Positions 1 through 64,000 of a stretch of 64,000 nt of DNA are shown here, piece after piece. The notes beneath the pieces were generated by a model. That model searched no databases. It saw only the letters and a program-made list of their open reading frames with translations, and had not been told where the DNA came from. Position 1 is the stretch's first letter, and every line of letters begins with the position of its first letter. This stretch comes from an uncultured Thermoplasmata archaeon. Its GTDB lineage: Archaea; Thermoplasmatota; DTKX01; GCA-020343715. The position numbers and the translations under genes are program-made. Location: positions 9,482-73,481 of the forward strand of contig CAYGVT010000023.1 of the NCBI GenBank assembly GCA_964353355.1, in the 5' to 3' direction.

Positions 1-186
1 GTGGTCGGTCTGGCGCTCGTGGGCGTGCCACGCCTTGACGACGCCTGGATGGCACACCGTCACGTAGGCCTGGCCGAACCGCTCGAAGAACTCATCGTCG
101 TCGGAGCGGAGGACCTCCATGAGCCAGCCGCGCTCGTCGTGGATGGGGCGGAGGGGCTTGACCTTCACGCCCTCGATGAGCCTCAA
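1..186 (-). CDS. rfbC: dTDP-4-dehydrorhamnose 3,5-epimerase (RmlC-like cupin), N-terminal part; gene runs off the window start
   Basis: Not in the ORF track because it is edge-truncated. My reverse translation of 186..1 gives (TTG)MRLIEGVKVKPLRPIHDERGWLMEVLRSDDDEFFERFGQAYVTVCHPGVVKAWHAHERQTDH. This shows the RmlC-type DERG and WH-H--Q-D motifs. The gene is divergent from rmlD/rmlA. Confidence 0.7.
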   Translation of the reverse strand, partial: MRLIEGVKVKPLRPIHDERGWLMEVLRSDDDEFFERFGQAYVTVCHPGVVKAWHAHERQTDH

Positions 187-250
187 CCTATCACCAAGAG
201 AGGATAGGGTTATAACTGGGGAAATATCTTTCGAGCGCTGGTAGGGTGCC

Positions 251-1219
251 TTGTACAAGTTGATGGTCGTCGGCGCGTCGGGCCTCCTGGGCCACGACGT
301 CTGCCACTTCATGCGCCACGACTTCCAGGTCGTCGGCACCTACCGGGACAACCCCCTGACCATGGGGGGGGTCCAGGCGGTCAGGATGGACATCCTGTCG
401 CCCCAGAGCGTGTCCTCGGTCATCAAGTCGACGCGGCCCGACATCCTGCTGATGTGCGCGGCCATGACCGGGGTGGACGCGTGCGAGGAGCAACCCGCGC
501 TCGCGGACGAGCTCAACCACAGGGGAGTGGTCCGGGTCGTCCAGGCGCTCGAGGGCATGCACACCAAGCTCGTGCACGTCTCGACCGACTACATCTTCTC
601 GGGCTCCCAGGGGCGCCCCTACCTCGAGACGGACCCGCCCACCCCGAGGTCCGTCTACGGGAGGACCAAGCTGCTCGGGGAGGGCGCCGCCCTGGCGCGC
701 AAGGGCGCGCTCGTGCTGCGGCTCTCGTCCGTCTGGGGCCCCGCCCCGCGCGAGGGCCGCGACAGCTTCGCCACGTGGGTCGTGAGCTCCCTAAGGGACG
801 GCATGGAGGTCCACCTCTTCAGCGACCAGCGCGTGACGCCCACCTACACGGGCGCGTTCGCGATGCTGTTCACGCGCGTGATGGAGCAGGACCTCACGGG
901 GCTCTACCACCTGGCCTCGAAGGACTGCCTGTCACGGCTCGAGACGGGCCGCATCCTCGCCTCCACGTTCGGGCTTGACGAGTCGCTGCTCGTGCCCACG
1001 CGCCTGGAGGACGCCGGGCTCAAGGCCCAAAGGCCGCCGATGAGCTGCCTGAGCACGGGCAAGCTCGAGCGCGCGCTCGAGGCGGACATGGACACCTACG
1101 CTGACGACGTGGCCAACTTCTACGCACGCGAGTCCAAGGCCCTCATAGGCATCAAGGAGGGGGCGACGAAGGGAGGTCTCATAAATGAAAGGCGTCATCC
1201 TCGCGGGCGGGACGGGTAG
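251..1219 (+). CDS. rfbD: dTDP-4-dehydrorhamnose reductase (RmlD)
   Basis: 322-aa ORF with a Rossmann N-terminus (MVVGASGLLG), STDYIF, and the YGRTK Tyr-x3-Lys motif. TTG start at 251, alternative ATG at 263. Confidence 0.85.
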   Translation: MYKLMVVGASGLLGHDVCHFMRHDFQVVGTYRDNPLTMGGVQAVRMDILSPQSVSSVIKSTRPDILLMCAAMTGVDACEEQPALADELNHRGVVRVVQALEGMHTKLVHVSTDYIFSGSQGRPYLETDPPTPRSVYGRTKLLGEGAALARKGALVLRLSSVWGPAPREGRDSFATWVVSSLRDGMEVHLFSDQRVTPTYTGAFAMLFTRVMEQDLTGLYHLASKDCLSRLETGRILASTFGLDESLLVPTRLEDAGLKAQRPPMSCLSTGKLERALEADMDTYADDVANFYARESKALIGIKEGATKGGLINERRHPRGRDG

Positions 1220-1931
1220 CCGGCTCAGCCCGCTCACGAAGGTCACGAACAAGCACCTGCTGCCTGTGTACGACGAGCCGATGGTCTTCAAGGTCGCGCG
1301 CACGCTGCTCGGCTCGGGCGTCAGGGACATCATGGTCGTCCTCGGCGGCGAGTCCGTGGGCGACATGGTGCGGCTGCTGGGCAGCGGCAAGGACTTCGGG
1401 AGGGACGTGCGGTTCACCTACGTCTACCAGGACCGCGCGGGGGGCATCGCCGAGGCGCTTTCGCTCACCGAGGGCTTCGTCGGCGACGACGACGTGGCGG
1501 TCATACTGGGCGACAACATCTTCGAGGACACCTTCGGGAGGCACGTCAAGGCCTTCGCCAAGGACCGCGGGAGCGAGTGCTACCTGTTCCTCAAGCGCGT
1601 GGACGACCCCGCGCGGTTCGGCGTGGCCGAGCTCGACCGGTCGGGCCGCATCGTGGACATCAAAGAGAAGCCCAAGCGCCCCAGGTCGGACTGGGCGGTG
1701 ACGGGCCTCTACCTCTACCGCGCGAACGTGTACGCCGCCATCCGGGAGGTCATCGACCGCACCGGGTACAGCGCGCGGGGCGAGCTGGAGATAACGGACG
1801 TGAACAACGTCTACGTCAAGCGCGGCACGGCCAAGGGCAACGAGGTCAAGGGCTTCTGGTCGGACGCGGGCAAGTTCGAGACGCTGCTGCGGTCGGCGGA
1901 CTTCGTGGCAGGCCAGGGCGGACGGGAGTGA
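1185..1931 (+). CDS. rfbA: glucose-1-phosphate thymidylyltransferase-like sugar nucleotidyltransferase (RmlA, short form)
   Basis: MKGVILAGGTGSRLSPLTKVTNKHLLPVYDEPMV signature. It overlaps the rmlD 3' end by 35 nt. Confidence 0.85.
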   Translation: MKGVILAGGTGSRLSPLTKVTNKHLLPVYDEPMVFKVARTLLGSGVRDIMVVLGGESVGDMVRLLGSGKDFGRDVRFTYVYQDRAGGIAEALSLTEGFVGDDDVAVILGDNIFEDTFGRHVKAFAKDRGSECYLFLKRVDDPARFGVAELDRSGRIVDIKEKPKRPRSDWAVTGLYLYRANVYAAIREVIDRTGYSARGELEITDVNNVYVKRGTAKGNEVKGFWSDAGKFETLLRSADFVAGQGGRE

Positions 1932-1953
1932 GGGCACCGGGGGACATCGAAGC

Positions 1954-2703
1954 ATGGGCAAGGACCGCTGCTACCTGGCGCTGCGCCTCGTCGCGTTCGA
2001 CAGGGCGCGCAACACCTTCCAGTGGGTCACCCAGAGGTTCGCCCCCTACCCCTGGATGACCTCGATAGAGCGGCACATCATGGTCGGCCTCCTCGGCCGG
2101 CACAGGCCCTCGACGTGCCTCGAGTGGGGGTCCGGGTACTCGACGAAGTACTTCCCCAGGTTCTCGCCGCCCCTCGTGCGGTGGGTGGCGGTCGAGCACG
2201 ATGCCAAGTGGCACGGCATGATGGGGGGCATCGTCAACGACCCGAGGGTCGAGCTCGTCCACGTGCCCCCCGACAGGCAGCCGTTCTCGGGCCCCGAGAA
2301 GGATGGGACCTACGAGGAGCTGCGCCGCTACGTCGACTACCCGGGCGGCCTCGGGACGAGGTTCGACCTGATCATGGTCGACGGCCGCGCGCGCGAGGCG
2401 TGCATGGACAAGGCCCACGGCCTGCTCACGGAGAGGGGGCTCGTGGTGCTGCACGACGCCCAGAGGGACTACTACCGCGCCGCCGTCGACCGGTACGCGC
2501 ACAGCTACACCTTCGTCGACCCCCGGAACGGGAAGGCCCTGTCCGTGATGGGCGACGCCGTCGACCCAACGGCCCTCATCGACGTCGGGGCCATCGAGGG
2601 CATCGCGAGGTGCGCGATGCGCCTGCACACCCGGCTCGAGGCGCCCTTGCAGGACGTGCTCGTCCGCCTGCGGCCCTCGGCCAAGCAGATATTCACCGAC
2701 TGA
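1954..2703 (+). CDS. class I SAM-dependent methyltransferase-like protein
   Basis: 249-aa ORF with strong GC3. It has a CLEWGSGYST glycine-rich motif-I-like segment and an acidic loop (LIMVDG) as in small-molecule/sugar O-methyltransferases. The family assignment is tentative. Confidence 0.55.
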   Translation: MGKDRCYLALRLVAFDRARNTFQWVTQRFAPYPWMTSIERHIMVGLLGRHRPSTCLEWGSGYSTKYFPRFSPPLVRWVAVEHDAKWHGMMGGIVNDPRVELVHVPPDRQPFSGPEKDGTYEELRRYVDYPGGLGTRFDLIMVDGRAREACMDKAHGLLTERGLVVLHDAQRDYYRAAVDRYAHSYTFVDPRNGKALSVMGDAVDPTALIDVGAIEGIARCAMRLHTRLEAPLQDVLVRLRPSAKQIFTD

Positions 2704-2739
2704 TGGCGGCCGCGCGGGGGGACTCCCATCCAGGTGCGC

Positions 2740-2756
2740 AAAGGCTTTATTATCCC
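2740..2756 (+). promoter_or_regulatory. BRE/TATA-like box upstream of the glycosyltransferase gene
   Basis: caaaggctttattatccc is an AT-rich island in GC-rich DNA, about 35 nt upstream of ATG 2786. Same AAAGG-N-TTATTAT pattern as other boxes in the window. Confidence 0.45.
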
Positions 2757-2785
2757 AGGGAGGATACTCCGACTCGAAGGAGTGG

Positions 2786-3955
2786 ATGCATCTGGCAGGC
2801 TCGGGGGGGCCGCCTGGGCCCGCGATGATCGTCAGCTACTACTTCCCCCCGCTCAACTTCCCCAGGTCCATCCGCGTGCACTTCCTGCTCCGGGCCCTCG
2901 AGCGCATGGACAGGCGCGCGGTGGGCCTCACGGCACGCCTCGAGAACTGGGGCGTCGACGGCTCGCTCGGCGACATGCACGGGGCCGAGGTCGTGCGCGT
3001 CCAGGGCCGCGTCTTCCGCGCCCGCGTGAGGGTGCACGTGCTGCCCCACCTGTACCTGGGCTGGCTGGCGTTGCCGTTCGCGAGGGGCGCGGCGGAGGTC
3101 CACAGGAGGCGGCCCGCCTACATCCTCGGTGTGGGGATGCCGTTCAACAGCCCCCTCATAGCCTACCTGCTCTCGAAGCTCTCGGGCACGCCGATGTTCG
3201 TGGAGCTCGGCGACCCATGGTCGATGAACCCGGACCCGGGCCGCCCCGTGCGCGGCCTCACGAGGTGGCTGATGGAGGCCATCGAGGGGCGCGTGTTCGC
3301 GCACGCGCGGGCGGTCTTCGTCACCACCGAGAAGGTCAGGGCGGACTACGCGCGCAGGTACCCCGGTTGCGCGGACCGCATCCGCATCGCGCGCAACGGG
3401 TTCTCGAGCGAGGCCCTCGAGGAGGCCCCCTCGGTGCCCCTGCCCGGGTCCGGCGCGAGGGTGCTCCACATGGGCGCCTACTGGCCGATGCGCGTGGGCC
3501 TCGGGCCGCTCAAGGAGGCCGCCGATTCCCTGCGCTCGGGGGGCAAGGGCCTCACGCTCGTGTTCGTGGGCGCGTTCGAGGGCGAGAGCCCCGACGCCGG
3601 GCTCATCTCCCTCCCCCAGACGGGGCTGAGGGAGGCCATCGGGATGATGAAGTCGGCGGACGTGCTGCTCGCCTACGGCAACCGGGGCGGGGCGCTCATC
3701 CCCTCCAAGGTCTACTGGTACCTCGGCACGGGGCGGCCCATGCTCATCATCGTCGAGGGCAGGGACGTCATGGAGGAGGAGCTCCGGGGCATCCCCCAGG
3801 CCCGCGTCGTCCAGAACGACGCCGCCTCCATCGGTGCGGCCCTCAGGGAGCTCCTCGCTCCGCGCACCGGCGCGGTGGTGCCGGAGCGGTTCGACTGGGA
3901 CCGCGCGAACGTGGAGTACCTCGAGCTCCTCGACAGCCTCGCGGGCGCGGGGTGA
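2786..3955 (+). CDS. GT-B (GT4-like) glycosyltransferase
   Basis: MIVSYYFPPLNFPRS N-terminus typical of GT4. The C-terminal half resembles Glyco_trans_1 (SADVLLAYGN...PSKVYWYLGTGRPML). Alternative start ATG 2825. Confidence 0.75.
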   Translation: MHLAGSGGPPGPAMIVSYYFPPLNFPRSIRVHFLLRALERMDRRAVGLTARLENWGVDGSLGDMHGAEVVRVQGRVFRARVRVHVLPHLYLGWLALPFARGAAEVHRRRPAYILGVGMPFNSPLIAYLLSKLSGTPMFVELGDPWSMNPDPGRPVRGLTRWLMEAIEGRVFAHARAVFVTTEKVRADYARRYPGCADRIRIARNGFSSEALEEAPSVPLPGSGARVLHMGAYWPMRVGLGPLKEAADSLRSGGKGLTLVFVGAFEGESPDAGLISLPQTGLREAIGMMKSADVLLAYGNRGGALIPSKVYWYLGTGRPMLIIVEGRDVMEEELRGIPQARVVQNDAASIGAALRELLAPRTGAVVPERFDWDRANVEYLELLDSLAGAG

Positions 3956-3987
3956 GCGTAGGGCCATGGGCGCGGCCCGCTGGTCCG

Positions 3988-6900
3988 CTAGCCCGCACGC
4001 CGCTCCTTCCTCACCTCGTAGAGCATGATGGCCGATGCCACGAGCAGCGCGACTGCGATTGCGAGGATGATGCTCGAGTTCCTGACGAGGAGGCTCCCCC
4101 CATCGTCGACGCCGTCATCCCCGCCGTCCCCGTCCGTGGGGGCCTTGACGACCTCGATCTCGACCCTCGCCTCCCTGAAGAGCTCGCCATCGGAGACCCT
4201 CACCGTGATGCGGTGCACGCCGACGGGGAGCGTGGAGGTCGTGAAGCCCGTGTCGTTCTGCGTCGTGAGGCTCCTGAGCAGCCCCGTGACGTCGGACGTC
4301 CAGTAGACGCTGAGCACCTGCCCGTCCGCCATGTCGGGGTCCGCCACCTGGACCGAGAAGGCGATGGCCTCACCCTCCTGGAACCTCGAGCCGTTTGCGG
4401 GGGAGAGTACGACGGGCATCTCGGGTGGCGAGTTGGTCCGGGCCCTGATGTGAATGGAGAGCAGCTCCTCGTCATAGCCACCCCTCCTGTCCGAGACCTT
4501 GAGCGTCACCGTGACATTCGTGGGCGAACCCGCCAGGGCCTTCAGCGAGAGCGTGCCGTTGGGATAGGCCGTCGCGCCGGGCCAGGCGGTCTCGAGGTCG
4601 TAGTCGAAGAGCACGTCGTCCTCGTCCTCGACGATGATGGGCAGCAGGAGCGAGGCCCCAGTGTCCATGGATATCGATATGGGGGGGTAATGGTCCCCGA
4701 CGGCGACGATGTGCGGTGGGTCGTTCACCTCGATGACCTGCACGTGGAATGAGCCGGCCGTGCCCGAGATGCCGTCGAAGACCGTGAAGCCCACGTCCTG
4801 CCCCTCGACCCAGGCGGGGAACAGCAGCGTCACGACGAGCCCCGTGACGCGGACCACGGCGCTGTTCTCCAGCCGCACGGTGAGGCGGTAGAGCGGCGTG
4901 TCCTCGTCGCTCACGTAGGGGGCGAGGTCGAGGTCCACCGCCCCGTCCTCCCTCGCCAGGAGGTTGGGCACCGCGGACACGATGGGGGGGTCATTCACCT
5001 CCTGGACGTGCACCAGCAGCTCGAAGGGGACGGTCGTGGTCATGTCGGAGACGAGCACGACCACGACGGTGTCGAAGCCACCCAGGTGGTACAGGAAGGT
5101 GAGCACCTGCCCGGACACGGTGCAGTTCGGGTCCCGCACCTCGACCGTGAGCGCGTCGATGGGGGTGTCCTCGTCGCGGAGGAAGCGTGTGAGGTCCAGC
5201 GGGGTGGGGCGGTCCTCGACCGCCGTGAACTCTTCGAGGCCCGCCACCGTCGGCGGGTCGTCCACCGGCGTCACGGTGAAGTGCAGCAAGACCAAGACGC
5301 CCGCCTGCCCGTCCGAGACCTCGACCGTGAGGAAGTGCTCACGCACCCCCTCCGGGAAGAGCACCGTGAGGTCGAGCCCGTCGATGGACGCGTAGGGGTC
5401 CCTCGTGCGTAGCCGCAGCTGGTCGAACGGGGTGTCGACGTCCCTCACGTGCGGGCCGAAACTGACCGTCATGGGCACGTCCTCGGTCGCCGTGTACTCC
5501 CGGGGGATGTCGCACGTTGGCGGGTCGTTCACGGGCTGGACGGTGACGTTCACGACCGCGGGCACCACCGAGAAGCCGTCCGAGACGCCTATCGGGACCG
5601 CGGCGGCGGTGACGCCCTCAGTGAAGAGGAAGGTGAGCGTCCGGCCGGCGGACGCGACCACGTAGGGGGAGCGGGAGGACACCGTCAGCACGCTGAGGGG
5701 CGTGTCGGGGTCCGCCACGTAGGGGGAGAAGTCGAACGTGAGCGGCACGTCCTCCACCGCCTCGAGCGACGGGAGGGCGAGCCATCTGGGCGGAAGGTCC
5801 AGGACCAGGCTCATGACGAAGGCGTCCGAGGAGCCGGCGAGCTGCGTCTGGTGGGCGCCGGCCGTCGTTGGGAAGTTGCCGCTGGACGTCCAGCCCGTCA
5901 TGTAGACCTTGCCCGCGGGGTCAAGCGCGACGCTGCTCGTGCGGTCGAACTTGCTCCCGCCAAGGAATGTCGAGTGCTCGAGGGCGCACGAGGAGTTCAG
6001 CTTGATGAGCAGCCCGTCCAGGGCGCCGTTCTGGACCGGGTCGATCGCCCCATCGGTCGTCGGGAGGTCGGCGCTCGCGGTCTGGCCCACCACGTAGGCG
6101 CTCCCACGGGCGTCGACGGCGAGGACGATGCCGTAGTCGTCGAGGCTCCCCCCGATGTAGGTCGAGGAGAGCAGCGTCGTGAGGTTCGCGCTGAGCCGGC
6201 TCACGATGATGTCCCTCTCGCCGGTCAGCGTGCGGCAGAACGCCCCCTCGGTCGTGGGGTAGTCGTTGCCGGTGGTGTGCCCCGTGAGGTAGACGGAGCC
6301 GTCCGGGCCGAGCGCGACGTCGAGGATGGTGTCCTCGTAGAAGCCCCCGATGTAGGTCGAGCGCAGGACCTCGGAGCCGTCTCCGGACAGCCATAGGGCG
6401 TAGCCGTCGAACCGTGCGTTGTAGGACTCGTCGTAGGCGTCCGCGGACACGGGGAATCCCATGCTGCGCGTCGTGCCCGCGACGAGGATATTGCCGTCCT
6501 GGCCGAGCGCGATGGCCTCGCCGGCGTCGTAGTTCTCGGCCCCCAGGAAGGTCGAGAAGACCAGCCTGTCCCCCGGGGCGCTCAGCCTCGCGACGAATGC
6601 GTCGTACACCCCGCCGTTCCAGCTGCGATCGAGGGCGCCCGCTGTCGTGGGGAACGCCATGCTCCACGTGGTGCCGACCACGCACGCCTCGCCCTTGCCG
6701 TCCGCCACGACCTTCCAGCCGCGGTCATCGCTGATGCTCCCGAGGTAGGTCGCGTAGTCCAGCGCGCTCCCGCTCGCGTTGAGCTTGAGGACGAACGCGT
6801 CGGTGTTCCCGTTGTAGGTCCGGTCATAGGCGCTCAAGGAGACCGGGAGGTCGGTGCTCCTCGTCTCGCCCGTGAGGTAGACCGCGCCCGAGGGGTCGAC

Positions 6901-8109
6901 GTACATGCCGTAGCAGTAGTCGGTGTCGGAGCCGCCGATGAAGGTACCGTAGAGGACCCTCGAGAGGTCCGAGGTCAATGCGCACACGTACAGGTCCTGG
7001 CCGGCCACCTGGTTGTCGTAGGTGATGGGGGTTATGGGAAAGTCCTGGCTCTGCGTGTGGCCCATGGCGTAGACGGTCCCGTCCTTGCCCAGGGCGACTT
7101 TGATGCCGTTCTCGACCTCCGTCCCGCCCAGGTAAGTTGAGTGCTCTATGGCGGGATCGATGACCAGGGGAAGCGTCTCGTCGCGCCCCTCGACCTCGAA
7201 GCCCACCGCGCACTCGGTGAGGAGGCGGAAGGCGCAGCCCACGGGGTGGCGCACGCCGCCGACCTCCTGGAAGGCCACGGGCGCATGGTCCCTCACCTCG
7301 CCCCCGTCCGTCCGTGCGATGAGGTCGCCCGTCGCATCGTCGACCTCGAGTTCCCGCGCCCCCTCGTAGGAGAGCTGGACCCTGGCGAGGTCCGCGTAAG
7401 GCTCCAGGAGGACGTCGTACTTGAGCGCCCCGCCCTCGATGCGGTAGACCAGGTCCACGCCTGGCCACAGGCCCCTGTAGGTCACCACGGCGTAGTCGGG
7501 CGCCCCCGCGACGTGGCGGGAGGGGTCGTTCCCGACCAGGAGGCTCGTGGTGCTGCCGAGGGGGCGCTCCCCCGAGGGTCGCGCCCCGCTCGCCCCCAGG
7601 AACCTCACGCGCAGCTCGGACGCGCCCTGTCCCCCCTCCGGGGCCCCCGTGCGGACCAAGACGCCTTCCCCGTCGAGACGCGCTGTCATCGGACCGCACA
7701 TCGCCAGGAAGCCGTCCACGCCCCCGGCGGGGCTCGCGCCAAGCCCGATGAAGCGCCCCGTGTAGGGGGAGAGCCGCTCAATGACCTCGGAGGCGCTCGG
7801 GTGGGGGGCGGCGTGGCCCATGAGCGGGGCGTCCGAGGCCGTTGTGGCCGGCGGTTGCGCCAGGGCCGTTGACCCAGCGAGGGCGGACATGAGGCACGCG
7901 AAAGGCGCGAGGAGGAGGGCGATTGCGATCAGCGGGACCGCCGCGCGCCATCCTCGTTCGCGGGCACGGCCTTCGCGGGTGCCTCCAGGGAACCCCACCA
8001 GCGCCGAGCGGCACATCGACGGCACGCCCCCGCCGGCGTCCACGTCCAGTCCAATGCCCCGGCCCATTCCCCGGCCTATTCCCCGGCCCGTCATCTGGCC
8101 CAACCCCAT
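3988..8109 (-). CDS. giant surface protein A: signal/TM, SBBP beta-propeller repeats, VNDPP ~95-aa tandem repeats, Ig/PKD-like module, C-terminal TM anchor
   Basis: Recurrent STY(L/I)GG...D.G..(I/V)A.D..G..Y(V/L)(T/A)G.T.S.DFP.T.GA motif in about 8 copies. Four to five repeats end in V(N/D)DPP. The C-terminus is IILAIAVALLVASAIMLYEVRKERRAG. Start chosen at ATG 8109 (TGATG overlap with the upstream stop). Alternatives are 8097, 8067 and 8016. The track ORF start at 8388 overlaps the upstream gene. Confidence 0.8.
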   Translation of the reverse strand: MGLGQMTGRGIGRGMGRGIGLDVDAGGGVPSMCRSALVGFPGGTREGRARERGWRAAVPLIAIALLLAPFACLMSALAGSTALAQPPATTASDAPLMGHAAPHPSASEVIERLSPYTGRFIGLGASPAGGVDGFLAMCGPMTARLDGEGVLVRTGAPEGGQGASELRVRFLGASGARPSGERPLGSTTSLLVGNDPSRHVAGAPDYAVVTYRGLWPGVDLVYRIEGGALKYDVLLEPYADLARVQLSYEGARELEVDDATGDLIARTDGGEVRDHAPVAFQEVGGVRHPVGCAFRLLTECAVGFEVEGRDETLPLVIDPAIEHSTYLGGTEVENGIKVALGKDGTVYAMGHTQSQDFPITPITYDNQVAGQDLYVCALTSDLSRVLYGTFIGGSDTDYCYGMYVDPSGAVYLTGETRSTDLPVSLSAYDRTYNGNTDAFVLKLNASGSALDYATYLGSISDDRGWKVVADGKGEACVVGTTWSMAFPTTAGALDRSWNGGVYDAFVARLSAPGDRLVFSTFLGAENYDAGEAIALGQDGNILVAGTTRSMGFPVSADAYDESYNARFDGYALWLSGDGSEVLRSTYIGGFYEDTILDVALGPDGSVYLTGHTTGNDYPTTEGAFCRTLTGERDIIVSRLSANLTTLLSSTYIGGSLDDYGIVLAVDARGSAYVVGQTASADLPTTDGAIDPVQNGALDGLLIKLNSSCALEHSTFLGGSKFDRTSSVALDPAGKVYMTGWTSSGNFPTTAGAHQTQLAGSSDAFVMSLVLDLPPRWLALPSLEAVEDVPLTFDFSPYVADPDTPLSVLTVSSRSPYVVASAGRTLTFLFTEGVTAAAVPIGVSDGFSVVPAVVNVTVQPVNDPPTCDIPREYTATEDVPMTVSFGPHVRDVDTPFDQLRLRTRDPYASIDGLDLTVLFPEGVREHFLTVEVSDGQAGVLVLLHFTVTPVDDPPTVAGLEEFTAVEDRPTPLDLTRFLRDEDTPIDALTVEVRDPNCTVSGQVLTFLYHLGGFDTVVVVLVSDMTTTVPFELLVHVQEVNDPPIVSAVPNLLAREDGAVDLDLAPYVSDEDTPLYRLTVRLENSAVVRVTGLVVTLLFPAWVEGQDVGFTVFDGISGTAGSFHVQVIEVNDPPHIVAVGDHYPPISISMDTGASLLLPIIVEDEDDVLFDYDLETAWPGATAYPNGTLSLKALAGSPTNVTVTLKVSDRRGGYDEELLSIHIRARTNSPPEMPVVLSPANGSRFQEGEAIAFSVQVADPDMADGQVLSVYWTSDVTGLLRSLTTQNDTGFTTSTLPVGVHRITVRVSDGELFREARVEIEVVKAPTDGDGGDDGVDDGGSLLVRNSSIILAIAVALLVASAIMLYEVRKERRAG

Positions 8110-11100
8110 CACTCCTCGTACTTGTGCTTGAGCTCCCTGTAGGTATCCTCGGATATCCGTCCCTCGAGGAGCAGGTTCTCCAGCTGCGTCAGCTTCTTGG
8201 TGCTTTCCTCCTCTGGAGTCGTCGCGGTCGCGGCCTCCCCGGGGCCCCTGCTCTCCCGCATGAAGGTGCCCACGTTGGTCCTGTCGGAGTTGTACCAATG
8301 GCCCTTGATCCTGACCACTGGTGCGCCGTCCGGGAGCTCGCCCCCCTCGCCATCGACGATGGTCCTGGCGAGCTCGGCGATGTCCCACCCGCTCAGCGAC
8401 GTGGGCAGCCCCTGGGGAAGCTGGGTCAGGGCCCTCATCACCTCACGGACCTCCCGCGTCCGCTCGCGGTCGGCCTCCTCCTCCTCGGTGAGCGGAGCGG
8501 CGGGTCCGGCCACCGGCGGGGCTGGCGCCGCCGCGGGGGCGACCGACGCCTCGGAGGCGCGCTGCGCCTCGAGCTGGGCCACCACGTTGGACAGGCTGAC
8601 GTTGAGGCGCGCCAGGTCGCCCTCCATCGCGATGGGCCTCGCGGGGGTGCCCGCGGGGCCCCCCGCCGAGGACGGCACGGCGGGCGCGAGCGGGACGACC
8701 ACCGCCTCCTCCTCCCCCTCGGCCTCCTCCACCCATTCCTCCCGGGGCTTCCTCCGGGACCTGCCGATGACTACGACGGCCACCACGACCCCGATGATGG
8801 CCAGGACGACCACCGCCAAGGCGATGCCCGCCGACCCCGTGAGGAAGGACGGCTCCTCGGGAGGTGGCGGCGGAGGCACGTACCTCTCCAGCACCGTAAG
8901 GTCGAACCAGGCGGAGACCGCGTACTGGCCATCGCTGACGGTGACCGTCACGAGGTGCGACCCCACCGCGAGCGCGTCCGTCGTGAAACTGAGCGAGGAC
9001 GGGGTGGTGAGCTCCCTCAGCGTCCCGGAGACGTTGGATGTCCATGTCGCGCGGAGCACCTGGCCGAACTCTGCGTCGGGGTCGTAGACACCGATGGCGA
9101 AGGTGACGTTCGTCCCCTCCTCGACGATGGTGTGGTTGGCGGGCTCCGTGACGGACAGCATGCTCGGCGGGTCATTGACGTTCTCGACGCGGGCCTCGAG
9201 CAGGAGCGTCGCCACGCCGCCGTTCTGGTCGTCGACGGAGACGGTGGCGGTGAAGTTGCCGACCTCCTTGAAGGGGGCCGTCACCCTGACGGAGCCGTTC
9301 TGGAAGACCGACACACCGTCCCAGGAGCCCGCTGCGAGCCCGTACCTGAACACGGTGCTCTCCTCGTCCGTCACGTCCAGCTGGAACCACCTCTCCTCGT
9401 CCTCGTTCATGACGATGAGCACCGGCGATGGCATGCCGATGAGCCCCGCGACGACGGGTGGGTCGTTGACCTCCTCCACCTGCACCTCGAAGCCCCCCTC
9501 CGTCCTCAGCAGCCCGTCGCTCGCGTTGAAGAAGACCGTGTGCTCGGGCATCCATCGGGTGTAGAGCAGCGTGAGGTTCATGCCCTCGACCCTGACGACG
9601 TGCGGGTCGTCGCACGAGAGGGTCAGCTGCTCGAACGGCGTGTCCTCATCCTCGATGTAGGGGCCGAGGTCGATGGTCTTCTGCTCGTTCTCCACGAAGA
9701 GCTTGGGAGAGACCCCGTGCACGATGGGCGGGTCGTTCCTCTCCTCCACCGTGACCGTGAGCGTCGCGTACGCGCGGCCGTGCGCGTCGGCGACCTCGAT
9801 GGGGACCGTCACGCTGAAGCCGCCGAGCCGGAAGAGGAACCGGAGCTCCTGGCCCTGCACGGTGCAGTTCCTCTCGCGCACCAGGACGCGCAGCTCCTCG
9901 ACGGGCGTGTCGATGTCGTGGAGGAAGGGGGTGAGGTTGAGCACGCTCGTCATGTCCTCGATGGCCGTGAACGGCTCGAGCGGGTCGATGGTGGGCAGGT
10001 CGTCCACGGGCGTGACGGTGAAGTGCATCGAGGCGGGCGTGCGGAGGAGGCCGTCGGTGACGTTGATGTGCACCGTGTGCTCGAGCATGCCCTCGGGGAA
10101 CAGGACGGTGAGCTCGAGCCCCCGGGCCGTCGCGTAGGGGTCGGAGACATCGATGCTCAGCTCGGAGGTGTCGTTGTCGTGGTCCACGATGTTGGCGGTG
10201 AGGTTGATGGTCCTCGGCTCGTCCTCGACGGCCGTCCACTCGACGGGGATGGTGCACTGCGGGGCGTCGTTGACGGGGTCCACGGTGAAGTTCACCACCC
10301 CGAGCGAGTCCATGGAGCCGTCGGTCAGACTGAGCCCCACGCTCGCCGCCAGCACCCCGTTCGGGAAGGTGAAGGTCACGTTGAGCTTGTCGATGGCGGC
10401 CACGAAGGGCGAGGTCGAGGTGATGCTCAGGTCGTCGATGGGGGTGTCGGGGTCCGTGACGTTGTCGCGGAACGAGACGTTCAGCGGCACGTCCTCCACG
10501 GCGTGCAGCGTGCTCAGCGCGAGCCATGCGGGCGGAAGCCCGAGGCTGACGGAGATGACGAAGGCGTCGATGCCCCCGTTGTGGCTGGTGTCGTAGGAGC
10601 CGGTCTTCGTGGGGAAGGACGGGCTGTAGGTGTACCCACAGATGACCACGCCCGTCGCCCCGCGGAGGGCTATCGCCGCCCCTTGCTCCATCTGGGTGCC
10701 GCCGAGGTAGGTCGAGAAGAGCAGGGCGCTGCCATCCTTCGCGATCTTGGCGTAGATGGCGTCGTTGTCGCCTGCCCATTGCTTGTACAGCGCGTTGGCG
10801 GTGACCGGGTAGTCGTCGCTCATCGACCTGCCGGTGATGTGCGCGTAACCCGCCACGTCGATGGCGATGCCCATCGCCATATCCTCGTCGGAGCCCCCGA
10901 TGTAGGTCGAGTACCGGAGCGCCGTCAGGTCGGCATCGAGCTTGCACACGAAGATGTCGCGACTGCCGCCGAGGGTGTTGTCGAGCGCGTTGAGCATCGG
11001 GAAGTTGTTGCTCTGCGTGTGCCCGCACACGTAGGGCTCACCCTCCGTGTCGATGGTCATCGAGAAGGGCTGGTCATCGGAGGAGCCGCCGATGTAGGTC

Positions 11101-12701
11101 GCGTGCAGCAGGGAGGCGCCGTCGGCGGAGAGCTCGGCGACGTATACGTCGAGGCCGCCGTTGGGCGAGCGGTCGTAGGCGTCCGCGCTCGCGGTGATCC
11201 CGCTCTGGGTCTGGCCGGTCAAGTAGACGTCCCCGCCCGCGGTCACGACCATGCTCTCCGCCGCGTCCATCCCGGCGCCGCCGAGGTGGGTGGCCCACAT
11301 GAGCTTGTAGTCGCTGGCGTTGAACTTCGTGAGGAACGCGTCATAGTTGCCGCCGAAGGTCTGCTGGTAGGTCCCGGCGGTCGAGGGAATGCCATCCCAT
11401 GTCGTCCCTGACAAGTAGACGTCGCCCGCGGCGTCCTGTCCCACCCTCCAGCCGCGGTCGCGCCCGCTCCCGCCGAAGTAGGTCGAGAAGACCAGGTCGT
11501 CCCCGGCGGCGTTGACCTTCAGCAGGTAGGCCTCGTGGTCGCCGTTGGCCGTGGGGTCGTTGGCGTTCTTGGTCGGGAAGTCCGTGCTCAGGGTCTCCCC
11601 CGCCATGAGGACCTCGCCCGAGCCCAGGAGGAACATCCCCATCTGCCAGTCATCGCCCGAGCCCCCGATGAAGGTCGAGGAGAGCAGGTCCGAGCCGTCC
11701 GGTTTGAGCTTGAGCAGGAACGCGTCGGCGTCGCCATTCCATGTGCTGTCGTAGGCACCAGGCATTATCGGGAACCCGGAGCTGGATGTGTAGCCCACCA
11801 CGTAGACGTTCCCGGCCGAGTCCACTCTCAGGTCCCTCCCCAACTCATCTTCCGACGAGCCCACGAAGGTCCCGAAATTGAGGCTCGGGTCTATCGTGAG
11901 CGGGAGGGTGGGGTCGCGGCCCCGCACGTGGAACCCGACGCGGTCGCCGTCGAGGGCCGCGAAGCCGCACCCGACGGCATCGCGGCCGGCGCGCCCCTCC
12001 TGGAACGCGACGGGGGCCGAGTCCCTGACCTCGCCCGCAGCGGTCCGGAGCACGAGGTCGCCGGTGAGGGGGTCGACGCACAGGCCATCGACGCCATCGA
12101 AGGCGAAGCGCACCGCGTCGGGGTCGGCGCGGGGCGCGACGAGGATATCGTACTTGAGCCGTCCGCCCATCAGCGTGAACGCTATGTCGATGCCGTCGTA
12201 GGGCTCGTAGTAGACGACGCTCCTGAAGTCGGGAGCCCCATGGACCCAAGACGCCGGGTCGTCCCCGAGCAGGAAGCTGGTGCGGTGTCCCAGCGGACCC
12301 GAGCCCGACGGGGCGACGGACCGCGCGCCGTCGAAGGACATGGTATAAACCGCGCGCGGGTCGCCAGGCGACGCCCCGCCGACGGAGTAGGTGACGCCCT
12401 TGGCATCGAATCGCGCGCACATGCCGGAGCCCATGGCGCAGTAGACGGCTCCCCCCTCCTCGGCCGGTCCCGCGACCTCGATGAGATGGGATGTCAGGGA
12501 GCCGAGCGCGGCGCCGTCCAGCGCGGGCAGGGCGGGGGCCGGGGTGTCTCCAGGCACCGCGCCCGTGTCGATGTATGTAAGGCCATCGGGGTCAAGGTGC
12601 AATGCCATCGGGGCCCACGGCGCCATCAAGACAGAGGCCGTGACCAGGAGCAGAGCCCTATAAGTCCACACTTGTACACCCCAGACGACTGGCCATGACA
12701 T
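8109..12701 (-). CDS. giant surface protein B (paralog of A) with an additional ~218-aa cytoplasmic tail ending in a SHOCT-like motif
   Basis: 1,530-aa ORF. Signal-like N-terminus (YRALLLVTASVLMAPWAPMA), SBBP-type repeats, five ~95-aa repeats ending V(N/D)D(P/A/L)P, and a TM helix (GIALAVVVLAIIGVVVAVVVIG). The tail ends KKLTQLENLLLEGRISEDTYRELKHKYEE. Alternative GTG start at 12671. Confidence 0.85.
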   Translation of the reverse strand: MSWPVVWGVQVWTYRALLLVTASVLMAPWAPMALHLDPDGLTYIDTGAVPGDTPAPALPALDGAALGSLTSHLIEVAGPAEEGGAVYCAMGSGMCARFDAKGVTYSVGGASPGDPRAVYTMSFDGARSVAPSGSGPLGHRTSFLLGDDPASWVHGAPDFRSVVYYEPYDGIDIAFTLMGGRLKYDILVAPRADPDAVRFAFDGVDGLCVDPLTGDLVLRTAAGEVRDSAPVAFQEGRAGRDAVGCGFAALDGDRVGFHVRGRDPTLPLTIDPSLNFGTFVGSSEDELGRDLRVDSAGNVYVVGYTSSSGFPIMPGAYDSTWNGDADAFLLKLKPDGSDLLSSTFIGGSGDDWQMGMFLLGSGEVLMAGETLSTDFPTKNANDPTANGDHEAYLLKVNAAGDDLVFSTYFGGSGRDRGWRVGQDAAGDVYLSGTTWDGIPSTAGTYQQTFGGNYDAFLTKFNASDYKLMWATHLGGAGMDAAESMVVTAGGDVYLTGQTQSGITASADAYDRSPNGGLDVYVAELSADGASLLHATYIGGSSDDQPFSMTIDTEGEPYVCGHTQSNNFPMLNALDNTLGGSRDIFVCKLDADLTALRYSTYIGGSDEDMAMGIAIDVAGYAHITGRSMSDDYPVTANALYKQWAGDNDAIYAKIAKDGSALLFSTYLGGTQMEQGAAIALRGATGVVICGYTYSPSFPTKTGSYDTSHNGGIDAFVISVSLGLPPAWLALSTLHAVEDVPLNVSFRDNVTDPDTPIDDLSITSTSPFVAAIDKLNVTFTFPNGVLAASVGLSLTDGSMDSLGVVNFTVDPVNDAPQCTIPVEWTAVEDEPRTINLTANIVDHDNDTSELSIDVSDPYATARGLELTVLFPEGMLEHTVHINVTDGLLRTPASMHFTVTPVDDLPTIDPLEPFTAIEDMTSVLNLTPFLHDIDTPVEELRVLVRERNCTVQGQELRFLFRLGGFSVTVPIEVADAHGRAYATLTVTVEERNDPPIVHGVSPKLFVENEQKTIDLGPYIEDEDTPFEQLTLSCDDPHVVRVEGMNLTLLYTRWMPEHTVFFNASDGLLRTEGGFEVQVEEVNDPPVVAGLIGMPSPVLIVMNEDEERWFQLDVTDEESTVFRYGLAAGSWDGVSVFQNGSVRVTAPFKEVGNFTATVSVDDQNGGVATLLLEARVENVNDPPSMLSVTEPANHTIVEEGTNVTFAIGVYDPDAEFGQVLRATWTSNVSGTLRELTTPSSLSFTTDALAVGSHLVTVTVSDGQYAVSAWFDLTVLERYVPPPPPPEEPSFLTGSAGIALAVVVLAIIGVVVAVVVIGRSRRKPREEWVEEAEGEEEAVVVPLAPAVPSSAGGPAGTPARPIAMEGDLARLNVSLSNVVAQLEAQRASEASVAPAAAPAPPVAGPAAPLTEEEEADRERTREVREVMRALTQLPQGLPTSLSGWDIAELARTIVDGEGGELPDGAPVVRIKGHWYNSDRTNVGTFMRESRGPGEAATATTPEEESTKKLTQLENLLLEGRISEDTYRELKHKYEE

Positions 12702-12710
12702 TGGCCGAGG

Positions 12711-12726
12711 GTATTATTATCCTTTC
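12711..12726 (-). promoter_or_regulatory. BRE/TATA-like box upstream of giant gene B
   Basis: The minus strand reads gaaaggataataatac. It lies only ~10 nt from ATG 12701, which argues that the true start may be the in-frame GTG at 12671. Confidence 0.35.
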
Positions 12727-12905
12727 TGAGTGCGTTAGGCCTGGAGGCGGGAGCGCGCGAACGTGGAAATCGTCGTTTGGGACGATGGGTCCCAGCCCGA
12801 TGGAGATGCGACGCCATCCGCGCGGTCGTCGACCGCTCCCGGCATATCGGGCGGGGCAGGCCAGGGGGGTGGGCGCGGCGCGCCGGGTTGCGAGGGACGG
12901 GGGCG

Positions 12906-14153
12906 CTAGAGCTTGTGGAGCAGGAGCGACGCTACCGCTGCGATGCCCTTGGTGGGGCGCGGCGCCCTGCTTGCGATGAAGGACACGACCGCCTCATGGT
13001 GCATGTTGATGTAGGCGCCGATGAGGATGGTGAGCACCGAGGCGACGACTATGACGGGGTACAGGAAGTCGGATGTGACCCCCGTCGCGTGCCCCTGCCT
13101 GGCGATGATGTAGGAGAACTCCCCCATCGCCACCATCGCGAGCCCCACCCTGAGAGCGGTCCTCCTGTCCACGCCGAAGATGCGCCCCCCGAGGTACGCG
13201 AGGGCCGGCTTCGCGGCGACGAACGCCACGGCGATGACCGTGATGGGCAGCCAATGCTCGACGACGACGCTCGGGTCGACCAGCATCCCGATGCTGACGA
13301 AGAAGATGGCCGAGAACGCGTCCTTGACGGGCCACACCTCCTTCTCGAACCGCGCCCTGTCGGGGCACCCGCCCAGGACGGCCCCGGCGACGAAGGCGCC
13401 TATCGCCATCGAGAACCCGACGAGGTGGGCGAGGAGCGCGAAGCCGAAGCAGAGCCCCAGCGCCGTGAGGAGGTAGACCTCCCGGGACCCTGACGACGAG
13501 GCATGTGCCGCCAGCCGGGGCGCGACCAGGTAGGCGCAGGCGATGAAGAGGCCGACGAAGACCGCGATGTTGGCGAGCGTGATGGCCAGGCCCAGGAGCC
13601 TGAGCTCGCCCGTGACGGCGATGCCGGTCATGGTCGTGAGGAGGAACACCGCCACGAGGTCCTCGATGACGAGGATCCCCGCGACTATCTGGCTTCCCCT
13701 CTCGCCCTGGGCGCGCCTCTCCAGGATGCCCTTGGTCACGACCGCGGTGCTGCTCATGGCGACCATCGCGCCGAGGAAGAGCGAGTCCATCCGGGACCAG
13801 CCGAAGGCCAGCCCGGTGGCGAGGCCGATGACGATCATCCCGGCGATGGCGAACACGCCCGTGAAGGAGGAGACGAGCCCGGTGCTCCGCAGCCTCCCGA
13901 GGTTGAAGGTCAGCCCCACGGAGAACATGATGACGACGATGGCGAGCTCGGTCGTGACGTCGATGAGCCGCACTTCCCCGATGGCGAGCATCCGTGGCAC
14001 GTAGGGTCCGATGAGCGCGCCCGCGATGATGTATCCGATGACCATGGGCTGCCGCGTCCTGCGGAAGAGGACGAGGACGAGCGCGACCGCGGCTATCGTG
14101 ACGGGGATGTCTACGAGTAGGGCAGCCTCGGCACCGGCCATCGCACGGGCCAA
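12906..14153 (-). CDS. cation:proton antiporter (CPA2 / Kef-type Na+(K+)/H+ exchanger family)
   Basis: 415-aa polytopic ORF. GYIIAGALIGP and ILVIEDLVAVFLL segments are typical of the Na_H_exchanger family. Confidence 0.85.
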   Translation of the reverse strand: MARAMAGAEAALLVDIPVTIAAVALVLVLFRRTRQPMVIGYIIAGALIGPYVPRMLAIGEVRLIDVTTELAIVVIMFSVGLTFNLGRLRSTGLVSSFTGVFAIAGMIVIGLATGLAFGWSRMDSLFLGAMVAMSSTAVVTKGILERRAQGERGSQIVAGILVIEDLVAVFLLTTMTGIAVTGELRLLGLAITLANIAVFVGLFIACAYLVAPRLAAHASSSGSREVYLLTALGLCFGFALLAHLVGFSMAIGAFVAGAVLGGCPDRARFEKEVWPVKDAFSAIFFVSIGMLVDPSVVVEHWLPITVIAVAFVAAKPALAYLGGRIFGVDRRTALRVGLAMVAMGEFSYIIARQGHATGVTSDFLYPVIVVASVLTILIGAYINMHHEAVVSFIASRAPRPTKGIAAVASLLLHKL

Positions 14154-14347
14154 GGCCGGTGACGGTATATCATACTAGCCACCCCATCCTCACCCGTAAT
14201 TCTCATGGACGGGAGGGAATCATCGCCCTTGGGACGGCCCCGTGCGCTGCATGGCCGCGTCCAGCGGTCCATCGCCGGCGCGCGCCTGGCGCGCGCCTGG
14301 CGCGCGCGGGCCATTGTCATCGCCCGTGGCCCCTCGCGGCTCCGGCC

Positions 14348-15448
14348 CTATCCGTGCTCGTGCCTGTGGTGCGTGTCCGGCCAGTGCGGGTGGTCGTGGA
14401 CGACGCGCTCGTGGGAGTGCTCGTGCGTGTGCGGCTCCGGGGTCCCCGCCGGGTGCTCGTGGCCGTGGTGGAGGTCGCCGTGCACGTGCTCGTGCGCGTG
14501 CACCGTGCCCTCGTGCGCGTGCGCGTGCGAGTGCCGCTCTAGCACGATGAGGGCCGTCCCCGCGGCCATAATCGCGGCGGCGGGCAGCATGGCCCATCCG
14601 AGGTGCTCCCGCAGCACCACGAGCGACACGCCCGCGCCCACGAAGGGCGCCATGCTGAAGAACGCGCCCGTCCTCGACGCGCCCATCGCGCGCAGGGCGC
14701 GCACGAACAGGACCAGGCTCAGGCCGTAGCTCAGCGCGCCCAGGAGCAGCGCGTAGGCCGTCCCGGTCGCGGACGGCACGCCCCCGCCCGCGACCGCGAG
14801 CCCGAGCGCGAGCGAGGCCGACCCCGCGACGAGGCCCTTGACCATCGATATCTGCACGGGGTCGCGGTCCGAGATGCGGCGCGTGAGGTTGTTGTCCACG
14901 CCCCAGCCCACGCCTGCCACCACCAGCAGGGCCGGGCCGGCGAGGCTGAAGGACCCCGACCCGGGGTCCCAGCTCAGCAGCACGCCCCCCGCGGTCATGA
15001 ACGCGAGCGCGGCCCAGAGGCGGGGCCCGGTGTGCTCGGCGAACACGAGGGCCGCGATGAGGGCCGTGGCCACGCCCTCGAGGTTGAGCAGCAGCGACGC
15101 CGTGAAGCCGGTCGTCCTCTCGAGGCCCGCCATGAGGGCGATTGGCGCGATTATCCCACCGGACACGGTCGCGCCCGCGAGCCACGGGACGTCCGCGCGG
15201 CGCAATCGGGCGCCGCTATCGCCGGTGCCGCCCCCCGCACCGCCGTCGCGGCGTGCGGGGCGGGCGGCCAGCATCGCCACCCGCACCACGGCCATGCCCG
15301 CGAAGGCGCCGAGGTACAGCACGCCGGCGAGCGCCACCGGGCCCATCTCGCCCACGAGGAGCTTGGCGAGCGGCGGGCTCGCCCCGAACAGCGCCATCGA
15401 GGCGAGGATGGTGGCCAGCGGGCGGGTCGCGCCGGGGGGTCTGCCCAT
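14348..15448 (-). CDS. DMT/EamA-family transporter with a C-terminal histidine-rich tail
   Basis: About ten hydrophobic helices in two EamA-like halves. The last ~60 aa are HSHAHAHEGTVHAHEHVHGDLHHGHEHPAGTPEPHTHEHSHERVVHDHPHWPDTHHRHEHG. Confidence 0.8.
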   Translation of the reverse strand: MGRPPGATRPLATILASMALFGASPPLAKLLVGEMGPVALAGVLYLGAFAGMAVVRVAMLAARPARRDGGAGGGTGDSGARLRRADVPWLAGATVSGGIIAPIALMAGLERTTGFTASLLLNLEGVATALIAALVFAEHTGPRLWAALAFMTAGGVLLSWDPGSGSFSLAGPALLVVAGVGWGVDNNLTRRISDRDPVQISMVKGLVAGSASLALGLAVAGGGVPSATGTAYALLLGALSYGLSLVLFVRALRAMGASRTGAFFSMAPFVGAGVSLVVLREHLGWAMLPAAAIMAAGTALIVLERHSHAHAHEGTVHAHEHVHGDLHHGHEHPAGTPEPHTHEHSHERVVHDHPHWPDTHHRHEHG

Positions 15449-15619
15449 CGGGGAGCGGCAGCGCTCGCCGTGTTATTCTGCCTTTCCCCGCCGCCCCGCG
15501 GTGGTGGGGAGCTAGGTAGATATAAGTCCGAAGCCCAATCCGAGGCGCCGCCGCCCACTGGGTGGGGGGACCAGCATCCCCAGTGCCCGCAGGGGGCGGA
15601 GGCCGGCAGGGTCGAGGTC

Positions 15620-16786
15620 ATGGTCCGGGTCGTGCACATCACGCCGTTCTACCCCCCGCACGTCGGAGGGCTCGAGAACCATGTCCGCGAGCTCACCGAT
15701 GAGCTCGCGCGGCGCGGTATGGCCATCGAAGTCCTCACCTCCTCCATCGGTGATGGCCCGCGGGCCGGACGCGACGCCCTCCCGCCCAGCGTGCGGCTGT
15801 GCCGCATGCGCTCGTTCGAGCTGGGGAACGACGCAATCTTCCCGTCGCTGCTCAGGAGGTGCATCGGGCGTCTGGGCAACACCGACATCCTCCACATCCA
15901 CGGGCACATGTTCTACAGCACGACGGTGGGCTCGTTGGTCAGCTACCTCAGCGATGTCCCCAGCGTGCTCACGTTCCATGGCGACTTCGACAAGCCCACT
16001 GCCGTTGGCCGGCTCATCAAGCGCATCAGGGCTGCGACGCAGGGGGCGTTCATACTGCGCGCGCTCGAACGCGTCATAGCCCTGACCGCGGACGACCGTG
16101 ACCTGCTCGTCCGGTGGGGCGTCGAGGCCGAGCGCATCACCATAATCCCCAACGGCATCCCCCTCGGGACCTTCCGTCGCGCCACCGAGGATGCGCGGAG
16201 CGACCTCCGGGGGAGGCTCGGCCTGGAAGCGGGCGCGTCGCCCTTCCTCTTCGTCGGCAGGCTCGTGGACCAGAAGGGGGTGCCATACCTCCTCGACGCC
16301 ATCCACCTCGTGGCACGCGAGCACCCTGCGGCCCGGTTCGTCATCGTCGGGGACGGCCCGATGATGGGGCCGTCCATGCGCAGGTGCGCCAAGCTCGGTC
16401 TGGAGCGGAGCGTCACGTTCGCCGGGAGGCTCCCACTCGAGGACCTCGTGACCGCCTACAGCATCGCGACAGCCGTGGTCGCGCCATCGTTGTGGGAGGG
16501 GATGCCCCTCGTGGTGATGGAGGCCAACGCGTGCGGCGCACCGGTCATCGGCTCGGACATACCCGGCATCAGGAGCCTCGTCGATGATGGCAGGACAGGG
16601 CTGCTCGTGCCCCCGCGCCGCCCCGACGAGCTCGCCCGCGCGATCTCCTCGGTCATCGAGGGCCCCGGCAAGGCCCGCCAGATGTCCGCGGCGGCCATCG
16701 ACAGGGCGCGACGGGAGTTCGACCTGACGAGGCAGGTCGACCGGACTGTCGAGGTGTACGAGCGGCTCGCGGGCCCGCTGCGGTGA
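15620..16786 (+). CDS. GT4-family glycosyltransferase
   Basis: MVRVVHITPFYPPHVGGLENHVRELTDEL N-terminus and the EGMPLVVMEANACGAPVIGSD (E-x7-E) motif. The 5' 1 kb of the track ORF (from 14603) is antisense to the DMT gene and is not coding. Confidence 0.85.
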   Translation: MVRVVHITPFYPPHVGGLENHVRELTDELARRGMAIEVLTSSIGDGPRAGRDALPPSVRLCRMRSFELGNDAIFPSLLRRCIGRLGNTDILHIHGHMFYSTTVGSLVSYLSDVPSVLTFHGDFDKPTAVGRLIKRIRAATQGAFILRALERVIALTADDRDLLVRWGVEAERITIIPNGIPLGTFRRATEDARSDLRGRLGLEAGASPFLFVGRLVDQKGVPYLLDAIHLVAREHPAARFVIVGDGPMMGPSMRRCAKLGLERSVTFAGRLPLEDLVTAYSIATAVVAPSLWEGMPLVVMEANACGAPVIGSDIPGIRSLVDDGRTGLLVPPRRPDELARAISSVIEGPGKARQMSAAAIDRARREFDLTRQVDRTVEVYERLAGPLR

Positions 16787-16840
16787 GGGGGCGGCACCGT
16801 GCCCTGGTGGCCGCGGCGGGGCCGCGGTGCCCTTGGCCGC

Positions 16841-16854
16841 AATGTTATTAATCC
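16841..16854 (+). promoter_or_regulatory. TATA-like box
   Basis: aatgttattaatcc is an AT-rich island upstream of the 16864/16888/16930 candidate starts. Confidence 0.35.
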
Positions 16855-16929
16855 AGACGCCGTGTGGCCGTGCCGACATGCCGCGCCATGCGCGGCGTTG
16901 GGCACGGTCCGCGAGGGGTCCGGTCGTCC

Positions 16930-17964
16930 ATGAAGGTCGCAATCCTCTATACCGGGCAGGCGAACGCCAACGCGGTCAGGCCACGCGAGCTCGAGCGGTT
17001 CCTCACCGCACGCGGCCACGAGGTCCACCTTGTCGACCTCGAGATGTTCCCCTACCGCCGGTTGCTGCGCGTCAAGGAGCCGTTCCAGGTCGCGCTCCGG
17101 AGGGCCGGCGTCGGGGGGCCAGAGGAGCTGCTGCGGCCCATGCGCGAGTGGGCGGACATCATATGGCGCAAGGTGCTGGAGGGCAGGCACTACGAGGCCG
17201 TCGTGTGCGAGTCGTTCCCGCACGCGCTCGTGCTCGCCCACGACATGGGCGCGGTCACGCTGTTCGACTGCCCCACGCCGCCCGTGTGCGAGCTCATGTA
17301 CTCGGGCGAGCACCCGCCCGAGACCATCGAGCGGCTGCGCGAGGTCGAGCGCCTCATCTACGGGGCGTGCACCTACGTCACGTTCCACTGGCGGAGCTAC
17401 GTCGACCACGTGCGCGAGCACGTGTACGACGGGCCCAACCTCACCGTCCTCGACTGGGGGTGCCACCCCTCCTCCCGGCGGGCCAGCTTCGCGACCCCGC
17501 CCCGCACGGTGTACCTTGGCTTCCTGGGCGGTTACTGGGTCGACCTTCCACTGCTCTCCTCCCTTGCGCGGTCGGGGGCGACGCACGTCGACGTGTGGGG
17601 GTCGCCCGCGCCCGCGGGGCGGTGGGGACTCGACTACCATGGGTACGCCCCCAACACCGGCGTCCTGGCCCGCTACCAGCTGGGGCTCGTCACCTGCTCG
17701 AAGGACCCGCTGCGGTGCGCGGGCTTCTCGGCCAAGCATCTCGAGTACATCGCCCACGGGCTGCCCGTGCTCGCCCCAAGATGGCGCACGGGGCTCGAGC
17801 TCATCCGTGGGACGGTCACCTACGACGAGGGGGACTTCCAGGAGGCAGTGGCCGCGCTCTCGGACGAGGGCGAGTGGCGCAGGAGGAGCGACGAGGCCTA
17901 CCGCCAGGCCAAGGAGCTGGACTGGGACGTGACGCTCCGCCCCCTCGAGAGGATGCTGCGGTGA
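16930..17964 (+). CDS. GT-B-fold glycosyltransferase-like protein (divergent)
   Basis: MKVAILYTG N-terminus. The C-terminal half has GFSAKHLEYIAHGLPVLAP, resembling the GT1/GT4 donor-binding domain. Start 16930 (ATG) is preferred over 16864. Confidence 0.6.
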   Translation: MKVAILYTGQANANAVRPRELERFLTARGHEVHLVDLEMFPYRRLLRVKEPFQVALRRAGVGGPEELLRPMREWADIIWRKVLEGRHYEAVVCESFPHALVLAHDMGAVTLFDCPTPPVCELMYSGEHPPETIERLREVERLIYGACTYVTFHWRSYVDHVREHVYDGPNLTVLDWGCHPSSRRASFATPPRTVYLGFLGGYWVDLPLLSSLARSGATHVDVWGSPAPAGRWGLDYHGYAPNTGVLARYQLGLVTCSKDPLRCAGFSAKHLEYIAHGLPVLAPRWRTGLELIRGTVTYDEGDFQEAVAALSDEGEWRRRSDEAYRQAKELDWDVTLRPLERMLR

Positions 17965-18027
17965 GAGCCGGCGCATGGGCGTGTGGGCCCCCAGCGTTGG
18001 TGCCTGCGGCCGGGGGTCACCCCGGCC

Positions 18028-18044
18028 GTAAGTATTTTATCCCC
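18028..18044 (+). promoter_or_regulatory. TATA-like box upstream of the GT2 gene
   Basis: gtaagtattttatcccc, an AT-rich island. Confidence 0.4.
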
Positions 18045-18113
18045 GCACCAGGGTGTTTCGCCCAGGGCCGGGAAGGGGGCTGCCGCTCCCGAGGTCGCGC
18101 CACACAAGGTCGC

Positions 18114-19328
18114 ATGCCACGAGGGCGGCATTGGCCTGCGGCACGGCGCGCACCTGCATCGGACCTGGAGCGCCGGGCCCCGGTCCCCGGACGGTGGGGT
18201 CAGGGCTTGGGCGCAGGGGTTGTCGCGGTCATCGTGAACTGGAACGGCTCGAGGAGCACGATCGAGTGCCTGGAATCGCTCCTGCGCGAGGGGCGTCCGG
18301 ACCTCGGGGTCGTCGTCGTCGACAACGGCTCGGACGACGGTTCGGTGGATGCGATCAGGCGGTTCTGCACGGATGGGCACGGCGGGGGCCTGCCGTTCGT
18401 CGAGCCCTCACCGGGCGGGCGCGCCGACCCCGTCGACGGGCACGCCATCATCCTGCTCAGGAGCGCCACGAACCTCGGTTACACGGGCGGCAACAACCTT
18501 GGCATGAGGTACGCGATGGAGGCGATGCGGCCCCGCTACGTCCTGCTGCTCAACAACGATGTGGTCGTCGCCCCGGGCTTCATCGAGACGATGCTCGCGT
18601 CCGCGGAGGCCGCGACCGGGGTGGGCATGTGGCAGCCCAAGGTGCTCATGATGCGAAGGCCGGGGACCGTCTCGGGCATCGGCATCGGCATCCGCCCCGA
18701 CGGGCAGACGTTCATGATCGGCTACGGGGAGCCCGACGACGGGCGCCATGACATGCCGCGCGAGGTCTTCGCGGTGTACGGGTGCGCGGTGCTCTGCAAC
18801 GTGCGGATGCTCGAGCAGGTCGGCCTGTTCGAGGAGGGGTTCTTCGCCTACTACGAGGACGTGGAGCTCTCGTGGAGGGCTTTGCTCCACGGCTGGAGGT
18901 GCATGTACGTCCCCACCGCCAGGGTCCACCACTGGGAGGGCGCGTCCGGAGCGCCATTCAAGGGCGTGCTCAATTTGCGCAACGGCGTCTACTGCTACCT
19001 GAAGCACGCGCCCGCGGACCTGCTCGTCCGCATGCTGCTGCGCGCCGGTTTCGATGTCGCGAGGTTCATGGTCACCTCGACCGGCGAGGAGAGGCTGACG
19101 TGCCTGCGGCTCGCGAGGAGGTTCGGGCTCTTCGGGAAGGTTCCCGAGATGTTGCGGTGCAGGAGGGCCCTGAAGGTGCGCCGCCTCGAGAGCCTTTCCG
19201 AGCTCCGGGGGATGATGGAGCCGGTGCCCGGGGCGCGTCAGGGCCTCCCCGCGACGAGGCAGACGTCGCTCACCAGCGCGGAAAGCGCCGCAGCCCGGGG
19301 GGTGGAGAATGCTCGAGAGGATGCGTAG
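18114..19328 (+). CDS. GT2-family (GT-A) glycosyltransferase, rhamnosyltransferase-like
   Basis: VAVIVNWNGSRSTIECLESL...VVVVDNGSDDGS and YYEDVELSWR motifs. The start is uncertain: ATG 18114 or TTG 18207. The track ORF from 16827 is a GC artefact extension. Confidence 0.8.
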   Translation: MPRGRHWPAARRAPASDLERRAPVPGRWGQGLGAGVVAVIVNWNGSRSTIECLESLLREGRPDLGVVVVDNGSDDGSVDAIRRFCTDGHGGGLPFVEPSPGGRADPVDGHAIILLRSATNLGYTGGNNLGMRYAMEAMRPRYVLLLNNDVVVAPGFIETMLASAEAATGVGMWQPKVLMMRRPGTVSGIGIGIRPDGQTFMIGYGEPDDGRHDMPREVFAVYGCAVLCNVRMLEQVGLFEEGFFAYYEDVELSWRALLHGWRCMYVPTARVHHWEGASGAPFKGVLNLRNGVYCYLKHAPADLLVRMLLRAGFDVARFMVTSTGEERLTCLRLARRFGLFGKVPEMLRCRRALKVRRLESLSELRGMMEPVPGARQGLPATRQTSLTSAESAAARGVENAREDA

Positions 19329-20013
19329 GCGGCAGAGCGGGCGCGACCAGGGGCCGACCGCGGGCCAGGGCCCCACCGTGGACGAGGCCGGCTCCGTTCC
19401 CGCGCGGTTCGCGGAGCTGTACTACTCGTCGGGGGAGGCCACCTGGAGGAGCACGACGTGGCTCGGGGTGAGGACGTACAAGTGTCCCCTTGACCTGTGG
19501 ACGTACCAGGAGCTCATCCACAGGCTCCGCCCGGACCTCATCGTGGAGACCGGCACGGCCGACGGGGGCAGCGCCCTTTTCATGGCCACCATGTGCGAGC
19601 TCGTCGGGAGCGGGCAGGTGGTCACGATCGATATCGCGAGGGCGAGCGCGGCGCCGTCCCACCGGCTCCTCCGCTACATCGTCGGTCCCTCGACCGCGCC
19701 CGCAACCGTCGAGCTCGTGCGCGACATCGCGGGGGGAAAACGGGTGGTCATGGTCGTCCTCGACTCGGACCACCACAGGGGCCACGTGCTCGAGGAGATG
19801 AGGCTCTACGGCCCCCTGGTCACGAGGGGCAGCTACCTCATCGTGGAGGACACCTGCCTGAACGGCAACCCCGTGGAGGTCGGCTTCGGACCCGGTCCCA
19901 TGGAGGCGGTGGAGGAGTTCCTGAGGGAGGATAGGAGGTTCACCGTCGACCGCGGCCTGGAGAGGTTCATGATGACGTTCAACCCGAGGGGCTACCTGAG
20001 GAGGACGGGGTGA
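19309..20013 (+). CDS. CmcI-family (cephalosporin hydroxylase-like) sugar O-methyltransferase
   Basis: WLGVRTYKCPLDLWTYQELIHRLRPDLIVETGTADGGSALFMA is the CmcI-family signature. GGTGGAG lies just upstream of the ATG. It overlaps the GT2 gene by 20 nt. Confidence 0.8.
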   Translation: MLERMRRRQSGRDQGPTAGQGPTVDEAGSVPARFAELYYSSGEATWRSTTWLGVRTYKCPLDLWTYQELIHRLRPDLIVETGTADGGSALFMATMCELVGSGQVVTIDIARASAAPSHRLLRYIVGPSTAPATVELVRDIAGGKRVVMVVLDSDHHRGHVLEEMRLYGPLVTRGSYLIVEDTCLNGNPVEVGFGPGPMEAVEEFLREDRRFTVDRGLERFMMTFNPRGYLRRTG

Positions 20014-20723
20014 CACGGGATGCGGCCATGCTGGCGGGCGACCGGACGGGCGGCGCGTGGGCTCGAGGTGATGGCTTGCGCCCGTCGGTGAGGGGGTTCG
20101 TGGAGAGGTGCGCCGACTCGCTCCCCCTTGCCGGGCCTGTGCTCGAGTTCGGCTCCTTCCAGGTGCACGGGCCAGGGCAGGAGGGCCTTGCAGACCTGAG
20201 GCCCCTTCTCGCGGACAGGGAATACCTCGGGGTCGACCTGAGGAGGGGGCCGGGGGTCGACGTCGTGATGGACCTCCACAACGCCGGGGTGAGGACCTGC
20301 TCCATCGGCACCGTGCTGCTCATCGACACCCTCGAGCATGTGGAGTACCCGCACAGGGCCCTCGAGGAGGTGCATCGTGTCCTCTCGCCGCAGGGGGCCG
20401 TCATCCTCACGTCCGTCATGGGCTTCCCCATCCATGAGCACCCCGACGACTTCTGGAGATTCACGCCACAGGGGCTCATGAGCCTCATGCGGCCGTTCGC
20501 GTACGCGATGGTGGATTCGCTGGGCGCGCCCTCCTTCCCCCATACGGTGGTGGGCATCGGCCTCAAGCGCACGATGCCTGACGAGGCGAGGGCCGCGCTC
20601 GAGGGCATGTGCCGTGCGTGGAGGCGGGAGTGGGACGGCGATGGGGGCGGCGCCGACCGCTCCATCATGGCGCGGCTGATGCCGCCACTTGTGCACGAGC
20701 TGCGCGGGAGGGTGCGCAGATGA
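20010..20723 (+). CDS. class I SAM-dependent methyltransferase (Methyltransf_11-like)
   Basis: VLEFGS...GVDL...VDVVMDLH...LLIDTLEHVEYP...VLSPQGAVIL. GTGA start/stop overlap with the previous gene. Alternative ATG at 20028. Confidence 0.75.
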   Translation: MTRDAAMLAGDRTGGAWARGDGLRPSVRGFVERCADSLPLAGPVLEFGSFQVHGPGQEGLADLRPLLADREYLGVDLRRGPGVDVVMDLHNAGVRTCSIGTVLLIDTLEHVEYPHRALEEVHRVLSPQGAVILTSVMGFPIHEHPDDFWRFTPQGLMSLMRPFAYAMVDSLGAPSFPHTVVGIGLKRTMPDEARAALEGMCRAWRREWDGDGGGADRSIMARLMPPLVHELRGRVRR

Positions 20724-21177
20724 GCCACCCGCTACGGACGCTCCACGACGCCTGGCCCGGTCGCCCTTGCGCCTCGCGGCTGCGTCGCGAGCGGTCCGGC
20801 ATCACGAACATGGACAGGATGCTGGACCTGGCCCGCTCCTTCGACCGCCGGGGCGTCCCCATCGCCCCTCTCCTTGGGGGCGGCGAGGTGGCGGCCCCCG
20901 CGGGCGCGGCCGAGCGGCGCCGCAGGACCGGCGGAGCCCAAGACCAGGACGTATGGCCAGACAGTGCCGGGGCCTCCCGGCCCCGAGCGGGGTCACCGCG
21001 GCTGGACCGTTAGGACATGGCCGGGCGAGGGGAGGAGTTATCAATGTCGGGCCTTCATTACCCGCCGTGGACGGGCGCGGGGCAACCCGATGCGCGCCCG
21101 GAGGTACGCGGAATGAGGCGACCGCGCGACGGTGGTGCTTGCGGGTCCTGGGTGACCCCTCACGGTGGTGGGGCCGC

Positions 21178-22836
21178 GTGAGACGGCCCCCTCCCGCGCT
21201 GTGGCTGCTGCTCGCGCCCACGGCGACGGTCCTGCTGAGGCTGCCCTTCGTGCTCACGCGCGCGGGGCTCTACGGCTCGGACACGTACCTGCATCTCAGG
21301 CTCGCCAGGGGCTGGACGGCCGCATCGGCGTGGCCCGCTTTGCTCGCGGACCATTCGAGCAGGTACCTGGACTACGAGGCATGGCCGGGCGCGCACGCGC
21401 TCGCCGCGTCAGCGGCGGAGCTGGGGGCTGACCCGTTCTTGCTCATGAGGTGGGTGCCGCTGCTCGCGCTGTTCGTGCTCGTCCTGGCAATCGTCCTCGT
21501 CATCGCGAGGAAGGCGGGGCCGCACGTCGCCGTCGCGGGGGGGCTGCTGCTCGGACTGGCGGACCACCTGTTCTTCCAGACGCAATGGTACACCCCCGAG
21601 CTCGTGTGCCTGCCCCTCCTGGGCGTGCTGCTCCTCAACGAGCTGGTGGTGCGGCGGCGCGCGCTGTCGATGCTCGTGCTCACCGCGTTGCTCCTCACAC
21701 ACCACCTGAGCTTCGTGGTGGGGTTGCTGATGTACATGCTCCTGACGCTGCGCGAGCCGCGCCGGTCGTTCCTCCCGTCGGTGGCCTACCTGGTCGCGGC
21801 GTCCGCGGTCTTCTGGGGGACGATGCCCGCGTGGGTGGGCAGCGTCAACGACCTGCAGGGGGCCGCGTGGGGGCTGGACCCGGGCATCCTCATGGCCGCG
21901 GTGGTGCTGGGACTGCTGGCGGGTCGGTTGGCGCTCGACGCCGTCGTCGGCCGGCTTGCGGACCGCCTCGGGGGACGCCCTCTGCCGGAGCTCCTGCCGG
22001 CCGCATGGCGGCGCGCGAGCCTCATCGCGCTCGCCTTCGCCCTGGCGGTCGTCGCCACCGCGCTTCTGACCATCTACAGGCCCTCGGAGGGCAACGAGGG
22101 CATCGGCGCGCAGCCCTCGAAGTTGCTCATGCTCGCGGGGGGCGCGCTGTTCGTGGGCCTCGTTGGCGCGGACCGATGCGGGCTGCGCATCGGTTCCACG
22201 CTCGTGGCGCTGGGCCTGCTTCTACTGCTAAATCCCTTGCTCTTCGGTGCCGTGGAGGTGGGCATCCGGCTCCTCGAGTTCATCTACCTCCCCGGGCTCC
22301 TCGTGCTCGCAATGGGCGCGCACGCGCTGCGCGAGCTGCGCCCGCGGCGCGCAGCCGCGGTCCTGCTGGCGCTGCTGCTCGTCTCTCCCGTGCTGCTCGC
22401 GGACGACGCCGTGCGGTACCGAAGCGAGGGCGCGCAGAGGTTCCTGTTCTCCGACACCGACCTCGACTTCGCGCGCGAGGTGCTCTCGCTCACACCGGAC
22501 GACGCGACCCTGCTCGCGCCGTTCGGCATGTCGGCCATGCTCGAGGGCATGGCCGACCGCAACGCGAGCACCTGGTCGATAGGCAGGGCACTGAACGCCC
22601 GTAGCTACGGTGCCATAGGAGGCGACCTCGTCTGGCTGGCCGACTCCACCTACCATCCCATCTACCTCGTGCACTCCTCGGACAGGGTCCGGTACATAGA
22701 GGAGGCCGGTGACCGCGTCACTCGGCAGGACGTGGAGGCCCTCGGGGCCTCCATCGGTGACCTCCCCAGCGTGCTTCTGCCCGTCGTCACGGTCGGTCCC
22801 CACTCGCTCTACAGGGTCCCGCGCACCGTGCCGTGA
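21178..22836 (+). CDS. polytopic membrane protein, candidate glycan polymerase / GT-C-like enzyme
   Basis: About 12-14 hydrophobic helices and a first loop GLYGSDTYLHLRLARG. The soluble C-terminal domain is ~150 aa. There is no in-frame ATG. GTG 21178 gives MRRPPPALWLLLAPTATVLL; the alternative is TTG 21139. Confidence 0.65.
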   Translation: MRRPPPALWLLLAPTATVLLRLPFVLTRAGLYGSDTYLHLRLARGWTAASAWPALLADHSSRYLDYEAWPGAHALAASAAELGADPFLLMRWVPLLALFVLVLAIVLVIARKAGPHVAVAGGLLLGLADHLFFQTQWYTPELVCLPLLGVLLLNELVVRRRALSMLVLTALLLTHHLSFVVGLLMYMLLTLREPRRSFLPSVAYLVAASAVFWGTMPAWVGSVNDLQGAAWGLDPGILMAAVVLGLLAGRLALDAVVGRLADRLGGRPLPELLPAAWRRASLIALAFALAVVATALLTIYRPSEGNEGIGAQPSKLLMLAGGALFVGLVGADRCGLRIGSTLVALGLLLLLNPLLFGAVEVGIRLLEFIYLPGLLVLAMGAHALRELRPRRAAAVLLALLLVSPVLLADDAVRYRSEGAQRFLFSDTDLDFAREVLSLTPDDATLLAPFGMSAMLEGMADRNASTWSIGRALNARSYGAIGGDLVWLADSTYHPIYLVHSSDRVRYIEEAGDRVTRQDVEALGASIGDLPSVLLPVVTVGPHSLYRVPRTVP

Positions 22837-22869
22837 CGTCGGACGCCCGCGGGCGTGGCACCTCACGCA

Positions 22870-23964
22870 CTATTGGACGCCGTTGAAGAGCTCCACGTAG
22901 CGCGGTGCGACCCTGTCCCACGTGAGGCCGCGCGCGAGGGCGCGCTGCCCCGCGACGACGGCGTCCGCGTCGGTCCGTCCTCCCGCGACGCGCACGACGG
23001 CGTCGCGCACGGCGGCAGCGGACGGCTCCACGATGTTGGCCGCGAGCGCGCCGCCCATGTGCTCGGCGGGCCCCATGTGGCTCGACACGATGACCGGGCC
23101 TTCGGCGATGGCGAGGGCCTCGAGCACGGCCACGGGGAAGTTGTCGTAGCGCGAGGGGTACACGACCATGTCCGCGGACCGGATGCTCGAGTAGAGCTCC
23201 CCGATGGGGATGTGGCCGAAGAGGTGGACGTGGTCGCCGAGGCCCGCCCCCGCGGCCCTCCTCGCGAGGGCGCGCGCGAGCGGTCCCCTGCCGGCGATGT
23301 GGAGGTGGGCGCGCCCCCTCAGGTCGGCAGGAAGCGCGGCCATGGCGTCGACGAGCAGGTCCACGCCCTTCTCGTGCGAGAGCCGGCCATGGAAGAACAC
23401 GCTCGGCTCGCCCTCGAGCTCCACGCGCGGGGGCGGGTTGTCCAGGAGCGCGGAATCGATGCCGTTGGGCACGATGGCCGTTCGGGGCCGGAAGGCGTAC
23501 CGGGCGCGCAAGATGCGCTCGAGGTACCTCGAGTGGAGCACGACCAGCTCGGGCCAGTTGACCATCCAGGGCGCCATCGCGGCCGAGGGCACGGTGAAGA
23601 GGGCCAACCCCGGCTCGCGGCTCCTGATGTGGTTCCAGAGGTCCTCCCGCACATCGCCGTGGAAGTCGCAAGCGAGCCTTGCCCGCAGCCGCCTGAGCCG
23701 CATCATCATGCGGGGATAGGGGCCAAGCCCCAGCACGAGGTTGAGGGGGTAGTAGAACAGCGCGTCCCTGACGTGGTCGCGGGCCTCCGCGGGCTGGATG
23801 GCCACGTCCCTGTAGGTCGCCACCATCGCGGGGTCGTCCGTGAGGAGGAGCAGCTCGGCCTCGAGCGCGTTCTTGGCCCCGTAGAGGTGCCGCCACACGC
23901 AGTGGGCGACCTTCTCAGGGGATGACGACATCCCACCCGGCAGGTAGAAGACCAGTGTCTTCAT
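22870..23964 (-). CDS. GT4-family glycosyltransferase
   Basis: MKTLVFYLPGG N-terminus, HGRLSHEKGVDLLVDA, and PSRYDNFPVAVLEALAIAEGPVIVS (E-x7-E-like). Confidence 0.8.
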   Translation of the reverse strand: MKTLVFYLPGGMSSSPEKVAHCVWRHLYGAKNALEAELLLLTDDPAMVATYRDVAIQPAEARDHVRDALFYYPLNLVLGLGPYPRMMMRLRRLRARLACDFHGDVREDLWNHIRSREPGLALFTVPSAAMAPWMVNWPELVVLHSRYLERILRARYAFRPRTAIVPNGIDSALLDNPPPRVELEGEPSVFFHGRLSHEKGVDLLVDAMAALPADLRGRAHLHIAGRGPLARALARRAAGAGLGDHVHLFGHIPIGELYSSIRSADMVVYPSRYDNFPVAVLEALAIAEGPVIVSSHMGPAEHMGGALAANIVEPSAAAVRDAVVRVAGGRTDADAVVAGQRALARGLTWDRVAPRYVELFNGVQ

Positions 23965-24120
23965 CGGACGGCACGGACCCCCATTGGACACCAATGTGGG
24001 CGCCCGTAGTTAATCCTTAAGGTTCCAGGATGCCTGCAGGGGGCGACGCGCCCCCCACCCGTCGCGGACGGGACCGGTGGCGTCAGGGCGAGGCGCGGGA
24101 CCCCCTGGAGGCGATGCGTC

Positions 24121-25629
24121 GTGGGCATGGTCGAGGGCGACGGCGGGGGGCGCTCCGAGAATCTGGAGGCGGCGGGGCTGTTCTCCCGTCGGCTGGCCCT
24201 CATCCTGGCCGTCAACGTCGTGGGCTCGGTCGCGGCCATCCTGGTCCTGCCGATGCTCACGCGGTCGATGCCCGCGTCCGATTTCGGCGTCTACGCCCAG
24301 GTGACGGTCACGGTCATCCTCGCGCCCCTCCTGCTGGGGCTGGGCCTGCCCTGGGCCATGGTGCGGTTCCTCGCCGCCGAGGACCGCGAGGAGCGCGTCT
24401 CCGAGGGCCTGTCGTCCGTGCTCGCGGTGGTGCTGGCAGTGTCAATGGCCGCCGCGGCCGCGCTAGCCGCCCTCGCGCCGCAGGTGGGGGTGTGGCTGTT
24501 CGGGGGTCGCGAGGACATCATCCGTCTGACCGCGGTGATCGTGCCCCTCGAGTGCGCTAGCTCCGTGCTCTACAACTACCTGCGGGCCTTCCAGCGCATC
24601 CGGCTGTACTCGGGCTTCATCCTGCTGCAGACGCTCCTCCTGCTCGGCCTCATCGCCGTGACCGTCGTCATGGACATGGGCCTCGTGGGGGCGGTGCTCT
24701 CCCTGCTCACCGCCCGTGCGGTGACGGTGGCCGCGATGGCCTTCGCGGTGGTCCGCGAATCTCCGCTGAGGCGGCCCGACCTCAGCATGCTCCGGCGGTT
24801 CCTCCGGTTCGGTGCGCCGATGGTCCCGTTTGACCTCTCCGAGTGGGCGATTTCCTCGGTCGACAGGTACCTCATCGGCATCATCGCGGGCATCGCCTGG
24901 GTGGGGTACTACGGTCCCGCCTACGCGCTGGGCAGCATCATGCTGCTGCTCGTGGTCCCGCTGAGGTTCCTGCTGCCCGCGGCGCTCGCCGAGATGTACG
25001 ACCGCGGCAGGGTCGGTCGTGCACGCGCGTTCCTGCGCCACGCCATGAAGTGCTTCCTGGTGCTCTCCATCCCTTCTGCGGTGGGCCTTGGGCTGCTCGG
25101 GCGGCCGCTGCTGTTGCTGCTCACGACCGAGGAGATCGCTCGCGAGGGGAGCGTCGTGGTGCCCGTGGCGGCGATGGCGATGGTGCTATGCGGCGTGCAG
25201 GCAATCCTGAGCCAGGTGCTCCTGCTCCAGGGGCGGACGCGCGCGCTCGGCGCCGTGATGGCTGCCGCGGCCGCGCTCAACGTCGCCCTGAACGTCGTGG
25301 CCGTCCCGAGGCTCTCCATACTCGGCGCGGCCCTCGCCACCCTCGCGGCCTACCTGTTCGCCATGCTCGCGACGGGCGTCCTCGCGCGCGGGGAGCCGCG
25401 GCTTAAGCTCGACGTCGCCGCGGTGGGGAAGAGCGCCGTCGGGACCCTGGCGATGGTGGCCGCGGTCGTCGCGATGGGCCGGTGGTGGGAGGCACCGGTG
25501 CCAGTGTGGACAGTGGGCGCGGCCCTCGCGGGCGCGGGGGTGTTCGCCGCCGCGACGCTGCTCCTGCGCACGTTCTCGGAGGAGGAGCGCGAGTTCCTGC
25601 TGGCGCTCCTCGGCAGGGGTCGGTCGTAG
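24121..25629 (+). CDS. Wzx-like oligosaccharide flippase (MOP superfamily polysaccharide biosynthesis protein)
   Basis: 502 aa with about 12-14 TM helices. The N-terminal region RRLALILAVNVVGSVAAILVLPMLTRSMPASDFGVYAQ is typical of Polysacc_synt proteins. Confidence 0.75.
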   Translation: MGMVEGDGGGRSENLEAAGLFSRRLALILAVNVVGSVAAILVLPMLTRSMPASDFGVYAQVTVTVILAPLLLGLGLPWAMVRFLAAEDREERVSEGLSSVLAVVLAVSMAAAAALAALAPQVGVWLFGGREDIIRLTAVIVPLECASSVLYNYLRAFQRIRLYSGFILLQTLLLLGLIAVTVVMDMGLVGAVLSLLTARAVTVAAMAFAVVRESPLRRPDLSMLRRFLRFGAPMVPFDLSEWAISSVDRYLIGIIAGIAWVGYYGPAYALGSIMLLLVVPLRFLLPAALAEMYDRGRVGRARAFLRHAMKCFLVLSIPSAVGLGLLGRPLLLLLTTEEIAREGSVVVPVAAMAMVLCGVQAILSQVLLLQGRTRALGAVMAAAAALNVALNVVAVPRLSILGAALATLAAYLFAMLATGVLARGEPRLKLDVAAVGKSAVGTLAMVAAVVAMGRWWEAPVPVWTVGAALAGAGVFAAATLLLRTFSEEEREFLLALLGRGRS

Positions 25630-25675
25630 GACACGGGCAGGGTGCTGGGGGGCGAAGGGGGGCCGCGCTGCCGCC

Positions 25676-26440
25676 TCACACCCTCTGCATGGTCACGAAC
25701 ATATGGTCCCCGAGGCGCCGCAGGGGCGCGACGTCGCGCGCGGCCGCCATGTCGAGGAACCGTGGGAACCTGGAGGCAACGCCCTCAAGGTAGGGCGGGG
25801 GCAGGAGGCCGTATCCCCTCACCGACGTGACCCTGAACGAGGGCGCGAACGCGCGCTCGAGCGCGCGCAGCGAGTGGTAGCTCACATCGAACGGCCGGCC
25901 CGCTACGGGCGCGCGCTGCGGCCTGAGGCGCCGCAGCGCCTTGCCCGGCCTGAGCGTGGCCGCGTAGACGGCCATCTCCCACAGGCACGCGGGGCCCATC
26001 ACGCTCGCCAAGAGCCGCGCCCCCGGCCTCAGCAGCCGACCGAGCGCCGCGGCCACCGGCGCGAGGTCCCCCTCGCAGTTGAGCGCGCCGAAGGAGGAGT
26101 ACGCCCCGTCGAGCGCGCCCTCTCCGAGCCCGTCCGCGAGCCCCCCGAGGTCCCGCGCCGCCATCACGCGCCCCTCCACGAGGCCGCCGACGCCGGCCGC
26201 GTCGGCCCTGGCGAGCGTCGCCTCCACCATCTCGGGCATGACGTCCACGGCGACGACGCGCACGCCGCGCCTCGCCAGCGCGACCGCCTCCACGCCGGTG
26301 CCGCAGCCGACATCCAGCACGCGCTGGCCCTCGGCGAAGGCCGCGTGGAGCCCGCGCTCCGATATCTCGCGGTAGCGGGCGAAGAGCGGCCCCGTGGTGC
26401 CGCGGTCGTACCTCTGCGCGACGCCCTCCACCGCGGTCAT
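25676..26440 (-). CDS. class I SAM-dependent methyltransferase
   Basis: Motif I is VLDVGCGTGVEAVALARRG. The ATG at 26440 forms an ATGA overlap with the radical-SAM stop. Confidence 0.8.
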   Translation of the reverse strand: MTAVEGVAQRYDRGTTGPLFARYREISERGLHAAFAEGQRVLDVGCGTGVEAVALARRGVRVVAVDVMPEMVEATLARADAAGVGGLVEGRVMAARDLGGLADGLGEGALDGAYSSFGALNCEGDLAPVAAALGRLLRPGARLLASVMGPACLWEMAVYAATLRPGKALRRLRPQRAPVAGRPFDVSYHSLRALERAFAPSFRVTSVRGYGLLPPPYLEGVASRFPRFLDMAAARDVAPLRRLGDHMFVTMQRV

Positions 26441-27867
26441 GGCCCTCCCCAGGCCCCCCGCTCCCCCGCAAGGAGGATGGACACCGCGCGGCACGCCCGG
26501 TCGTAGAGCCGCATCGCGGCGGAGCCCGGCCCCGCGACCCTCCGTCGCAGCATCATGGACGTCCTCATCCGGAGGATGGTCCACCTGTAGAACAGCCGCG
26601 GGTACCGGTTCTTGAACATCAGCTGCACGTCCACGCTCTGCCTCCAGGCGGACGCCGTGAGGTCGCGCTCGACGTCCGAGTACAGGCGCGTGCCCTTGAT
26701 GGGGTAGGCGACGGTCGTCGAGAAGCTATCGGGCGCCATCTCGAGGAGCAGCGCGATGGTGGCCTCGACGTCCCGCTGGGTCTCGCCGGGGTATCCCAGC
26801 ATGATGAACCAGTGCTGGTCGATGCCGGCGCTCCTCGTGGCCGCGCTCGCGCGGCGCAGCCCCTCGACCGTGGTCCGCTTGTCCATGGCGTCCAGCACGC
26901 ACTGGCTGCCCGACTCCACGCCGTAGTAGACCTGGCGGAAGCCCGCCGCCCTCATCGCCGACAGGACCTCGTCGTCCATCAGGTCGGCGCGGCACAGCGC
27001 GTGGTACCCCATGCCCAGGTCCGCGCCCCTGATGGCCTCGCACAGCGAGAGGATCCATTCCCTGTCGATGGCGAGGATGTCGTCGGTGAACCAGACGCGG
27101 TCGGGGCGGTAGGTCGCCCCGAGCGAGGCGAGCTCCTCCACCACGGCGGCCACGGACCTCGCCCTGTAGAGGGGACCGAAGATGGGCCGCGAGCAGAAGT
27201 TGCACCCGTAGGGGCACCCTCGCGAGGCGGTCATGGAGGTCGAGAAGTCACCGTGGCGGGACCTCCACGCGCGCTCGTACCGCGCCATGTCCACGAGGTG
27301 CCGCGCGGGAGGGGGGAGCGCGTCCAGGTCCTGCACGCGGGGCCGCGCGGCCGTGCGCGCCAGCCTGCCATCCCGCAGCAGCGCGAGGCCCGCGACGCCC
27401 CTCCACTCCCGCCCCTCCGCGACGGCGGAGACGACCTCAAGCATCGTGAGCTCGCCCTCCCCGAGCACGACCGCGTCGAAGTGCGCGAGGTAGGCCTCGG
27501 GCTCGACGTTCGCGTCGGGCCCGCCCGCGATGGCGACGAGGTCGCGCGAGCGCGCTGCGTCCCCCATCGCGGACGCGTTGGCCTTGCTGAGGAACGTGGT
27601 GTACACCCCCACGATCCCGGGCCGCCACGATTCCATGACGGGCGCGAGCGCCCCCGCAGAGGGCTCGAAGGTCGCGTCGAAGAACCTCACCTCGTGCCCC
27701 GCCTGGATGAGGGAGGAGGCGACGTAGAGCGTGCCCAGGGGGGGATAGAGGTGCATGAACCGCATCTCGTGCCTGTCCTCTCGCAGCACGTATGGGTTGG
27801 CGAGCAGGACCCTCACGACGGCATCACCCCGTCCCGGTGGCGTCGCCGCCGTCGCAGTCCACGCCAC
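26437..27867 (-). CDS. B12-binding-domain radical SAM enzyme (class B-like)
   Basis: N-terminal B12-binding-like segment VLLANPY...LYPPLGTLYVASSLIQAGHEV, then a SRGCPYGCNFCS CxxxCxxC cluster. Alternative GTG start at 27816, just after the upstream stop. Confidence 0.85.
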   Translation of the reverse strand: MAWTATAATPPGRGDAVVRVLLANPYVLREDRHEMRFMHLYPPLGTLYVASSLIQAGHEVRFFDATFEPSAGALAPVMESWRPGIVGVYTTFLSKANASAMGDAARSRDLVAIAGGPDANVEPEAYLAHFDAVVLGEGELTMLEVVSAVAEGREWRGVAGLALLRDGRLARTAARPRVQDLDALPPPARHLVDMARYERAWRSRHGDFSTSMTASRGCPYGCNFCSRPIFGPLYRARSVAAVVEELASLGATYRPDRVWFTDDILAIDREWILSLCEAIRGADLGMGYHALCRADLMDDEVLSAMRAAGFRQVYYGVESGSQCVLDAMDKRTTVEGLRRASAATRSAGIDQHWFIMLGYPGETQRDVEATIALLLEMAPDSFSTTVAYPIKGTRLYSDVERDLTASAWRQSVDVQLMFKNRYPRLFYRWTILRMRTSMMLRRRVAGPGSAAMRLYDRACRAVSILLAGERGAWGGP

Positions 27868-28813
27868 CGTCCCGGGGCAGGTCGTACAGGCCGTAGGGGT
27901 GCTTGATGCGCTCGAAGTAGGTCGCGCGCTCGAGCACGTCGGGCCGCCTGCTCAGGTACATCCTTACGGCGCGGTCGTAGCCGAACAGCGCCCCCCGCAG
28001 CAGCCGCTCGGCCGCGCCCTCGGGCGCGCCTCGACCGTGCGCGCGGGGCCGTCGCGCGTCCGGGTCCGCCGCGTGGCCGTCGTACGCCTGGGGGAACACC
28101 TCCCGCATCCATGCGTTGTCCCCGATGAGCTCGCGGTAGCGCCCTGCCCCCTGCAGGACCTCGCAGGCGTAAAGCTCGTAGGCCATCTGCTCGTCGCGCC
28201 GCCGGAAGGGGCGCGTCTCGCGGTCCTCCCAGACGATGTTCAGGCACATGAAGATGGGGAGCTTGTACTGGTCGGTGGGCCTGAAGCCGATGGCGGCGCC
28301 GTGCCTGAGCGCGTAGGTGCGGTTGAGCACGGTGCTCGCGGCGATGGTCGTGTACTTGCGGCCGTCGTCGACGACCAGGTTGAGGTCCAGGTCGTCCCCC
28401 TCGCAAAGGCCGCCGGTCGCGGCCGAGCCCGCGAGCATCACGCACCTCACCCACGGGCACAGGCGGACGAGGTCGGCCGCGTACGCGACCGCGATGCGCC
28501 GGTAGGCGCCCTGCAGCCGCCCGTTGGCCTCGTGACGGGGGTGGCACCGCTCCACGAACCGCAGTCCGTCGAGGAAGGCGAAGCCGTCCTCGACGGTGAC
28601 CCCCCGCATTGAGGCGAGCCGGCCCTCGAGGGCGGCGGGGTCGACGCTCCCGCCCACCATCATGCGCCCGAGCATCCCCACCTTGGGGTTGTAGCCCCGG
28701 TCCGCCATGATGACGAGCGTGCGCTCGACGCGCGATTGCAGGTCATCGACGTCGCCGTGCGTCGTTTCCATCGACGCCCCTACATCACGGGCCATCCTCG
28801 GAACCCTGGACAA
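27824..28813 (-). CDS. nucleotidyltransferase-fold (Pol-beta-like) protein, function unknown
   Basis: MLAGSAATGGLCEGDDLDLNLVV matches the GS-x9-13-DxD minimal nucleotidyltransferase motif. TTG start at 28813, alternative ATG at 28795. Confidence 0.6.
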   Translation of the reverse strand: MSRVPRMARDVGASMETTHGDVDDLQSRVERTLVIMADRGYNPKVGMLGRMMVGGSVDPAALEGRLASMRGVTVEDGFAFLDGLRFVERCHPRHEANGRLQGAYRRIAVAYAADLVRLCPWVRCVMLAGSAATGGLCEGDDLDLNLVVDDGRKYTTIAASTVLNRTYALRHGAAIGFRPTDQYKLPIFMCLNIVWEDRETRPFRRRDEQMAYELYACEVLQGAGRYRELIGDNAWMREVFPQAYDGHAADPDARRPRAHGRGAPEGAAERLLRGALFGYDRAVRMYLSRRPDVLERATYFERIKHPYGLYDLPRDGGVDCDGGDATGTG

Positions 28814-28837
28814 GGCAGGATGCTAGAGGGTCCCCGT

Positions 28838-28851
28838 CTAATAATCCTTTT
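28838..28851 (-). promoter_or_regulatory. BRE/TATA-like box for the NTase/rSAM/MTase operon
   Basis: The minus strand reads aaaaggattattag, about 30 nt upstream of the 28813 start. Confidence 0.45.
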
Positions 28852-28948
28852 CCCCGTAGGCGTTCGCGCCCCCCAGCGGTCGAGGTAAGGCACATGGCCG
28901 TCGCTGACCGGCGACATCCACTGTGACCGTCCGGTGGCGGCGCCGCCC

Positions 28949-31900
28949 TCACCGGGCGCGCCGCCTCGCGCGGCTCATGGTCGCCCACGCGATGGCGACC
29001 ACGGGCACGACGAGGGGCCCCCAGCCGCCGGGCATGCCGCCGCCCTCGCGCTTGACCGTCCACGACTGGGTGGCCGAGTTGCCCGCGGCGTCCTTGACCT
29101 CGACGTCGATGGTGTTCGTGCCCTCCTTGAGCTTCACCTTGAGCATCCCCGCCGGCAGCGCGTTCCACTGGCCGCCGTTGAGGCGCCAGAGGCCCGAGGG
29201 CGCCTGGTCGAGCGCGTCCTGCAGCACCAAGTCGAGCGATATGCTCGCGGAGGACGTCTTCCCGGGCGGGGCCTTCGCGGCCGTGACCGTGGGACTGCCC
29301 GCGTCGAGGGTGATGGGCACATGGAGCGGGACCGAGGTGACGTTGTGGGGGCCGAGCAGCTGCATCCAGACCGACTTGGCCCCGTCGCCGGCCTCCAGGT
29401 CGAAGGGGTAGGAGGTGGTCTTCAGCGCCTGCCACGGCGCGGCCTCCAGGCCGGCCTCCGTGGAGGCGAGCCTGGCCTTGGTGGGCGCCCCGACCGTGGA
29501 CGTGATGCGGATGTCGATGCGCGCAATCCTCGTCCAGCCGGAGCCGGTGCCGAGCGTCATGTTGCCCGAGGGCCTCGCGGAGGCGTACCAGATGCCGTCC
29601 GAGACGACCGTCGTCCTGCCGGAGGAGTCCGTCAGGCGCACATGCACGGCCTTGAAGCCGTCCGTGCCCGTGAAGGTCAGGGTCCGCGCCGTCGCGTCGA
29701 CGGACGCGCCGCCGTCGAGCACGACGACCTCCGCGCCCACGAACGACGCGTCGGGGGCGAACGCGGCCTCCACGAGCCCGTTGGAATCGGACGCGGACCA
29801 GATGTACGACACGCCGAGCGAGAGCGTGTGCTCGGCCCCGCCCTCGATGGAGACCGACACGACCGGGTCGGTCAGGTCGAGCACGACCGTGTCGGAGCCC
29901 GACCACACGTTGCCCGCCATGTCCCTGACCTCGGCCCAGACGGTGCGCTCCCCGTCCTGCGAGCCGATGTCCCAGGAGAACGTGCCGGCGAACCCGCGCC
30001 ACTCCGCCGACGAGAGGTCGGGCGCGTTGCCCACGCGCATCCCCCCGAGCCCGGAGGCGTCCGTGACGTCGAGGAGGAGCGTGACCACCTGCGACTTGGC
30101 GTAGGGGGCCCCGCCCTCGATGCCCAGGGCGCCCGTGGGCGGCGCGGTGTCGAGGACGATGGTGGCGTCCAGGACGGTCGTGAGGCCCGCGTGGTCCGAG
30201 ACCTCGACGTAGAGGCGCTTCTCGCCGTCCGGCGCCGCGACCGTCCACTCGAAGGCGCCCTCGAACGGGCCCCACGGGACGGCAGAGAGGTCCGGCGAGG
30301 TCGAGTGCCGCATCCTGTTGAGCCCCGAGGCGGGGTCCGAGCCCGAGAGTGCGACCGACACGGCGTTGTCGCGCGTGTGGCTGGAGCCCCCGTCCAGCAG
30401 TACCGTCAGGTCCGGGGGCGTGGTGTCGAGCAGCATGGCTGTCTTGGCGCGCCCTACGTTGCCGGCCGCGTCGATGGCGTAGAGCTCCACCGCGCGCGGG
30501 CCGTCCTGGCCCGCCGAGAGGGTCCAGTCCATCTCCGTGTGGTTCGCGAACGGGGCCAGGTCGGACTGCGTCGTCCCCTCCGAGTTCCACAGCCTCGCCA
30601 TGACAGGGCTCGCGTCCTCGATGTCCACGACGAGGCGCACGTCACGGTCGGTCGTGTAGAGGGCGCCGCCGTCGATGACGAGCCCGACGTCGGGCGCCAC
30701 GCGGTCCAGGAAGATGGTGTCGCTGATGGTGGCGACCCAGCCCATCTCGTCCAGGAGCTGGACGTAGACCGTCTGCGTCCCGTCCACGTCCAGGAGGGTC
30801 CAGTTGGCCATGGGCTCGGGGTCCCTCCACTTGGCCCCGACCAAGTCGGCCCGGTTGGAGATGCGGGTCGACACGACGCCCGTGAGGTCGGCCCAGGAGA
30901 TGCCGAGCTCGACGTCGCGCGAGTTGGTGTGGTCCGCGCCCCCCGCGATGGAGACGACCCCCGTGGGCGGCGTGGTGTCGACGGTGATGGTGTCGGAGAT
31001 GGTGAGGCTCTCGCGTCCCGCGCCGTCCCTGTACTTGACGTGCACGGTGGCCACCCCGTCCGGGTCGGTCCATGCGATGGAGCCGGAGGTGGCGAAGGGC
31101 ACCCATGTGGCGGCTGAGAACGTCGGGTCCGTGGAGATTAGCATGTCCACCACCCCGTGGGTGTCCGCGGCCGCGGCGGCGTAGCGCAGCGCGGTCGAGT
31201 TCGTGGCGTCCGCGCCACCCTCGAGGGTGATGTTGCCGGTGGGGCGGAGGAAGTCGACCCTGAAGGGCATCGTGCGCAGGTAGGATTTGCCGCTCACATC
31301 GGTGGCGCAGACGTAGACGTTGTAGTCGCCGTCGGTGAGGTTGAGGTTGATCGACCACATGGCGGGCGTGCCGTTCACGGGGATCCACTTGCCCGTGTCG
31401 ACCTTCACGGCCACCGACCCCACTGGTATCGTGTAGTCGAACGTCGCCTCGTCGAGCCTCACCCGGAACCAGTCCCTGAAGGCGACGAAGGTGGCCATGT
31501 ACTGGAAGAACTGGCCCTTCGAGCCGCTGTGGTTGAACGCGTTGGCGTAGGACCACCACTCGACGGGGTCCGTGGTCTTGTTGAACCACCTGACGAAGTA
31601 GCTGATGGAGCCGCCCGCGGGCACGGTGGCGGAGAACCTGACGTCGTTGAGCGTGCATATGCCCCCGCAGTCGAACGCCCTTGAGGTGAAGCTGCCCATC
31701 ATGTCCTCGCGGTCGACCTGGAACGCCCCGTAGGTGCGGTCGGTGGAGTTCACGCACAGCATGTTCATGTAGTAGTGCGCGCCGACGTCGATGAAGTCGT
31801 CGTACATCATGTCGTTCGAGTAGATGGTGCCGTCCTTCTTGGCGAGGATGGACGCGCCCGAGTCGGTCCACGTGGTCCCATCGGGGGAGGAGGCCCAGCC

Positions 31901-32830
31901 CAGCGCGTGGGAGCCCAGGCCGCCGTAGCCGAGCAGCCGGAGGGTGCCGGAGAAGGACTCTAGCGTGGTGAAGTCGTAAGAGCCCTTGTTCCAGCCGGTG
32001 ACCTCGCCGCGGTAGAGCGGGTTGGAGGCCGATCCGGTCCAGCTGGTGCCGTCGGTGGAGACGGCCAGGCCCAGGTAGCCCACGGCGGTCGAGCCGAGCC
32101 CGCGGTAGTAGAGCGTGAGGTTGCCAGCCGCCTTCGCGACAGCGCAGGGCCGGACCTCGTAGCCGTCCCAGTCGGAGTCGGTGGGGCCGTTCCCGAGCAC
32201 GGGGTTCATGGAGCTCTTGGTCCAGTTGTAGCCGTCGGTCGATGACGCGTAGCAGATGCCGACGTCGCTGGAGGCTGCCGAGCCCGCGTACCACATCCTC
32301 CATGCGGCGCCGTCCTTGATGACGACGGGCCAGTCGAGACCTGCCTGGTCGTAGGAGTCCACACCGCTGCTGAGGATGGGGTTGCCGGAGTACCTGGTCC
32401 ATTCGATGCCGTCCGTGCTGGTGGCGAGGCCGATGTGGCCCGCGGCCGAGCTCGAGGCGGCCGCGGCGTAGTACATGTAGTAGGTGCCCTGCTCGCGGAC
32501 GAGGTGCTTGTTGAGCAAGTAGAGGTCCCAGTCCGTGCCCGTGCCGGGCCTGAAGACGGGCTCACCGCCGTTGAGGACGGTGAAGTTGAGCGTGGGGCTG
32601 AGGACGACGGAGTTGTCCACGACCACCACCTTCATCGCCTTGCCTTGGAAGAAATCGACGTTGCTGGTGTCCACCCAGCTCGTGACCGTGGGCGTGGTCG
32701 AGCCCGTGAGCGTGAACCCGTTGTTGAGGACGTACGACGGGACCGCAGTGTCCACCGTGAGCGTGAGGGCCATCGCGGGCGCGGCGAGCGCGGAGCAAGC
32801 GAGCAGTATGACGATGAGTCGCCTCATCAT
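28949..32830 (-). CDS. giant surface protein C: signal peptide, Asp-box beta-propeller (glycoside-hydrolase-like), ~8 Ig-like ~95-aa repeats, C-terminal TM anchor
   Basis: MMRRLIVILLACSALAAPAMA signal. Four S(T/P)DGxxW Asp-box-like motifs (STDGIEW, STDGYNW, STDGTSW, SPDGTTW). The repeats are bounded by D(T/L)T(P/A)P(T/D)G...GGA..T. The C-terminus is PLVVPVVAIAWATMSRARRRAR. Confidence 0.85.
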   Translation of the reverse strand: MMRRLIVILLACSALAAPAMALTLTVDTAVPSYVLNNGFTLTGSTTPTVTSWVDTSNVDFFQGKAMKVVVVDNSVVLSPTLNFTVLNGGEPVFRPGTGTDWDLYLLNKHLVREQGTYYMYYAAAASSSAAGHIGLATSTDGIEWTRYSGNPILSSGVDSYDQAGLDWPVVIKDGAAWRMWYAGSAASSDVGICYASSTDGYNWTKSSMNPVLGNGPTDSDWDGYEVRPCAVAKAAGNLTLYYRGLGSTAVGYLGLAVSTDGTSWTGSASNPLYRGEVTGWNKGSYDFTTLESFSGTLRLLGYGGLGSHALGWASSPDGTTWTDSGASILAKKDGTIYSNDMMYDDFIDVGAHYYMNMLCVNSTDRTYGAFQVDREDMMGSFTSRAFDCGGICTLNDVRFSATVPAGGSISYFVRWFNKTTDPVEWWSYANAFNHSGSKGQFFQYMATFVAFRDWFRVRLDEATFDYTIPVGSVAVKVDTGKWIPVNGTPAMWSINLNLTDGDYNVYVCATDVSGKSYLRTMPFRVDFLRPTGNITLEGGADATNSTALRYAAAAADTHGVVDMLISTDPTFSAATWVPFATSGSIAWTDPDGVATVHVKYRDGAGRESLTISDTITVDTTPPTGVVSIAGGADHTNSRDVELGISWADLTGVVSTRISNRADLVGAKWRDPEPMANWTLLDVDGTQTVYVQLLDEMGWVATISDTIFLDRVAPDVGLVIDGGALYTTDRDVRLVVDIEDASPVMARLWNSEGTTQSDLAPFANHTEMDWTLSAGQDGPRAVELYAIDAAGNVGRAKTAMLLDTTPPDLTVLLDGGSSHTRDNAVSVALSGSDPASGLNRMRHSTSPDLSAVPWGPFEGAFEWTVAAPDGEKRLYVEVSDHAGLTTVLDATIVLDTAPPTGALGIEGGAPYAKSQVVTLLLDVTDASGLGGMRVGNAPDLSSAEWRGFAGTFSWDIGSQDGERTVWAEVRDMAGNVWSGSDTVVLDLTDPVVSVSIEGGAEHTLSLGVSYIWSASDSNGLVEAAFAPDASFVGAEVVVLDGGASVDATARTLTFTGTDGFKAVHVRLTDSSGRTTVVSDGIWYASARPSGNMTLGTGSGWTRIARIDIRITSTVGAPTKARLASTEAGLEAAPWQALKTTSYPFDLEAGDGAKSVWMQLLGPHNVTSVPLHVPITLDAGSPTVTAAKAPPGKTSSASISLDLVLQDALDQAPSGLWRLNGGQWNALPAGMLKVKLKEGTNTIDVEVKDAAGNSATQSWTVKREGGGMPGGWGPLVVPVVAIAWATMSRARRRAR
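29040..31260 (-). repeat. in-frame array of about eight divergent ~95-residue Ig-like modules inside surface protein C
   Basis: Recurrent pattern D-T-x-P-P-x-G-x-(V/L)-x-I-x-GGA-x-x-T-x-S...DG-x-x-x-(V/L)-(Y/W)-V...D-x-AGN...I-x-LD, read in the translation. Coordinates are approximate. Confidence 0.55.
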
Positions 32831-32860
32831 TCGACCACGGGGCGCTTATCCGCGGTCCCG

Positions 32861-32890
32861 GTTATAAGACTTTTCAATATGGATTTAAGC
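32861..32890. promoter_or_regulatory. shared AT-rich divergent promoter island (surface protein C / ogt)
   Basis: gttataagacttttcaatatggatttaagc. The minus strand reads aaaagtcttataac ~35 nt before ATG 32830. On the plus strand ttcaatat lies ~19-25 nt before ATG 32895/32901. Confidence 0.45.
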
Positions 32891-32894
32891 CAGC

Positions 32895-33419
32895 ATGCCC
32901 ATGCAGGTGCGGGCGGTGGGAATGCAGAGGGGCACGAGCACCGGGAGGGAGAGGGCGGCCCGCAGGACCCGCCTCGGCGTCATCGCGGTCACGGTGGACG
33001 ATGACGATGTGGTCGCCATCGATTTCGTGAAGGCGCGACCGGGCCGAGGTCGCGCGCGCAGCGGAGCGCTGCACAAGGCCCAGACGCAGCTCGACGAGTA
33101 CCTCGCGGGCCGGCGCAAGCGGTTCACGGTGCCGGTCGAGCTGAGCGGGACGCCGTTCCAGCTCGTGGTCTGGAGGGCAATGCAGCGCATACCCTACGGG
33201 GAGACGCGCACCTACGCCCAGCTCGCCGCGTCCATCAGGCGGCCCGATTCCGCGCGCGCCGTCGGCTCCGCCTGCCGTGCCAACCCCGTGCCCATCATGA
33301 TACCATGCCACAGGGTCGTGGGCAAGGGCGGGAGGCTCACCGGCTACGGCGGCGGCCTCTGGAGGAAGAAGTGGCTGCTCGAGCACGAGGCGCGCGGCGG
33401 GAAGCCCCGGAAGGGATGA
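32895..33419 (+). CDS. ogt: methylated-DNA--protein-cysteine methyltransferase (Ogt/MGMT)
   Basis: PFQLVVWRAMQRIPYGETRTYAQLA...NPVPIMIPCHRVV contains the PCHR active-site motif. Confidence 0.9.
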   Translation: MPMQVRAVGMQRGTSTGRERAARRTRLGVIAVTVDDDDVVAIDFVKARPGRGRARSGALHKAQTQLDEYLAGRRKRFTVPVELSGTPFQLVVWRAMQRIPYGETRTYAQLAASIRRPDSARAVGSACRANPVPIMIPCHRVVGKGGRLTGYGGGLWRKKWLLEHEARGGKPRKG

Positions 33420-33495
33420 GGGGGCGGCCCCCGGACCCTGGGGCAGGGCCGTGCGTCGTGCCGGTCGCGGGCCATCGCGCGACCTGTCCCTGACC

Positions 33496-33509
33496 AACAT
33501 TTAATACGG
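33496..33509 (+). promoter_or_regulatory. TATA-like box upstream of the FAD oxidoreductase gene
   Basis: aacatttaatacgg. It lies only ~13 nt from GTG 33515, so the in-frame TTG at 33530 (giving MRRYIIVGAGVAG) may be the real, possibly leaderless, start. Confidence 0.4.
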
Positions 33510-33514
33510 CAGCG

Positions 33515-34750
33515 GTGGTTCCGACCGCGTTGCGACGGTACATCATCGTGGGGGCCGGCGTCGCGGGCATGACCGCGGCGATGGCAATAAGGAGGCTCGA
33601 TGCCGAGGGGACCGTCACCGTGCTCACCGACGAGGAGCACCCCTTCTACGCGAGGATCAGGCTTCCCGAGCTGCTCTCGGGCTCGGTCGCGGCCGAAGCT
33701 CTCGTGCTCAAGAAGCCCCAGTGGTACGAGCGCAACCGCATCGAGCTGCGCACGGGCGAGATGGCGGTCGACATCGACCCCTCCGCCCGCGTCTTGGTGA
33801 CCTCCAAGGGCGCGAGCGAGCGGTACGACGCGCTGCTCCTCGCGACGGGCAGCCGTGCGAACGTGCCCCCCGTCGAGGGGACGGACAGGCCCTGCGTGTT
33901 CACGCTGCGCACGATGGCCGACGCGCTCTCCATCAGGGAGCGCGTGGGCTCGGGCGGCCGCCGGGTGTGCGTCATCGGGGGCGGCGTGCTCGGGCTGGAG
34001 GCGTCCTACCACATGCTCAGGGCGGGGAACGCCGTCGAGGTCGTCGAGTTCTTCCCGCGGCTGCTGCCCAAGCAGACGGACGCGGACGCGTCCGCGATGT
34101 TCCAGCGGAGGCTCGAATCCCTGGGCCTCGCCTTCCACCTCAGCGGCAGGACGACGGCCATCGTGGGCGACGGCGCCCCCGAGGCGGTCGTGCTCGAGGA
34201 CGGCCGGCGCGTGGCGTGCGACACGGTCCTCATCTCCGCAGGCGTGCGGCCGACCGTCAAGCTCGCGACCCGGCTGGGGCTGCGCATCGGGCGCGGGACC
34301 GTGGTCGACGACCGCATGTGGACGGGCGTGCCCGACGTGTACGCGGCGGGCGACTTGATCGAGCACCGCGGCGTGACCTACGGCATCTGGCCCCCGGCCG
34401 AGAGGCAGGGCGAGGTCGCGGGCACGAACATGGCGGGCGGACAGGCCGTCTACGAGGGCAGCACCATCTCCAACGTGCTCAAGGTCGTGGGCGTGGACCT
34501 GTTCGCCGCGGGCGACATAGACCCGGCCGGCATCAAGCAGAGCGTGGTCGAGCGCGACCCCGCGAGGGGCGTCTACAGGAAGCTCGTCCTGGACGACGGC
34601 CGCATCGTTGGCGCCATCCTGCTGGGCGACGCCAACGACCAGAGGCGGGTGCTGCGCGCAATCGAGTCGGGGCGCGACGTGCGAGCCCATCTGGACAGCA
34701 TAAGGCGGTGGGACCTCGCGTGCCTGGACGAGCACGACGATGGTCGATAG
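33515..34750 (+). CDS. FAD-dependent pyridine nucleotide-disulfide oxidoreductase (NADH oxidase / rubredoxin-reductase-like)
   Basis: YIIVGAGVAGMTAA and VCVIGGGVLGLEAS dinucleotide-binding motifs, plus DVYAAGD. Confidence 0.85.
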   Translation: MVPTALRRYIIVGAGVAGMTAAMAIRRLDAEGTVTVLTDEEHPFYARIRLPELLSGSVAAEALVLKKPQWYERNRIELRTGEMAVDIDPSARVLVTSKGASERYDALLLATGSRANVPPVEGTDRPCVFTLRTMADALSIRERVGSGGRRVCVIGGGVLGLEASYHMLRAGNAVEVVEFFPRLLPKQTDADASAMFQRRLESLGLAFHLSGRTTAIVGDGAPEAVVLEDGRRVACDTVLISAGVRPTVKLATRLGLRIGRGTVVDDRMWTGVPDVYAAGDLIEHRGVTYGIWPPAERQGEVAGTNMAGGQAVYEGSTISNVLKVVGVDLFAAGDIDPAGIKQSVVERDPARGVYRKLVLDDGRIVGAILLGDANDQRRVLRAIESGRDVRAHLDSIRRWDLACLDEHDDGR

Positions 34751-34853
34751 CCTCGCCAATGGGTTCTGACATGCCCCGTTATGAGTAGCACGCCCTTTTT
34801 GGGTATACCTTGAAATAGGGCCGGTGCGTCGCGGGGCTAGCAAGGGTGGTAAG

Positions 34854-35006
34854 ATGCGGTCCATTCAGTGGTTGCACGAGAAGAAGGTCCCGGTCAGGGA
34901 TGCAGAGGAGCAGAAGAAGCTCAGCGAGCACAAGGCCGACTCGCACGACGTGTGCGGGAGGCCCTGCCAGGAGATGCGGTCCTCGCCCATGCGGAACATC
35001 CGGTGA
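34854..35006 (+). CDS. candidate 50-aa small protein with a CGRPC motif
   Basis: ATG preceded by GGGTGGT. The third codon positions are nearly all G/C in this frame. Translation: MRSIQWLHEKKVPVRDAEEQKKLSEHKADSHDVCGRPCQEMRSSPMRNIR. I recognise no family. Confidence 0.3.
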   Translation: MRSIQWLHEKKVPVRDAEEQKKLSEHKADSHDVCGRPCQEMRSSPMRNIR

Positions 35007-35094
35007 GCAGCAGGCACGCGCCAAGGGGGTGGCCGCACGGACGGCGGGCGGCCGATGGGTCCGGGACCGGCCGACCGCTCGGACGGCTCGGGTC

Positions 35095-35841
35095 TCACTC
35101 CTTCTCGACGGGCTGCCTGAGCACGGTCCTCCACTTGGACTCTGGCACTCTGCGGGGGTCGCTCAGGTATATCTCGTGGTGCTTGCCGTGCAGGGCCAGC
35201 GCGCGCTCCTTGGCGAACGCGTGCATCCTCGCGATGTCGGGCCCCTCGTCCCTGTAGGGCCCGACGTGCATCATCTGGACCGACAATCCCTCGTGGAAGC
35301 GCTCGAACCGCAGCCGCCCGAGCCCCGGGGGGACGGGCTCCTTCTTCTTCCTGCGCTTGGCCTCGATCTCCTCCTTGGCGCGCTCGACGTGCGCACGCTC
35401 GACGTGGTCGGGCTGCATTATCATGACGGTGAACTTCCACGCATCGCGCTGGTCGTAGTCGAACCCCCCGCCCTCCTCGCGGGTCCACCACAGCCCCTCC
35501 AGGGGCGGCACCTTCCAGTCCGGGTGCTTGCCCTCCTTCTTGAGCATGAACTTGAGGGTGTATGCCATCGAGTAGAGCGCCTCCACGGCCTCCTGGAAGC
35601 CCTTGGACGTGTTGGGGTCGCCGATGCCGTCCACCATCAGGAACGACATCTCGGGGACGTCCACGAGCACGACCTCCCTCTCGGAGGGCAGGTAGAGCTC
35701 CTTGAGGTCCCTCTTGACATCCTTGGGCGCCTTGACCGCCTTGGTTGCCTTGGTTGCCTTGGCTGCCTTGACCGCCTTGACTGCCTTGGCTGCCTTGACC
35801 GCCTTGGCTGCCTTGGCTGCCTTGGTTGCCTTGACCGCCAT
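35095..35841 (-). CDS. GyrI-like small-molecule-binding domain protein with an N-terminal Lys/Ala-rich (histone H1-like) tail
   Basis: The C-terminus HHEIYLSDPRRVPESKWRTVLRQPV is typical of GyrI-like/SOUL-type domains. The N-terminus is MAVKATKAAKAAKAVKAAKAVKAVKAAKATKATKAVKAPK. Confidence 0.8.
   Translation of the reverse strand: MAVKATKAAKAAKAVKAAKAVKAVKAAKATKATKAVKAPKDVKRDLKELYLPSEREVVLVDVPEMSFLMVDGIGDPNTSKGFQEAVEALYSMAYTLKFMLKKEGKHPDWKVPPLEGLWWTREEGGGFDYDQRDAWKFTVMIMQPDHVERAHVERAKEEIEAKRRKKKEPVPPGLGRLRFERFHEGLSVQMMHVGPYRDEGPDIARMHAFAKERALALHGKHHEIYLSDPRRVPESKWRTVLRQPVEKE
35728..35838 (-). repeat. about 12 tandem copies of a 9-nt unit (gccttgNNN on the plus strand) encoding the (K-A-x)n tail
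   Basis: Direct reading: cgccttgaccgccttggttgccttggttgccttggctgccttgaccgccttgactgccttggctgccttgaccgccttggctgccttggctgccttggttgccttgaccgcc. Confidence 0.85.
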
Positions 35842-35993
35842 GTCCGCCTCACCACCGTGGCATGGGACGCCCTGGGGGGATTAAAGATTTGCGTCCCCGG
35901 GACCGGTGAACGCATTGCCTGCTGTGGGCGGGCGCGGGTGTCACTGGTCAGGGGGCGGAGCGCCGCCCTGCCGGGGCCGCGGGCGCGGCCGGC

Positions 35994-36428
35994 CTACCTC
36001 TTCTTCTTCGGCTTGTCCTTGAGCGAGGTGAAGAAGTCGTGGTGCTCCTCCTCGTCCTCGAGGATCTCCTTGAAGATGAAGGCGGTGGTGACGTCGCCCT
36101 CCTTCTTGGCCACCTCGATGATGTCTCTGTACATCTGGATGGCCTCTACCTCGGCCTCGATGTCGTTGTCCACCATCTCCCAAAGCTCGCCGCCGACTTT
36201 GATGGGCGCGGGCTTCGTGGTGGGGGGGACGTTGCCGAGGTACCACAGCCTCTCCGCTATCTTCTCGGCGTGCTTCATCTCCTGGACGGCGATGGTCTTG
36301 AACTCGCCCGAGACGGCGTAGTGCTCGACGCCCATCCACTGCACGTGCTGCCACATGTACTGTACCGAGACCTGTATCTCGCGCGCGATGGCCGCGTTGA
36401 GCAGGTCAAGGAGCTTCTTGGTTGCCAT
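35994..36428 (-). CDS. bacterioferritin-like (ferritin-like di-iron) protein with a basic C-terminal tail
   Basis: LLNAAIAREIQVSVQYMW, QEMKHAEKIAERL and ILEDEEEHHDFF match the ferritin-like E/ExxH ligand pattern. It ends KDKPKKKR. Confidence 0.85.
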   Translation of the reverse strand: MATKKLLDLLNAAIAREIQVSVQYMWQHVQWMGVEHYAVSGEFKTIAVQEMKHAEKIAERLWYLGNVPPTTKPAPIKVGGELWEMVDNDIEAEVEAIQMYRDIIEVAKKEGDVTTAFIFKEILEDEEEHHDFFTSLKDKPKKKR

Positions 36429-36564
36429 GCCTTTCCCTCCTGGTGGACTCTCTCATCTACCTGCACGCCTCCCCCGTCAGGGGCGTGGATGACGGGCATG
36501 CCTGCGGGAGGCCATAAACCTTTTCCATGCATCGTGCGGGCGCGTGGCGACGGACGGTCGGCGA

Positions 36565-36580
36565 CGAGAGGTATTAAGCC
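36565..36580 (+). promoter_or_regulatory. TATA-like box upstream of the AlkZ-like gene
   Basis: gagaggtattaagccc, about 45 nt before GTG 36621. Confidence 0.4.
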
Positions 36581-36620
36581 CCCGGGGCGATGACGTGGCC
36601 ATCGAACGGGGTGCGGCCCG

Positions 36621-37769
36621 GTGGCCGCCCCACAGGGCGGTGTCGTGGGCATGTCACGGGTGACAGGGGCGGGCGTCCACCGCTTCCGGCTCAGGCGCTC
36701 CCATCTGGAACCCAGGGCCGGCCGGCGGTCGCTCCTGCGCGTCGTGGCCGACGTGTGCGGCGTGCAGGCCCAGTTCCTGCCCTCCGCCGAGCTCGCGCTC
36801 TGGGCGCGCATCGAGGGCCTGCGGAGGGGGGACATGGAGCGCGCGCTCTGGGAGGAGCGCACGCTCGTGCGCACGTGGACGATGCGGGGGACGCTCCACC
36901 TCCACACCAGGGAGGAGCTGCCCGTCTACGTGTCCGCGCTCGGGCCGAGCCGGGTGCGCGCCGATTCCCTGTGGCTCGTGAAGCGGGCAGGGTCGCAGCG
37001 CGACCTGGAGCGCGTCGCAGAGGCCGTCGTGGACGCCCTCGCGACCGGGCCGATGACGCGCGCCGAGCTCGCGCCCGAGGTCGTCGGCCGCGTCGGGGAG
37101 TGGGCCCGACCGCTGGTCGAGAGCTCCTGGGGCGGGGCCGTCCGCATCGCCTGCCTCCAGGGGCTGGTCTGCTACGGCCCGGACCGCGACCGGTCGGTGA
37201 CCTTCGCGAGGACGGACCGGTGGCTCGGCCGCCTCCCCGCGTACACACGGGAGGAGGCCCAGGACGCGCTCGTCGAGCGATACCTGCGCGCCTACGGCCC
37301 CGCGACGGTGCAGGACCTCTGGAGGTGGGCGAACCTGCCCATGTCCGAGGCCAGGCCCGCGTGGGAGCGCGCGAGGCCCGACCTCGTGGAGGTCGACGTG
37401 GGCGGGGGCAGGCGCGCCTGGGCGCGCCGCGAGGACGCCGGCGCCCTCCGCCGCACCCCCCCAAGGGGCTGGGGCGCGGCCCGCCTCCTCGGCGGCTTCG
37501 ACGGCTACCTCCTCGCCCACGAGGACCGCGCCCATCTCGTCGCGCCCGAGCACGCCAAAATGGTCTTCCGCAAGGCAGGCTGGATATCCCAAGTCGCCCT
37601 TGCCAGGGGACGCGTGGTAGGCACGTGGAGGCACACGGCGCTCAGGAGGCTCTCCCTGACCGTCGTGCCGTTCGCGCGGCCGACCCGGGCGGTGCGCTCC
37701 CAGGTCCTGCGGGAGGCCGTCCGCCTCGGGGGCTTCCTCGGCCTCGAGGCCGGGGTCGCGTGGTCATAG
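36621..37769 (+). CDS. winged-helix DNA glycosylase AlkZ/YcaQ-like protein (HTH_42 family)
   Basis: VCGVQAQFLPSAELALWARI...LWEERTLVRTWTMRGTLHL is the characteristic family N-terminal signature. Alternative ATG start at 36651. Confidence 0.8.
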   Translation: MAAPQGGVVGMSRVTGAGVHRFRLRRSHLEPRAGRRSLLRVVADVCGVQAQFLPSAELALWARIEGLRRGDMERALWEERTLVRTWTMRGTLHLHTREELPVYVSALGPSRVRADSLWLVKRAGSQRDLERVAEAVVDALATGPMTRAELAPEVVGRVGEWARPLVESSWGGAVRIACLQGLVCYGPDRDRSVTFARTDRWLGRLPAYTREEAQDALVERYLRAYGPATVQDLWRWANLPMSEARPAWERARPDLVEVDVGGGRRAWARREDAGALRRTPPRGWGAARLLGGFDGYLLAHEDRAHLVAPEHAKMVFRKAGWISQVALARGRVVGTWRHTALRRLSLTVVPFARPTRAVRSQVLREAVRLGGFLGLEAGVAWS

Positions 37770-38717
37770 CCCGAACTGGCCCGTGTCGACCCACTCGCTC
37801 TTGAGCAGCGACCACCAGTCGATGGCGAGGCCCTGCAGGATGTACGCGTAGGGCAGGTGGCCGTAGCCCTTCTCGCCCCAGTCCTTGCCCCAGGAGTTGC
37901 GGATGAGGAGCGCGCCCGTCGTCGTGGCCGTGCCGCCGCTCGTGGGTATCTTCAGCCGGTCGTCGTATCCCACGGCCACGACGGCGTGCCCGCCCACGAC
38001 AGGTTCCCCCTCCTTGGGGAAGGGTATCATGCCGCCGTCGGCCGCGTCGTCGATGGAGCTGTACACCGTGAAGCCGAACATGGACGGCAGCCCCGCGGCC
38101 AGGTGCGTCCGGACCGCGTCGAGGAGCGCGCCCGGTTCGGTGGAGGGCGGGTCGAGCCTGTAGTACTGCAGCGCCTGGTAGTCCTGGGCGAAGGCGTAGC
38201 AGAAGGCCGTGGGCTCTCTGTCGAGCGCCTCGACCTTGTACGGCCAGTGCTCCTCGGGGGGCACTCCGAACAGCACGAGCGCGCCCATCGTCGTGCGGAT
38301 GAACGCACCCGTGTCGCCGGTCCAGTGGAGCAGGTCCCGGGTGGCCTTGTAGAGGAAGAGGCGCGAGGCGTCGAGGTGGCGGCCGAAGGCGCGGCGCTCG
38401 AAGTACTCGACGAGCCCCACGCCCGCGTTCGCGGTGCACGAGCCGACGGTGCCCTGGTCCTCGACGGGCGGGCACCACTCGCGCAGGTCGACCGATGCGG
38501 AGAGCTTCCGCCTCGCCTTCCTGCCCACCCCCGCCTTGGTGAGCATGTCCTTGACGGTCGCGCGCTGCCCGACGCGCGCGAGCCTCGTAGCGACCTCGTC
38601 GCGCGTGACCCTGTAGTCACGGAAGTCGGGATAGTCAGGAAGCCAGCCAAGCCCCAGCTCTCGCCCCGCCCTTCTGTCCGAAGAAGGCAACGAACCACCC
38701 TCGGACCCATCAGGCAC
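37764..38717 (-). CDS. papain-like cysteine peptidase (family C1)
   Basis: DQGTVGSCTANAG (catalytic Cys), VVGGHAVVAVGYD (His), and IRNSWGKDWGEKGY (Asn/Trp). Confidence 0.85.
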   Translation of the reverse strand: MPDGSEGGSLPSSDRRAGRELGLGWLPDYPDFRDYRVTRDEVATRLARVGQRATVKDMLTKAGVGRKARRKLSASVDLREWCPPVEDQGTVGSCTANAGVGLVEYFERRAFGRHLDASRLFLYKATRDLLHWTGDTGAFIRTTMGALVLFGVPPEEHWPYKVEALDREPTAFCYAFAQDYQALQYYRLDPPSTEPGALLDAVRTHLAAGLPSMFGFTVYSSIDDAADGGMIPFPKEGEPVVGGHAVVAVGYDDRLKIPTSGGTATTTGALLIRNSWGKDWGEKGYGHLPYAYILQGLAIDWWSLLKSEWVDTGQFGL

Positions 38718-38852
38718 GTGGGGGGAGATATCGTTTTGGATGGCCTTGTCCAGGGGTCCAGGGGGGGTCGAGATGGTCTGGCGGGACGGACGATGGGATG
38801 ATGGGTGCGGGGTTGATGATGGGGGTGCGATGGTGCCCGGGGGTTGGCGCGG

Positions 38853-39545
38853 TCATCCCCTGGGAGCGCCCTCGAGCGCCCGCTCGTAGGCGTACACCAC
38901 GCGCGCGACCACGGTCGGTGCCGTGAGCTGCTCGCCGCCGAGCGAGAGCCGCGCGTGGGCCCAGGGCGTACCGCCCCTGAGGTCCCCGTGCGGGAACGCG
39001 CCGACGACGGCCGCGACGTCGCGGTCCAGGTGCCGCCCCAGCAGCTCCACGGGGTCCGCGCGCTCGCCATCCTCGACCAGCGCGACGTTCCAAGCGCCGA
39101 GCCGCTCCAGGAGCGCGACCAGCGTCAGGGGCTCCGTGCTCATGAGCGCGCGGCCCTCCCCGACCTTGCCCTCGCGCAGCAGCTGCTCCACGAGCCCCAC
39201 GAACCGCTCGTAGTTGCGGGGAGGGCGCATCTCGGGGTCCACGTGGATGACGATGTCGTCGCGCGTGTGCACGAGGAGCCGCAGCCGCCCCTGGCGGTTG
39301 AGCGGGGCGTCCTGCGCGAGCAGCAGAGACTGGTGCACGATGTCGGGCCGCCCTCGCCGGTCAGCGCCCTCGAGGCCCCGCATGGCGTGATGGTGGTAGG
39401 ACGAGTCGAGCAGCGTCCGGCTCGCGCGCTTGCCCCTGCTCTTGGCGCGCGCCCTCACGGCGGGGTGGTTGAGGATGCTGTCGGGCACGGGCTCGAGCTC
39501 GGATTCCGCGAGCACGACCCAGAGATTGCTGGCAGGCGCGTCCAT
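38853..39545 (-). CDS. nep1: ribosomal RNA small-subunit methyltransferase Nep1 (Emg1)
   Basis: LLDSSYHHHAMRGL...RGRPDIVHQSLLL...LLVHTRDDIVIHVDPEMRPPRNYERFVGLVEQLL is the Nep1 signature. Start at ATG 39545 (MDAPASNLWVVLAES). Confidence 0.85.
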   Translation of the reverse strand: MDAPASNLWVVLAESELEPVPDSILNHPAVRARAKSRGKRASRTLLDSSYHHHAMRGLEGADRRGRPDIVHQSLLLAQDAPLNRQGRLRLLVHTRDDIVIHVDPEMRPPRNYERFVGLVEQLLREGKVGEGRALMSTEPLTLVALLERLGAWNVALVEDGERADPVELLGRHLDRDVAAVVGAFPHGDLRGGTPWAHARLSLGGEQLTAPTVVARVVYAYERALEGAPRG

Positions 39546-39565
39546 CGCCCAGGCAACGCGCCGGG

Positions 39566-39582
39566 GGGATGATATGCCTTTC
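39566..39582 (-). promoter_or_regulatory. BRE/TATA-like box, nep1 (apparently leaderless)
   Basis: The minus strand reads gaaaggcatatcatccc, centred ~29 nt upstream of ATG 39545. Confidence 0.5.
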
Positions 39583-39697
39583 GCGGGGGACACGACCACC
39601 GTCAAGAGAATAGAAATAGGGTTGATGGACATTGAAGGATGGGCCACGCCCGCGAGGCAAGGGGTCCAATGCGCGCGATGGCCAAGAGGGTCATCCC

Positions 39698-40336
39698 ATG
39701 AAGTGCCATGTATGCGGGACCGAGCCGCCGGCATCGGCCATGTCCTGCCCGGTGTGCGGGGCGCCTCTTACGGGCAAGTCGGGCGGTCCCGACCCAACGC
39801 CCAAACGACCGCTCGCGTACGTGGGCTCTCCGGCCGACATCAGGTCTCCGATTGTGGTCATCATAGCTTCAATCGTCCTTGCGATCCTACTGACAATCGT
39901 GACATGGGCCTACCTGGCGGGCACCGAGGACCATGATGAGGCCGAGCACACCACGGTGAACCTCACCGCCCCGAATATCGTGCGGGTCACGCGCGGGAGT
40001 CTGGTCTGCTGGGATGTGAATTTCACCATCAATAGGATCTCGCCCATGGGCATGGACATTCGATGGGATGAGGCCCGGATAATGATGAAGGACCCAGCAG
40101 GGAGCGACCTTATGGCCTCGCGAAGGATGAAAGAGGACACCGGCCTTTACGATGAATCATCGCCCATGGCAATGGAGGCATGGTACATCGAGACGACGCA
40201 TGGGGGCACGAGGATGACAGCGGGCGACGGGATCAAGGTCACCGGCATCGGCCTGGAGAACGTGGGCGCCATCATCGAGCTCACACTGCGTGGCTTTCGT
40301 ATCGGCACAGCCACCCTCCCCACCACGTTCCCGTGA
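39698..40336 (+). CDS. N-terminal zinc-ribbon / single-TM / ectodomain protein (paralog 1)
   Basis: MKCHVCG-x10-CPVCG ribbon, TM helix IVVIIASIVLAILLTIVTWAYL, and a ~130-aa ectodomain ending TATLPTTFP. Confidence 0.7.
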   Translation: MKCHVCGTEPPASAMSCPVCGAPLTGKSGGPDPTPKRPLAYVGSPADIRSPIVVIIASIVLAILLTIVTWAYLAGTEDHDEAEHTTVNLTAPNIVRVTRGSLVCWDVNFTINRISPMGMDIRWDEARIMMKDPAGSDLMASRRMKEDTGLYDESSPMAMEAWYIETTHGGTRMTAGDGIKVTGIGLENVGAIIELTLRGFRIGTATLPTTFP

Positions 40337-40469
40337 CTCTCCCTCAGGAGACGTCTTGGACCTCTGGCGCAGATACAAATACATAGATGTGGCATCACTA
40401 TCTAAGGTGATACATGCCCGGGCCTGGGGCGCGCATGTGCCCCCGCTCCCGGCCAAGGAAGGCGAGCAC

Positions 40470-41192
40470 GTGAACTGTCCAAGGTGCGGAGCGCCGCTGC
40501 AGCCAGGGATGCAGTTCTGCGCCTCGTGCGGCGCGCAGGCGGGCGCGACGGCCCCCCCGCCGGCGCAGCAGCAGCACCCGCAATATGCATACCCACAGCA
40601 GCCGTACCCGCCGCAGCCCTATCCCTACCAGTACCCGCCCGCGCAGCCCTATCAAGCGCCCAAGGACGACTCGAGCTCCCTCGGCAAGGTCATAATCATC
40701 ATCGTCGTCCTGCTCGTCGTGTTGGTTGTGGTTGGCGCGGCCGTCTTCTACCTCTTCATCGCGAGCGTCGAGGATATCGTGGGCGACCAAGGGTTGACGA
40801 CGGTCTCTCTCCAAGCACCCAGCCCGAGCGCGAGGCAGATAGACGGGACCACCTACTGGGACATGGGCTTCACGGTCAACCGTATCGCCCCGTCCACGGC
40901 GGAGGTCACCTGGAGCGAGGTGATGGTGACGGTCAAGTCCTCCATTGGCGCGGTCCTGCTCGCACAGACGCCGCCCTTTGTCGACAACCCCCTGGCGTAC
41001 GACGACGCGGCCGATGGAACGGTGGGCGTGCAGGCCTGGTTCGTAGACGCCGACGACGATGGCGTCATCAGCAGCGGCGATTCGATCAAGCTCACGGGCC
41101 TCACGGCCGCGTACGAGGGTGGCCAGTTCGAGCTGAGGTTGGGTCTCAGGTTGATAGCCGCATCGGCCATACCGTCCAACTTCCCAGGCTAG
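40470..41192 (+). CDS. N-terminal zinc-ribbon / P,Q-rich linker / single-TM / ectodomain protein (paralog 2)
   Basis: (GTG)NCPRCG-x9-CASCG ribbon, a PQQPYPPQPYPYQYPP linker, and TM helix VIIIIVVLLVVLVVVGAAVFYLFI. The ectodomain aligns with paralog 1 (F-T-(I/V)-N-R-I-(S/A)-P, GD-x-IK-(V/L)-TG) and ends ASAIPSNFPG. The start is uncertain. Confidence 0.65.
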   Translation: MNCPRCGAPLQPGMQFCASCGAQAGATAPPPAQQQHPQYAYPQQPYPPQPYPYQYPPAQPYQAPKDDSSSLGKVIIIIVVLLVVLVVVGAAVFYLFIASVEDIVGDQGLTTVSLQAPSPSARQIDGTTYWDMGFTVNRIAPSTAEVTWSEVMVTVKSSIGAVLLAQTPPFVDNPLAYDDAADGTVGVQAWFVDADDDGVISSGDSIKLTGLTAAYEGGQFELRLGLRLIAASAIPSNFPG

Positions 41193-41236
41193 GGGCGCGG
41201 AGGGCATCGCACCCGTCCATCGGTCTGGCGTGGTCC

Positions 41237-41833
41237 TCAGTCCGCGACCGGCGAGAGCATCTCGACCCTGCCCGTGTCGAGGTCGTACCGCATGCCGACG
41301 ACGGCCAGCCGCCTCTGCCTCACCATGTCCGAGACGACCGGCCCCGAGCGGCTGAGCCGCTCGACGGTGAGCACGACCTGCGCGCGCATCGCGTTGTCGA
41401 CCGGGTCTCCCGGCTTCGCCGACGCGCGCACGACCGCGGGCTTGAGAGCGAATATCAAATCGCCCAGGTTGCCCGGGACGTAGCCGCCCTTGACGGCGGC
41501 CTCGATGGCGCCGCACCGCTCGTGCCCGAGCACTACGATGAGGGGCACCTCGTACCTCCTCACGGCGTACTCGATGCTGCCGAGCGCCTCCCTCTCGACC
41601 ACGCCGCCCGCGAGCCGCACGACGTACAGGTCCCCGAGGCCCTGGTCGAAGACGATCTCCGGCGGCGTGCGCGAGTCCGAGCATGCGACGACGATGGCGT
41701 GCGGGGACTGCCGCTTGGCGACCTCGGTGCGCCGGACGGAGCCCTGGCGCGGGTGCGCGGTCTTCCCCTCCGCGAACCGCGTGTTCCCCTCGATGAGCTC
41801 TGACAGTGCCTGCTGAGGTGTAGGACCGGTCAT
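41237..41833 (-). CDS. beta-class carbonic anhydrase
   Basis: VVACSDSRTPPE (CxDxR) and VVLGHERCGAI (HxxC) zinc-ligand motifs. Confidence 0.9.
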   Translation of the reverse strand: MTGPTPQQALSELIEGNTRFAEGKTAHPRQGSVRRTEVAKRQSPHAIVVACSDSRTPPEIVFDQGLGDLYVVRLAGGVVEREALGSIEYAVRRYEVPLIVVLGHERCGAIEAAVKGGYVPGNLGDLIFALKPAVVRASAKPGDPVDNAMRAQVVLTVERLSRSGPVVSDMVRQRRLAVVGMRYDLDTGRVEMLSPVAD

Positions 41834-41965
41834 TCACAGCGACCCCCTGATGGATTGATAATGGCATCAGGCATTATAATTGGGTTTCGGGGAGGGGGTC
41901 ACCTTGGCTGCGAAGCAATGTATTTATGGTTTGAATCCCGGTACCAATTGGAGGGAGGCGGGAGG

Positions 41966-42922
41966 GTGTACTGCGCAAGGTGTGGCAACCTGATTCAGGA
42001 TGGGACGTACGTTTGCCAGAGGTGCGGATGGTCAGCGCAGGGCGCGCCACCCGCGCAGCCGGTGCAGCGCGCACAGAGTCCGCAGCCCATGTCCCCATCG
42101 CCGCAGGGCGCTTCGTGGCCCGCGCCCACGGGACCGGTGGTTGTGCAGGCGCCCCCACCAGTGCAGGCCCCGCCGCCCGCGCAGATGCCGCCGTCGCAGC
42201 AGTGGGGCACCCCCTACCCGCCCCCGCAGGTGACGCCGCCCTACGTCCCGCCCCCGCAGATGGCGATGCCCTACACCCCGCCCCCTCCGCCCCAACAGGG
42301 CACGCCCGTGTCAACCTACTTGATGGGCGGCCTCATCTGCTCCGTCGTCGCCGGGTTGATGATCCTATTCACCCCGTTCAGCAGCTTCTACCATTATGCG
42401 ACGATCTACATCCGTATGTGGACTCTCGAGGGCATGCCCCTCCTCCTGCCCCTGGGCCTCCTCCTCCTCGCGCTCGCTGGCTACGCCTCCCAAGGGATGC
42501 GCGACCCCAGGTTCATGTCGCTGGCCCGGCTCTCAAAGGTCAGATACATCGCGGTCGGCGCGATGATATGGGTGTTCCTGGACGGCCTCATCTTCATCGG
42601 GATCATGATCTCGTACGACTACGAGTGGTGGTTCGAGGCGGGCTTCTATGGCGGTGCCATTGGCAGCATCCTCTCCGTCATATTATTCCAGATGGCCGTG
42701 AGTCAGGAGAGCGCGAAGGGCCAGCCCGCCCAACAGGCCGCCTGGCCCGCGACCTACCCGCCCCAGCCCTACCAGTACCAGCCGTCCTATCCGCCACCTC
42801 CCCAGGCGACCCCTCCGCCAGCCTATTCCCCGCCGCCGCAGCAGCCGCAGCAGCCGCAGCAGCTACAGCAGCCGCAGCAGTGGTCGGGCCAGCAACAGCC
42901 GCCTTGGCCGCCCAGGTCGTGA
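41966..42922 (+). CDS. N-terminal zinc-ribbon / P,Q-rich / 4-TM membrane protein
   Basis: GGAGG...GGGAGG precedes GTG 41966. (V)YCARCG-x9-CQRCG ribbon, long P/Q-rich linker, four hydrophobic helices, and a C-terminal PQQPQQPQQLQQPQQ tail. Confidence 0.65.
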   Translation: MYCARCGNLIQDGTYVCQRCGWSAQGAPPAQPVQRAQSPQPMSPSPQGASWPAPTGPVVVQAPPPVQAPPPAQMPPSQQWGTPYPPPQVTPPYVPPPQMAMPYTPPPPPQQGTPVSTYLMGGLICSVVAGLMILFTPFSSFYHYATIYIRMWTLEGMPLLLPLGLLLLALAGYASQGMRDPRFMSLARLSKVRYIAVGAMIWVFLDGLIFIGIMISYDYEWWFEAGFYGGAIGSILSVILFQMAVSQESAKGQPAQQAAWPATYPPQPYQYQPSYPPPPQATPPPAYSPPPQQPQQPQQLQQPQQWSGQQQPPWPPRS

Positions 42923-43056
42923 GGCCGGGGTGGGCGCCCCCATCGCCTGGGGGCGCTGCGGGGGCCAGGGTGGATGCGCACGGTCGACCTCACCACAGCC
43001 AGCTTCTCAGGCCGTGGAAAACTGGACGAAGGGTTATTAGGGGTCGCCCGCCATCG

Positions 43057-46000
43057 ATGCGGGATACTGGACGCCCCGCCACCCCGTACCATGGAGGACC
43101 CGACTTGAGCCCCGGACCCACCCGCATTCTCGTGCCATCGCTGCTCCTCGCACTGATGGCCATCCCGACCGGCGCCGCGCCGGGCGACGGCGGCGTCGAG
43201 CTCATGGGCGCGCTCGAGGACTACGTGGCCTCGAGCACGGGCCTGCCCACGACGAGCGACTTCTTCTTCGTCGTGCTCGCGGACGTCAACGACGACGGGT
43301 TCAGGGACATCGTGTCCTCGGTCTCGAACTACTCGTCCCGCTCCACCATGCTGGGCCTCAGGGTCTACACCTGCAAGGGCGGCACGTCGTGGGAGGATAA
43401 CTCCTCCGGGCTGCCCACGGTCGACCGCTACGGCGGCATCGGCGTGGGCGACATGGACGGCGACGGCGACCTGGACATCGCCTCCGGCATCGAGACGAAC
43501 GAGGGCTCGTCCAACGAGGGCGTCAGGGTGTGGCTCAACAACGGCACCGTGGGCGGCAAGCTCAGCTGGAAGGCCGGCCCCACCCCCAGCACGCGGTGGC
43601 AGTACTGCACCGTGACCGTGGCCGACATCGACGCGGACGGCGACGGCGACCTCATCGCCGGGGGGAAGTCGGGCATCGGCATCGACGTGTACAAGGGCAA
43701 CGGGGGCGCGGGCGGCGCGCTGCAGTGGACCGACAGCAGCACCGGGTTGCCCACGAGCAGCTCCTACACCGGGCTCGCGGTCGCGGACATGAACAGCGAC
43801 GGCGACCTGGACATCGTCGCGACCGACTACCAGAACTCGGGCAATAACGTCCAGCTGTGGACGGGCGACGGCACCGGCAGGTGGACGTCGCGCGTCTCCA
43901 GCATGCCCGCGGGGACCGACCTCACCATGGGCGTCGCGGTCGACGACTTCGACCTCGACGGCAACAACGACATCGTCTACGGCACGCGCGACGCCGAGAT
44001 GATGTGCCTTCTCGGCAACGGCGGCGGCTCCGACGGCGCGAGCTTCTGCTGGACCTCGGCCGACACGGGGCTTCCCACCACGGGCGGCTGGGGGCAGATA
44101 TCGACCGGGGACGTGGACAAGGACGGCGACCCCGACGTGCTCGCGGGGTGCTCGGGCCGCGCCCTCGAGCTATACCTGAGCGACGGCGGCGTGGGAGGCA
44201 CGCTCGACTGGACCAAGGCCAGCAAGGGCCTTCCCACGGGCAACTTCTACGCCGCGGCCCTGGGCGACTTCGACGGCGACCGCGTGCTCGACGTCGTGGG
44301 CGGGCTCATGGCCAGCCGGACCGCTGGCGGGCTGCGCGCCTACAGGGGCGCGGTCACGGGCGAGTCCTACCCCGTGGCCAAGGCCGTGTGGAACGGGACC
44401 GCGGCGAACGAGACCACGGTCGTGCTCGGCGTCGACGTGGAGGCGGACGGCCGCGGCAGCTACGACGCGGAGGACGCGCCGGCGGGCGACGCCGGCGGCA
44501 CCGCGCTCGTCTACGACTGGAACCTCACGCAGGTGCCCGCGCTCTCGGCGCTCGGCGACGCGAACCTCACGCCCAATGACGCGAACGCGACGCCCTCCTT
44601 CAGGCCCGACGCGCTGGGCGACTACGCGCTCACGCTCGTCGTGCGCGATTCCGACCGGCACTGGTCCGAGGTCGCGGCGCGGCTCGTCCTCCACGTGCTC
44701 AAGCCCAACGAACCCCCGGTCGCGGACGCGGGCGCGGACCAGGTCGTGACGACGGGCGCGAGCGTTGAGCTCAACGGCACGGCCTCCCGCGACCCCGACG
44801 GCGAGATAGACGAGTGGGAGTGGAACGCCTCCGCGCTCAACCCCGCCGCGGTGGCCCTCGCAGGCAACAACACCACGGTCGCGAGCTTCACGGCCGGCAC
44901 GGTCGGCCTCTACGCGTTCACGCTGCGAATCCGCGATGACAACGGCAGCTGGAGCGCGCCCGACGAGGTCACGGTCACGGTCGAGCTCCCGCCGAACACC
45001 CGCCCCATCGCCAACGCGGGCGTCGACGTGGGCGTGAGGGAGGGCGAGCCGGTCGAGCTCGACGGCTCCGCCTCCTACGACCCCGACGGCACCATCGCCG
45101 CGTGGGAGTGGGACTGCACGAGCCACCCCGGGCTCGCGCTTGTGAACAATACGACCGCCAGGGTGTCCTTCGTGCCGGCCGAGGCCGGCGACCACACCCT
45201 CGCCCTCAGGGTCCAGGACGACCGTGGCGACTGGAGCCCGCTGGACACGGTCACGGTGCGCGTCGTGGGCGTGGACGTCAACCTCCCGCCCGTCGCGGAC
45301 ATCGAGGGCCCGACGGTGGTCGAGGCCTTCGTGGGCGACTCGGTCGCGCTCTCGGGCGCGACCTCGCGCGACCCGGACGGTACAGTGGTCGAGTGGACCT
45401 GGAACTGCACCACCCACGCGGTCACCTTCGCGGGCCAGGGTACGGCCACGGCCTCCTTCGTCCCGGCCGTGGCAGGCTACCTCTCCATCACGCTCGCGGT
45501 GCGCGACGACAACGGCACGTGGTCGCTGTCGGAGGACGCGGTCGTCGTCGGCGTGGCCGTCCGGCCCAACGTGCCGCCGGCGGCGGTCATAACGGGGCCC
45601 TCAGGAACGGTCATGACGGGCGACACCGTCACCATCGACGGCTCGGACTCCTACGACCCCGACGGCACGATAGCCGTGTGGCTGTGGCATTGCTCCCCCC
45701 CCTCGGGCGTCGGGTTCTACGTGCAGGGCACGTCCCGGATAGTGGACGATCCGCGGGCCGGCACCTACACGTACACGCTCTGGGTCACCGACGATCAGGG
45801 CGCGCAGGGCCCTCCCGCGACGCTCACGTTCACTGTCGTCCAGCGCAACCGCCCGCCCGCTGTGCGATCGACGCTGCCGGTCGCGGGCGGACAGGAGCTC
45901 GAGAACGGCACACTCCTCGTGGCCTGGGAGGCGTCGGACCCGGACGGTGACGAGCTCGAGTACGCCATCGAGGTGATGGATGGCGCAGCGGTGGTGGCAC

Positions 46001-46464
46001 GCGCGTCCGCGGCCCCCGGCGCCAACCGCACCGCCCTCCTCGACTCCTTGCTCCACATCCCCAGGAACGTCACGCTCACCGTGCGCGTGAGGGCGACAGA
46101 GCGTTCCACCTTCGAGAGGCTCAACGCCACGGCCTCGTCCGCGGCCTTCCGCATCGTCGACCCCGCACCGCCCCCGCCGCCGCCCCCGCCCCCGCCGCCC
46201 GACGATGAGCCGGACGTCGTCACGGAGACCAGCGCGGTCACATCCCGCTGGAGCCTCATCGCGCTCGCCGCGCTCGTCGTCGCGGGCGTCGTCGGGGGCG
46301 TGATTCTCGTGGTGTCGCGGTCATCGGCCGGCGCGCCGATGCAACCGCCAGCGGCCGTGTGGCCGCAATCGGCCGTAGGCACGTGCCCCGCGTGCGGCTC
46401 CCCCATCGGCACCGACAACGCCTTCGGCAGGCCCTACTGCCCAAGGTGCGACAGGTACTACTGA
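43057..46464 (+). CDS. giant surface protein D: signal, 7-blade FG-GAP/VCBS (integrin-alpha-like) propeller, ~5 PKD domains, Ig/FN3-like module, poly-Pro stalk, TM, C-terminal zinc ribbon
   Basis: Seven D-x-(D/N)-x-D-G-x-x-D loops (ADVNDDGFRDIV, GDMDGDGDLDIA, ADIDADGDGDLIA, ADMNSDGDLDIV, DDFDLDGNNDIV, GDVDKDGDPDVL, GDFDGDRVLDVV). PKD-type P(V/I)A(D/N)AG...DGS.S.DPDG.I..W.W repeats. PAPPPPPPPPPPPDDEP, then the TM helix, then CPACG-x13-CPRCDRYY. Alternative TTG start near 43105. The track ORF from 41980 is an artefact extension. Confidence 0.85.
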   Translation: MRDTGRPATPYHGGPDLSPGPTRILVPSLLLALMAIPTGAAPGDGGVELMGALEDYVASSTGLPTTSDFFFVVLADVNDDGFRDIVSSVSNYSSRSTMLGLRVYTCKGGTSWEDNSSGLPTVDRYGGIGVGDMDGDGDLDIASGIETNEGSSNEGVRVWLNNGTVGGKLSWKAGPTPSTRWQYCTVTVADIDADGDGDLIAGGKSGIGIDVYKGNGGAGGALQWTDSSTGLPTSSSYTGLAVADMNSDGDLDIVATDYQNSGNNVQLWTGDGTGRWTSRVSSMPAGTDLTMGVAVDDFDLDGNNDIVYGTRDAEMMCLLGNGGGSDGASFCWTSADTGLPTTGGWGQISTGDVDKDGDPDVLAGCSGRALELYLSDGGVGGTLDWTKASKGLPTGNFYAAALGDFDGDRVLDVVGGLMASRTAGGLRAYRGAVTGESYPVAKAVWNGTAANETTVVLGVDVEADGRGSYDAEDAPAGDAGGTALVYDWNLTQVPALSALGDANLTPNDANATPSFRPDALGDYALTLVVRDSDRHWSEVAARLVLHVLKPNEPPVADAGADQVVTTGASVELNGTASRDPDGEIDEWEWNASALNPAAVALAGNNTTVASFTAGTVGLYAFTLRIRDDNGSWSAPDEVTVTVELPPNTRPIANAGVDVGVREGEPVELDGSASYDPDGTIAAWEWDCTSHPGLALVNNTTARVSFVPAEAGDHTLALRVQDDRGDWSPLDTVTVRVVGVDVNLPPVADIEGPTVVEAFVGDSVALSGATSRDPDGTVVEWTWNCTTHAVTFAGQGTATASFVPAVAGYLSITLAVRDDNGTWSLSEDAVVVGVAVRPNVPPAAVITGPSGTVMTGDTVTIDGSDSYDPDGTIAVWLWHCSPPSGVGFYVQGTSRIVDDPRAGTYTYTLWVTDDQGAQGPPATLTFTVVQRNRPPAVRSTLPVAGGQELENGTLLVAWEASDPDGDELEYAIEVMDGAAVVARASAAPGANRTALLDSLLHIPRNVTLTVRVRATERSTFERLNATASSAAFRIVDPAPPPPPPPPPPPDDEPDVVTETSAVTSRWSLIALAALVVAGVVGGVILVVSRSSAGAPMQPPAAVWPQSAVGTCPACGSPIGTDNAFGRPYCPRCDRYY

Positions 46465-46535
46465 GCTCTATGGATCGTCGGCGCTCGAGTTCCTCATCCT
46501 TCATCAGGGAGGGGACGCCAAATCCTCCACACACC

Positions 46536-46883
46536 TCACCCGGGAGGTGCCCTGCGCCCGTCCACTGCGTGTCTCACGGCCATCAGTGGGTGGCGCAGCA
46601 GCATGCGCGGGCCCGACCACCGCATGACGGCGCGGATGCGCTCGCGCATCTCGGGCCTGTAGCAGTGCACCGTGCACCTGCCGCACGTGGCCTTGCCCTC
46701 GCCGAACCGGCACCGGTCGAGGCGCCCGTGGGCGTAGGCGAGCAGCTCCGCGCACCCGTCGCACAGGGCGCCGCGCGTGCCGTGGTGGCCGCGGCAGTAC
46801 ATCCCGACCATGGCCGCGACCGTCCGCTTCTCCCTCCGGATGCGCGGCCCCTCGGCCTCCAGCACGCCGTTCCCAGGTGACAT
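46536..46883 (-). CDS. YgbA-family (nitrous-oxide-stimulated promoter family) Cys-rich protein
   Basis: REKRTVAAMVGMYCRGHHG...LCDGCAELLAYAHGRLDRCRFGEGKATCGRCTVHCYRPEMRERIRAVMRWSGPRMLLRHP closely follows the YgbA family pattern. Confidence 0.85.
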   Translation of the reverse strand: MSPGNGVLEAEGPRIRREKRTVAAMVGMYCRGHHGTRGALCDGCAELLAYAHGRLDRCRFGEGKATCGRCTVHCYRPEMRERIRAVMRWSGPRMLLRHPLMAVRHAVDGRRAPPG

Positions 46884-47007
46884 GGACGGGTGGTGGAGAG
46901 GGACCCCGACGGATTAGCCTTGTGCCGACGGGGCGGGGGCCCGGTGGGGGGTGGCCCGGTGGGGGGTCCCAAGGGCACGGGGGCGGGCCCTGGTATCCTC
47001 TCCGCGC

Positions 47008-47271
47008 TCACGCCGCGGTGGCGCGCCTGACCCTGCCGGTGCACGGGTCCAGGAGGATGTCGACGTGGCGCGATTCGCCGTTGGTGGAGAAATCGGCGGA
47101 GATGGCCCAATCGCCCTGTCCCCAGGTCAGGAACCGGTCGTCGAGCCTGAGGTTCTCGGGGAAGACGGAGAGGGTTTCGACGATGGCGCGCTCCACGAGG
47201 GGGATGATTTGGGAGGTGCTTATGAAGACGAGCAAGGGCCATCTCCACCTGTGACGTTGTCCATTGGGCAT
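47008..47271 (-). CDS. candidate 87-aa hypothetical protein
   Basis: This is the 3' part of the 47008..48180 track ORF. Strong GC3 from about codon 13 onward. Translation: MPNGQRHRWRWPLLVFISTSQIIPLVERAIVETLSVFPENLRLDDRFLTWGQGDWAISADFSTNGESRHVDILLDPCTGRV. An A-rich stretch lies ~20 nt upstream. I recognise no family. Confidence 0.45.
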   Translation of the reverse strand: MPNGQRHRWRWPLLVFISTSQIIPLVERAIVETLSVFPENLRLDDRFLTWGQGDWAISADFSTNGESRHVDILLDPCTGRVRRATAA

Positions 47272-47366
47272 ATAAGACCGTGGACGTTTTTTCCATCGAG
47301 TGGAAATCAGGAAAGGCCGCGGGGACGCCCGGAGCGCATCGTTGGCCCCGCCCCCAACCAACCAGG

Positions 47367-47382
47367 CAACCTTTATTAGCCC
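47367..47382 (+). promoter_or_regulatory. BRE/TATA-like box upstream of the PKD/FN3 gene
   Basis: caacctttattagccc, centred ~26 nt before TTG 47401 and ~44 nt before ATG 47419. Confidence 0.45.
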
Positions 47383-47400
47383 TCGGCCTCTCGCCATGCC

Positions 47401-48492
47401 TTGGAGAAGGTCGAGACCATGCGCCCCCAGCTGACCTCCATCAGGAGGCACGCCCTCCCCCTGGCAATCGTGCTGCTCGTCATCATCGGCATAGCGCTGC
47501 TGCTCTCCCGCACCACCGCGGCCGCGACCCCGGACGCGACGCCGCCCTTGGCCAACGCGGGGCTGGACTCGACCGTCCACTCCACCGGCGCGGCCAGGCT
47601 CGACGGCTCGGCCTCGACGGACGACGTCGGCGTGGTCGCGTGGACCTGGACGCTCGAGGACGCGGGCACGGACCACACGCTGCACGGGGCAGTGGCCTAC
47701 TTCCCCTTCACAAAGGCCGGCGCGCACAACGTCACCCTCAACGTCACCGACGCGGCCGGCAACTGGGACACGGACACGGCCGTCATCACCGTGCTCACGC
47801 CCCCCGGCCCCGCCACGCGGCCGCTCGCGTACGACCGCGACGGCTACGTCGAGGTCAAGTGGGGCGCGCCCGCCGAGGACGGCGGGTCCGTCGTCCAGCT
47901 CTACATGGTCTACAGGGGCGAGGCCGCGGACGCGCTCGCGCCCTTCTGCATCGTGGGCACCGAGGCCAACCTGGGCGATGCCTGGGTCCACAACGGACAT
48001 ACCTACTACTACGCGCTGTGCGCTATGAACGAGGTCGGGCTCGGCGCCTTCAGCGAGGTCGTGAACGCCACGCCCATCTCGGTCCCCCAGCCGCCCCGCA
48101 ACCTCACGGTCGTGGCCGTGAACGGGACCGTGCACCTCTCCTGGGAGCCCCCGAACGAGGTCCTGGGCTCGACGGGCCACACGAGCTACGACGTGTACCG
48201 CGGGACCGACCCGGACATGCTCGACTTCCTAAAAAACGTCAGGTACGTCGAGGAGTACGACGACGCGCAGGCCGAGCCGGGGACGACCTACTACTACGCG
48301 GTCGCGGCCAAGGCCGACATCGGCCAGAGCAACCTGGCCGGGCCGGTCGAGGTGAGTATGCCGTCTGAAGGGAGTGCCGAGGACGGGGGGACGGACGCGG
48401 CGCTCGCGCAGACCGCCATCGTCGCCCTCGCGCTGGTGTCCGTCATCGCCATCGCCGCGGTGATGCTCGCCACGAGGCGGTCGGCGCACTGA
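47401..48492 (+). CDS. surface protein with PKD domain + two fibronectin type III domains, N-terminal signal anchor and C-terminal TM
   Basis: PPLANAGLDSTVHSTGAARLDGSASTDDVGVVAWTWTL (PKD). Two FN3-like units (VKWGAPAEDGGS...YYYALCAMNEVG; LSWEPP...YDVYRG...TYYYAVAAKADIG). C-terminal helix TAIVALALVSVIAIAAVMLATRR. Alternative ATG start at 47419. Confidence 0.8.
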   Translation: MEKVETMRPQLTSIRRHALPLAIVLLVIIGIALLLSRTTAAATPDATPPLANAGLDSTVHSTGAARLDGSASTDDVGVVAWTWTLEDAGTDHTLHGAVAYFPFTKAGAHNVTLNVTDAAGNWDTDTAVITVLTPPGPATRPLAYDRDGYVEVKWGAPAEDGGSVVQLYMVYRGEAADALAPFCIVGTEANLGDAWVHNGHTYYYALCAMNEVGLGAFSEVVNATPISVPQPPRNLTVVAVNGTVHLSWEPPNEVLGSTGHTSYDVYRGTDPDMLDFLKNVRYVEEYDDAQAEPGTTYYYAVAAKADIGQSNLAGPVEVSMPSEGSAEDGGTDAALAQTAIVALALVSVIAIAAVMLATRRSAH

Positions 48493-48544
48493 CGCGCGGT
48501 CCAGGCCCCGGCCTGGCCGTGGTCCCCGCTCGCCGAACCTCTCC

Positions 48545-48561
48545 AAACAATTAATATGCCC
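48545..48561 (+). promoter_or_regulatory. TATA-like box upstream of the ABC operon
   Basis: aaacaattaatatgccc, an AT-rich island ~50 nt before GTG 48608. Confidence 0.45.
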
Positions 48562-48607
48562 CTGGCCCGTGCGCGTGCATGCCTGGGCCGCTCGTTGCCA
48601 GGCACAG

Positions 48608-49420
48608 GTGATCGGATTGGCGGTCTCCCAGGCGGTCGGGCCGGTCCTCAGTGTCGACGGCCTCGTCAAGGACTTCGGGCCAGTGAGGGCGGTCGATGGC
48701 CTGGCCTTCTCAATCATGCCAGGCCAGATCTACGGCCTGCTCGGCCCCAACGGCGCGGGCAAGACCACGACCATCAGGTGCGTGCTGGGCCTCCTCGAGG
48801 TCCGGTCCGGGGCCATCTCGGTCCTGGGCGAGGATCCCATGCGCGCGCCCGAGCGCGTCAAGGTCAACATCGGCTACGTCGCCGACGACCCCATGCTCTA
48901 CGGCTCCATCACCCCGCGCGAGATGCTCGACTTCGTCGCGTCCGTCAGGGGGCTGGACGCCGCGACCGCGACCGAGCGCGCGCGGGAGCTCATCACAGCC
49001 CTCGACGCGACCAAGTACTACGACTCCCTCATGGCAACGCTCAGCCGCGGCAACAAGCAGAAGTTCCAGATAGTGTCGGCGATGCTCCACGACCCCAGGC
49101 TCCTCATCCTCGACGAGCCCCTCTCGGGCCTGGACGCGCGCACGGGCCGCGTGGTCAAGGGCCTGCTGCGCCTCCACGCGGAGCGCGGCGGGGCCGTGCT
49201 GCTATCGACGCACATCATGGAGCAGGCGCAGACGCTGTGCGACCGCATCGGGGTCATCAACAGGGGCCGGATGGTCGCGGAGGGCACGCTCGAGCAGCTG
49301 CGCGCGGTGCAGCACTCCGCGGACGCCACCCTCGAGGAGCTCTTCCTCAAGCTCACGGAGCAGGAGGAGGACGTGAGGGAGTCCATCGACCGCCTCCGGC
49401 AGGACATGAACGGGAGGTGA
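48608..49420 (+). CDS. ABC transporter ATP-binding protein (ABC-2 / NosF-like subfamily)
   Basis: Walker A GLLGPNGAGKTT, signature LSRGNKQK, Walker B LLILDEPLSGLD, and H-loop LLSTH. GTG 48608 gives MIGLAVSQAVGPVLSVDGLVKDFG; the alternative is GTG 48569. Confidence 0.85.
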   Translation: MIGLAVSQAVGPVLSVDGLVKDFGPVRAVDGLAFSIMPGQIYGLLGPNGAGKTTTIRCVLGLLEVRSGAISVLGEDPMRAPERVKVNIGYVADDPMLYGSITPREMLDFVASVRGLDAATATERARELITALDATKYYDSLMATLSRGNKQKFQIVSAMLHDPRLLILDEPLSGLDARTGRVVKGLLRLHAERGGAVLLSTHIMEQAQTLCDRIGVINRGRMVAEGTLEQLRAVQHSADATLEELFLKLTEQEEDVRESIDRLRQDMNGR

Positions 49421-52416
49421 GCGCGGCGCCCGACCTGGCGACGCCGGGCCGCGACCGCGGCCTGGCCGCTCGCCGCGCCGCGATGGCGATGGTCCTCATC
49501 GCCATCATGCTCCCGTCCCTGTCCCTCCTGCCCACCGCGCGTGCGGACGAGCCCCTGGTCCTCGGCACCCCCCTGCTGGTCGTCGGCGACGCGGCGCTCG
49601 ACGCCCTGTTCGCCAACGCCTCCAGCGACGGGCTCACGCCCGAGACGGCCCACGTGCTCTCCTCCTTGCACATCCGCGTGGAGGGGCGGGGGCCCGCAAT
49701 CGAGCTCAGGGACACGACGCGCCACCTCGTGATTCTCGGGTGCCGGCTCGAGGGGCCTGGCGGCGGCTCGGCGGGGCACGGCGTGCTGCTGCAGGGCTGC
49801 ACCAACGTGAGCGTGGAGGCGTGCCGCGCCTCGGGCTGGGACGCGGGCGTGATGGCCACGGGCTGCGGCCGGGTGGGCGTCGGGAACAGCACCCTCGCCG
49901 ACTGCCACGGGGACGGCCTGCGGGCGGAGGACTGCTGGAACGTCACCGTGGCGGGGAACCGCATCGAGCGGTGCCCGACCGGGATATTGGCCGTCCGCGT
50001 GCAGGGGCTCGTCGTGAGGTCCAACGACTTCTCCGACGGGAGCACCGGCCTTGAGGCGCGCTCTTGCGACGGGGCGATGGTCGACGCCAACGTCGTGTCG
50101 ACGTGCGAGCATGGGCTGCTCGTCTCCTCCTCGGACGGGGCCCGCGTCGTTCGGAACGAGGTCGCCATGTGCACCGACTACGGCGTCCGCGTCGAGGCCG
50201 GCGAGCGGTACGTGGTCGCGCGCAACAGCGCAACAGGCGCAGTGACCGGCATCTCCATCGACCAGTGCCACTCCTCCATCGTCCTCGAGAACGACGCGAC
50301 GTCCAACTACGTGGGGATGGAGCTGCTCGGCTGCACGGGATGCACCATCAGGGACAACCTGGTGTCGAAGAGCGGCGATGTTGGGTTGCGGCTGAGCGGC
50401 TCTGACGACAACGAGCTCGTGGGGAACCGCGTCCGGCTCAACATGGTGGGCATCGAGCTCAGGTCGTCGGAGGGCAACACCTTCAACGGGACGGTCCTGC
50501 GCGCGAACCACTGGAGGGCTGTCGAGGGCGACGTCGGGGACAACCGGTTCACGGGCACGGTCGAGAGCCTCAACGGCTGGCTCAGGTTCGTGCTGCTCTA
50601 CCTGCCGCCCATCGTGGCCGCGGCGGTCGCCCCGTTCCCCGTGCGCAGGTACCTGAGGAGGCGGCGCGAGGGGGCGCGGCCGCCGGGCGTTGCGGTGAGG
50701 CCCAGGTTCCCCGCCGGCCGCGCCGGGCTGTGGGCCCTGTCAGCCTACGTCATGGACGAGACCTTCTTCATCTCGCAGCTCGAGCAGGCCGGCCCGCAGC
50801 GCGAGCGCGTCATCGAGCGCTACAAGGCGGGCATCGCCTCCGCCAAGGCGCTCACGACCATGACCTCGCTCATCGTCGCCGCCATCCTGGTCATGCTCAC
50901 GTCCATCCCCATCTCGGGCCTCATGGGCGTGCTGGATGTGGATGTCACGGGGGAGAACGTGAACGACGTGCTGTTCGCCTCCTCCATCCCGCTGCTGCTC
51001 TACGGCGCGATGCTGTTCGTGGTGCTGCTCGTGTTCACGCTCACGTTCCTCGCGAGCCTCCTGCAGGGCGACGCGTTCAAGCCCCTGGGTGCGCTCCCGC
51101 TCGACAGGAGGGAGATGCGCCGCGTGACGGCATACGTGCTCCTGCGCATGTACGGGCTGCCCCTGGCCGTCGTGGTCCTGGCCTACCCGGTCATCGGCGG
51201 CGTCTTCACGGGCTCGTGGGGCTTCTTCGCCGCCGCCCTCCTGGGCAACGCGCTCAACGTCGCGACGGTCCTCGCGCTCGTCGTGTGGACGTGCGACGTC
51301 TTCGGGAGGCGCGTGTTCAGGGGGGGCTCGTCGAGGGGCTCCACCGCGCTGCGCGTGGTGGTGATGGTGGGCTACACCGTCGTCGCCTTCTCCATCTTCA
51401 TCATCATGGGGGTCGCGCTCGATACCATCGGCGGCCTTTACGCCGAGCAGAGGCTGGCTGGCGCCTCCGGCGAGGTCGTCAACGCCGCGCTCGCGCTGGT
51501 CCCCTTCGCCCTCCCCAGCTCCTACTTGACCGCGATGACCCTCGTGCCCATGGGTTCGGTCCCGCTCCCGGTCGTCGCGGCGGCCATCGCCGGCACGGCG
51601 GCGCAGGCGGCAATCGCCTACGCGCTCGTAGGGCGCGCCCGGCGCGCGCTGGGCGCGGTCGCGATGGCCGCCGAGGGCGGCGGTGGGGGTCCAGGCCAGC
51701 GCGCCACGGTCGGCGACATCGCTCTGCGCACGCGGTCGCCCGTGGCCGCGTTCGCGAGGGGGGGGCTCCTGGTCGCGTCGAGGGAGATGGGCACGCTCAT
51801 GTACCTCATCATGCCCATCGTCCTGCCCATAATGATGGTCGTGCCCTCCGCCATGGACGACCCTGCCATCGACACATCATCGGTGCTCATGGGCTACATC
51901 ATGTACACCGGCATCGGGGCCGTGCTCATCGCAGTCGCGCTCTCGACCGCGGACGCCAACCTCGGGGGCGTGCTCATGGGTCTGCCGTTCAGGACCCGTG
52001 ACCTCTACAGGGCGAAGCACGCGACCATGTCGGCGGTGCTGGCGCTCTCGCTGCTGGTCCTGCTTTCGATCAGCCTCCCGCGCGCACGGGACCCATCGCA
52101 GGTGCTCACCTACGCGGTGCCGCAGCTCGCGCTCATCCCGGCCGTGGCGTCCATCGCGCTCCTGCTCTACTCCGCGGCCTTCGGGAGGTTCAACCGCCGG
52201 TTCACCTTCTTCCTCATCGACCCGACGAACACGGTCCTCAAGTACATCTCCATCGGGGTCGTGCTGTACGGCCTCGTCATCGGGGAGGTCGTCGGGACAT
52301 GGTGGGCGGTCGGGCCCGCGGGCGTCGACCCGGCCATCGTGGTCGGCGCGCTGGTCGCGTCGAACCTCGCCCTCGCGGCCATGCTCGAGGGGGCCGCGAG
52401 GAGGATGCTGGGATAG
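49417..52416 (+). CDS. fusion protein: signal anchor + Cys-rich right-handed beta-helix (NosD/CASH-like) ectodomain + ~13-TM permease-like domain
   Basis: The GTG overlaps the ATPase stop (GGGAGGTGA). MAMVLIAIMLPSLSLLPTARA, then ~330 aa of 22-24-residue coils carrying 13 Cys, then TM helix WLRFVLLYLPPIVAAAVAPFPV, the RRYLRRRREG linker, and about 12-13 further hydrophobic helices. There is no in-frame stop between the parts. Alternative ATG start at 49483. Confidence 0.8.
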   Translation: MSAAPDLATPGRDRGLAARRAAMAMVLIAIMLPSLSLLPTARADEPLVLGTPLLVVGDAALDALFANASSDGLTPETAHVLSSLHIRVEGRGPAIELRDTTRHLVILGCRLEGPGGGSAGHGVLLQGCTNVSVEACRASGWDAGVMATGCGRVGVGNSTLADCHGDGLRAEDCWNVTVAGNRIERCPTGILAVRVQGLVVRSNDFSDGSTGLEARSCDGAMVDANVVSTCEHGLLVSSSDGARVVRNEVAMCTDYGVRVEAGERYVVARNSATGAVTGISIDQCHSSIVLENDATSNYVGMELLGCTGCTIRDNLVSKSGDVGLRLSGSDDNELVGNRVRLNMVGIELRSSEGNTFNGTVLRANHWRAVEGDVGDNRFTGTVESLNGWLRFVLLYLPPIVAAAVAPFPVRRYLRRRREGARPPGVAVRPRFPAGRAGLWALSAYVMDETFFISQLEQAGPQRERVIERYKAGIASAKALTTMTSLIVAAILVMLTSIPISGLMGVLDVDVTGENVNDVLFASSIPLLLYGAMLFVVLLVFTLTFLASLLQGDAFKPLGALPLDRREMRRVTAYVLLRMYGLPLAVVVLAYPVIGGVFTGSWGFFAAALLGNALNVATVLALVVWTCDVFGRRVFRGGSSRGSTALRVVVMVGYTVVAFSIFIIMGVALDTIGGLYAEQRLAGASGEVVNAALALVPFALPSSYLTAMTLVPMGSVPLPVVAAAIAGTAAQAAIAYALVGRARRALGAVAMAAEGGGGGPGQRATVGDIALRTRSPVAAFARGGLLVASREMGTLMYLIMPIVLPIMMVVPSAMDDPAIDTSSVLMGYIMYTGIGAVLIAVALSTADANLGGVLMGLPFRTRDLYRAKHATMSAVLALSLLVLLSISLPRARDPSQVLTYAVPQLALIPAVASIALLLYSAAFGRFNRRFTFFLIDPTNTVLKYISIGVVLYGLVIGEVVGTWWAVGPAGVDPAIVVGALVASNLALAAMLEGAARRMLG

Positions 52417-52468
52417 GCCGCCCCCGCGGGACCGAGGGCCTGCGGGATGGAGGCCATCACCCTGCGCC

Positions 52469-53233
52469 TCATGGCGGGCCTGGCCGGGAGATCTTGTAGG
52501 CCGCGGGGGCCCCGTAGACGGGCGCCGGGAGGGCGGGCTCCTCCGGGGGTGATTGGGGCTGGGCCTCGGGGACCGGGGCGACCGGGATGGGCTGCTCCGG
52601 CGGAGGCCCCGCGGGCTCCCAAACGGTCGATGGGGCCGTGGCGGGCCTCGGCGTGGCGGCACCGGGGGGAGCGGGCGCCTGGGGCGTGGGCTGCGGCCGA
52701 CCCTGCTGGTCCACGTACCGGGGCCGTCTCTTGTAGATGGCGAAGGCGATGACCGCGACCACCAGGGTGACGGCGAGGACCGCACCGCACAGGTAGATGC
52801 TGGATGTGCCCTCCTCCCACGTCACGTCGAACTCGACCAGGGAGGCATCGTCGAGCAGGTTCGGGCCGTGCTCGACGACGATGTAGTAGGTGCCCTCGTC
52901 GCTCCATGTGAAGCTGTCGTAGGCGGAATCGGTGTTGAGATGGGAGTGCGCGCTGTAGTAGGAGAACTCGTCGTACTCGGGGGAGATGTACTCGGTGTAG
53001 TCGGATTCGTCCAGGAACAGGACGTTGATGGGCGGTCCCGATAGGACGGAGACGTCGTAGAATATCGAGATGGAGATGCCGTCATAGAAGAGGATCTCCA
53101 CGACGAGGGGGTCGTCGACGGCGATGGTCCGCGTGCCCGAGCTCTCCCCCGCGAGCGCGGGCGGGGCGAGCAGCGTCACCAGCATGATAGCCGAGAGGAG
53201 GACGGGCCCCGACCGAGATGGCCTTGGGGACAT
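52469..53233 (-). CDS. type-I membrane protein (signal, beta-rich ectodomain, TM, Pro-rich cytoplasmic tail), paralog 1
   Basis: MSPRPSRSGPVLLSAIMLVTLLAPPALAG signal, GPPINVLFLDESDYTEY motif, TM helix IYLCGAVLAVTLVVAVIAFAIY, and a Pro-rich tail of ~90 aa. Confidence 0.7.
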   Translation of the reverse strand: MSPRPSRSGPVLLSAIMLVTLLAPPALAGESSGTRTIAVDDPLVVEILFYDGISISIFYDVSVLSGPPINVLFLDESDYTEYISPEYDEFSYYSAHSHLNTDSAYDSFTWSDEGTYYIVVEHGPNLLDDASLVEFDVTWEEGTSSIYLCGAVLAVTLVVAVIAFAIYKRRPRYVDQQGRPQPTPQAPAPPGAATPRPATAPSTVWEPAGPPPEQPIPVAPVPEAQPQSPPEEPALPAPVYGAPAAYKISRPGPP

Positions 53234-53252
53234 CGATTGCGTGATGGCCCTC

Positions 53253-53267
53253 GGGGATATATGCACC
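53253..53267 (-). promoter_or_regulatory. TATA-like box (leaderless geometry) for 52469..53233
   Basis: The minus strand reads ggtgcatatatcccc, centred ~27 nt upstream of ATG 53233. Confidence 0.5.
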
Positions 53268-53386
53268 TTGCGCGGGGGGGGGCGGGACGGACCGCCCGTC
53301 CATCCCCGGGTGCGCGGTGGCTGGATCAGGCTAGGGCCATCGGCACTTCCCATGCCATGTGGAGCACGGCGGGCCGGGACGCGACC

Positions 53387-54001
53387 CTAACCAGACGGTG
53401 GGGGTGGCGGGTGCTGCCCGGGCGGCGGGTCTTGCCCTGGCGGCATGGGCTGCCCTGGCGCCGCGGTCTGCGCCATCGGCGCCATGGCCCCCTTGGCCCT
53501 CCTTCGCCTGCGTCGGACGACCAGGAGGATGGGGACGACGATCAGGATGGCGATGACCACGAACACCAATACCACGCCAATGATCGCCGATGTCGACGCA
53601 TCGGTCCACTTGACGGTATAGGTGATGCTGGCGGTCTGATTCGCGGATAGGCCGTTCCCGATGACCACGTAGAAGGTGCCCTTCTTGGACCAGTACCATT
53701 CCTTATGGGCGGCCTTGGAGTCATTCGTGCAGTATTTGGTGTAGGACTCGAACCCGTTGCCGGCGCAGAGGTCGGCATAGTCGTTGTCGTCCATGAAGTA
53801 TACGTCGATCGGGGGTCCCGTGATGACCTCCATGTCGTACTCGATTCTCATGCTGGCGCCCTCACACTTGATCTCCACCCCGTGAAAGGCACCAGCCTCC
53901 AGCACCGTCGTGTTCGTCTCCTCGTTCGCCGCCGCGCACGCGGCGAGCGCCGCGAGCGCGAGCAGCGGGACGATGACCAGCAAGTACCCCCTCATCTGCA
54001 T
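53387..54001 (-). CDS. type-I membrane protein, paralog 2
   Basis: MQMRGYLLVIVPLLALAALAACAAA signal, GPPIDVYFMDDNDYADL motif, TM helix AIIGVVLVFVVIAILIVVPILLVV followed by RRRRRR, and a Pro-rich tail. Candidate starts are 54001 or 53995 (ATG), or 54013 (TTG). Confidence 0.7.
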   Translation of the reverse strand: MQMRGYLLVIVPLLALAALAACAAANEETNTTVLEAGAFHGVEIKCEGASMRIEYDMEVITGPPIDVYFMDDNDYADLCAGNGFESYTKYCTNDSKAAHKEWYWSKKGTFYVVIGNGLSANQTASITYTVKWTDASTSAIIGVVLVFVVIAILIVVPILLVVRRRRRRAKGAMAPMAQTAAPGQPMPPGQDPPPGQHPPPPPSG

Positions 54002-54040
54002 CAATCCCCCCAAGGTGTCATGGGTGTATGTCTATGGGTG

Positions 54041-54056
54041 GTATATTGCCCTTTTC
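54041..54056 (-). promoter_or_regulatory. BRE/TATA-like box for 53387..54001
   Basis: The minus strand reads gaaaagggcaatatac. Confidence 0.4.
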
Positions 54057-54703
54057 CGTGGCATCCGATGCCGCGCTGGATGTGCGGGCGATGCGTCCAT
54101 ATTTGTGGTGGCGCCTGCCCTCCCGACCTGCACGATCACCAGCCGCACCTGACGTCTAGCATGCAGTCCTCGATGGGTGCGATGCACGCGCGGCGGTAGG
54201 GGCATGGGGACGCAAGCCTGGGGTGTGGGATGCATGATAGGCGCTTCAGGGCAGTCGAGGCGATATCCCTGTCCCCTTGAATCGTCATGGATGAATGCAG
54301 GATTCCCTGGTGGAGGAGACGCGTGGGGTGGTTCGCGCCAAAAAGTGGGTGGGACAGTCCCGTAGGCCCTAGGAAGCTCCGATGTTGTGCTCACAGCAGA
54401 TTCCATGCATCATACTACACAAGGATTGACGTTTTCGTGTATCATGATGCACTTAACGAGTGGAGACGGGTACGAAGCCCGTCCCGCACACAAGGTGGTT
54501 GGCTGACATCCTGGTACTTGCGCAATCCCCCACCTCATTGTATGACGCCTTCCGAACTTCTAATCCTAGCCCAGATCATGACCCCTCTTCTCAGTGGAGC
54601 GGGCGTCTGCCTCCGGCTAGCTGGCGACCGTTGCACGGGTTTGTACCTATCATACGCCGTAATAGGGGTAGAGACCCTCGAAATAAACAAAAATGGACAT
54701 TCT

Positions 54704-54730
54704 ACCGAATTATATATATACTAATTCGGT
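54704..54730 (+). promoter_or_regulatory. perfect 9-bp inverted repeat bracketing a TATA box: candidate autoregulatory operator/promoter of the wHTH gene
   Basis: ACCGAATTA-tatatatac-TAATTCGGT. Its centre is ~26 nt upstream of ATG 54743, which is leaderless geometry. Confidence 0.55.
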
Positions 54731-54742
54731 CATTCATGCTTT

Positions 54743-55609
54743 ATGTTGCAGGAGACAATAAACGCTTCGGAATTGAGGGTGTTCGAGCTCATCCTCTCCG
54801 GACCGCTCACGGTCTCCGATATCGTCCATAGAACGGACCTCTCAATCTCGTGGGTCTCCGAGTGCCTGGCTCACTTAGAGCAGTTGTGGTTCGTGGAGAG
54901 GCGCAAGGAGGGCCTCACGGTCCGGGCCAGCCTCGCTCGCACACGCACGGCCGAGGGCCTCCGTCTGCTGATCAAGGAAAGCCCGTACCTCGCGCCATCA
55001 GAAATCCTCACAGGACATGGCCTTGTGATGCTTCCACTGCTCCTTAGGCCTGGTGCTACGCCAGCCCGGATCGGCGAGCGGACGTCCGTCTCGGCTCGGA
55101 CCGCCAGGAGGGGAATCCACCAGTGGCGGGGCATTGGGGTGGTCGTCAAGCGGACGTCTCCGTTGAGATATCTCCTCAACCCGGACCGGGTCTTCCTGGA
55201 GGCGTTCGTCAAGGACTACTCGATGGAGAGGAACCAACGGTACCTCGGGTCGATGATTCCCACGGCCGTGACGATATGGCAGTGGAGGGACGAGATCCTG
55301 TTCACGACTGACGCCGATATCGAGGAGGATGTGTTCCTCCGGGCCGGTCCGACGAGGCTCGGGGAGCTTGGATACGACATCGTGTCGACGAGGAGATGCT
55401 ATCTCCGTTCTCCCGGCCAGCCCGTTGTCTGTGAAGAGGAGGCGTTGATACAGACATTGAGGATGGATCCCGAGAATCCGAGACCGATGCGGTTCATCAG
55501 GGATGCCATCGACAGGGGGCGGGCCAAGATCGAGGTCCTCCTTGATTTCGCTAGCAAGTACGAGGTCACGGGGCTGATGAGGAAGGAAGCTGCCGACAAT
55601 GGCGAGTAG
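54743..55609 (+). CDS. winged-helix transcriptional regulator, AbiEi-like antitoxin candidate
   Basis: N-terminal wHTH (ELRVFELILSGPLTVSDIVHRTDLSISWVSECLAHLEQLWFVERRKEG), a second HTH-like segment, and a ~130-aa C-terminal domain. It overlaps the next gene by 11 nt. Confidence 0.7.
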   Translation: MLQETINASELRVFELILSGPLTVSDIVHRTDLSISWVSECLAHLEQLWFVERRKEGLTVRASLARTRTAEGLRLLIKESPYLAPSEILTGHGLVMLPLLLRPGATPARIGERTSVSARTARRGIHQWRGIGVVVKRTSPLRYLLNPDRVFLEAFVKDYSMERNQRYLGSMIPTAVTIWQWRDEILFTTDADIEEDVFLRAGPTRLGELGYDIVSTRRCYLRSPGQPVVCEEEALIQTLRMDPENPRPMRFIRDAIDRGRAKIEVLLDFASKYEVTGLMRKEAADNGE

Positions 55610-56411
55610 GAAGCAGTTCGATGGGACCGCCATCCACCGCATCCTCGAGCAGGTCTCCACCGCGTTGGATGTGAAGGTCCTTTGTTGGGTGATAGGTGGT
55701 TACACGATGATTCTGGACCGTGTCAAGACGACCACGAAGGACGTGGACATCGTGTTCGACTCGGTCGAGGACGCGACGGCCTTCGTGCGCGGCCTCGCGC
55801 GGATGGACTTCCACCAGCAGCGGGAGCTCGGAATCAGTTATCACGCGCTCGATGCGGTGACGATCATGGACGGACCAGAGGGGCTTCGCTTCGACCTGTT
55901 CGTCGGGAAGGTGTGCAAGTGCCTCGTCCTCACGGATGGCATGCGGCGAAGGGCCAAGGACATCCCCCTTCCGGGGAATCTGCGGCTCAAGGTCATCTCG
56001 CGCGAGGATGTCTTCCTGTTCAAGAGCGTCACGGAGAGGGACCAGGACCTCGCGGACATGGCGATGCTCGTCAGCCCTGCGCTGCGGTGGGACGTCATCA
56101 GGGGAGAGATCGCCGAGCAGCCCGAATCCTGGAAATGGGTCGCCAGGGTGTACTTGAAGCTTGTCGAGCTCGAGAGGTCGAAGGGAATAACCTCGCCATT
56201 GATGAGAGAGCTGGAGCCGGAGGCCGAGACCATGACGGCCATAGCCGTGCTCGTGGACCGGATGGGGCGCGGCCCCATCACCCACGCCGAGGCCAGGGAG
56301 CTGCTGGACCCCCAGAGCGACACGTTCCATCGGCACGTGCTCGAGAGGATGGTCGGGCTCGGCATCGCGCGGGAGAGGGACGGGCGATATCAGCTGGTCG
56401 AGGGGCGGTGA
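55599..56411 (+). CDS. minimal nucleotidyltransferase (DUF6036/AbiEii-MNT-like toxin candidate) with a C-terminal winged helix
   Basis: VIGGYTMILDRVKTTTKDVDIVF (G-G-x9-13-D-x-D), KVISREDVFLFKSVTERDQDLADMAML, and a C-terminal wHTH-like HVLERMVGLGIARERDGRYQLV. Confidence 0.7.
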   Translation: MASRKQFDGTAIHRILEQVSTALDVKVLCWVIGGYTMILDRVKTTTKDVDIVFDSVEDATAFVRGLARMDFHQQRELGISYHALDAVTIMDGPEGLRFDLFVGKVCKCLVLTDGMRRRAKDIPLPGNLRLKVISREDVFLFKSVTERDQDLADMAMLVSPALRWDVIRGEIAEQPESWKWVARVYLKLVELERSKGITSPLMRELEPEAETMTAIAVLVDRMGRGPITHAEARELLDPQSDTFHRHVLERMVGLGIARERDGRYQLVEGR

Positions 56412-56484
56412 GCGTCGGCGGGGAGCGGTCGCTCGGACCTGGGAGGTCCACCGGACGGTCGCCCGACCAATGCCCGGGTGATTC

Positions 56485-57285
56485 CTATCGTCCCTTCTTC
56501 CCCTTCCGCCTTCCCGTCCTCGCCACCTTGCGCCTGCCCTTCGGGGTCTTGGGCGGGGGCCTCGGCGCCTTCATGGCCGCCACCGCCGCGGCGTACTCCT
56601 CGTTCTCATCCCTCATGAACGTCTCCCGGTCGACGAGGGGCCTGCGCACCGCCTCGAGCACCTCGGGGGCCATGTACCCCCTCTCGACGAGCTGCCGGCC
56701 CGCGCGGCGGGCCGCCCTCAGCACCTCCTTGCCGTCCTCCGTGAGCGCGCCTTTGTCCTTCAGGCAGGAGGCGTGCGGCCTCAGCACGGCGCCCGAGAAC
56801 TCGAGCCCCACGTCCTTGCACAGCTCGGTCATCACGTGGATGACGGTGCCGAAGTTGTCGAGCTCCCACCAGCCCGAGACGCCCACGAGCACGAACCTCT
56901 TCGTCCTTACGTCGCTGTGGAACCGGGCCCGGGTCCGCCCCTCCTTGGTCTCCACCATGCACTGGATGAGGGGCATGAGGCGGTTGAGGAGGTTCGTGAG
57001 GGCGCCTGGGAGCGGGACGAAGACGGGCGTCCCCACCACCCAGACGTCGGCCTCGCGCAGCCGGGGGTAGAGCGACTGCATGTCGTCGCGGATGTGGCAC
57101 CGGCCGACGGTGTTGAACCAGCACGCGAAGTCCCCCACGCAGGGCCCTATGTCGAGCTCGCTGGCGTAGACCTGGTCGACGTCGGCGCCCGCCTCGACCA
57201 TGCCGTCGATGAACGCGTCGAGCACGAGCGCGGTGTTCCCCTTCCCCATGCGCGGGCTGCCGTTTATGGCGAGGACCTTGGTCAT
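56485..57285 (-). CDS. NADPH-dependent FMN reductase / iron-sulfur flavoprotein-like protein with a basic C-terminal tail
   Basis: MTKVLAINGSPRMGKGNTALVLDAFIDGM flavodoxin-like N-terminus and a Cys cluster region GPCVGDFACWFNTVGRCH. It ends PKGRRKVARTGRRKGKKGR. Confidence 0.8.
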   Translation of the reverse strand: MTKVLAINGSPRMGKGNTALVLDAFIDGMVEAGADVDQVYASELDIGPCVGDFACWFNTVGRCHIRDDMQSLYPRLREADVWVVGTPVFVPLPGALTNLLNRLMPLIQCMVETKEGRTRARFHSDVRTKRFVLVGVSGWWELDNFGTVIHVMTELCKDVGLEFSGAVLRPHASCLKDKGALTEDGKEVLRAARRAGRQLVERGYMAPEVLEAVRRPLVDRETFMRDENEEYAAAVAAMKAPRPPPKTPKGRRKVARTGRRKGKKGR

Positions 57286-57314
57286 GCGACATCCCCCGTT
57301 GAATATGAGCGGGA

Positions 57315-57330
57315 GGGCTAGATAAAGGCG
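57315..57330 (-). promoter_or_regulatory. BRE/TATA-like box for the flavoprotein gene
   Basis: The minus strand reads cgcctttatctagccc, ~37 nt upstream of ATG 57285. This supports the internal start over the 57405 track start. Confidence 0.45.
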
Positions 57331-57599
57331 ACCGGTGCGGGACGGCCGTCCCCCGCGGGGGAGGGGACCCCCGCGCCCCCTCGATGGACGCCGGGCGTTT
57401 ACCAAAGGGTGGAATTAAGTGGGCAGGTTTAATACCTGGCCCGACATCTATGGTGTTGGCAGGATGTGGCGCAGGGCGCCGCTGGCCGGGAGGCCGGCGA
57501 TGGGTCCGCGCTCAACGTCCTGTCAATTCTTCTCATCCCCACATGCAAGAGGGGGTCTCCATGGGCACACGCGGTGACCGTGGGCCTCTGGACCTGGCC

Positions 57600-57848
57600 C
57601 TACCTCTTGGCCTTCCCCTTCCCCATCCCCTTGCCCCTCTGCGCCTTCAGCCACCCGTCGTCGATGGGCATGGCCAGGGGCTCCTTCACGTCCAGCATGA
57701 TGTCCATCGCGAGCGCCGTGTGCCGCAGCGCCTCGGCGTAGCCGGCCCAGTAGGAGAGCTCCTCCTCGTCCTCGGCGTCCTCCTTCTTCTCGAGCGCGTA
57801 GGCCAGCATCCTCTCGAGCTGCTCGGGCAGCCCCTTGTAGTCCGCCAT
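57600..57848 (-). CDS. 82-aa acidic hypothetical protein with a Gly/Lys-rich C-terminal tail
   Basis: Strong GC3 in frame. Translation: MADYKGLPEQLERMLAYALEKKEDAEDEEELSYWAGYAEALRHTALAMDIMLDVKEPLAMPIDDGWLKAQRGKGMGKGKAKR. Confidence 0.55.
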   Translation of the reverse strand: MADYKGLPEQLERMLAYALEKKEDAEDEEELSYWAGYAEALRHTALAMDIMLDVKEPLAMPIDDGWLKAQRGKGMGKGKAKR

Positions 57849-58037
57849 TGAAACCACCACATCCCGTTCTCAGGTTGGCAGGCGCGATCCAAACCCGAGC
57901 GAGTAGAGGGTCCGGTCATTAGATATAGTTTCTCTGTTCCGTAGCCTGGTCCAGGATATACGGAGGCCGATGGCGATGTGATACATGGTCTTCGAGGATG
58001 ACCAAAGCTGGACCGGATAGGGAATCGATGGGGATCA

Positions 58038-58988
58038 CTAGAAGGATTGACAAATCGGTGTCTTCGCGATGACGCTGTCATCGATACAGATACTATCATC
58101 CGCCGTCCAATTATCCTCGAGGAAGGCGACCTTGATGGTGACCGACCCGTCGACAGGCACCACCACATGCGCGTTGCCATCGTTGAGGATAGTGGTGGCG
58201 GGGTGGGCCCCATAGACATCCCCGCCCAAATCGGATTGATGGAAGATTGAGAGGAGCGATATCTCGACCGAGCGCGACCATAGGTTCGTGACCGTCATTG
58301 TGTACACTACAAATGATTCGCAAGACCCGGACCGGTAGGTCCCGATCTCCTCCAGGAACGTCAAGTCGTCCAACGAGAGTGACAGGCGCGCAGGCGCACC
58401 GCCAAGGTCCCGGACCTTGGGGAGGAAGAAGTCGGATTCGGGTCCGTCGCCACCGGATGTGTGGCGCATCCCTACCGTGATGATGCCGTCGGGGTCCTCA
58501 CCGAAGATGCGGGGAACAAGGAAGATGACCCATCCCTCCGCGGCCCCCTCGGCCTTGATGACGGGGGTCGTCCACTTGAGCTCCCCGCCCGGGAACCTGG
58601 GGTCCATGAGGGGCTGTGTGGCGGGATGCTCGAGGATGGTGGAGGTGTTGTAATGGAGGTGGAAGAGGAGCTCCTCGGTACGCACTCGATAGGGGTTCCC
58701 GTTAGACACGTTGAACTTGACGATGTAGATGCTGGAGAGGGGGTACGAGGCCACGCCGTCCTCGCGCCAGTACGAGTCCACGACCGTGAACTCGCGCCAC
58801 CCCATGTCCATGGCCTCGACGGGCGCGGAGGGCTTCTGGAAGGCAAGGATGAGGAGAAGGCAGACGCCGAGGACGGCGAGCCCGATGACGAAGGTCCAGA
58901 GTATCCTTCGCACGACAGGGTGCGAGCTCTCGGCGGTCCCGGGGTCGATGATCTCGGGGATAACAAAATCTGGACCGATGGGTTCCAT
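58038..58988 (-). CDS. N-terminally TM-anchored hypothetical protein with two beta-rich ectodomain halves
   Basis: TM helix ILWTFVIGLAVLGVCLLLILAF. The gene is less GC-rich than the window average. I recognise no family. Confidence 0.65.
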   Translation of the reverse strand: MEPIGPDFVIPEIIDPGTAESSHPVVRRILWTFVIGLAVLGVCLLLILAFQKPSAPVEAMDMGWREFTVVDSYWREDGVASYPLSSIYIVKFNVSNGNPYRVRTEELLFHLHYNTSTILEHPATQPLMDPRFPGGELKWTTPVIKAEGAAEGWVIFLVPRIFGEDPDGIITVGMRHTSGGDGPESDFFLPKVRDLGGAPARLSLSLDDLTFLEEIGTYRSGSCESFVVYTMTVTNLWSRSVEISLLSIFHQSDLGGDVYGAHPATTILNDGNAHVVVPVDGSVTIKVAFLEDNWTADDSICIDDSVIAKTPICQSF

Positions 58989-59175
58989 CGGATGTCCCCT
59001 TCATCGTTGGTTGGGTGTGTCGGGGTAATATGCCTGTTGGTTTGGTTGAGGGAATTGTGAGATGTGACAGTGACCGGCAACGAGGGGTGCTGGGATGGCC
59101 CATGCTGGATCGGATCGTCGTCTAGATGGTCAGGTTCGACCTGGCCGATGTGACCGAGGGACCTATCGTCCCAGA

Positions 59176-60375
59176 TCAGCTCGCGGTCCCCGTCACGGCC
59201 TCTTGGGCGTCCACGATGCCTTTTCCATACACGTTGTCGTATCCGCTCGCCCCGAGGTCGTCCGCGGTGACCGTGAGGGTCGAGTACACCTCGTCCCACG
59301 TCCATCCACCGGGATCCGTGGCGAGCATCAGTGCGACCGTCCCAGCGACGTGCGGGCAGGCCATGCTGGTGCCGGAGAAGGACCTGTACTTCCCGTCGTT
59401 GTAGGTCGACCAGATGCCTACCCCTGGGGCGACGACGTCGAGCGCGCTGCCCGTGCTCGACCAGCTCGCCCGCTTGTCACTGGAGTCGGTCGCCCCGACG
59501 GCGATGACGGAGTCGTAGTGGGCCGGGTACTGGACCGTGTCGAGGGCGGTGTTCTTCTTGCCGGAGTTCCCGGCGGCTGCGACGATGATGACACCTGCGG
59601 TCTTGGCATTATCGCAGGCCGCCTTGAGGGAATCGCTGCCGCTCGAGCCGCTCAGGCTCATCGAGATGACATCCATATCGTTGGTGATGGCCCACTGGAT
59701 GCCAGAGATGACCTGCGAGTAGCTACCGGAGCCCTGGCTGTTGAGGACCTTGACCGCGAAGAGGTCGACGTCGTAGGCGACGCCCACCACACCTGCCTCT
59801 GTAGCATCCTTCGCGGCGGCGATGATGCCCGCACAGTGCGTCCCGTGCCCGTTGTCGTCCTCTGGGTCGTCGTCTATATTAATGAAATCATACCCGCCCG
59901 CGTAGACTCCCATGAGCTCGGGGTGGTCCGTATCGATGCCGGTGTCGAGGACCGCAACCCTGATGGAGGCGCCCGTGCTCGCCGACCAGGCCTTCTCAGC
60001 GTCGATTCTGTCGACGCCCCACTGAACCCCTGGTGATGGAGGGCTCGTTGGTGCGGGGGTCTTCTTCCCCTCGTCATCGAGTGTGCCCTCCATGGAGACC
60101 GTCGCGTCCTTCTCGACCGTCTTGACGCCCGTCTCTTCCGCAAGGGTATCAATGTCCTTCTGCTTGAGTTTGGTCACGACCGCGGGGATGAGCGTGTACT
60201 CCTCGAGGATTTTGCCCCCCGCGCCCTTGATGAGCTTCTCGTCGACCTTGTCCTTGAACAGCACGATGACCCTGACGGACGTCTCATCGTCACCGATGAC
60301 GCCCATCGGCACGACCGCGAGGAGCAGCCCGGTCACGAGCAGCATGCAGAGAAGTCCCAGAAGTCGCCTTGGCAT
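59176..60375 (-). CDS. subtilisin-like serine protease (S8) with signal peptide and I9-type propeptide
   Basis: Catalytic triad motifs AVLDTGID, HGTHCAGII and GTSMACPHVAG. Propeptide-like VRVIVLFKDKVDEKLIKGAGGKILEEYTLIPAVV. Start at ATG 60375 (MPRRLLGLLCMLLVTGLLLAVV). Confidence 0.9.
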   Translation of the reverse strand: MPRRLLGLLCMLLVTGLLLAVVPMGVIGDDETSVRVIVLFKDKVDEKLIKGAGGKILEEYTLIPAVVTKLKQKDIDTLAEETGVKTVEKDATVSMEGTLDDEGKKTPAPTSPPSPGVQWGVDRIDAEKAWSASTGASIRVAVLDTGIDTDHPELMGVYAGGYDFINIDDDPEDDNGHGTHCAGIIAAAKDATEAGVVGVAYDVDLFAVKVLNSQGSGSYSQVISGIQWAITNDMDVISMSLSGSSGSDSLKAACDNAKTAGVIIVAAAGNSGKKNTALDTVQYPAHYDSVIAVGATDSSDKRASWSSTGSALDVVAPGVGIWSTYNDGKYRSFSGTSMACPHVAGTVALMLATDPGGWTWDEVYSTLTVTADDLGASGYDNVYGKGIVDAQEAVTGTAS

Positions 60376-60580
60376 ATCGTCAGCCTCCGCCCCGTGGGCC
60401 GGGGAGCGACGCCGCTCCCTCATCACCCACCATGGTCTGGGAAGTATAATGGCCTGCCCTATTTTAACATGTTGCGGGAAATTACCTGATTATCAGATGT
60501 TACGAAGAACGCGACAGACCATGACATGGCCCGTGCTGGACCTCAGAAGGATGATATCTGGCAGAATGGTCGCCCACGGC

Positions 60581-63500
60581 TCATCTCTTGGTGGCGCCCT
60601 CGGATCCTCTCGTCCAGAGGACCAGGGCGGTCGCGACGGCGGCCGTTATGACCACGATTGCCATGATCAGGGACAATGGGGTGGATGAACCCCTCAATTC
60701 CTCTCTTCTCAGGGGCAGGGCCGGGAGATCCAGCTCGGTTGCGCCCATCGCGCTCACCGTGGAGGTTCCAGATATCATGCCGTGCCCTTCCTTCGTGACC
60801 CTCCAGGTGAAGGTCCCGTGACGGACGTCCATCGCGAACGAGCCGTTCTCCACCGATTTTGCCGAACAGGTCCTGCCATCGGATGCGATGACCTCGATAG
60901 TGGCGCCCTCGACGTGCCTTCCGACCTCGTCGAGCACGGTGCCTGTGACCCTTCCCGTGTCCACCACCGTGATGACGACCCCGTCCTCACCGGTGTTGCC
61001 GGACAGGTCGGTCACGGTCAGGGCGACCTCGTAGACGCCCCCCTCGTCGAAGGTGAACGCGACCGCCACCCCCTCGAGTACCCACGGCCGGTCGTCGTAC
61101 TTGAAGGTCCAGGTGTGGCCCGCAATCCCCACCTTGTCCGCGGAGAGCGACGCGTCCAATGTGACGGAGCTCCCGGCGGGGACCGTCAGGTCCGGCCCGG
61201 CGTCCGCCACCGGCGGCGTGGCGTCGCGGACGGTGAGGGTCATCCCATCGGTGGCCCGGTGGCCGGCCGCGTCGGCCACCTCCAGGGCGACGGCGTAGAC
61301 GCCCGGGGGCCCGGCGATGAAGGAGGGGGAGATGCCATGGAGGACGATGGGGGCGGTCCCCCCGGTGACGGTCCATGTATAGTCGACGATGCCCACGTTG
61401 TCCGAGCTGCCGCTCCCGTCGAACGTGACCATGGTTCCCTCGTCGACGGTCCGGTCGGGACCCGCCTCGGCGGTCGGCGCCCTCGCGTCGCGGACGACGA
61501 CGACCGCCCCGTCGGCGGCCGAGTTGAGCGCGTCGTCCGTCACGGTGAGGACCACGGTGAAGGTCCCCGGGCGGTCGAACGTGTACGTCGGCCGGACGCC
61601 GTGGAGGATCACGGCGGTGCCGTCCGTGAGGGCCCAGGTGTAACGGGCGACCCCGACGTTGTCAAGGCTTCCGCTCCCGTCGAACGTGACCATGGTCCCC
61701 TGCTCGACCGCCCGGTCCGGGCCCGCGTCCGCCAAGGGCGGCGTGATGTCGTTGACGGTGACGGTCAGGTCGTCGACGTCCCACAGGCCGGATGGGTCCG
61801 ACACGTTGAGGGTCACGACGAAGACGCCGGGGTTGTCGAACCGGTAGGAGGGCGCGACGCCGTGCAGCACCACGGGAGCGCCGTCCGAGAGGCGCCAGGT
61901 GTAGTCCGCTATCCAGAGGTCGTCAGTGCTCCGGCCCCCGTCGAACGTGACCAGCGTCCCCTCGTCGACGGTCAGGTCGCTGCCCGCGTGGGCGACCGGC
62001 GGCGACAGGTCGGCCACGGTGACCCTCATGGTGTCCAGGTCCCAGTTCCCCGAGAGGTCCGTCACGTTCAGCGTCACCTCGTGGGCCCCGACGTCCTCGA
62101 ACCGGTGCGTCGCGGTCGGTCGGTCGCTGTCCAGGACAACGTCGCCACCGTCCACGAACGACCACTCGTACCTCCATATGCCCATGTCGTCCGTGCTCCC
62201 GCAACCGTCGAACGTCATCTCGACGCCGGCCCCGACGAGCTGGTCGGGGCCCGCCTCGGCCACCGGGGGCTCCGCGTCCGACCACCTCAGCAGGGGGTAG
62301 GTAACGCCCTCGCGCATGAACCACACCGCGTCGAGGTCCCACCCCGCGCCGGCGAAGGTGGCGCGCGTCTTCATGTCGGCGGTCGAGAGGCCCGTGGCGT
62401 TGCCGGCCGTGCTGGACTGGCCGCTCGTCTCGTTGTCCCAGAAGCAGCCTGCCATGTAGCCGCTCTGCCCGTCGGTGTGCACCCCGCCCGCGAAGCCCCT
62501 GTCGGTGGGGCCGGCGGCGCCCTCGTCGACCACCGCCCCCGTGGAGTAGCAGTTATGGAACCCCCCGCCCCAGCCGAACCCCATGAAGCCGCCGAAGTAC
62601 GGCCCCGTCCCCGAGGAGTTGGTGACGGTGCCCGTGGCGTACGAGTCCTCCATGTAAGCAGAGTTGAAGCCCACGAAGCCCCCGATGTAGGTACCGTTCC
62701 CGGTCACGTCCCCCTCAGCGTAGCATCGACCGTTATTATTGAACGAAGCTCCGGAGTATCCCAAGAGCCCTCCGACGCAGTTGGACCCGGTCACGTTTCC
62801 CGTGGCGTACGAGTCCACCAGAGAGGATTTCCAGAGGGATCCCACAAGGCCACCGACATAGCCCTCCCCGGACACGTCACCCGTCGCATGGCAACCGATG
62901 ATGTCGGCATAACCGCCAACTCCCATGAGCCCGCCAACATCCGCGAACCCTCTCACAGACCCTGTGGCATAGGAATCGGAGATAGCGCAACTATAACTGC
63001 AGCCCACGAGGCCGCCGGTAGTGTTACCGGTCACGTTCCCCCCGGCATGGCATGCGGATACAGTACCCCTCTCGATGTATCCTGCCAGGCCACCAGCGTA
63101 GACGTGGCCCCAGACTTTGCATTCCACGACCGATATGTTGCTGACGGCCACATTCCAGCAGATCCCGAACAGACCCAGGCTGTCAGCGAAGGAACGGTCG
63201 AGGTTCAGGTAGGAGACGTTGTGGCCCGCGCCGTCGAAGTCCGCCGCGAGGTAGGGGATGAACAAGAACGGGTCGGCGGCGAGGTCGATGTCGGACGAGA
63301 GGCGGAAGGCGAGCCTCTCGTCGTCGGCGAAGCCGAGGAGGTCACGCAGTCCTTGCACGGTGCCTATCTCGTAGCTCCCCCCTGAGGGGACGAGGGTTTC
63401 ATTGTATTCGGCTATGTCCAGGGAGAGCCCGCTGGACGCCCATTCCTCGTACTGCTCCTCGTAGAGGCCGCCGGTGGTGAGGTTGTGCACTCCGTTGAGC

Positions 63501-64000
63501 AGCGTCGAGTTGATGGGATAGTGGGAGTTGGTGACAAGGCCCGTGTTCAATCCCACGAGACCACCGACGCTGTAGCCCCCGGTCACGTTCGCCGTGGCAT
63601 ACGAATCCGATATTATTCCGTAGTCATTGACCCCCAGGAGGCCTCCCGCCTCTATTTCGGTCGCGGTCACGTTCCCCGAGAAGGACGAGCCGTAGATGAC
63701 GTCGTAGTACCTTTGTGGGGGAGATGTACCATCCGTGCCAGCGCCGCCATTGCCTGCGCCGACCCCCCTTCCCATGCCGACCGAGCCCACGAGGCCACCG
63801 ACGCACCTCTCCCCAGAGACGGTCCCCTCCGCACGGCAGTCGAGGACCCTGCCGTTGTTGTACCCCACGAGCGCGCCGACGTACGCGTGCCCGGTCACGT
63901 CGCAGCCCGCGAGGACCACGTTCCTCACGGACGCGCTATCGTCCACGTCACCGAACAGGCCCACGCCGTCCGTCTCGGGGCGGTCGATGTAGAGCCCGGT
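60581..64000 (-). CDS. giant surface protein E (5' end beyond the window): GLUG-motif repeats, ~5 PKD domains, CarboxypepD_reg-like domain, C-terminal TM anchor
   Basis: Recurrent (V/I)GGL(V/L/M)G GLUG-type repeats. Five PP(V/L)A(D/E/H)AGPD...TFDGSGS.D..GI..Y.W PKD units. GRVTGTVLDEVGRHVEGATIEVIASDG, then the C-terminus LSLIMAIVVITAAVATALVLW. The reading frame stays open up to position 64000. Confidence 0.85.
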   Translation of the reverse strand, partial: TGLYIDRPETDGVGLFGDVDDSASVRNVVLAGCDVTGHAYVGALVGYNNGRVLDCRAEGTVSGERCVGGLVGSVGMGRGVGAGNGGAGTDGTSPPQRYYDVIYGSSFSGNVTATEIEAGGLLGVNDYGIISDSYATANVTGGYSVGGLVGLNTGLVTNSHYPINSTLLNGVHNLTTGGLYEEQYEEWASSGLSLDIAEYNETLVPSGGSYEIGTVQGLRDLLGFADDERLAFRLSSDIDLAADPFLFIPYLAADFDGAGHNVSYLNLDRSFADSLGLFGICWNVAVSNISVVECKVWGHVYAGGLAGYIERGTVSACHAGGNVTGNTTGGLVGCSYSCAISDSYATGSVRGFADVGGLMGVGGYADIIGCHATGDVSGEGYVGGLVGSLWKSSLVDSYATGNVTGSNCVGGLLGYSGASFNNNGRCYAEGDVTGNGTYIGGFVGFNSAYMEDSYATGTVTNSSGTGPYFGGFMGFGWGGGFHNCYSTGAVVDEGAAGPTDRGFAGGVHTDGQSGYMAGCFWDNETSGQSSTAGNATGLSTADMKTRATFAGAGWDLDAVWFMREGVTYPLLRWSDAEPPVAEAGPDQLVGAGVEMTFDGCGSTDDMGIWRYEWSFVDGGDVVLDSDRPTATHRFEDVGAHEVTLNVTDLSGNWDLDTMRVTVADLSPPVAHAGSDLTVDEGTLVTFDGGRSTDDLWIADYTWRLSDGAPVVLHGVAPSYRFDNPGVFVVTLNVSDPSGLWDVDDLTVTVNDITPPLADAGPDRAVEQGTMVTFDGSGSLDNVGVARYTWALTDGTAVILHGVRPTYTFDRPGTFTVVLTVTDDALNSAADGAVVVVRDARAPTAEAGPDRTVDEGTMVTFDGSGSSDNVGIVDYTWTVTGGTAPIVLHGISPSFIAGPPGVYAVALEVADAAGHRATDGMTLTVRDATPPVADAGPDLTVPAGSSVTLDASLSADKVGIAGHTWTFKYDDRPWVLEGVAVAFTFDEGGVYEVALTVTDLSGNTGEDGVVITVVDTGRVTGTVLDEVGRHVEGATIEVIASDGRTCSAKSVENGSFAMDVRHGTFTWRVTKEGHGMISGTSTVSAMGATELDLPALPLRREELRGSSTPLSLIMAIVVITAAVATALVLWTRGSEGATKR

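Follow-up and report, generated by a model that had tools for sequence, protein, structure and literature searches.

What kind of machine is encoded by an archaeal gene pair in which an ABC ATPase gene overlaps a gene that joins a NosD-like β-helix to a doubled permease-like domain? The pair lies in a 64 kb stretch of DNA from an uncultured Thermoplasmata archaeon (the window; coordinates below are positions in it, and all features are on the forward strand). In the first-pass annotation it was described as a ‘Rosetta-stone’ fusion that could not be placed in a described system. Our analysis indicates that it probably encodes a NosDFY-like two-gene ABC system, in which a single chain carries the D part and both Y parts.

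The fusion gene (49,417–52,416) is free of stops over 999 codons, consistent with the uninterrupted ORF of ~1,000 residues reported earlier. Chance long ORFs are frequent in the 70% GC DNA of the window; this ORF has the GC3 signature typical of real genes, and homologues with 33–86% identity. It starts at GTG 49,417, which forms a GTGA overlap (49,417–49,420) with the TGA stop of the ATPase frame (49,418–49,420), as had been claimed. The identical GTGA overlap is found in one related locus (L001), and a 1-nt overlap in another (L005). The sequence GGGAGG (49,411–49,416) directly abuts the GTG with zero spacer, unlike a properly spaced ribosome-binding site, and simply provides Gly-Arg codons; it makes a poor Shine-Dalgarno candidate, and coupling, if any, would proceed via the stop/start overlap.

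The ATPase gene (48,608–49,420) encodes 270 residues. Its orthologues are 265–277 residues long (269–270 for the three nearest to that of the window), and translation therefore most likely starts at GTG 48,608 rather than at the alternative in-frame GTG 48,569. Position 48,545, where the feature was originally said to begin, thus falls in the 115-nt intergenic region 5’ of the ATPase gene. Within this region, the TATA-like box AATTAATA (48,549–48,556), the sole AT-rich stretch in 70% GC surroundings and located ~50 nt before the start codon, is a candidate archaeal promoter.

By sequence, the ATPase belongs to the type V/ABC-2 (DrrA/ABCA/Rv1218c-like) class. It matches Pfam ABC_tran (1.7e-26), has drrA as top NCBIfam match (3.7e-60), and contains intact Walker A, LSRG signature, Walker B (LLILDE), SGLD and STH motifs. 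Its closest PDB relatives are the NBDs of ABCA4, ABCA7 and ABCA1, together with Rv1218c, the best bacterial one (8.7e-44); NosF is not found among the 60 best. The pairing with the membrane protein is conserved: a dedicated ATPase is encoded directly upstream in 10/10 informative loci, and the ATPases paired with family members are 56–70% identical to that of the window, whereas further ABC-2 ATPases encoded in these loci reach 35–38%.

The fusion protein begins with a predicted signal sequence (residues 1–43; 49,417–49,545), recognized from hydropathy and sequence features. It has a positively charged n-region and a hydrophobic core (residues 21–39), followed by ARA-DE, a likely signal-peptidase site as read from the sequence rather than with a prediction tool. 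The predicted extracytoplasmic domain (residues 44–388; 49,546–50,580), delimited by Pfam and NCBIfam matches, coil register, a profile comparison with the PDB and conservation, begins with a conserved cap (P52...I86), after which come ~12 parallel β-helix coils with ladders of Asn and of Gly and two stacks of Cys. The Pfam check suggested earlier returned Beta_helix (4e-33) and NosD (3.1e-28, above the NosD cut-off), and the TIGR03804 repeat matches as well (1.7e-17). A profile of eight fusions, compared with the PDB, has NosD as its best solved sequence relative (5.7e-15, profile positions 87–359), in agreement with the original β-helix reading, and next to it the mannuronan C5-epimerase AlgG (1.1e-14); further solved matches are glycan-active helices.

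The 13 cysteines of the β-helix had been noted before, with a metal or sulfur species among the suggested substrates. They are located at residues 109, 128, 136, 150, 163, 173, 186, 217, 230, 252, 284, 306 and 309, in two registers (position ~10 and position 1/23 of the 22–24-residue coils), and the remaining ~610 residues of the fusion contain one more. Among eight fusion homologues, however, C136 alone is invariant, C109 is conserved in 7/8 and C128 in 6/8, and at the remaining ladder positions Ser or Asn predominates. The Cys ladder is real yet mostly lineage-specific, and it therefore does not support metal or sulfur chemistry. Across the eight fusions, the only conserved residues of the coils are Asn, Gly, one Ser and one Cys; conserved Asp, Glu or His, DPHD and polygalacturonase motifs were not found in the coils, nor was a conserved His or Met in the ectodomain. 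As far as the alignment indicates, the β-helix is devoid of conserved catalytic or metal-binding residues.

A transmembrane helix predicted from hydropathy (TM0, residues 389–409; 50,581–50,643) would tether the β-helix to the membrane domain. It is missing in stand-alone relatives, which start at residue ~58 of the membrane part. The basic linker that follows (RRYLRRRREGARPPGVAVRPRFPAG, residues 410–434; 50,644–50,718; pLDDT low to moderate) opens with RRYLRRRREG (residues 410–419) and is predicted to be cytoplasmic because of the positive-inside rule. The remainder is confidently modelled by AlphaFold as two tandem 6-TM halves (whole membrane domain: pLDDT 86.5, pTM 0.82); 12 helices thus follow TM0 and the linker, where ~12–13 had been counted initially. 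Half 1 (residues 435–754; 50,719–51,678) comprises a connecting helix and TM1–TM6 (H58–117...H340–377 in membrane-part numbering), and has two short helices between TM5 and TM6. A Gly-rich linker (residues 755–774; 51,679–51,738; low pLDDT, blocks 38–39), probably cytoplasmic, joins it to half 2 (residues 775–999; 51,739–52,413), which comprises connecting helix 2 and TM7–TM12 (pLDDT 88.0 for a model of residues 760–999); unlike half 1, this half has no obvious short-helix pair between its last two TM helices in the AlphaFold model of the membrane domain. Both halves carry a conserved motif: DAFKPLGALPLDRREMRR (residues 552–569; 51,070–51,123; family consensus F..L.TLPL) in the predicted cytoplasmic TM2–TM3 loop, between H138–172 and H187–221 of the model, and VLMGLPFRTRDLYRAKH (residues 851–868; 51,967–52,020; family consensus L.SLP...RD...AK) in the TM8–TM9 loop. 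An hhalign alignment of the halves places the LxxLP motifs in register (E 3e-4). The two motifs are candidate coupling helices 1 and 2, with position and criteria taken from type V folds (PMC11406275).

No ABC2_membrane Pfam model matches the membrane part, and its profile has no meaningful match among PDB sequences. The similarity to ABC permeases that the first-pass annotation had anticipated was found at the level of structure instead: NosY chains take the first seven places among the Foldseek matches of half 2 (E modest, 0.014 at best; prob 1.00, TM ~0.5), which agrees with the proposal of a doubled permease. They are followed by CcmB of the haem-handling complex CcmAB(CD) (PDB 7F02; TM 0.56–0.60, prob 0.99), the best non-Nos match, and then by ABCG and PmtCD. 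The membrane subunits of CcmAB(CD) are separate chains without a β-helix, and its haem and cytochrome c context is lacking here. CcmAB(CD), a type V-like ABC system, works on a partner protein or cofactor instead of pumping a solute.

In sequence, the membrane part is distantly related to Pfam PF09847 (12TM_1, ‘Membrane protein of 12 TMs’), a family of the same length class and helix number. Half 2 matches weakly (2.9e-5, below the gathering cut-off with 23.8 vs 33.2 bits), and 20 of 61 relatives of the membrane part match PF09847, up to 3.8e-17. The family motifs LxxLP and KD...R are present in the fusion, to which the N-terminal β-helix and TM0 are added. The Pfam entry doubts a link to ABC systems; here a dedicated ATPase is adjacent in 10/10 loci. 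The whole membrane domain has Rv1217c as best structural match, which is weak (E 0.53, TM 0.32–0.37) and comes without detectable sequence similarity. In Rv1217c-Rv1218c of Mycobacterium tuberculosis (PDB 8K1M–8K1P), a drug/lipid exporter with the type V fold and its connecting and coupling helices (PMC11406275), both membrane domains form one 12-TM chain and the ATPase is separately encoded and present twice, as proposed for the fusion, whereas an extracytoplasmic β-helix and TM0 are absent. Contrary to the earlier statement, the membrane part can thus be placed, as a remote member of the PF09847 kinship and with Rv1217c-Rv1218c as solved precedent for its single-chain layout.

That the β-helix and membrane parts belong to one polypeptide, as claimed, is borne out by independent data. 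The general risk of metagenome assemblies is all that speaks for an assembly or sequencing frameshift artefact joining separate genes, and we regard such an artefact as having a negligible chance. An unbroken fusion occurs in three independent assemblies and, at greater distance, in five representative clusters: the uninterrupted ORF is present in an identical Logan contig and in an ENA contig (80% identity), a 5’-truncated JGI contig (86% identity) spans the junction too, and clusters from NCBI, JGI and ENA at 32–39% whole-protein identity as well as a GTDB genome contain the fusion. Protein-level conservation extends across the junction (last coil, TM0 and basic linker), and on these data the artefact was rejected.

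The β-helix is present in seven of the 222 representative relatives found for the membrane part. Most relatives are stand-alone proteins of 540–600 residues that lack the β-helix but are paired with the same dedicated ATPase; in others a CPBP protease or, in one relative, an Acyl_transf_3 domain takes its place. Since a closely related protein (P0010) lacks it, the helix is accessory rather than essential to the core activity. The neighbour tabulation proposed earlier recovered the ATPase but no other conserved neighbour across the loci, so any assignment of a substrate is a guess. The window has, 1.7 kb upstream of the pair, a gene of the YgbA_NO (‘nitrous oxide-stimulated promoter’) family that is absent from the other loci. 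A GT87 gene is located 3’ of the pair in L005, a Peptidase_M14 gene 5’ of it in both L005 and L009 (carrying CBM56 in addition in L009), and a glycan-synthesis cluster in the window is ~20 kb away.

The solved system most similar in architecture is NosDFY(L) (PDB 7O0Y, 7O12, 7O17, 7ZNQ), an ABC machine maturing nitrous oxide reductase. Shared are an outer parallel β-helix, a 6-TM ABC-2-type unit occurring twice and a separate ATPase. The PDB entries contain one NosD and two NosY chains, a ratio that one helix per two membrane halves would reproduce. The fusion differs in that D, Y and Y are one polypeptide with an extra TM helix and non-identical Y-like halves, in its ATPase, which is closer to ABCA and Rv1218c than to NosF, and in its archaeal host. 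True nos-type maturation, with copper or sulfide delivered to a periplasmic-type cuproenzyme (N2O reductase or another one) whose gene lies in a different part of the genome, would fit NosD and NosY as best solved relatives of the two parts, the Pfam NosD match and the YgbA_NO gene. It is nevertheless very improbable. A His-Met-Met copper site is conserved in canonical NosD (PMC13452462), but the fusions have no conserved His or Met ligands; the match to the NosD equivalog TIGR04247 reaches 53.6 bits, far short of the 300 required; the YgbA_NO gene does not recur; and nosZ, nosL and nosR are absent from the 64 kb window, as reported before, and from all related loci. The system is not a nos system, and a copper route to N2O reductase is not its role.

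An appreciable minority chance remains that the pair is a plain type V exporter of a hydrophobic or lipid-linked molecule (cf. Rv1217c-1218c, ABCG, Wzm/Wzt), and that the β-helix is a fused passenger, a surface-exposed binding or adhesion module not driven by ATP. The many helix-free relatives with the same ATPase would fit, as would the exporter Rv1217c as closest whole-domain match and the lipid-transporting ABCA proteins as nearest solved relatives of the ATPase; NosD-annotated helices of archaea and archaeal viruses have been interpreted as modules for adhesion or glycan binding (PMC13452462). However, seven representative clusters, down to 32–39% identity, share the fusion point, TM0 and the basic linker, which argues for functional coupling, and the half-domain matches are led by NosY and CcmB, which come from machines for cofactor hand-over, not solute pumping. 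We consider it unlikely that the membrane domain exports a glycan (lipid-linked or not) which the tethered β-helix, as an AlgG-like epimerase, lyase or hydrolase, then modifies. AlgG (PDB 4NK6, 4OZY; CASH/PbH1 class) has the same repeat type and scores close to NosD, and the glycan-active matches, the acyltransferase-bearing relative and the glycan-related genes near some pairs point the same way. Yet AlgG is soluble, has no fused ABC membrane domain and relies on a DPHD catalytic motif missing from the fusion, whose coils have no conserved acidic or His residues, and the glycan-related neighbours are not shared across the loci.

We therefore favour the NosDFY-like system. Two ATPase copies would sit beneath one membrane protein, whose non-identical 6-TM halves would form a pseudo-symmetric type V (ABC-2) membrane domain; the NosD/CASH-type β-helix would be exported via the signal sequence and tethered by TM0. 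The effect of ATP binding and hydrolysis may reach the membrane halves through the connecting helices and both LxxLP...R loops, and may then be relayed to the β-helix at the outer face. The helix would most likely be a platform on which a cell-surface substrate or partner, possibly extruded through the membrane domain, docks or is handed over; among substrate classes, surface glycans or glycoproteins are tentatively the most likely. Of the ‘Rosetta-stone’ proposal, the ABC machine with NosD- and NosY-like parts and an ATPase holds, but the D–Y contact expected from it had been seen before in cryo-EM structures of NosDFY, and the combination of a single-chain double membrane domain with a separate ATPase has its solved precedent in Rv1217c-Rv1218c.

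The two genes encode a unit in which a single transmembrane helix (TM0) ties an exported parallel beta-helix to a type V-like membrane domain of tandem build, with a dedicated type V ABC ATPase. The fusion gene runs without interruption for 999 codons from GTG 49417 to 52416 (+), as the first-pass annotation had read it, and its start codon shares the sequence GTGA with the stop codon of the ATPase gene (TGA, 49418-49420), confirming the overlap proposed there. The GC content of the window is ~70% and many of its long ORFs are spurious; in both the ATPase and the fusion ORF, GC is distributed over the codon positions as in real genes. The ATPase gene lies in frame 2 with a listed start at GTG 48569. 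The more likely start is an in-frame GTG at 48608, which gives 270 residues and fits the orthologues in related loci, of 265-277 residues (269-270 in the three nearest). This start also leaves space for the AT-rich AATTAATA (48549-48556), the sole AT-rich intergenic stretch, as a candidate TATA box that may act as promoter. The GTGA overlap recurs in the 80%-identical locus L001, the related locus L005 has a 1-nt overlap, and in other relatives the ATPase and membrane genes are separated by 4-39 nt. We rejected GGGAGG as a Shine-Dalgarno sequence for the fusion, since it touches the GTG with zero spacer and encodes Gly-Arg, which makes it unconvincing as a ribosome-binding site. Coupling of the two genes, if it occurs, would proceed via the stop/start overlap.

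An assembly or frameshift artefact is ruled out, as far as the data show, by the presence of the same fusion in further assemblies. A Logan contig carries the identical protein; relatives with 80% and 86% identity come from an ENA contig and a JGI contig, respectively, the latter 5'-truncated and covering the junction. Remoter fusions are present in NCBI, JGI and ENA assemblies, and the junction itself (last coil, N-x-W, TM0 and basic linker) is kept at the protein level.

Judged by sequence and hydropathy, residues 1-43 are signal-like, with a charged n-region, a hydrophobic core (21-39) and an ARA/DE boundary. Residues ~95-388 form parallel beta-helix coils of 22-24 residues, matched by Pfam Beta_helix (4e-33) and NosD (3.1e-28) and by the TIGR03804 repeat (1.7e-17). 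The score against Pfam NosD (PF05048; 99.1 bits, gathering score 23.6) is above threshold for a broad model that covers many archaeal surface proteins. A profile of eight fusions, compared with PDB sequences, found NosD as the best match (5.7e-15, profile positions 87-359) and AlgG as nearly equal over a shorter stretch (1.1e-14), while a PDB sequence search with the fusion protein itself returned solely beta-helix enzymes.

All 13 beta-helix cysteines reported at similar coil positions are present, and they fall in two coil registers. All eight fusion homologues have C136, seven have C109 and six have C128; the other positions usually hold Ser or Asn. The ladder is real and mostly a lineage-specific packing feature. 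With most positions unconserved, we dismissed it as a metal or sulfur site, and it is no evidence of metal or sulfur chemistry. Asn and Gly make up nearly all coil residues kept in at least seven of the eight fusions; the rest are S351, W388 and some aliphatic positions. Within the ectodomain, conservation is highest in the N-terminal cap (P52, G57, D71, G72, A78, V80, L84 and I86). No ectodomain position keeps a His or Met in seven or more of the eight sequences, and neither a DPHD nor a polygalacturonase motif occurs in the ectodomain.

These data also bear on membership of a nos system, which we rejected. The NosD_copper_fam model TIGR04247 gives 53.6 bits (E 1.3e-14) for the fusion, against a cut-off of 300. 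Canonical NosD is described, in the statement of PMC13452462 that cites Mueller et al. 2022, as having a conserved His-Met-Met transient copper site; the fusion residues that align with the NosD GVHYMF, ALMQ and ILMN coils, in an approximate mapping, are aliphatic or polar. In line with the first-pass annotation, no nosZ, nosL or nosR was found among the Pfam-scanned, GC3-supported ORFs of the window. The few remaining, unscanned ORFs are shorter than 330 aa, so that nosZ is ruled out and a small nosL is possible among them. The related loci L003, L005-L008 and L011 contain none of these genes either.

The layout past the last coil agrees with what had been read by eye (a transmembrane helix, a basic linker and ~12-13 further helices): TM0 (389-409) is followed by RRYLRRRREG and 12 helices. 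The whole membrane region matches no Pfam or NCBIfam model, ABC2_membrane Pfam models included. Residues 749-999 score 23.8 bits (2.9e-5) against Pfam PF09847 (12TM_1), under its gathering cut-off of 33.2; precomputed annotations assign PF09847 to the cluster of the fusion. A word-indexed homologue search, even with a profile, found just 3-5 close relatives, and with exhaustive phmmer over 1.84 billion representatives, 222 relatives of the membrane part were recovered at E <= 0.001. Among 61 aligned members, 20 match 12TM_1, with E-values as low as 3.8e-17. On this sequence evidence the membrane part is a divergent relative of 12TM_1. 12TM_1 is a family with no assigned role, described as probably not ABC-linked; a literature search for PF09847, 12TM_1 and DUF2074 found nothing relevant.

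All members of the family come from uncultured archaea (Asgard, Bathyarchaeota and 'Methanobacteriota' MAGs), and their annotation is hypothetical. Seven clusters (represented by P0002 and P0004-P0009) have the N-terminal helix in common, with 37-84% identity in the membrane part, and most remaining relatives have 540-600 aa and start directly past TM0. At least 11 representatives, among them P0029, P0058, P0086, P0098, P0104, P0125 and P0131, carry a C-terminal Rce1-like/CPBP protease domain, as does the protein at 3918-6548 of L011. This intramembrane protease replaces the beta-helix in many relatives, mostly from Asgard MAGs, which keep the dedicated ATPase upstream, as at L011. One relative, P0143, has a C-terminal Acyl_transf_3 domain (residues 723-1065), of a membrane acyltransferase family whose usual targets are surface glycans.

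The family consensus contains F..L.TLPL in half 1 (residues 435-754) and KDL....RD......IMP followed by L.SLP...RD...AK in half 2 (residues 775-999), and in an hhalign comparison of the two halves the LxxLP motifs fall in register (E 3e-4, probability 40%). Compared with PDB sequences, the 61-sequence membrane profile gave spurious GPCR matches only. We modelled residues 378-999 with AlphaFold on the same 61-sequence alignment, with a confident result (pLDDT 86.5, pTM 0.82). In the model the first TM helix of each half is preceded by an amphipathic helix (H58-117 before TM1, H398-412 before TM7, in model numbering). Each half has six TM helices, and its LxxLP...R motif lies in the loop that joins the second and third of these (TM2-3 and TM8-9). 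A connecting helix before TM1/TM7 and a coupling helix between TM2-3/TM8-9 define type V ABC folds (PMC11406275), and in our model these positions are occupied by the predicted pre-TM helices and LxxLP loops. Half 1 has two short modelled helices between TM5 and TM6 (H306-316 and H322-330); in half 2, TM11 and TM12 are joined by a loop of just six residues, with no short helix pair.

In a Foldseek search of the PDB, the best match of the whole domain was Rv1217c (8K1O_A; probability 0.80, TM 0.32-0.37, a weak E of 0.53). For half 2, modelled separately as residues 760-999 (pLDDT 88.0), the top seven matches are all NosY, from five NosDFY/NosFY entries (E 0.014-0.31, probability 0.92-1.00, TM ~0.5). 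They are followed by CcmB (TM 0.56-0.60) and lower down by ABCG2, ABCG5/8, PmtCD and Rv1217c. Unrelated membrane proteins are interspersed below rank 8. A MacB/FtsX (type VII) or LptFG-type fold was discarded, as neither is among the structural matches. Neither the whole domain nor half 2 (TM 0.45-0.60) has a match at E <= 0.001, and the likeness to type V is therefore coherent at the level of fold and falls short of proving homology. The doubled, permease-like membrane part that had been suggested is supported by its tandem 6-TM halves and NosY-led matches, not by a sequence-level match to ABC2_membrane.

The ATPase has intact Walker A, LSRG signature, Walker B with catalytic Glu, D-loop and H-loop motifs. 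Its best NCBIfam models are of the drrA, GldA and NodI types, and its closest solved relatives are the nucleotide-binding domains of ABCA4/7/1 and Rv1218c (8.7e-44), all from type V systems. In the window a single ATPase gene accompanies the 12-TM chain with its internal repeat. Adjacency of an ABC ATPase to the homologues is borne out in 10 of 10 loci with a visible upstream region, where the gene lies directly upstream on the same strand: the window, L001, L003, L005, L006, the stand-alone forms L007 (Hodarchaeota MAG) and L008 (JGI contig), L009 ('Methanobacteriota archaeon' MAG), L010 (the closest helix-less relative) and L011 (the CPBP fusion of a Promethearchaeota MAG). In the related-locus search L009, obtained with one of two alignments, was the only match among GTDB species genomes, and the search of JGI metagenome contigs gave no locus. 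The paired ATPases are 56-70% identical to that of the window, against 35-38% for other ABC-2 ATPases of the same loci and merely 26-40% between the membrane proteins, which marks the ATPase as a dedicated, slowly evolving partner.

Tabulated across the loci, the ATPase is the neighbour that is kept; no other is shared beyond close relatives. Two paralogous membrane-anchored proteins with Pro-rich tails (52469-53353 (-) and 53387-54013 (-)), which match no Pfam family above cut-off, converge on the fusion gene; L002 and L004, both close relatives, also have the two downstream (30-45% identity), and distant loci do not. A Peptidase_M14 zinc carboxypeptidase is encoded upstream of the ATPase-fusion pair in the distant loci L005 (6703-8436) and L009 (1933-3897, with CBM56) and is absent from the window, and a GT87 gene lies downstream of the pair in L005. 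In L007, a radical SAM/SPASM enzyme (4681-6030 (-)) and a methyltransferase adjoin the stand-alone pair and may form a peptide-maturation cluster.

Very large predicted surface proteins crowd the window (41980-46464 (+), 47401-48492 (+), 3988-12713 (-), 28949-32845 (-) and 60581-64000 (-)); among their domains are FG-GAP/PKD, PKD/fn3, DUF7948 with SBBP beta-propeller and cadherin-like, Big_13 and GLUG/PKD domains. In L001 the ATPase-fusion pair is likewise flanked by a PKD-repeat protein, and in L003 by PKD and beta-helix proteins. We rejected a functional link of the PKD/FG-GAP proteins to the pair, as they are unconserved in distant loci. Two glycan-biosynthesis gene groups (245-3955 and 19216-28822) contain GT4 glycosyltransferases, a Wzx-like Polysacc_synt flippase, a rhamnosyl O-methyltransferase, other methyltransferases and a B12-binding radical SAM enzyme; the first two ORFs look, by eye only, like RmlD/RmlA-type genes. 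A small Cys-rich protein (46536-46880 (-)) of the YgbA_NO family ('nitrous oxide-stimulated promoter', Pfam 1.2e-43) is encoded 1.7 kb upstream of the NosD-like system. The gene is missing from the other loci, so that we discarded a functional link and its closeness looks coincidental. GC dips to 58.8% at 54000-56500, over a winged-helix regulator-like ORF (54743-55609) overlapped by a DUF6036 nucleotidyltransferase ORF (55599-56411); a small insert, mobile or toxin-antitoxin-like, may lie here. The contig is marked as archaeal by an EMG1/NEP1 rRNA methyltransferase gene (38853-39767 (-), Pfam 9.9e-52), which fits the archaeal MAGs from which all named relatives come.

The first-pass annotation could not place the pair in a described system. 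It is not a nos member. The underlying kind of machine is already known. The beta-helix points to NosD and half 2 to NosY, and the two parts thus independently indicate the same solved machine. NosDFY entries in the PDB contain one NosD chain and two NosY chains, the same ratio as one helix to two membrane halves here; the ATPase-fusion pair resembles NosDFY in architecture, with the D, Y and Y parts joined in one chain. In chain organisation it resembles Rv1217c-Rv1218c, in which a single chain with two transmembrane domains works with two Rv1218c copies: both membrane domains are in one chain and there is one ATPase gene. Neither the fused D-Y-Y arrangement, nor the link of 12TM_1 to a dedicated ABC ATPase, nor the modular accessory domains appear in the literature searched.

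We propose that two ATPase copies would dock on both LxxLP loops and connecting helices, and that ATP-driven closure of the ATPase dimer would shift the two membrane halves. By analogy with NosDFY, this movement could reach the beta-helix seated on their outer face. Because the beta-helix has no conserved catalytic or ligand residues, we prefer a docking or hand-over role to an enzymatic one. A surface glycan or glycoprotein as the substrate class is weakly indicated by the CASH-type fold, the acyltransferase variant and the scattered glycan-related neighbours. Close relatives without the helix imply that the core ATPase-membrane pair must be active by itself, which leaves a plain exporter with the beta-helix as a mere passenger as a rival reading; we consider this rather unlikely.

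With as little confidence, we speculate that the 12TM_1-type protein and its ATPase are archaeal single-chain type V motors, which power interchangeable effectors at or in the membrane and not solute transport; the effectors would be the NosD-like beta-helix in the window, the CPBP/Rce1-like intramembrane protease and the Acyl_transf_3 acyltransferase. If this were true, the fusion would be a platform outside the cell, driven by ATP, on which the archaeal cell surface is assembled or remodelled, and the family an independent archaeal counterpart of the NosDFY, CcmAB, LolCDE and FtsEX mechanotransmitters. The immediate practical gain is improved annotation of the hypothetical members, and Pfam 12TM_1, whose role is unassigned, is now tied to a dedicated, highly conserved ABC ATPase. 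The gene fusion corroborates the 1:2 NosD:NosY arrangement from cryo-EM and indicates that a NosDFY-like design is used beyond N2O respiration, and in archaea. The swapping of beta-helix, CPBP protease and acyltransferase domains offers a natural test of type V domains as general extracytoplasmic motors.
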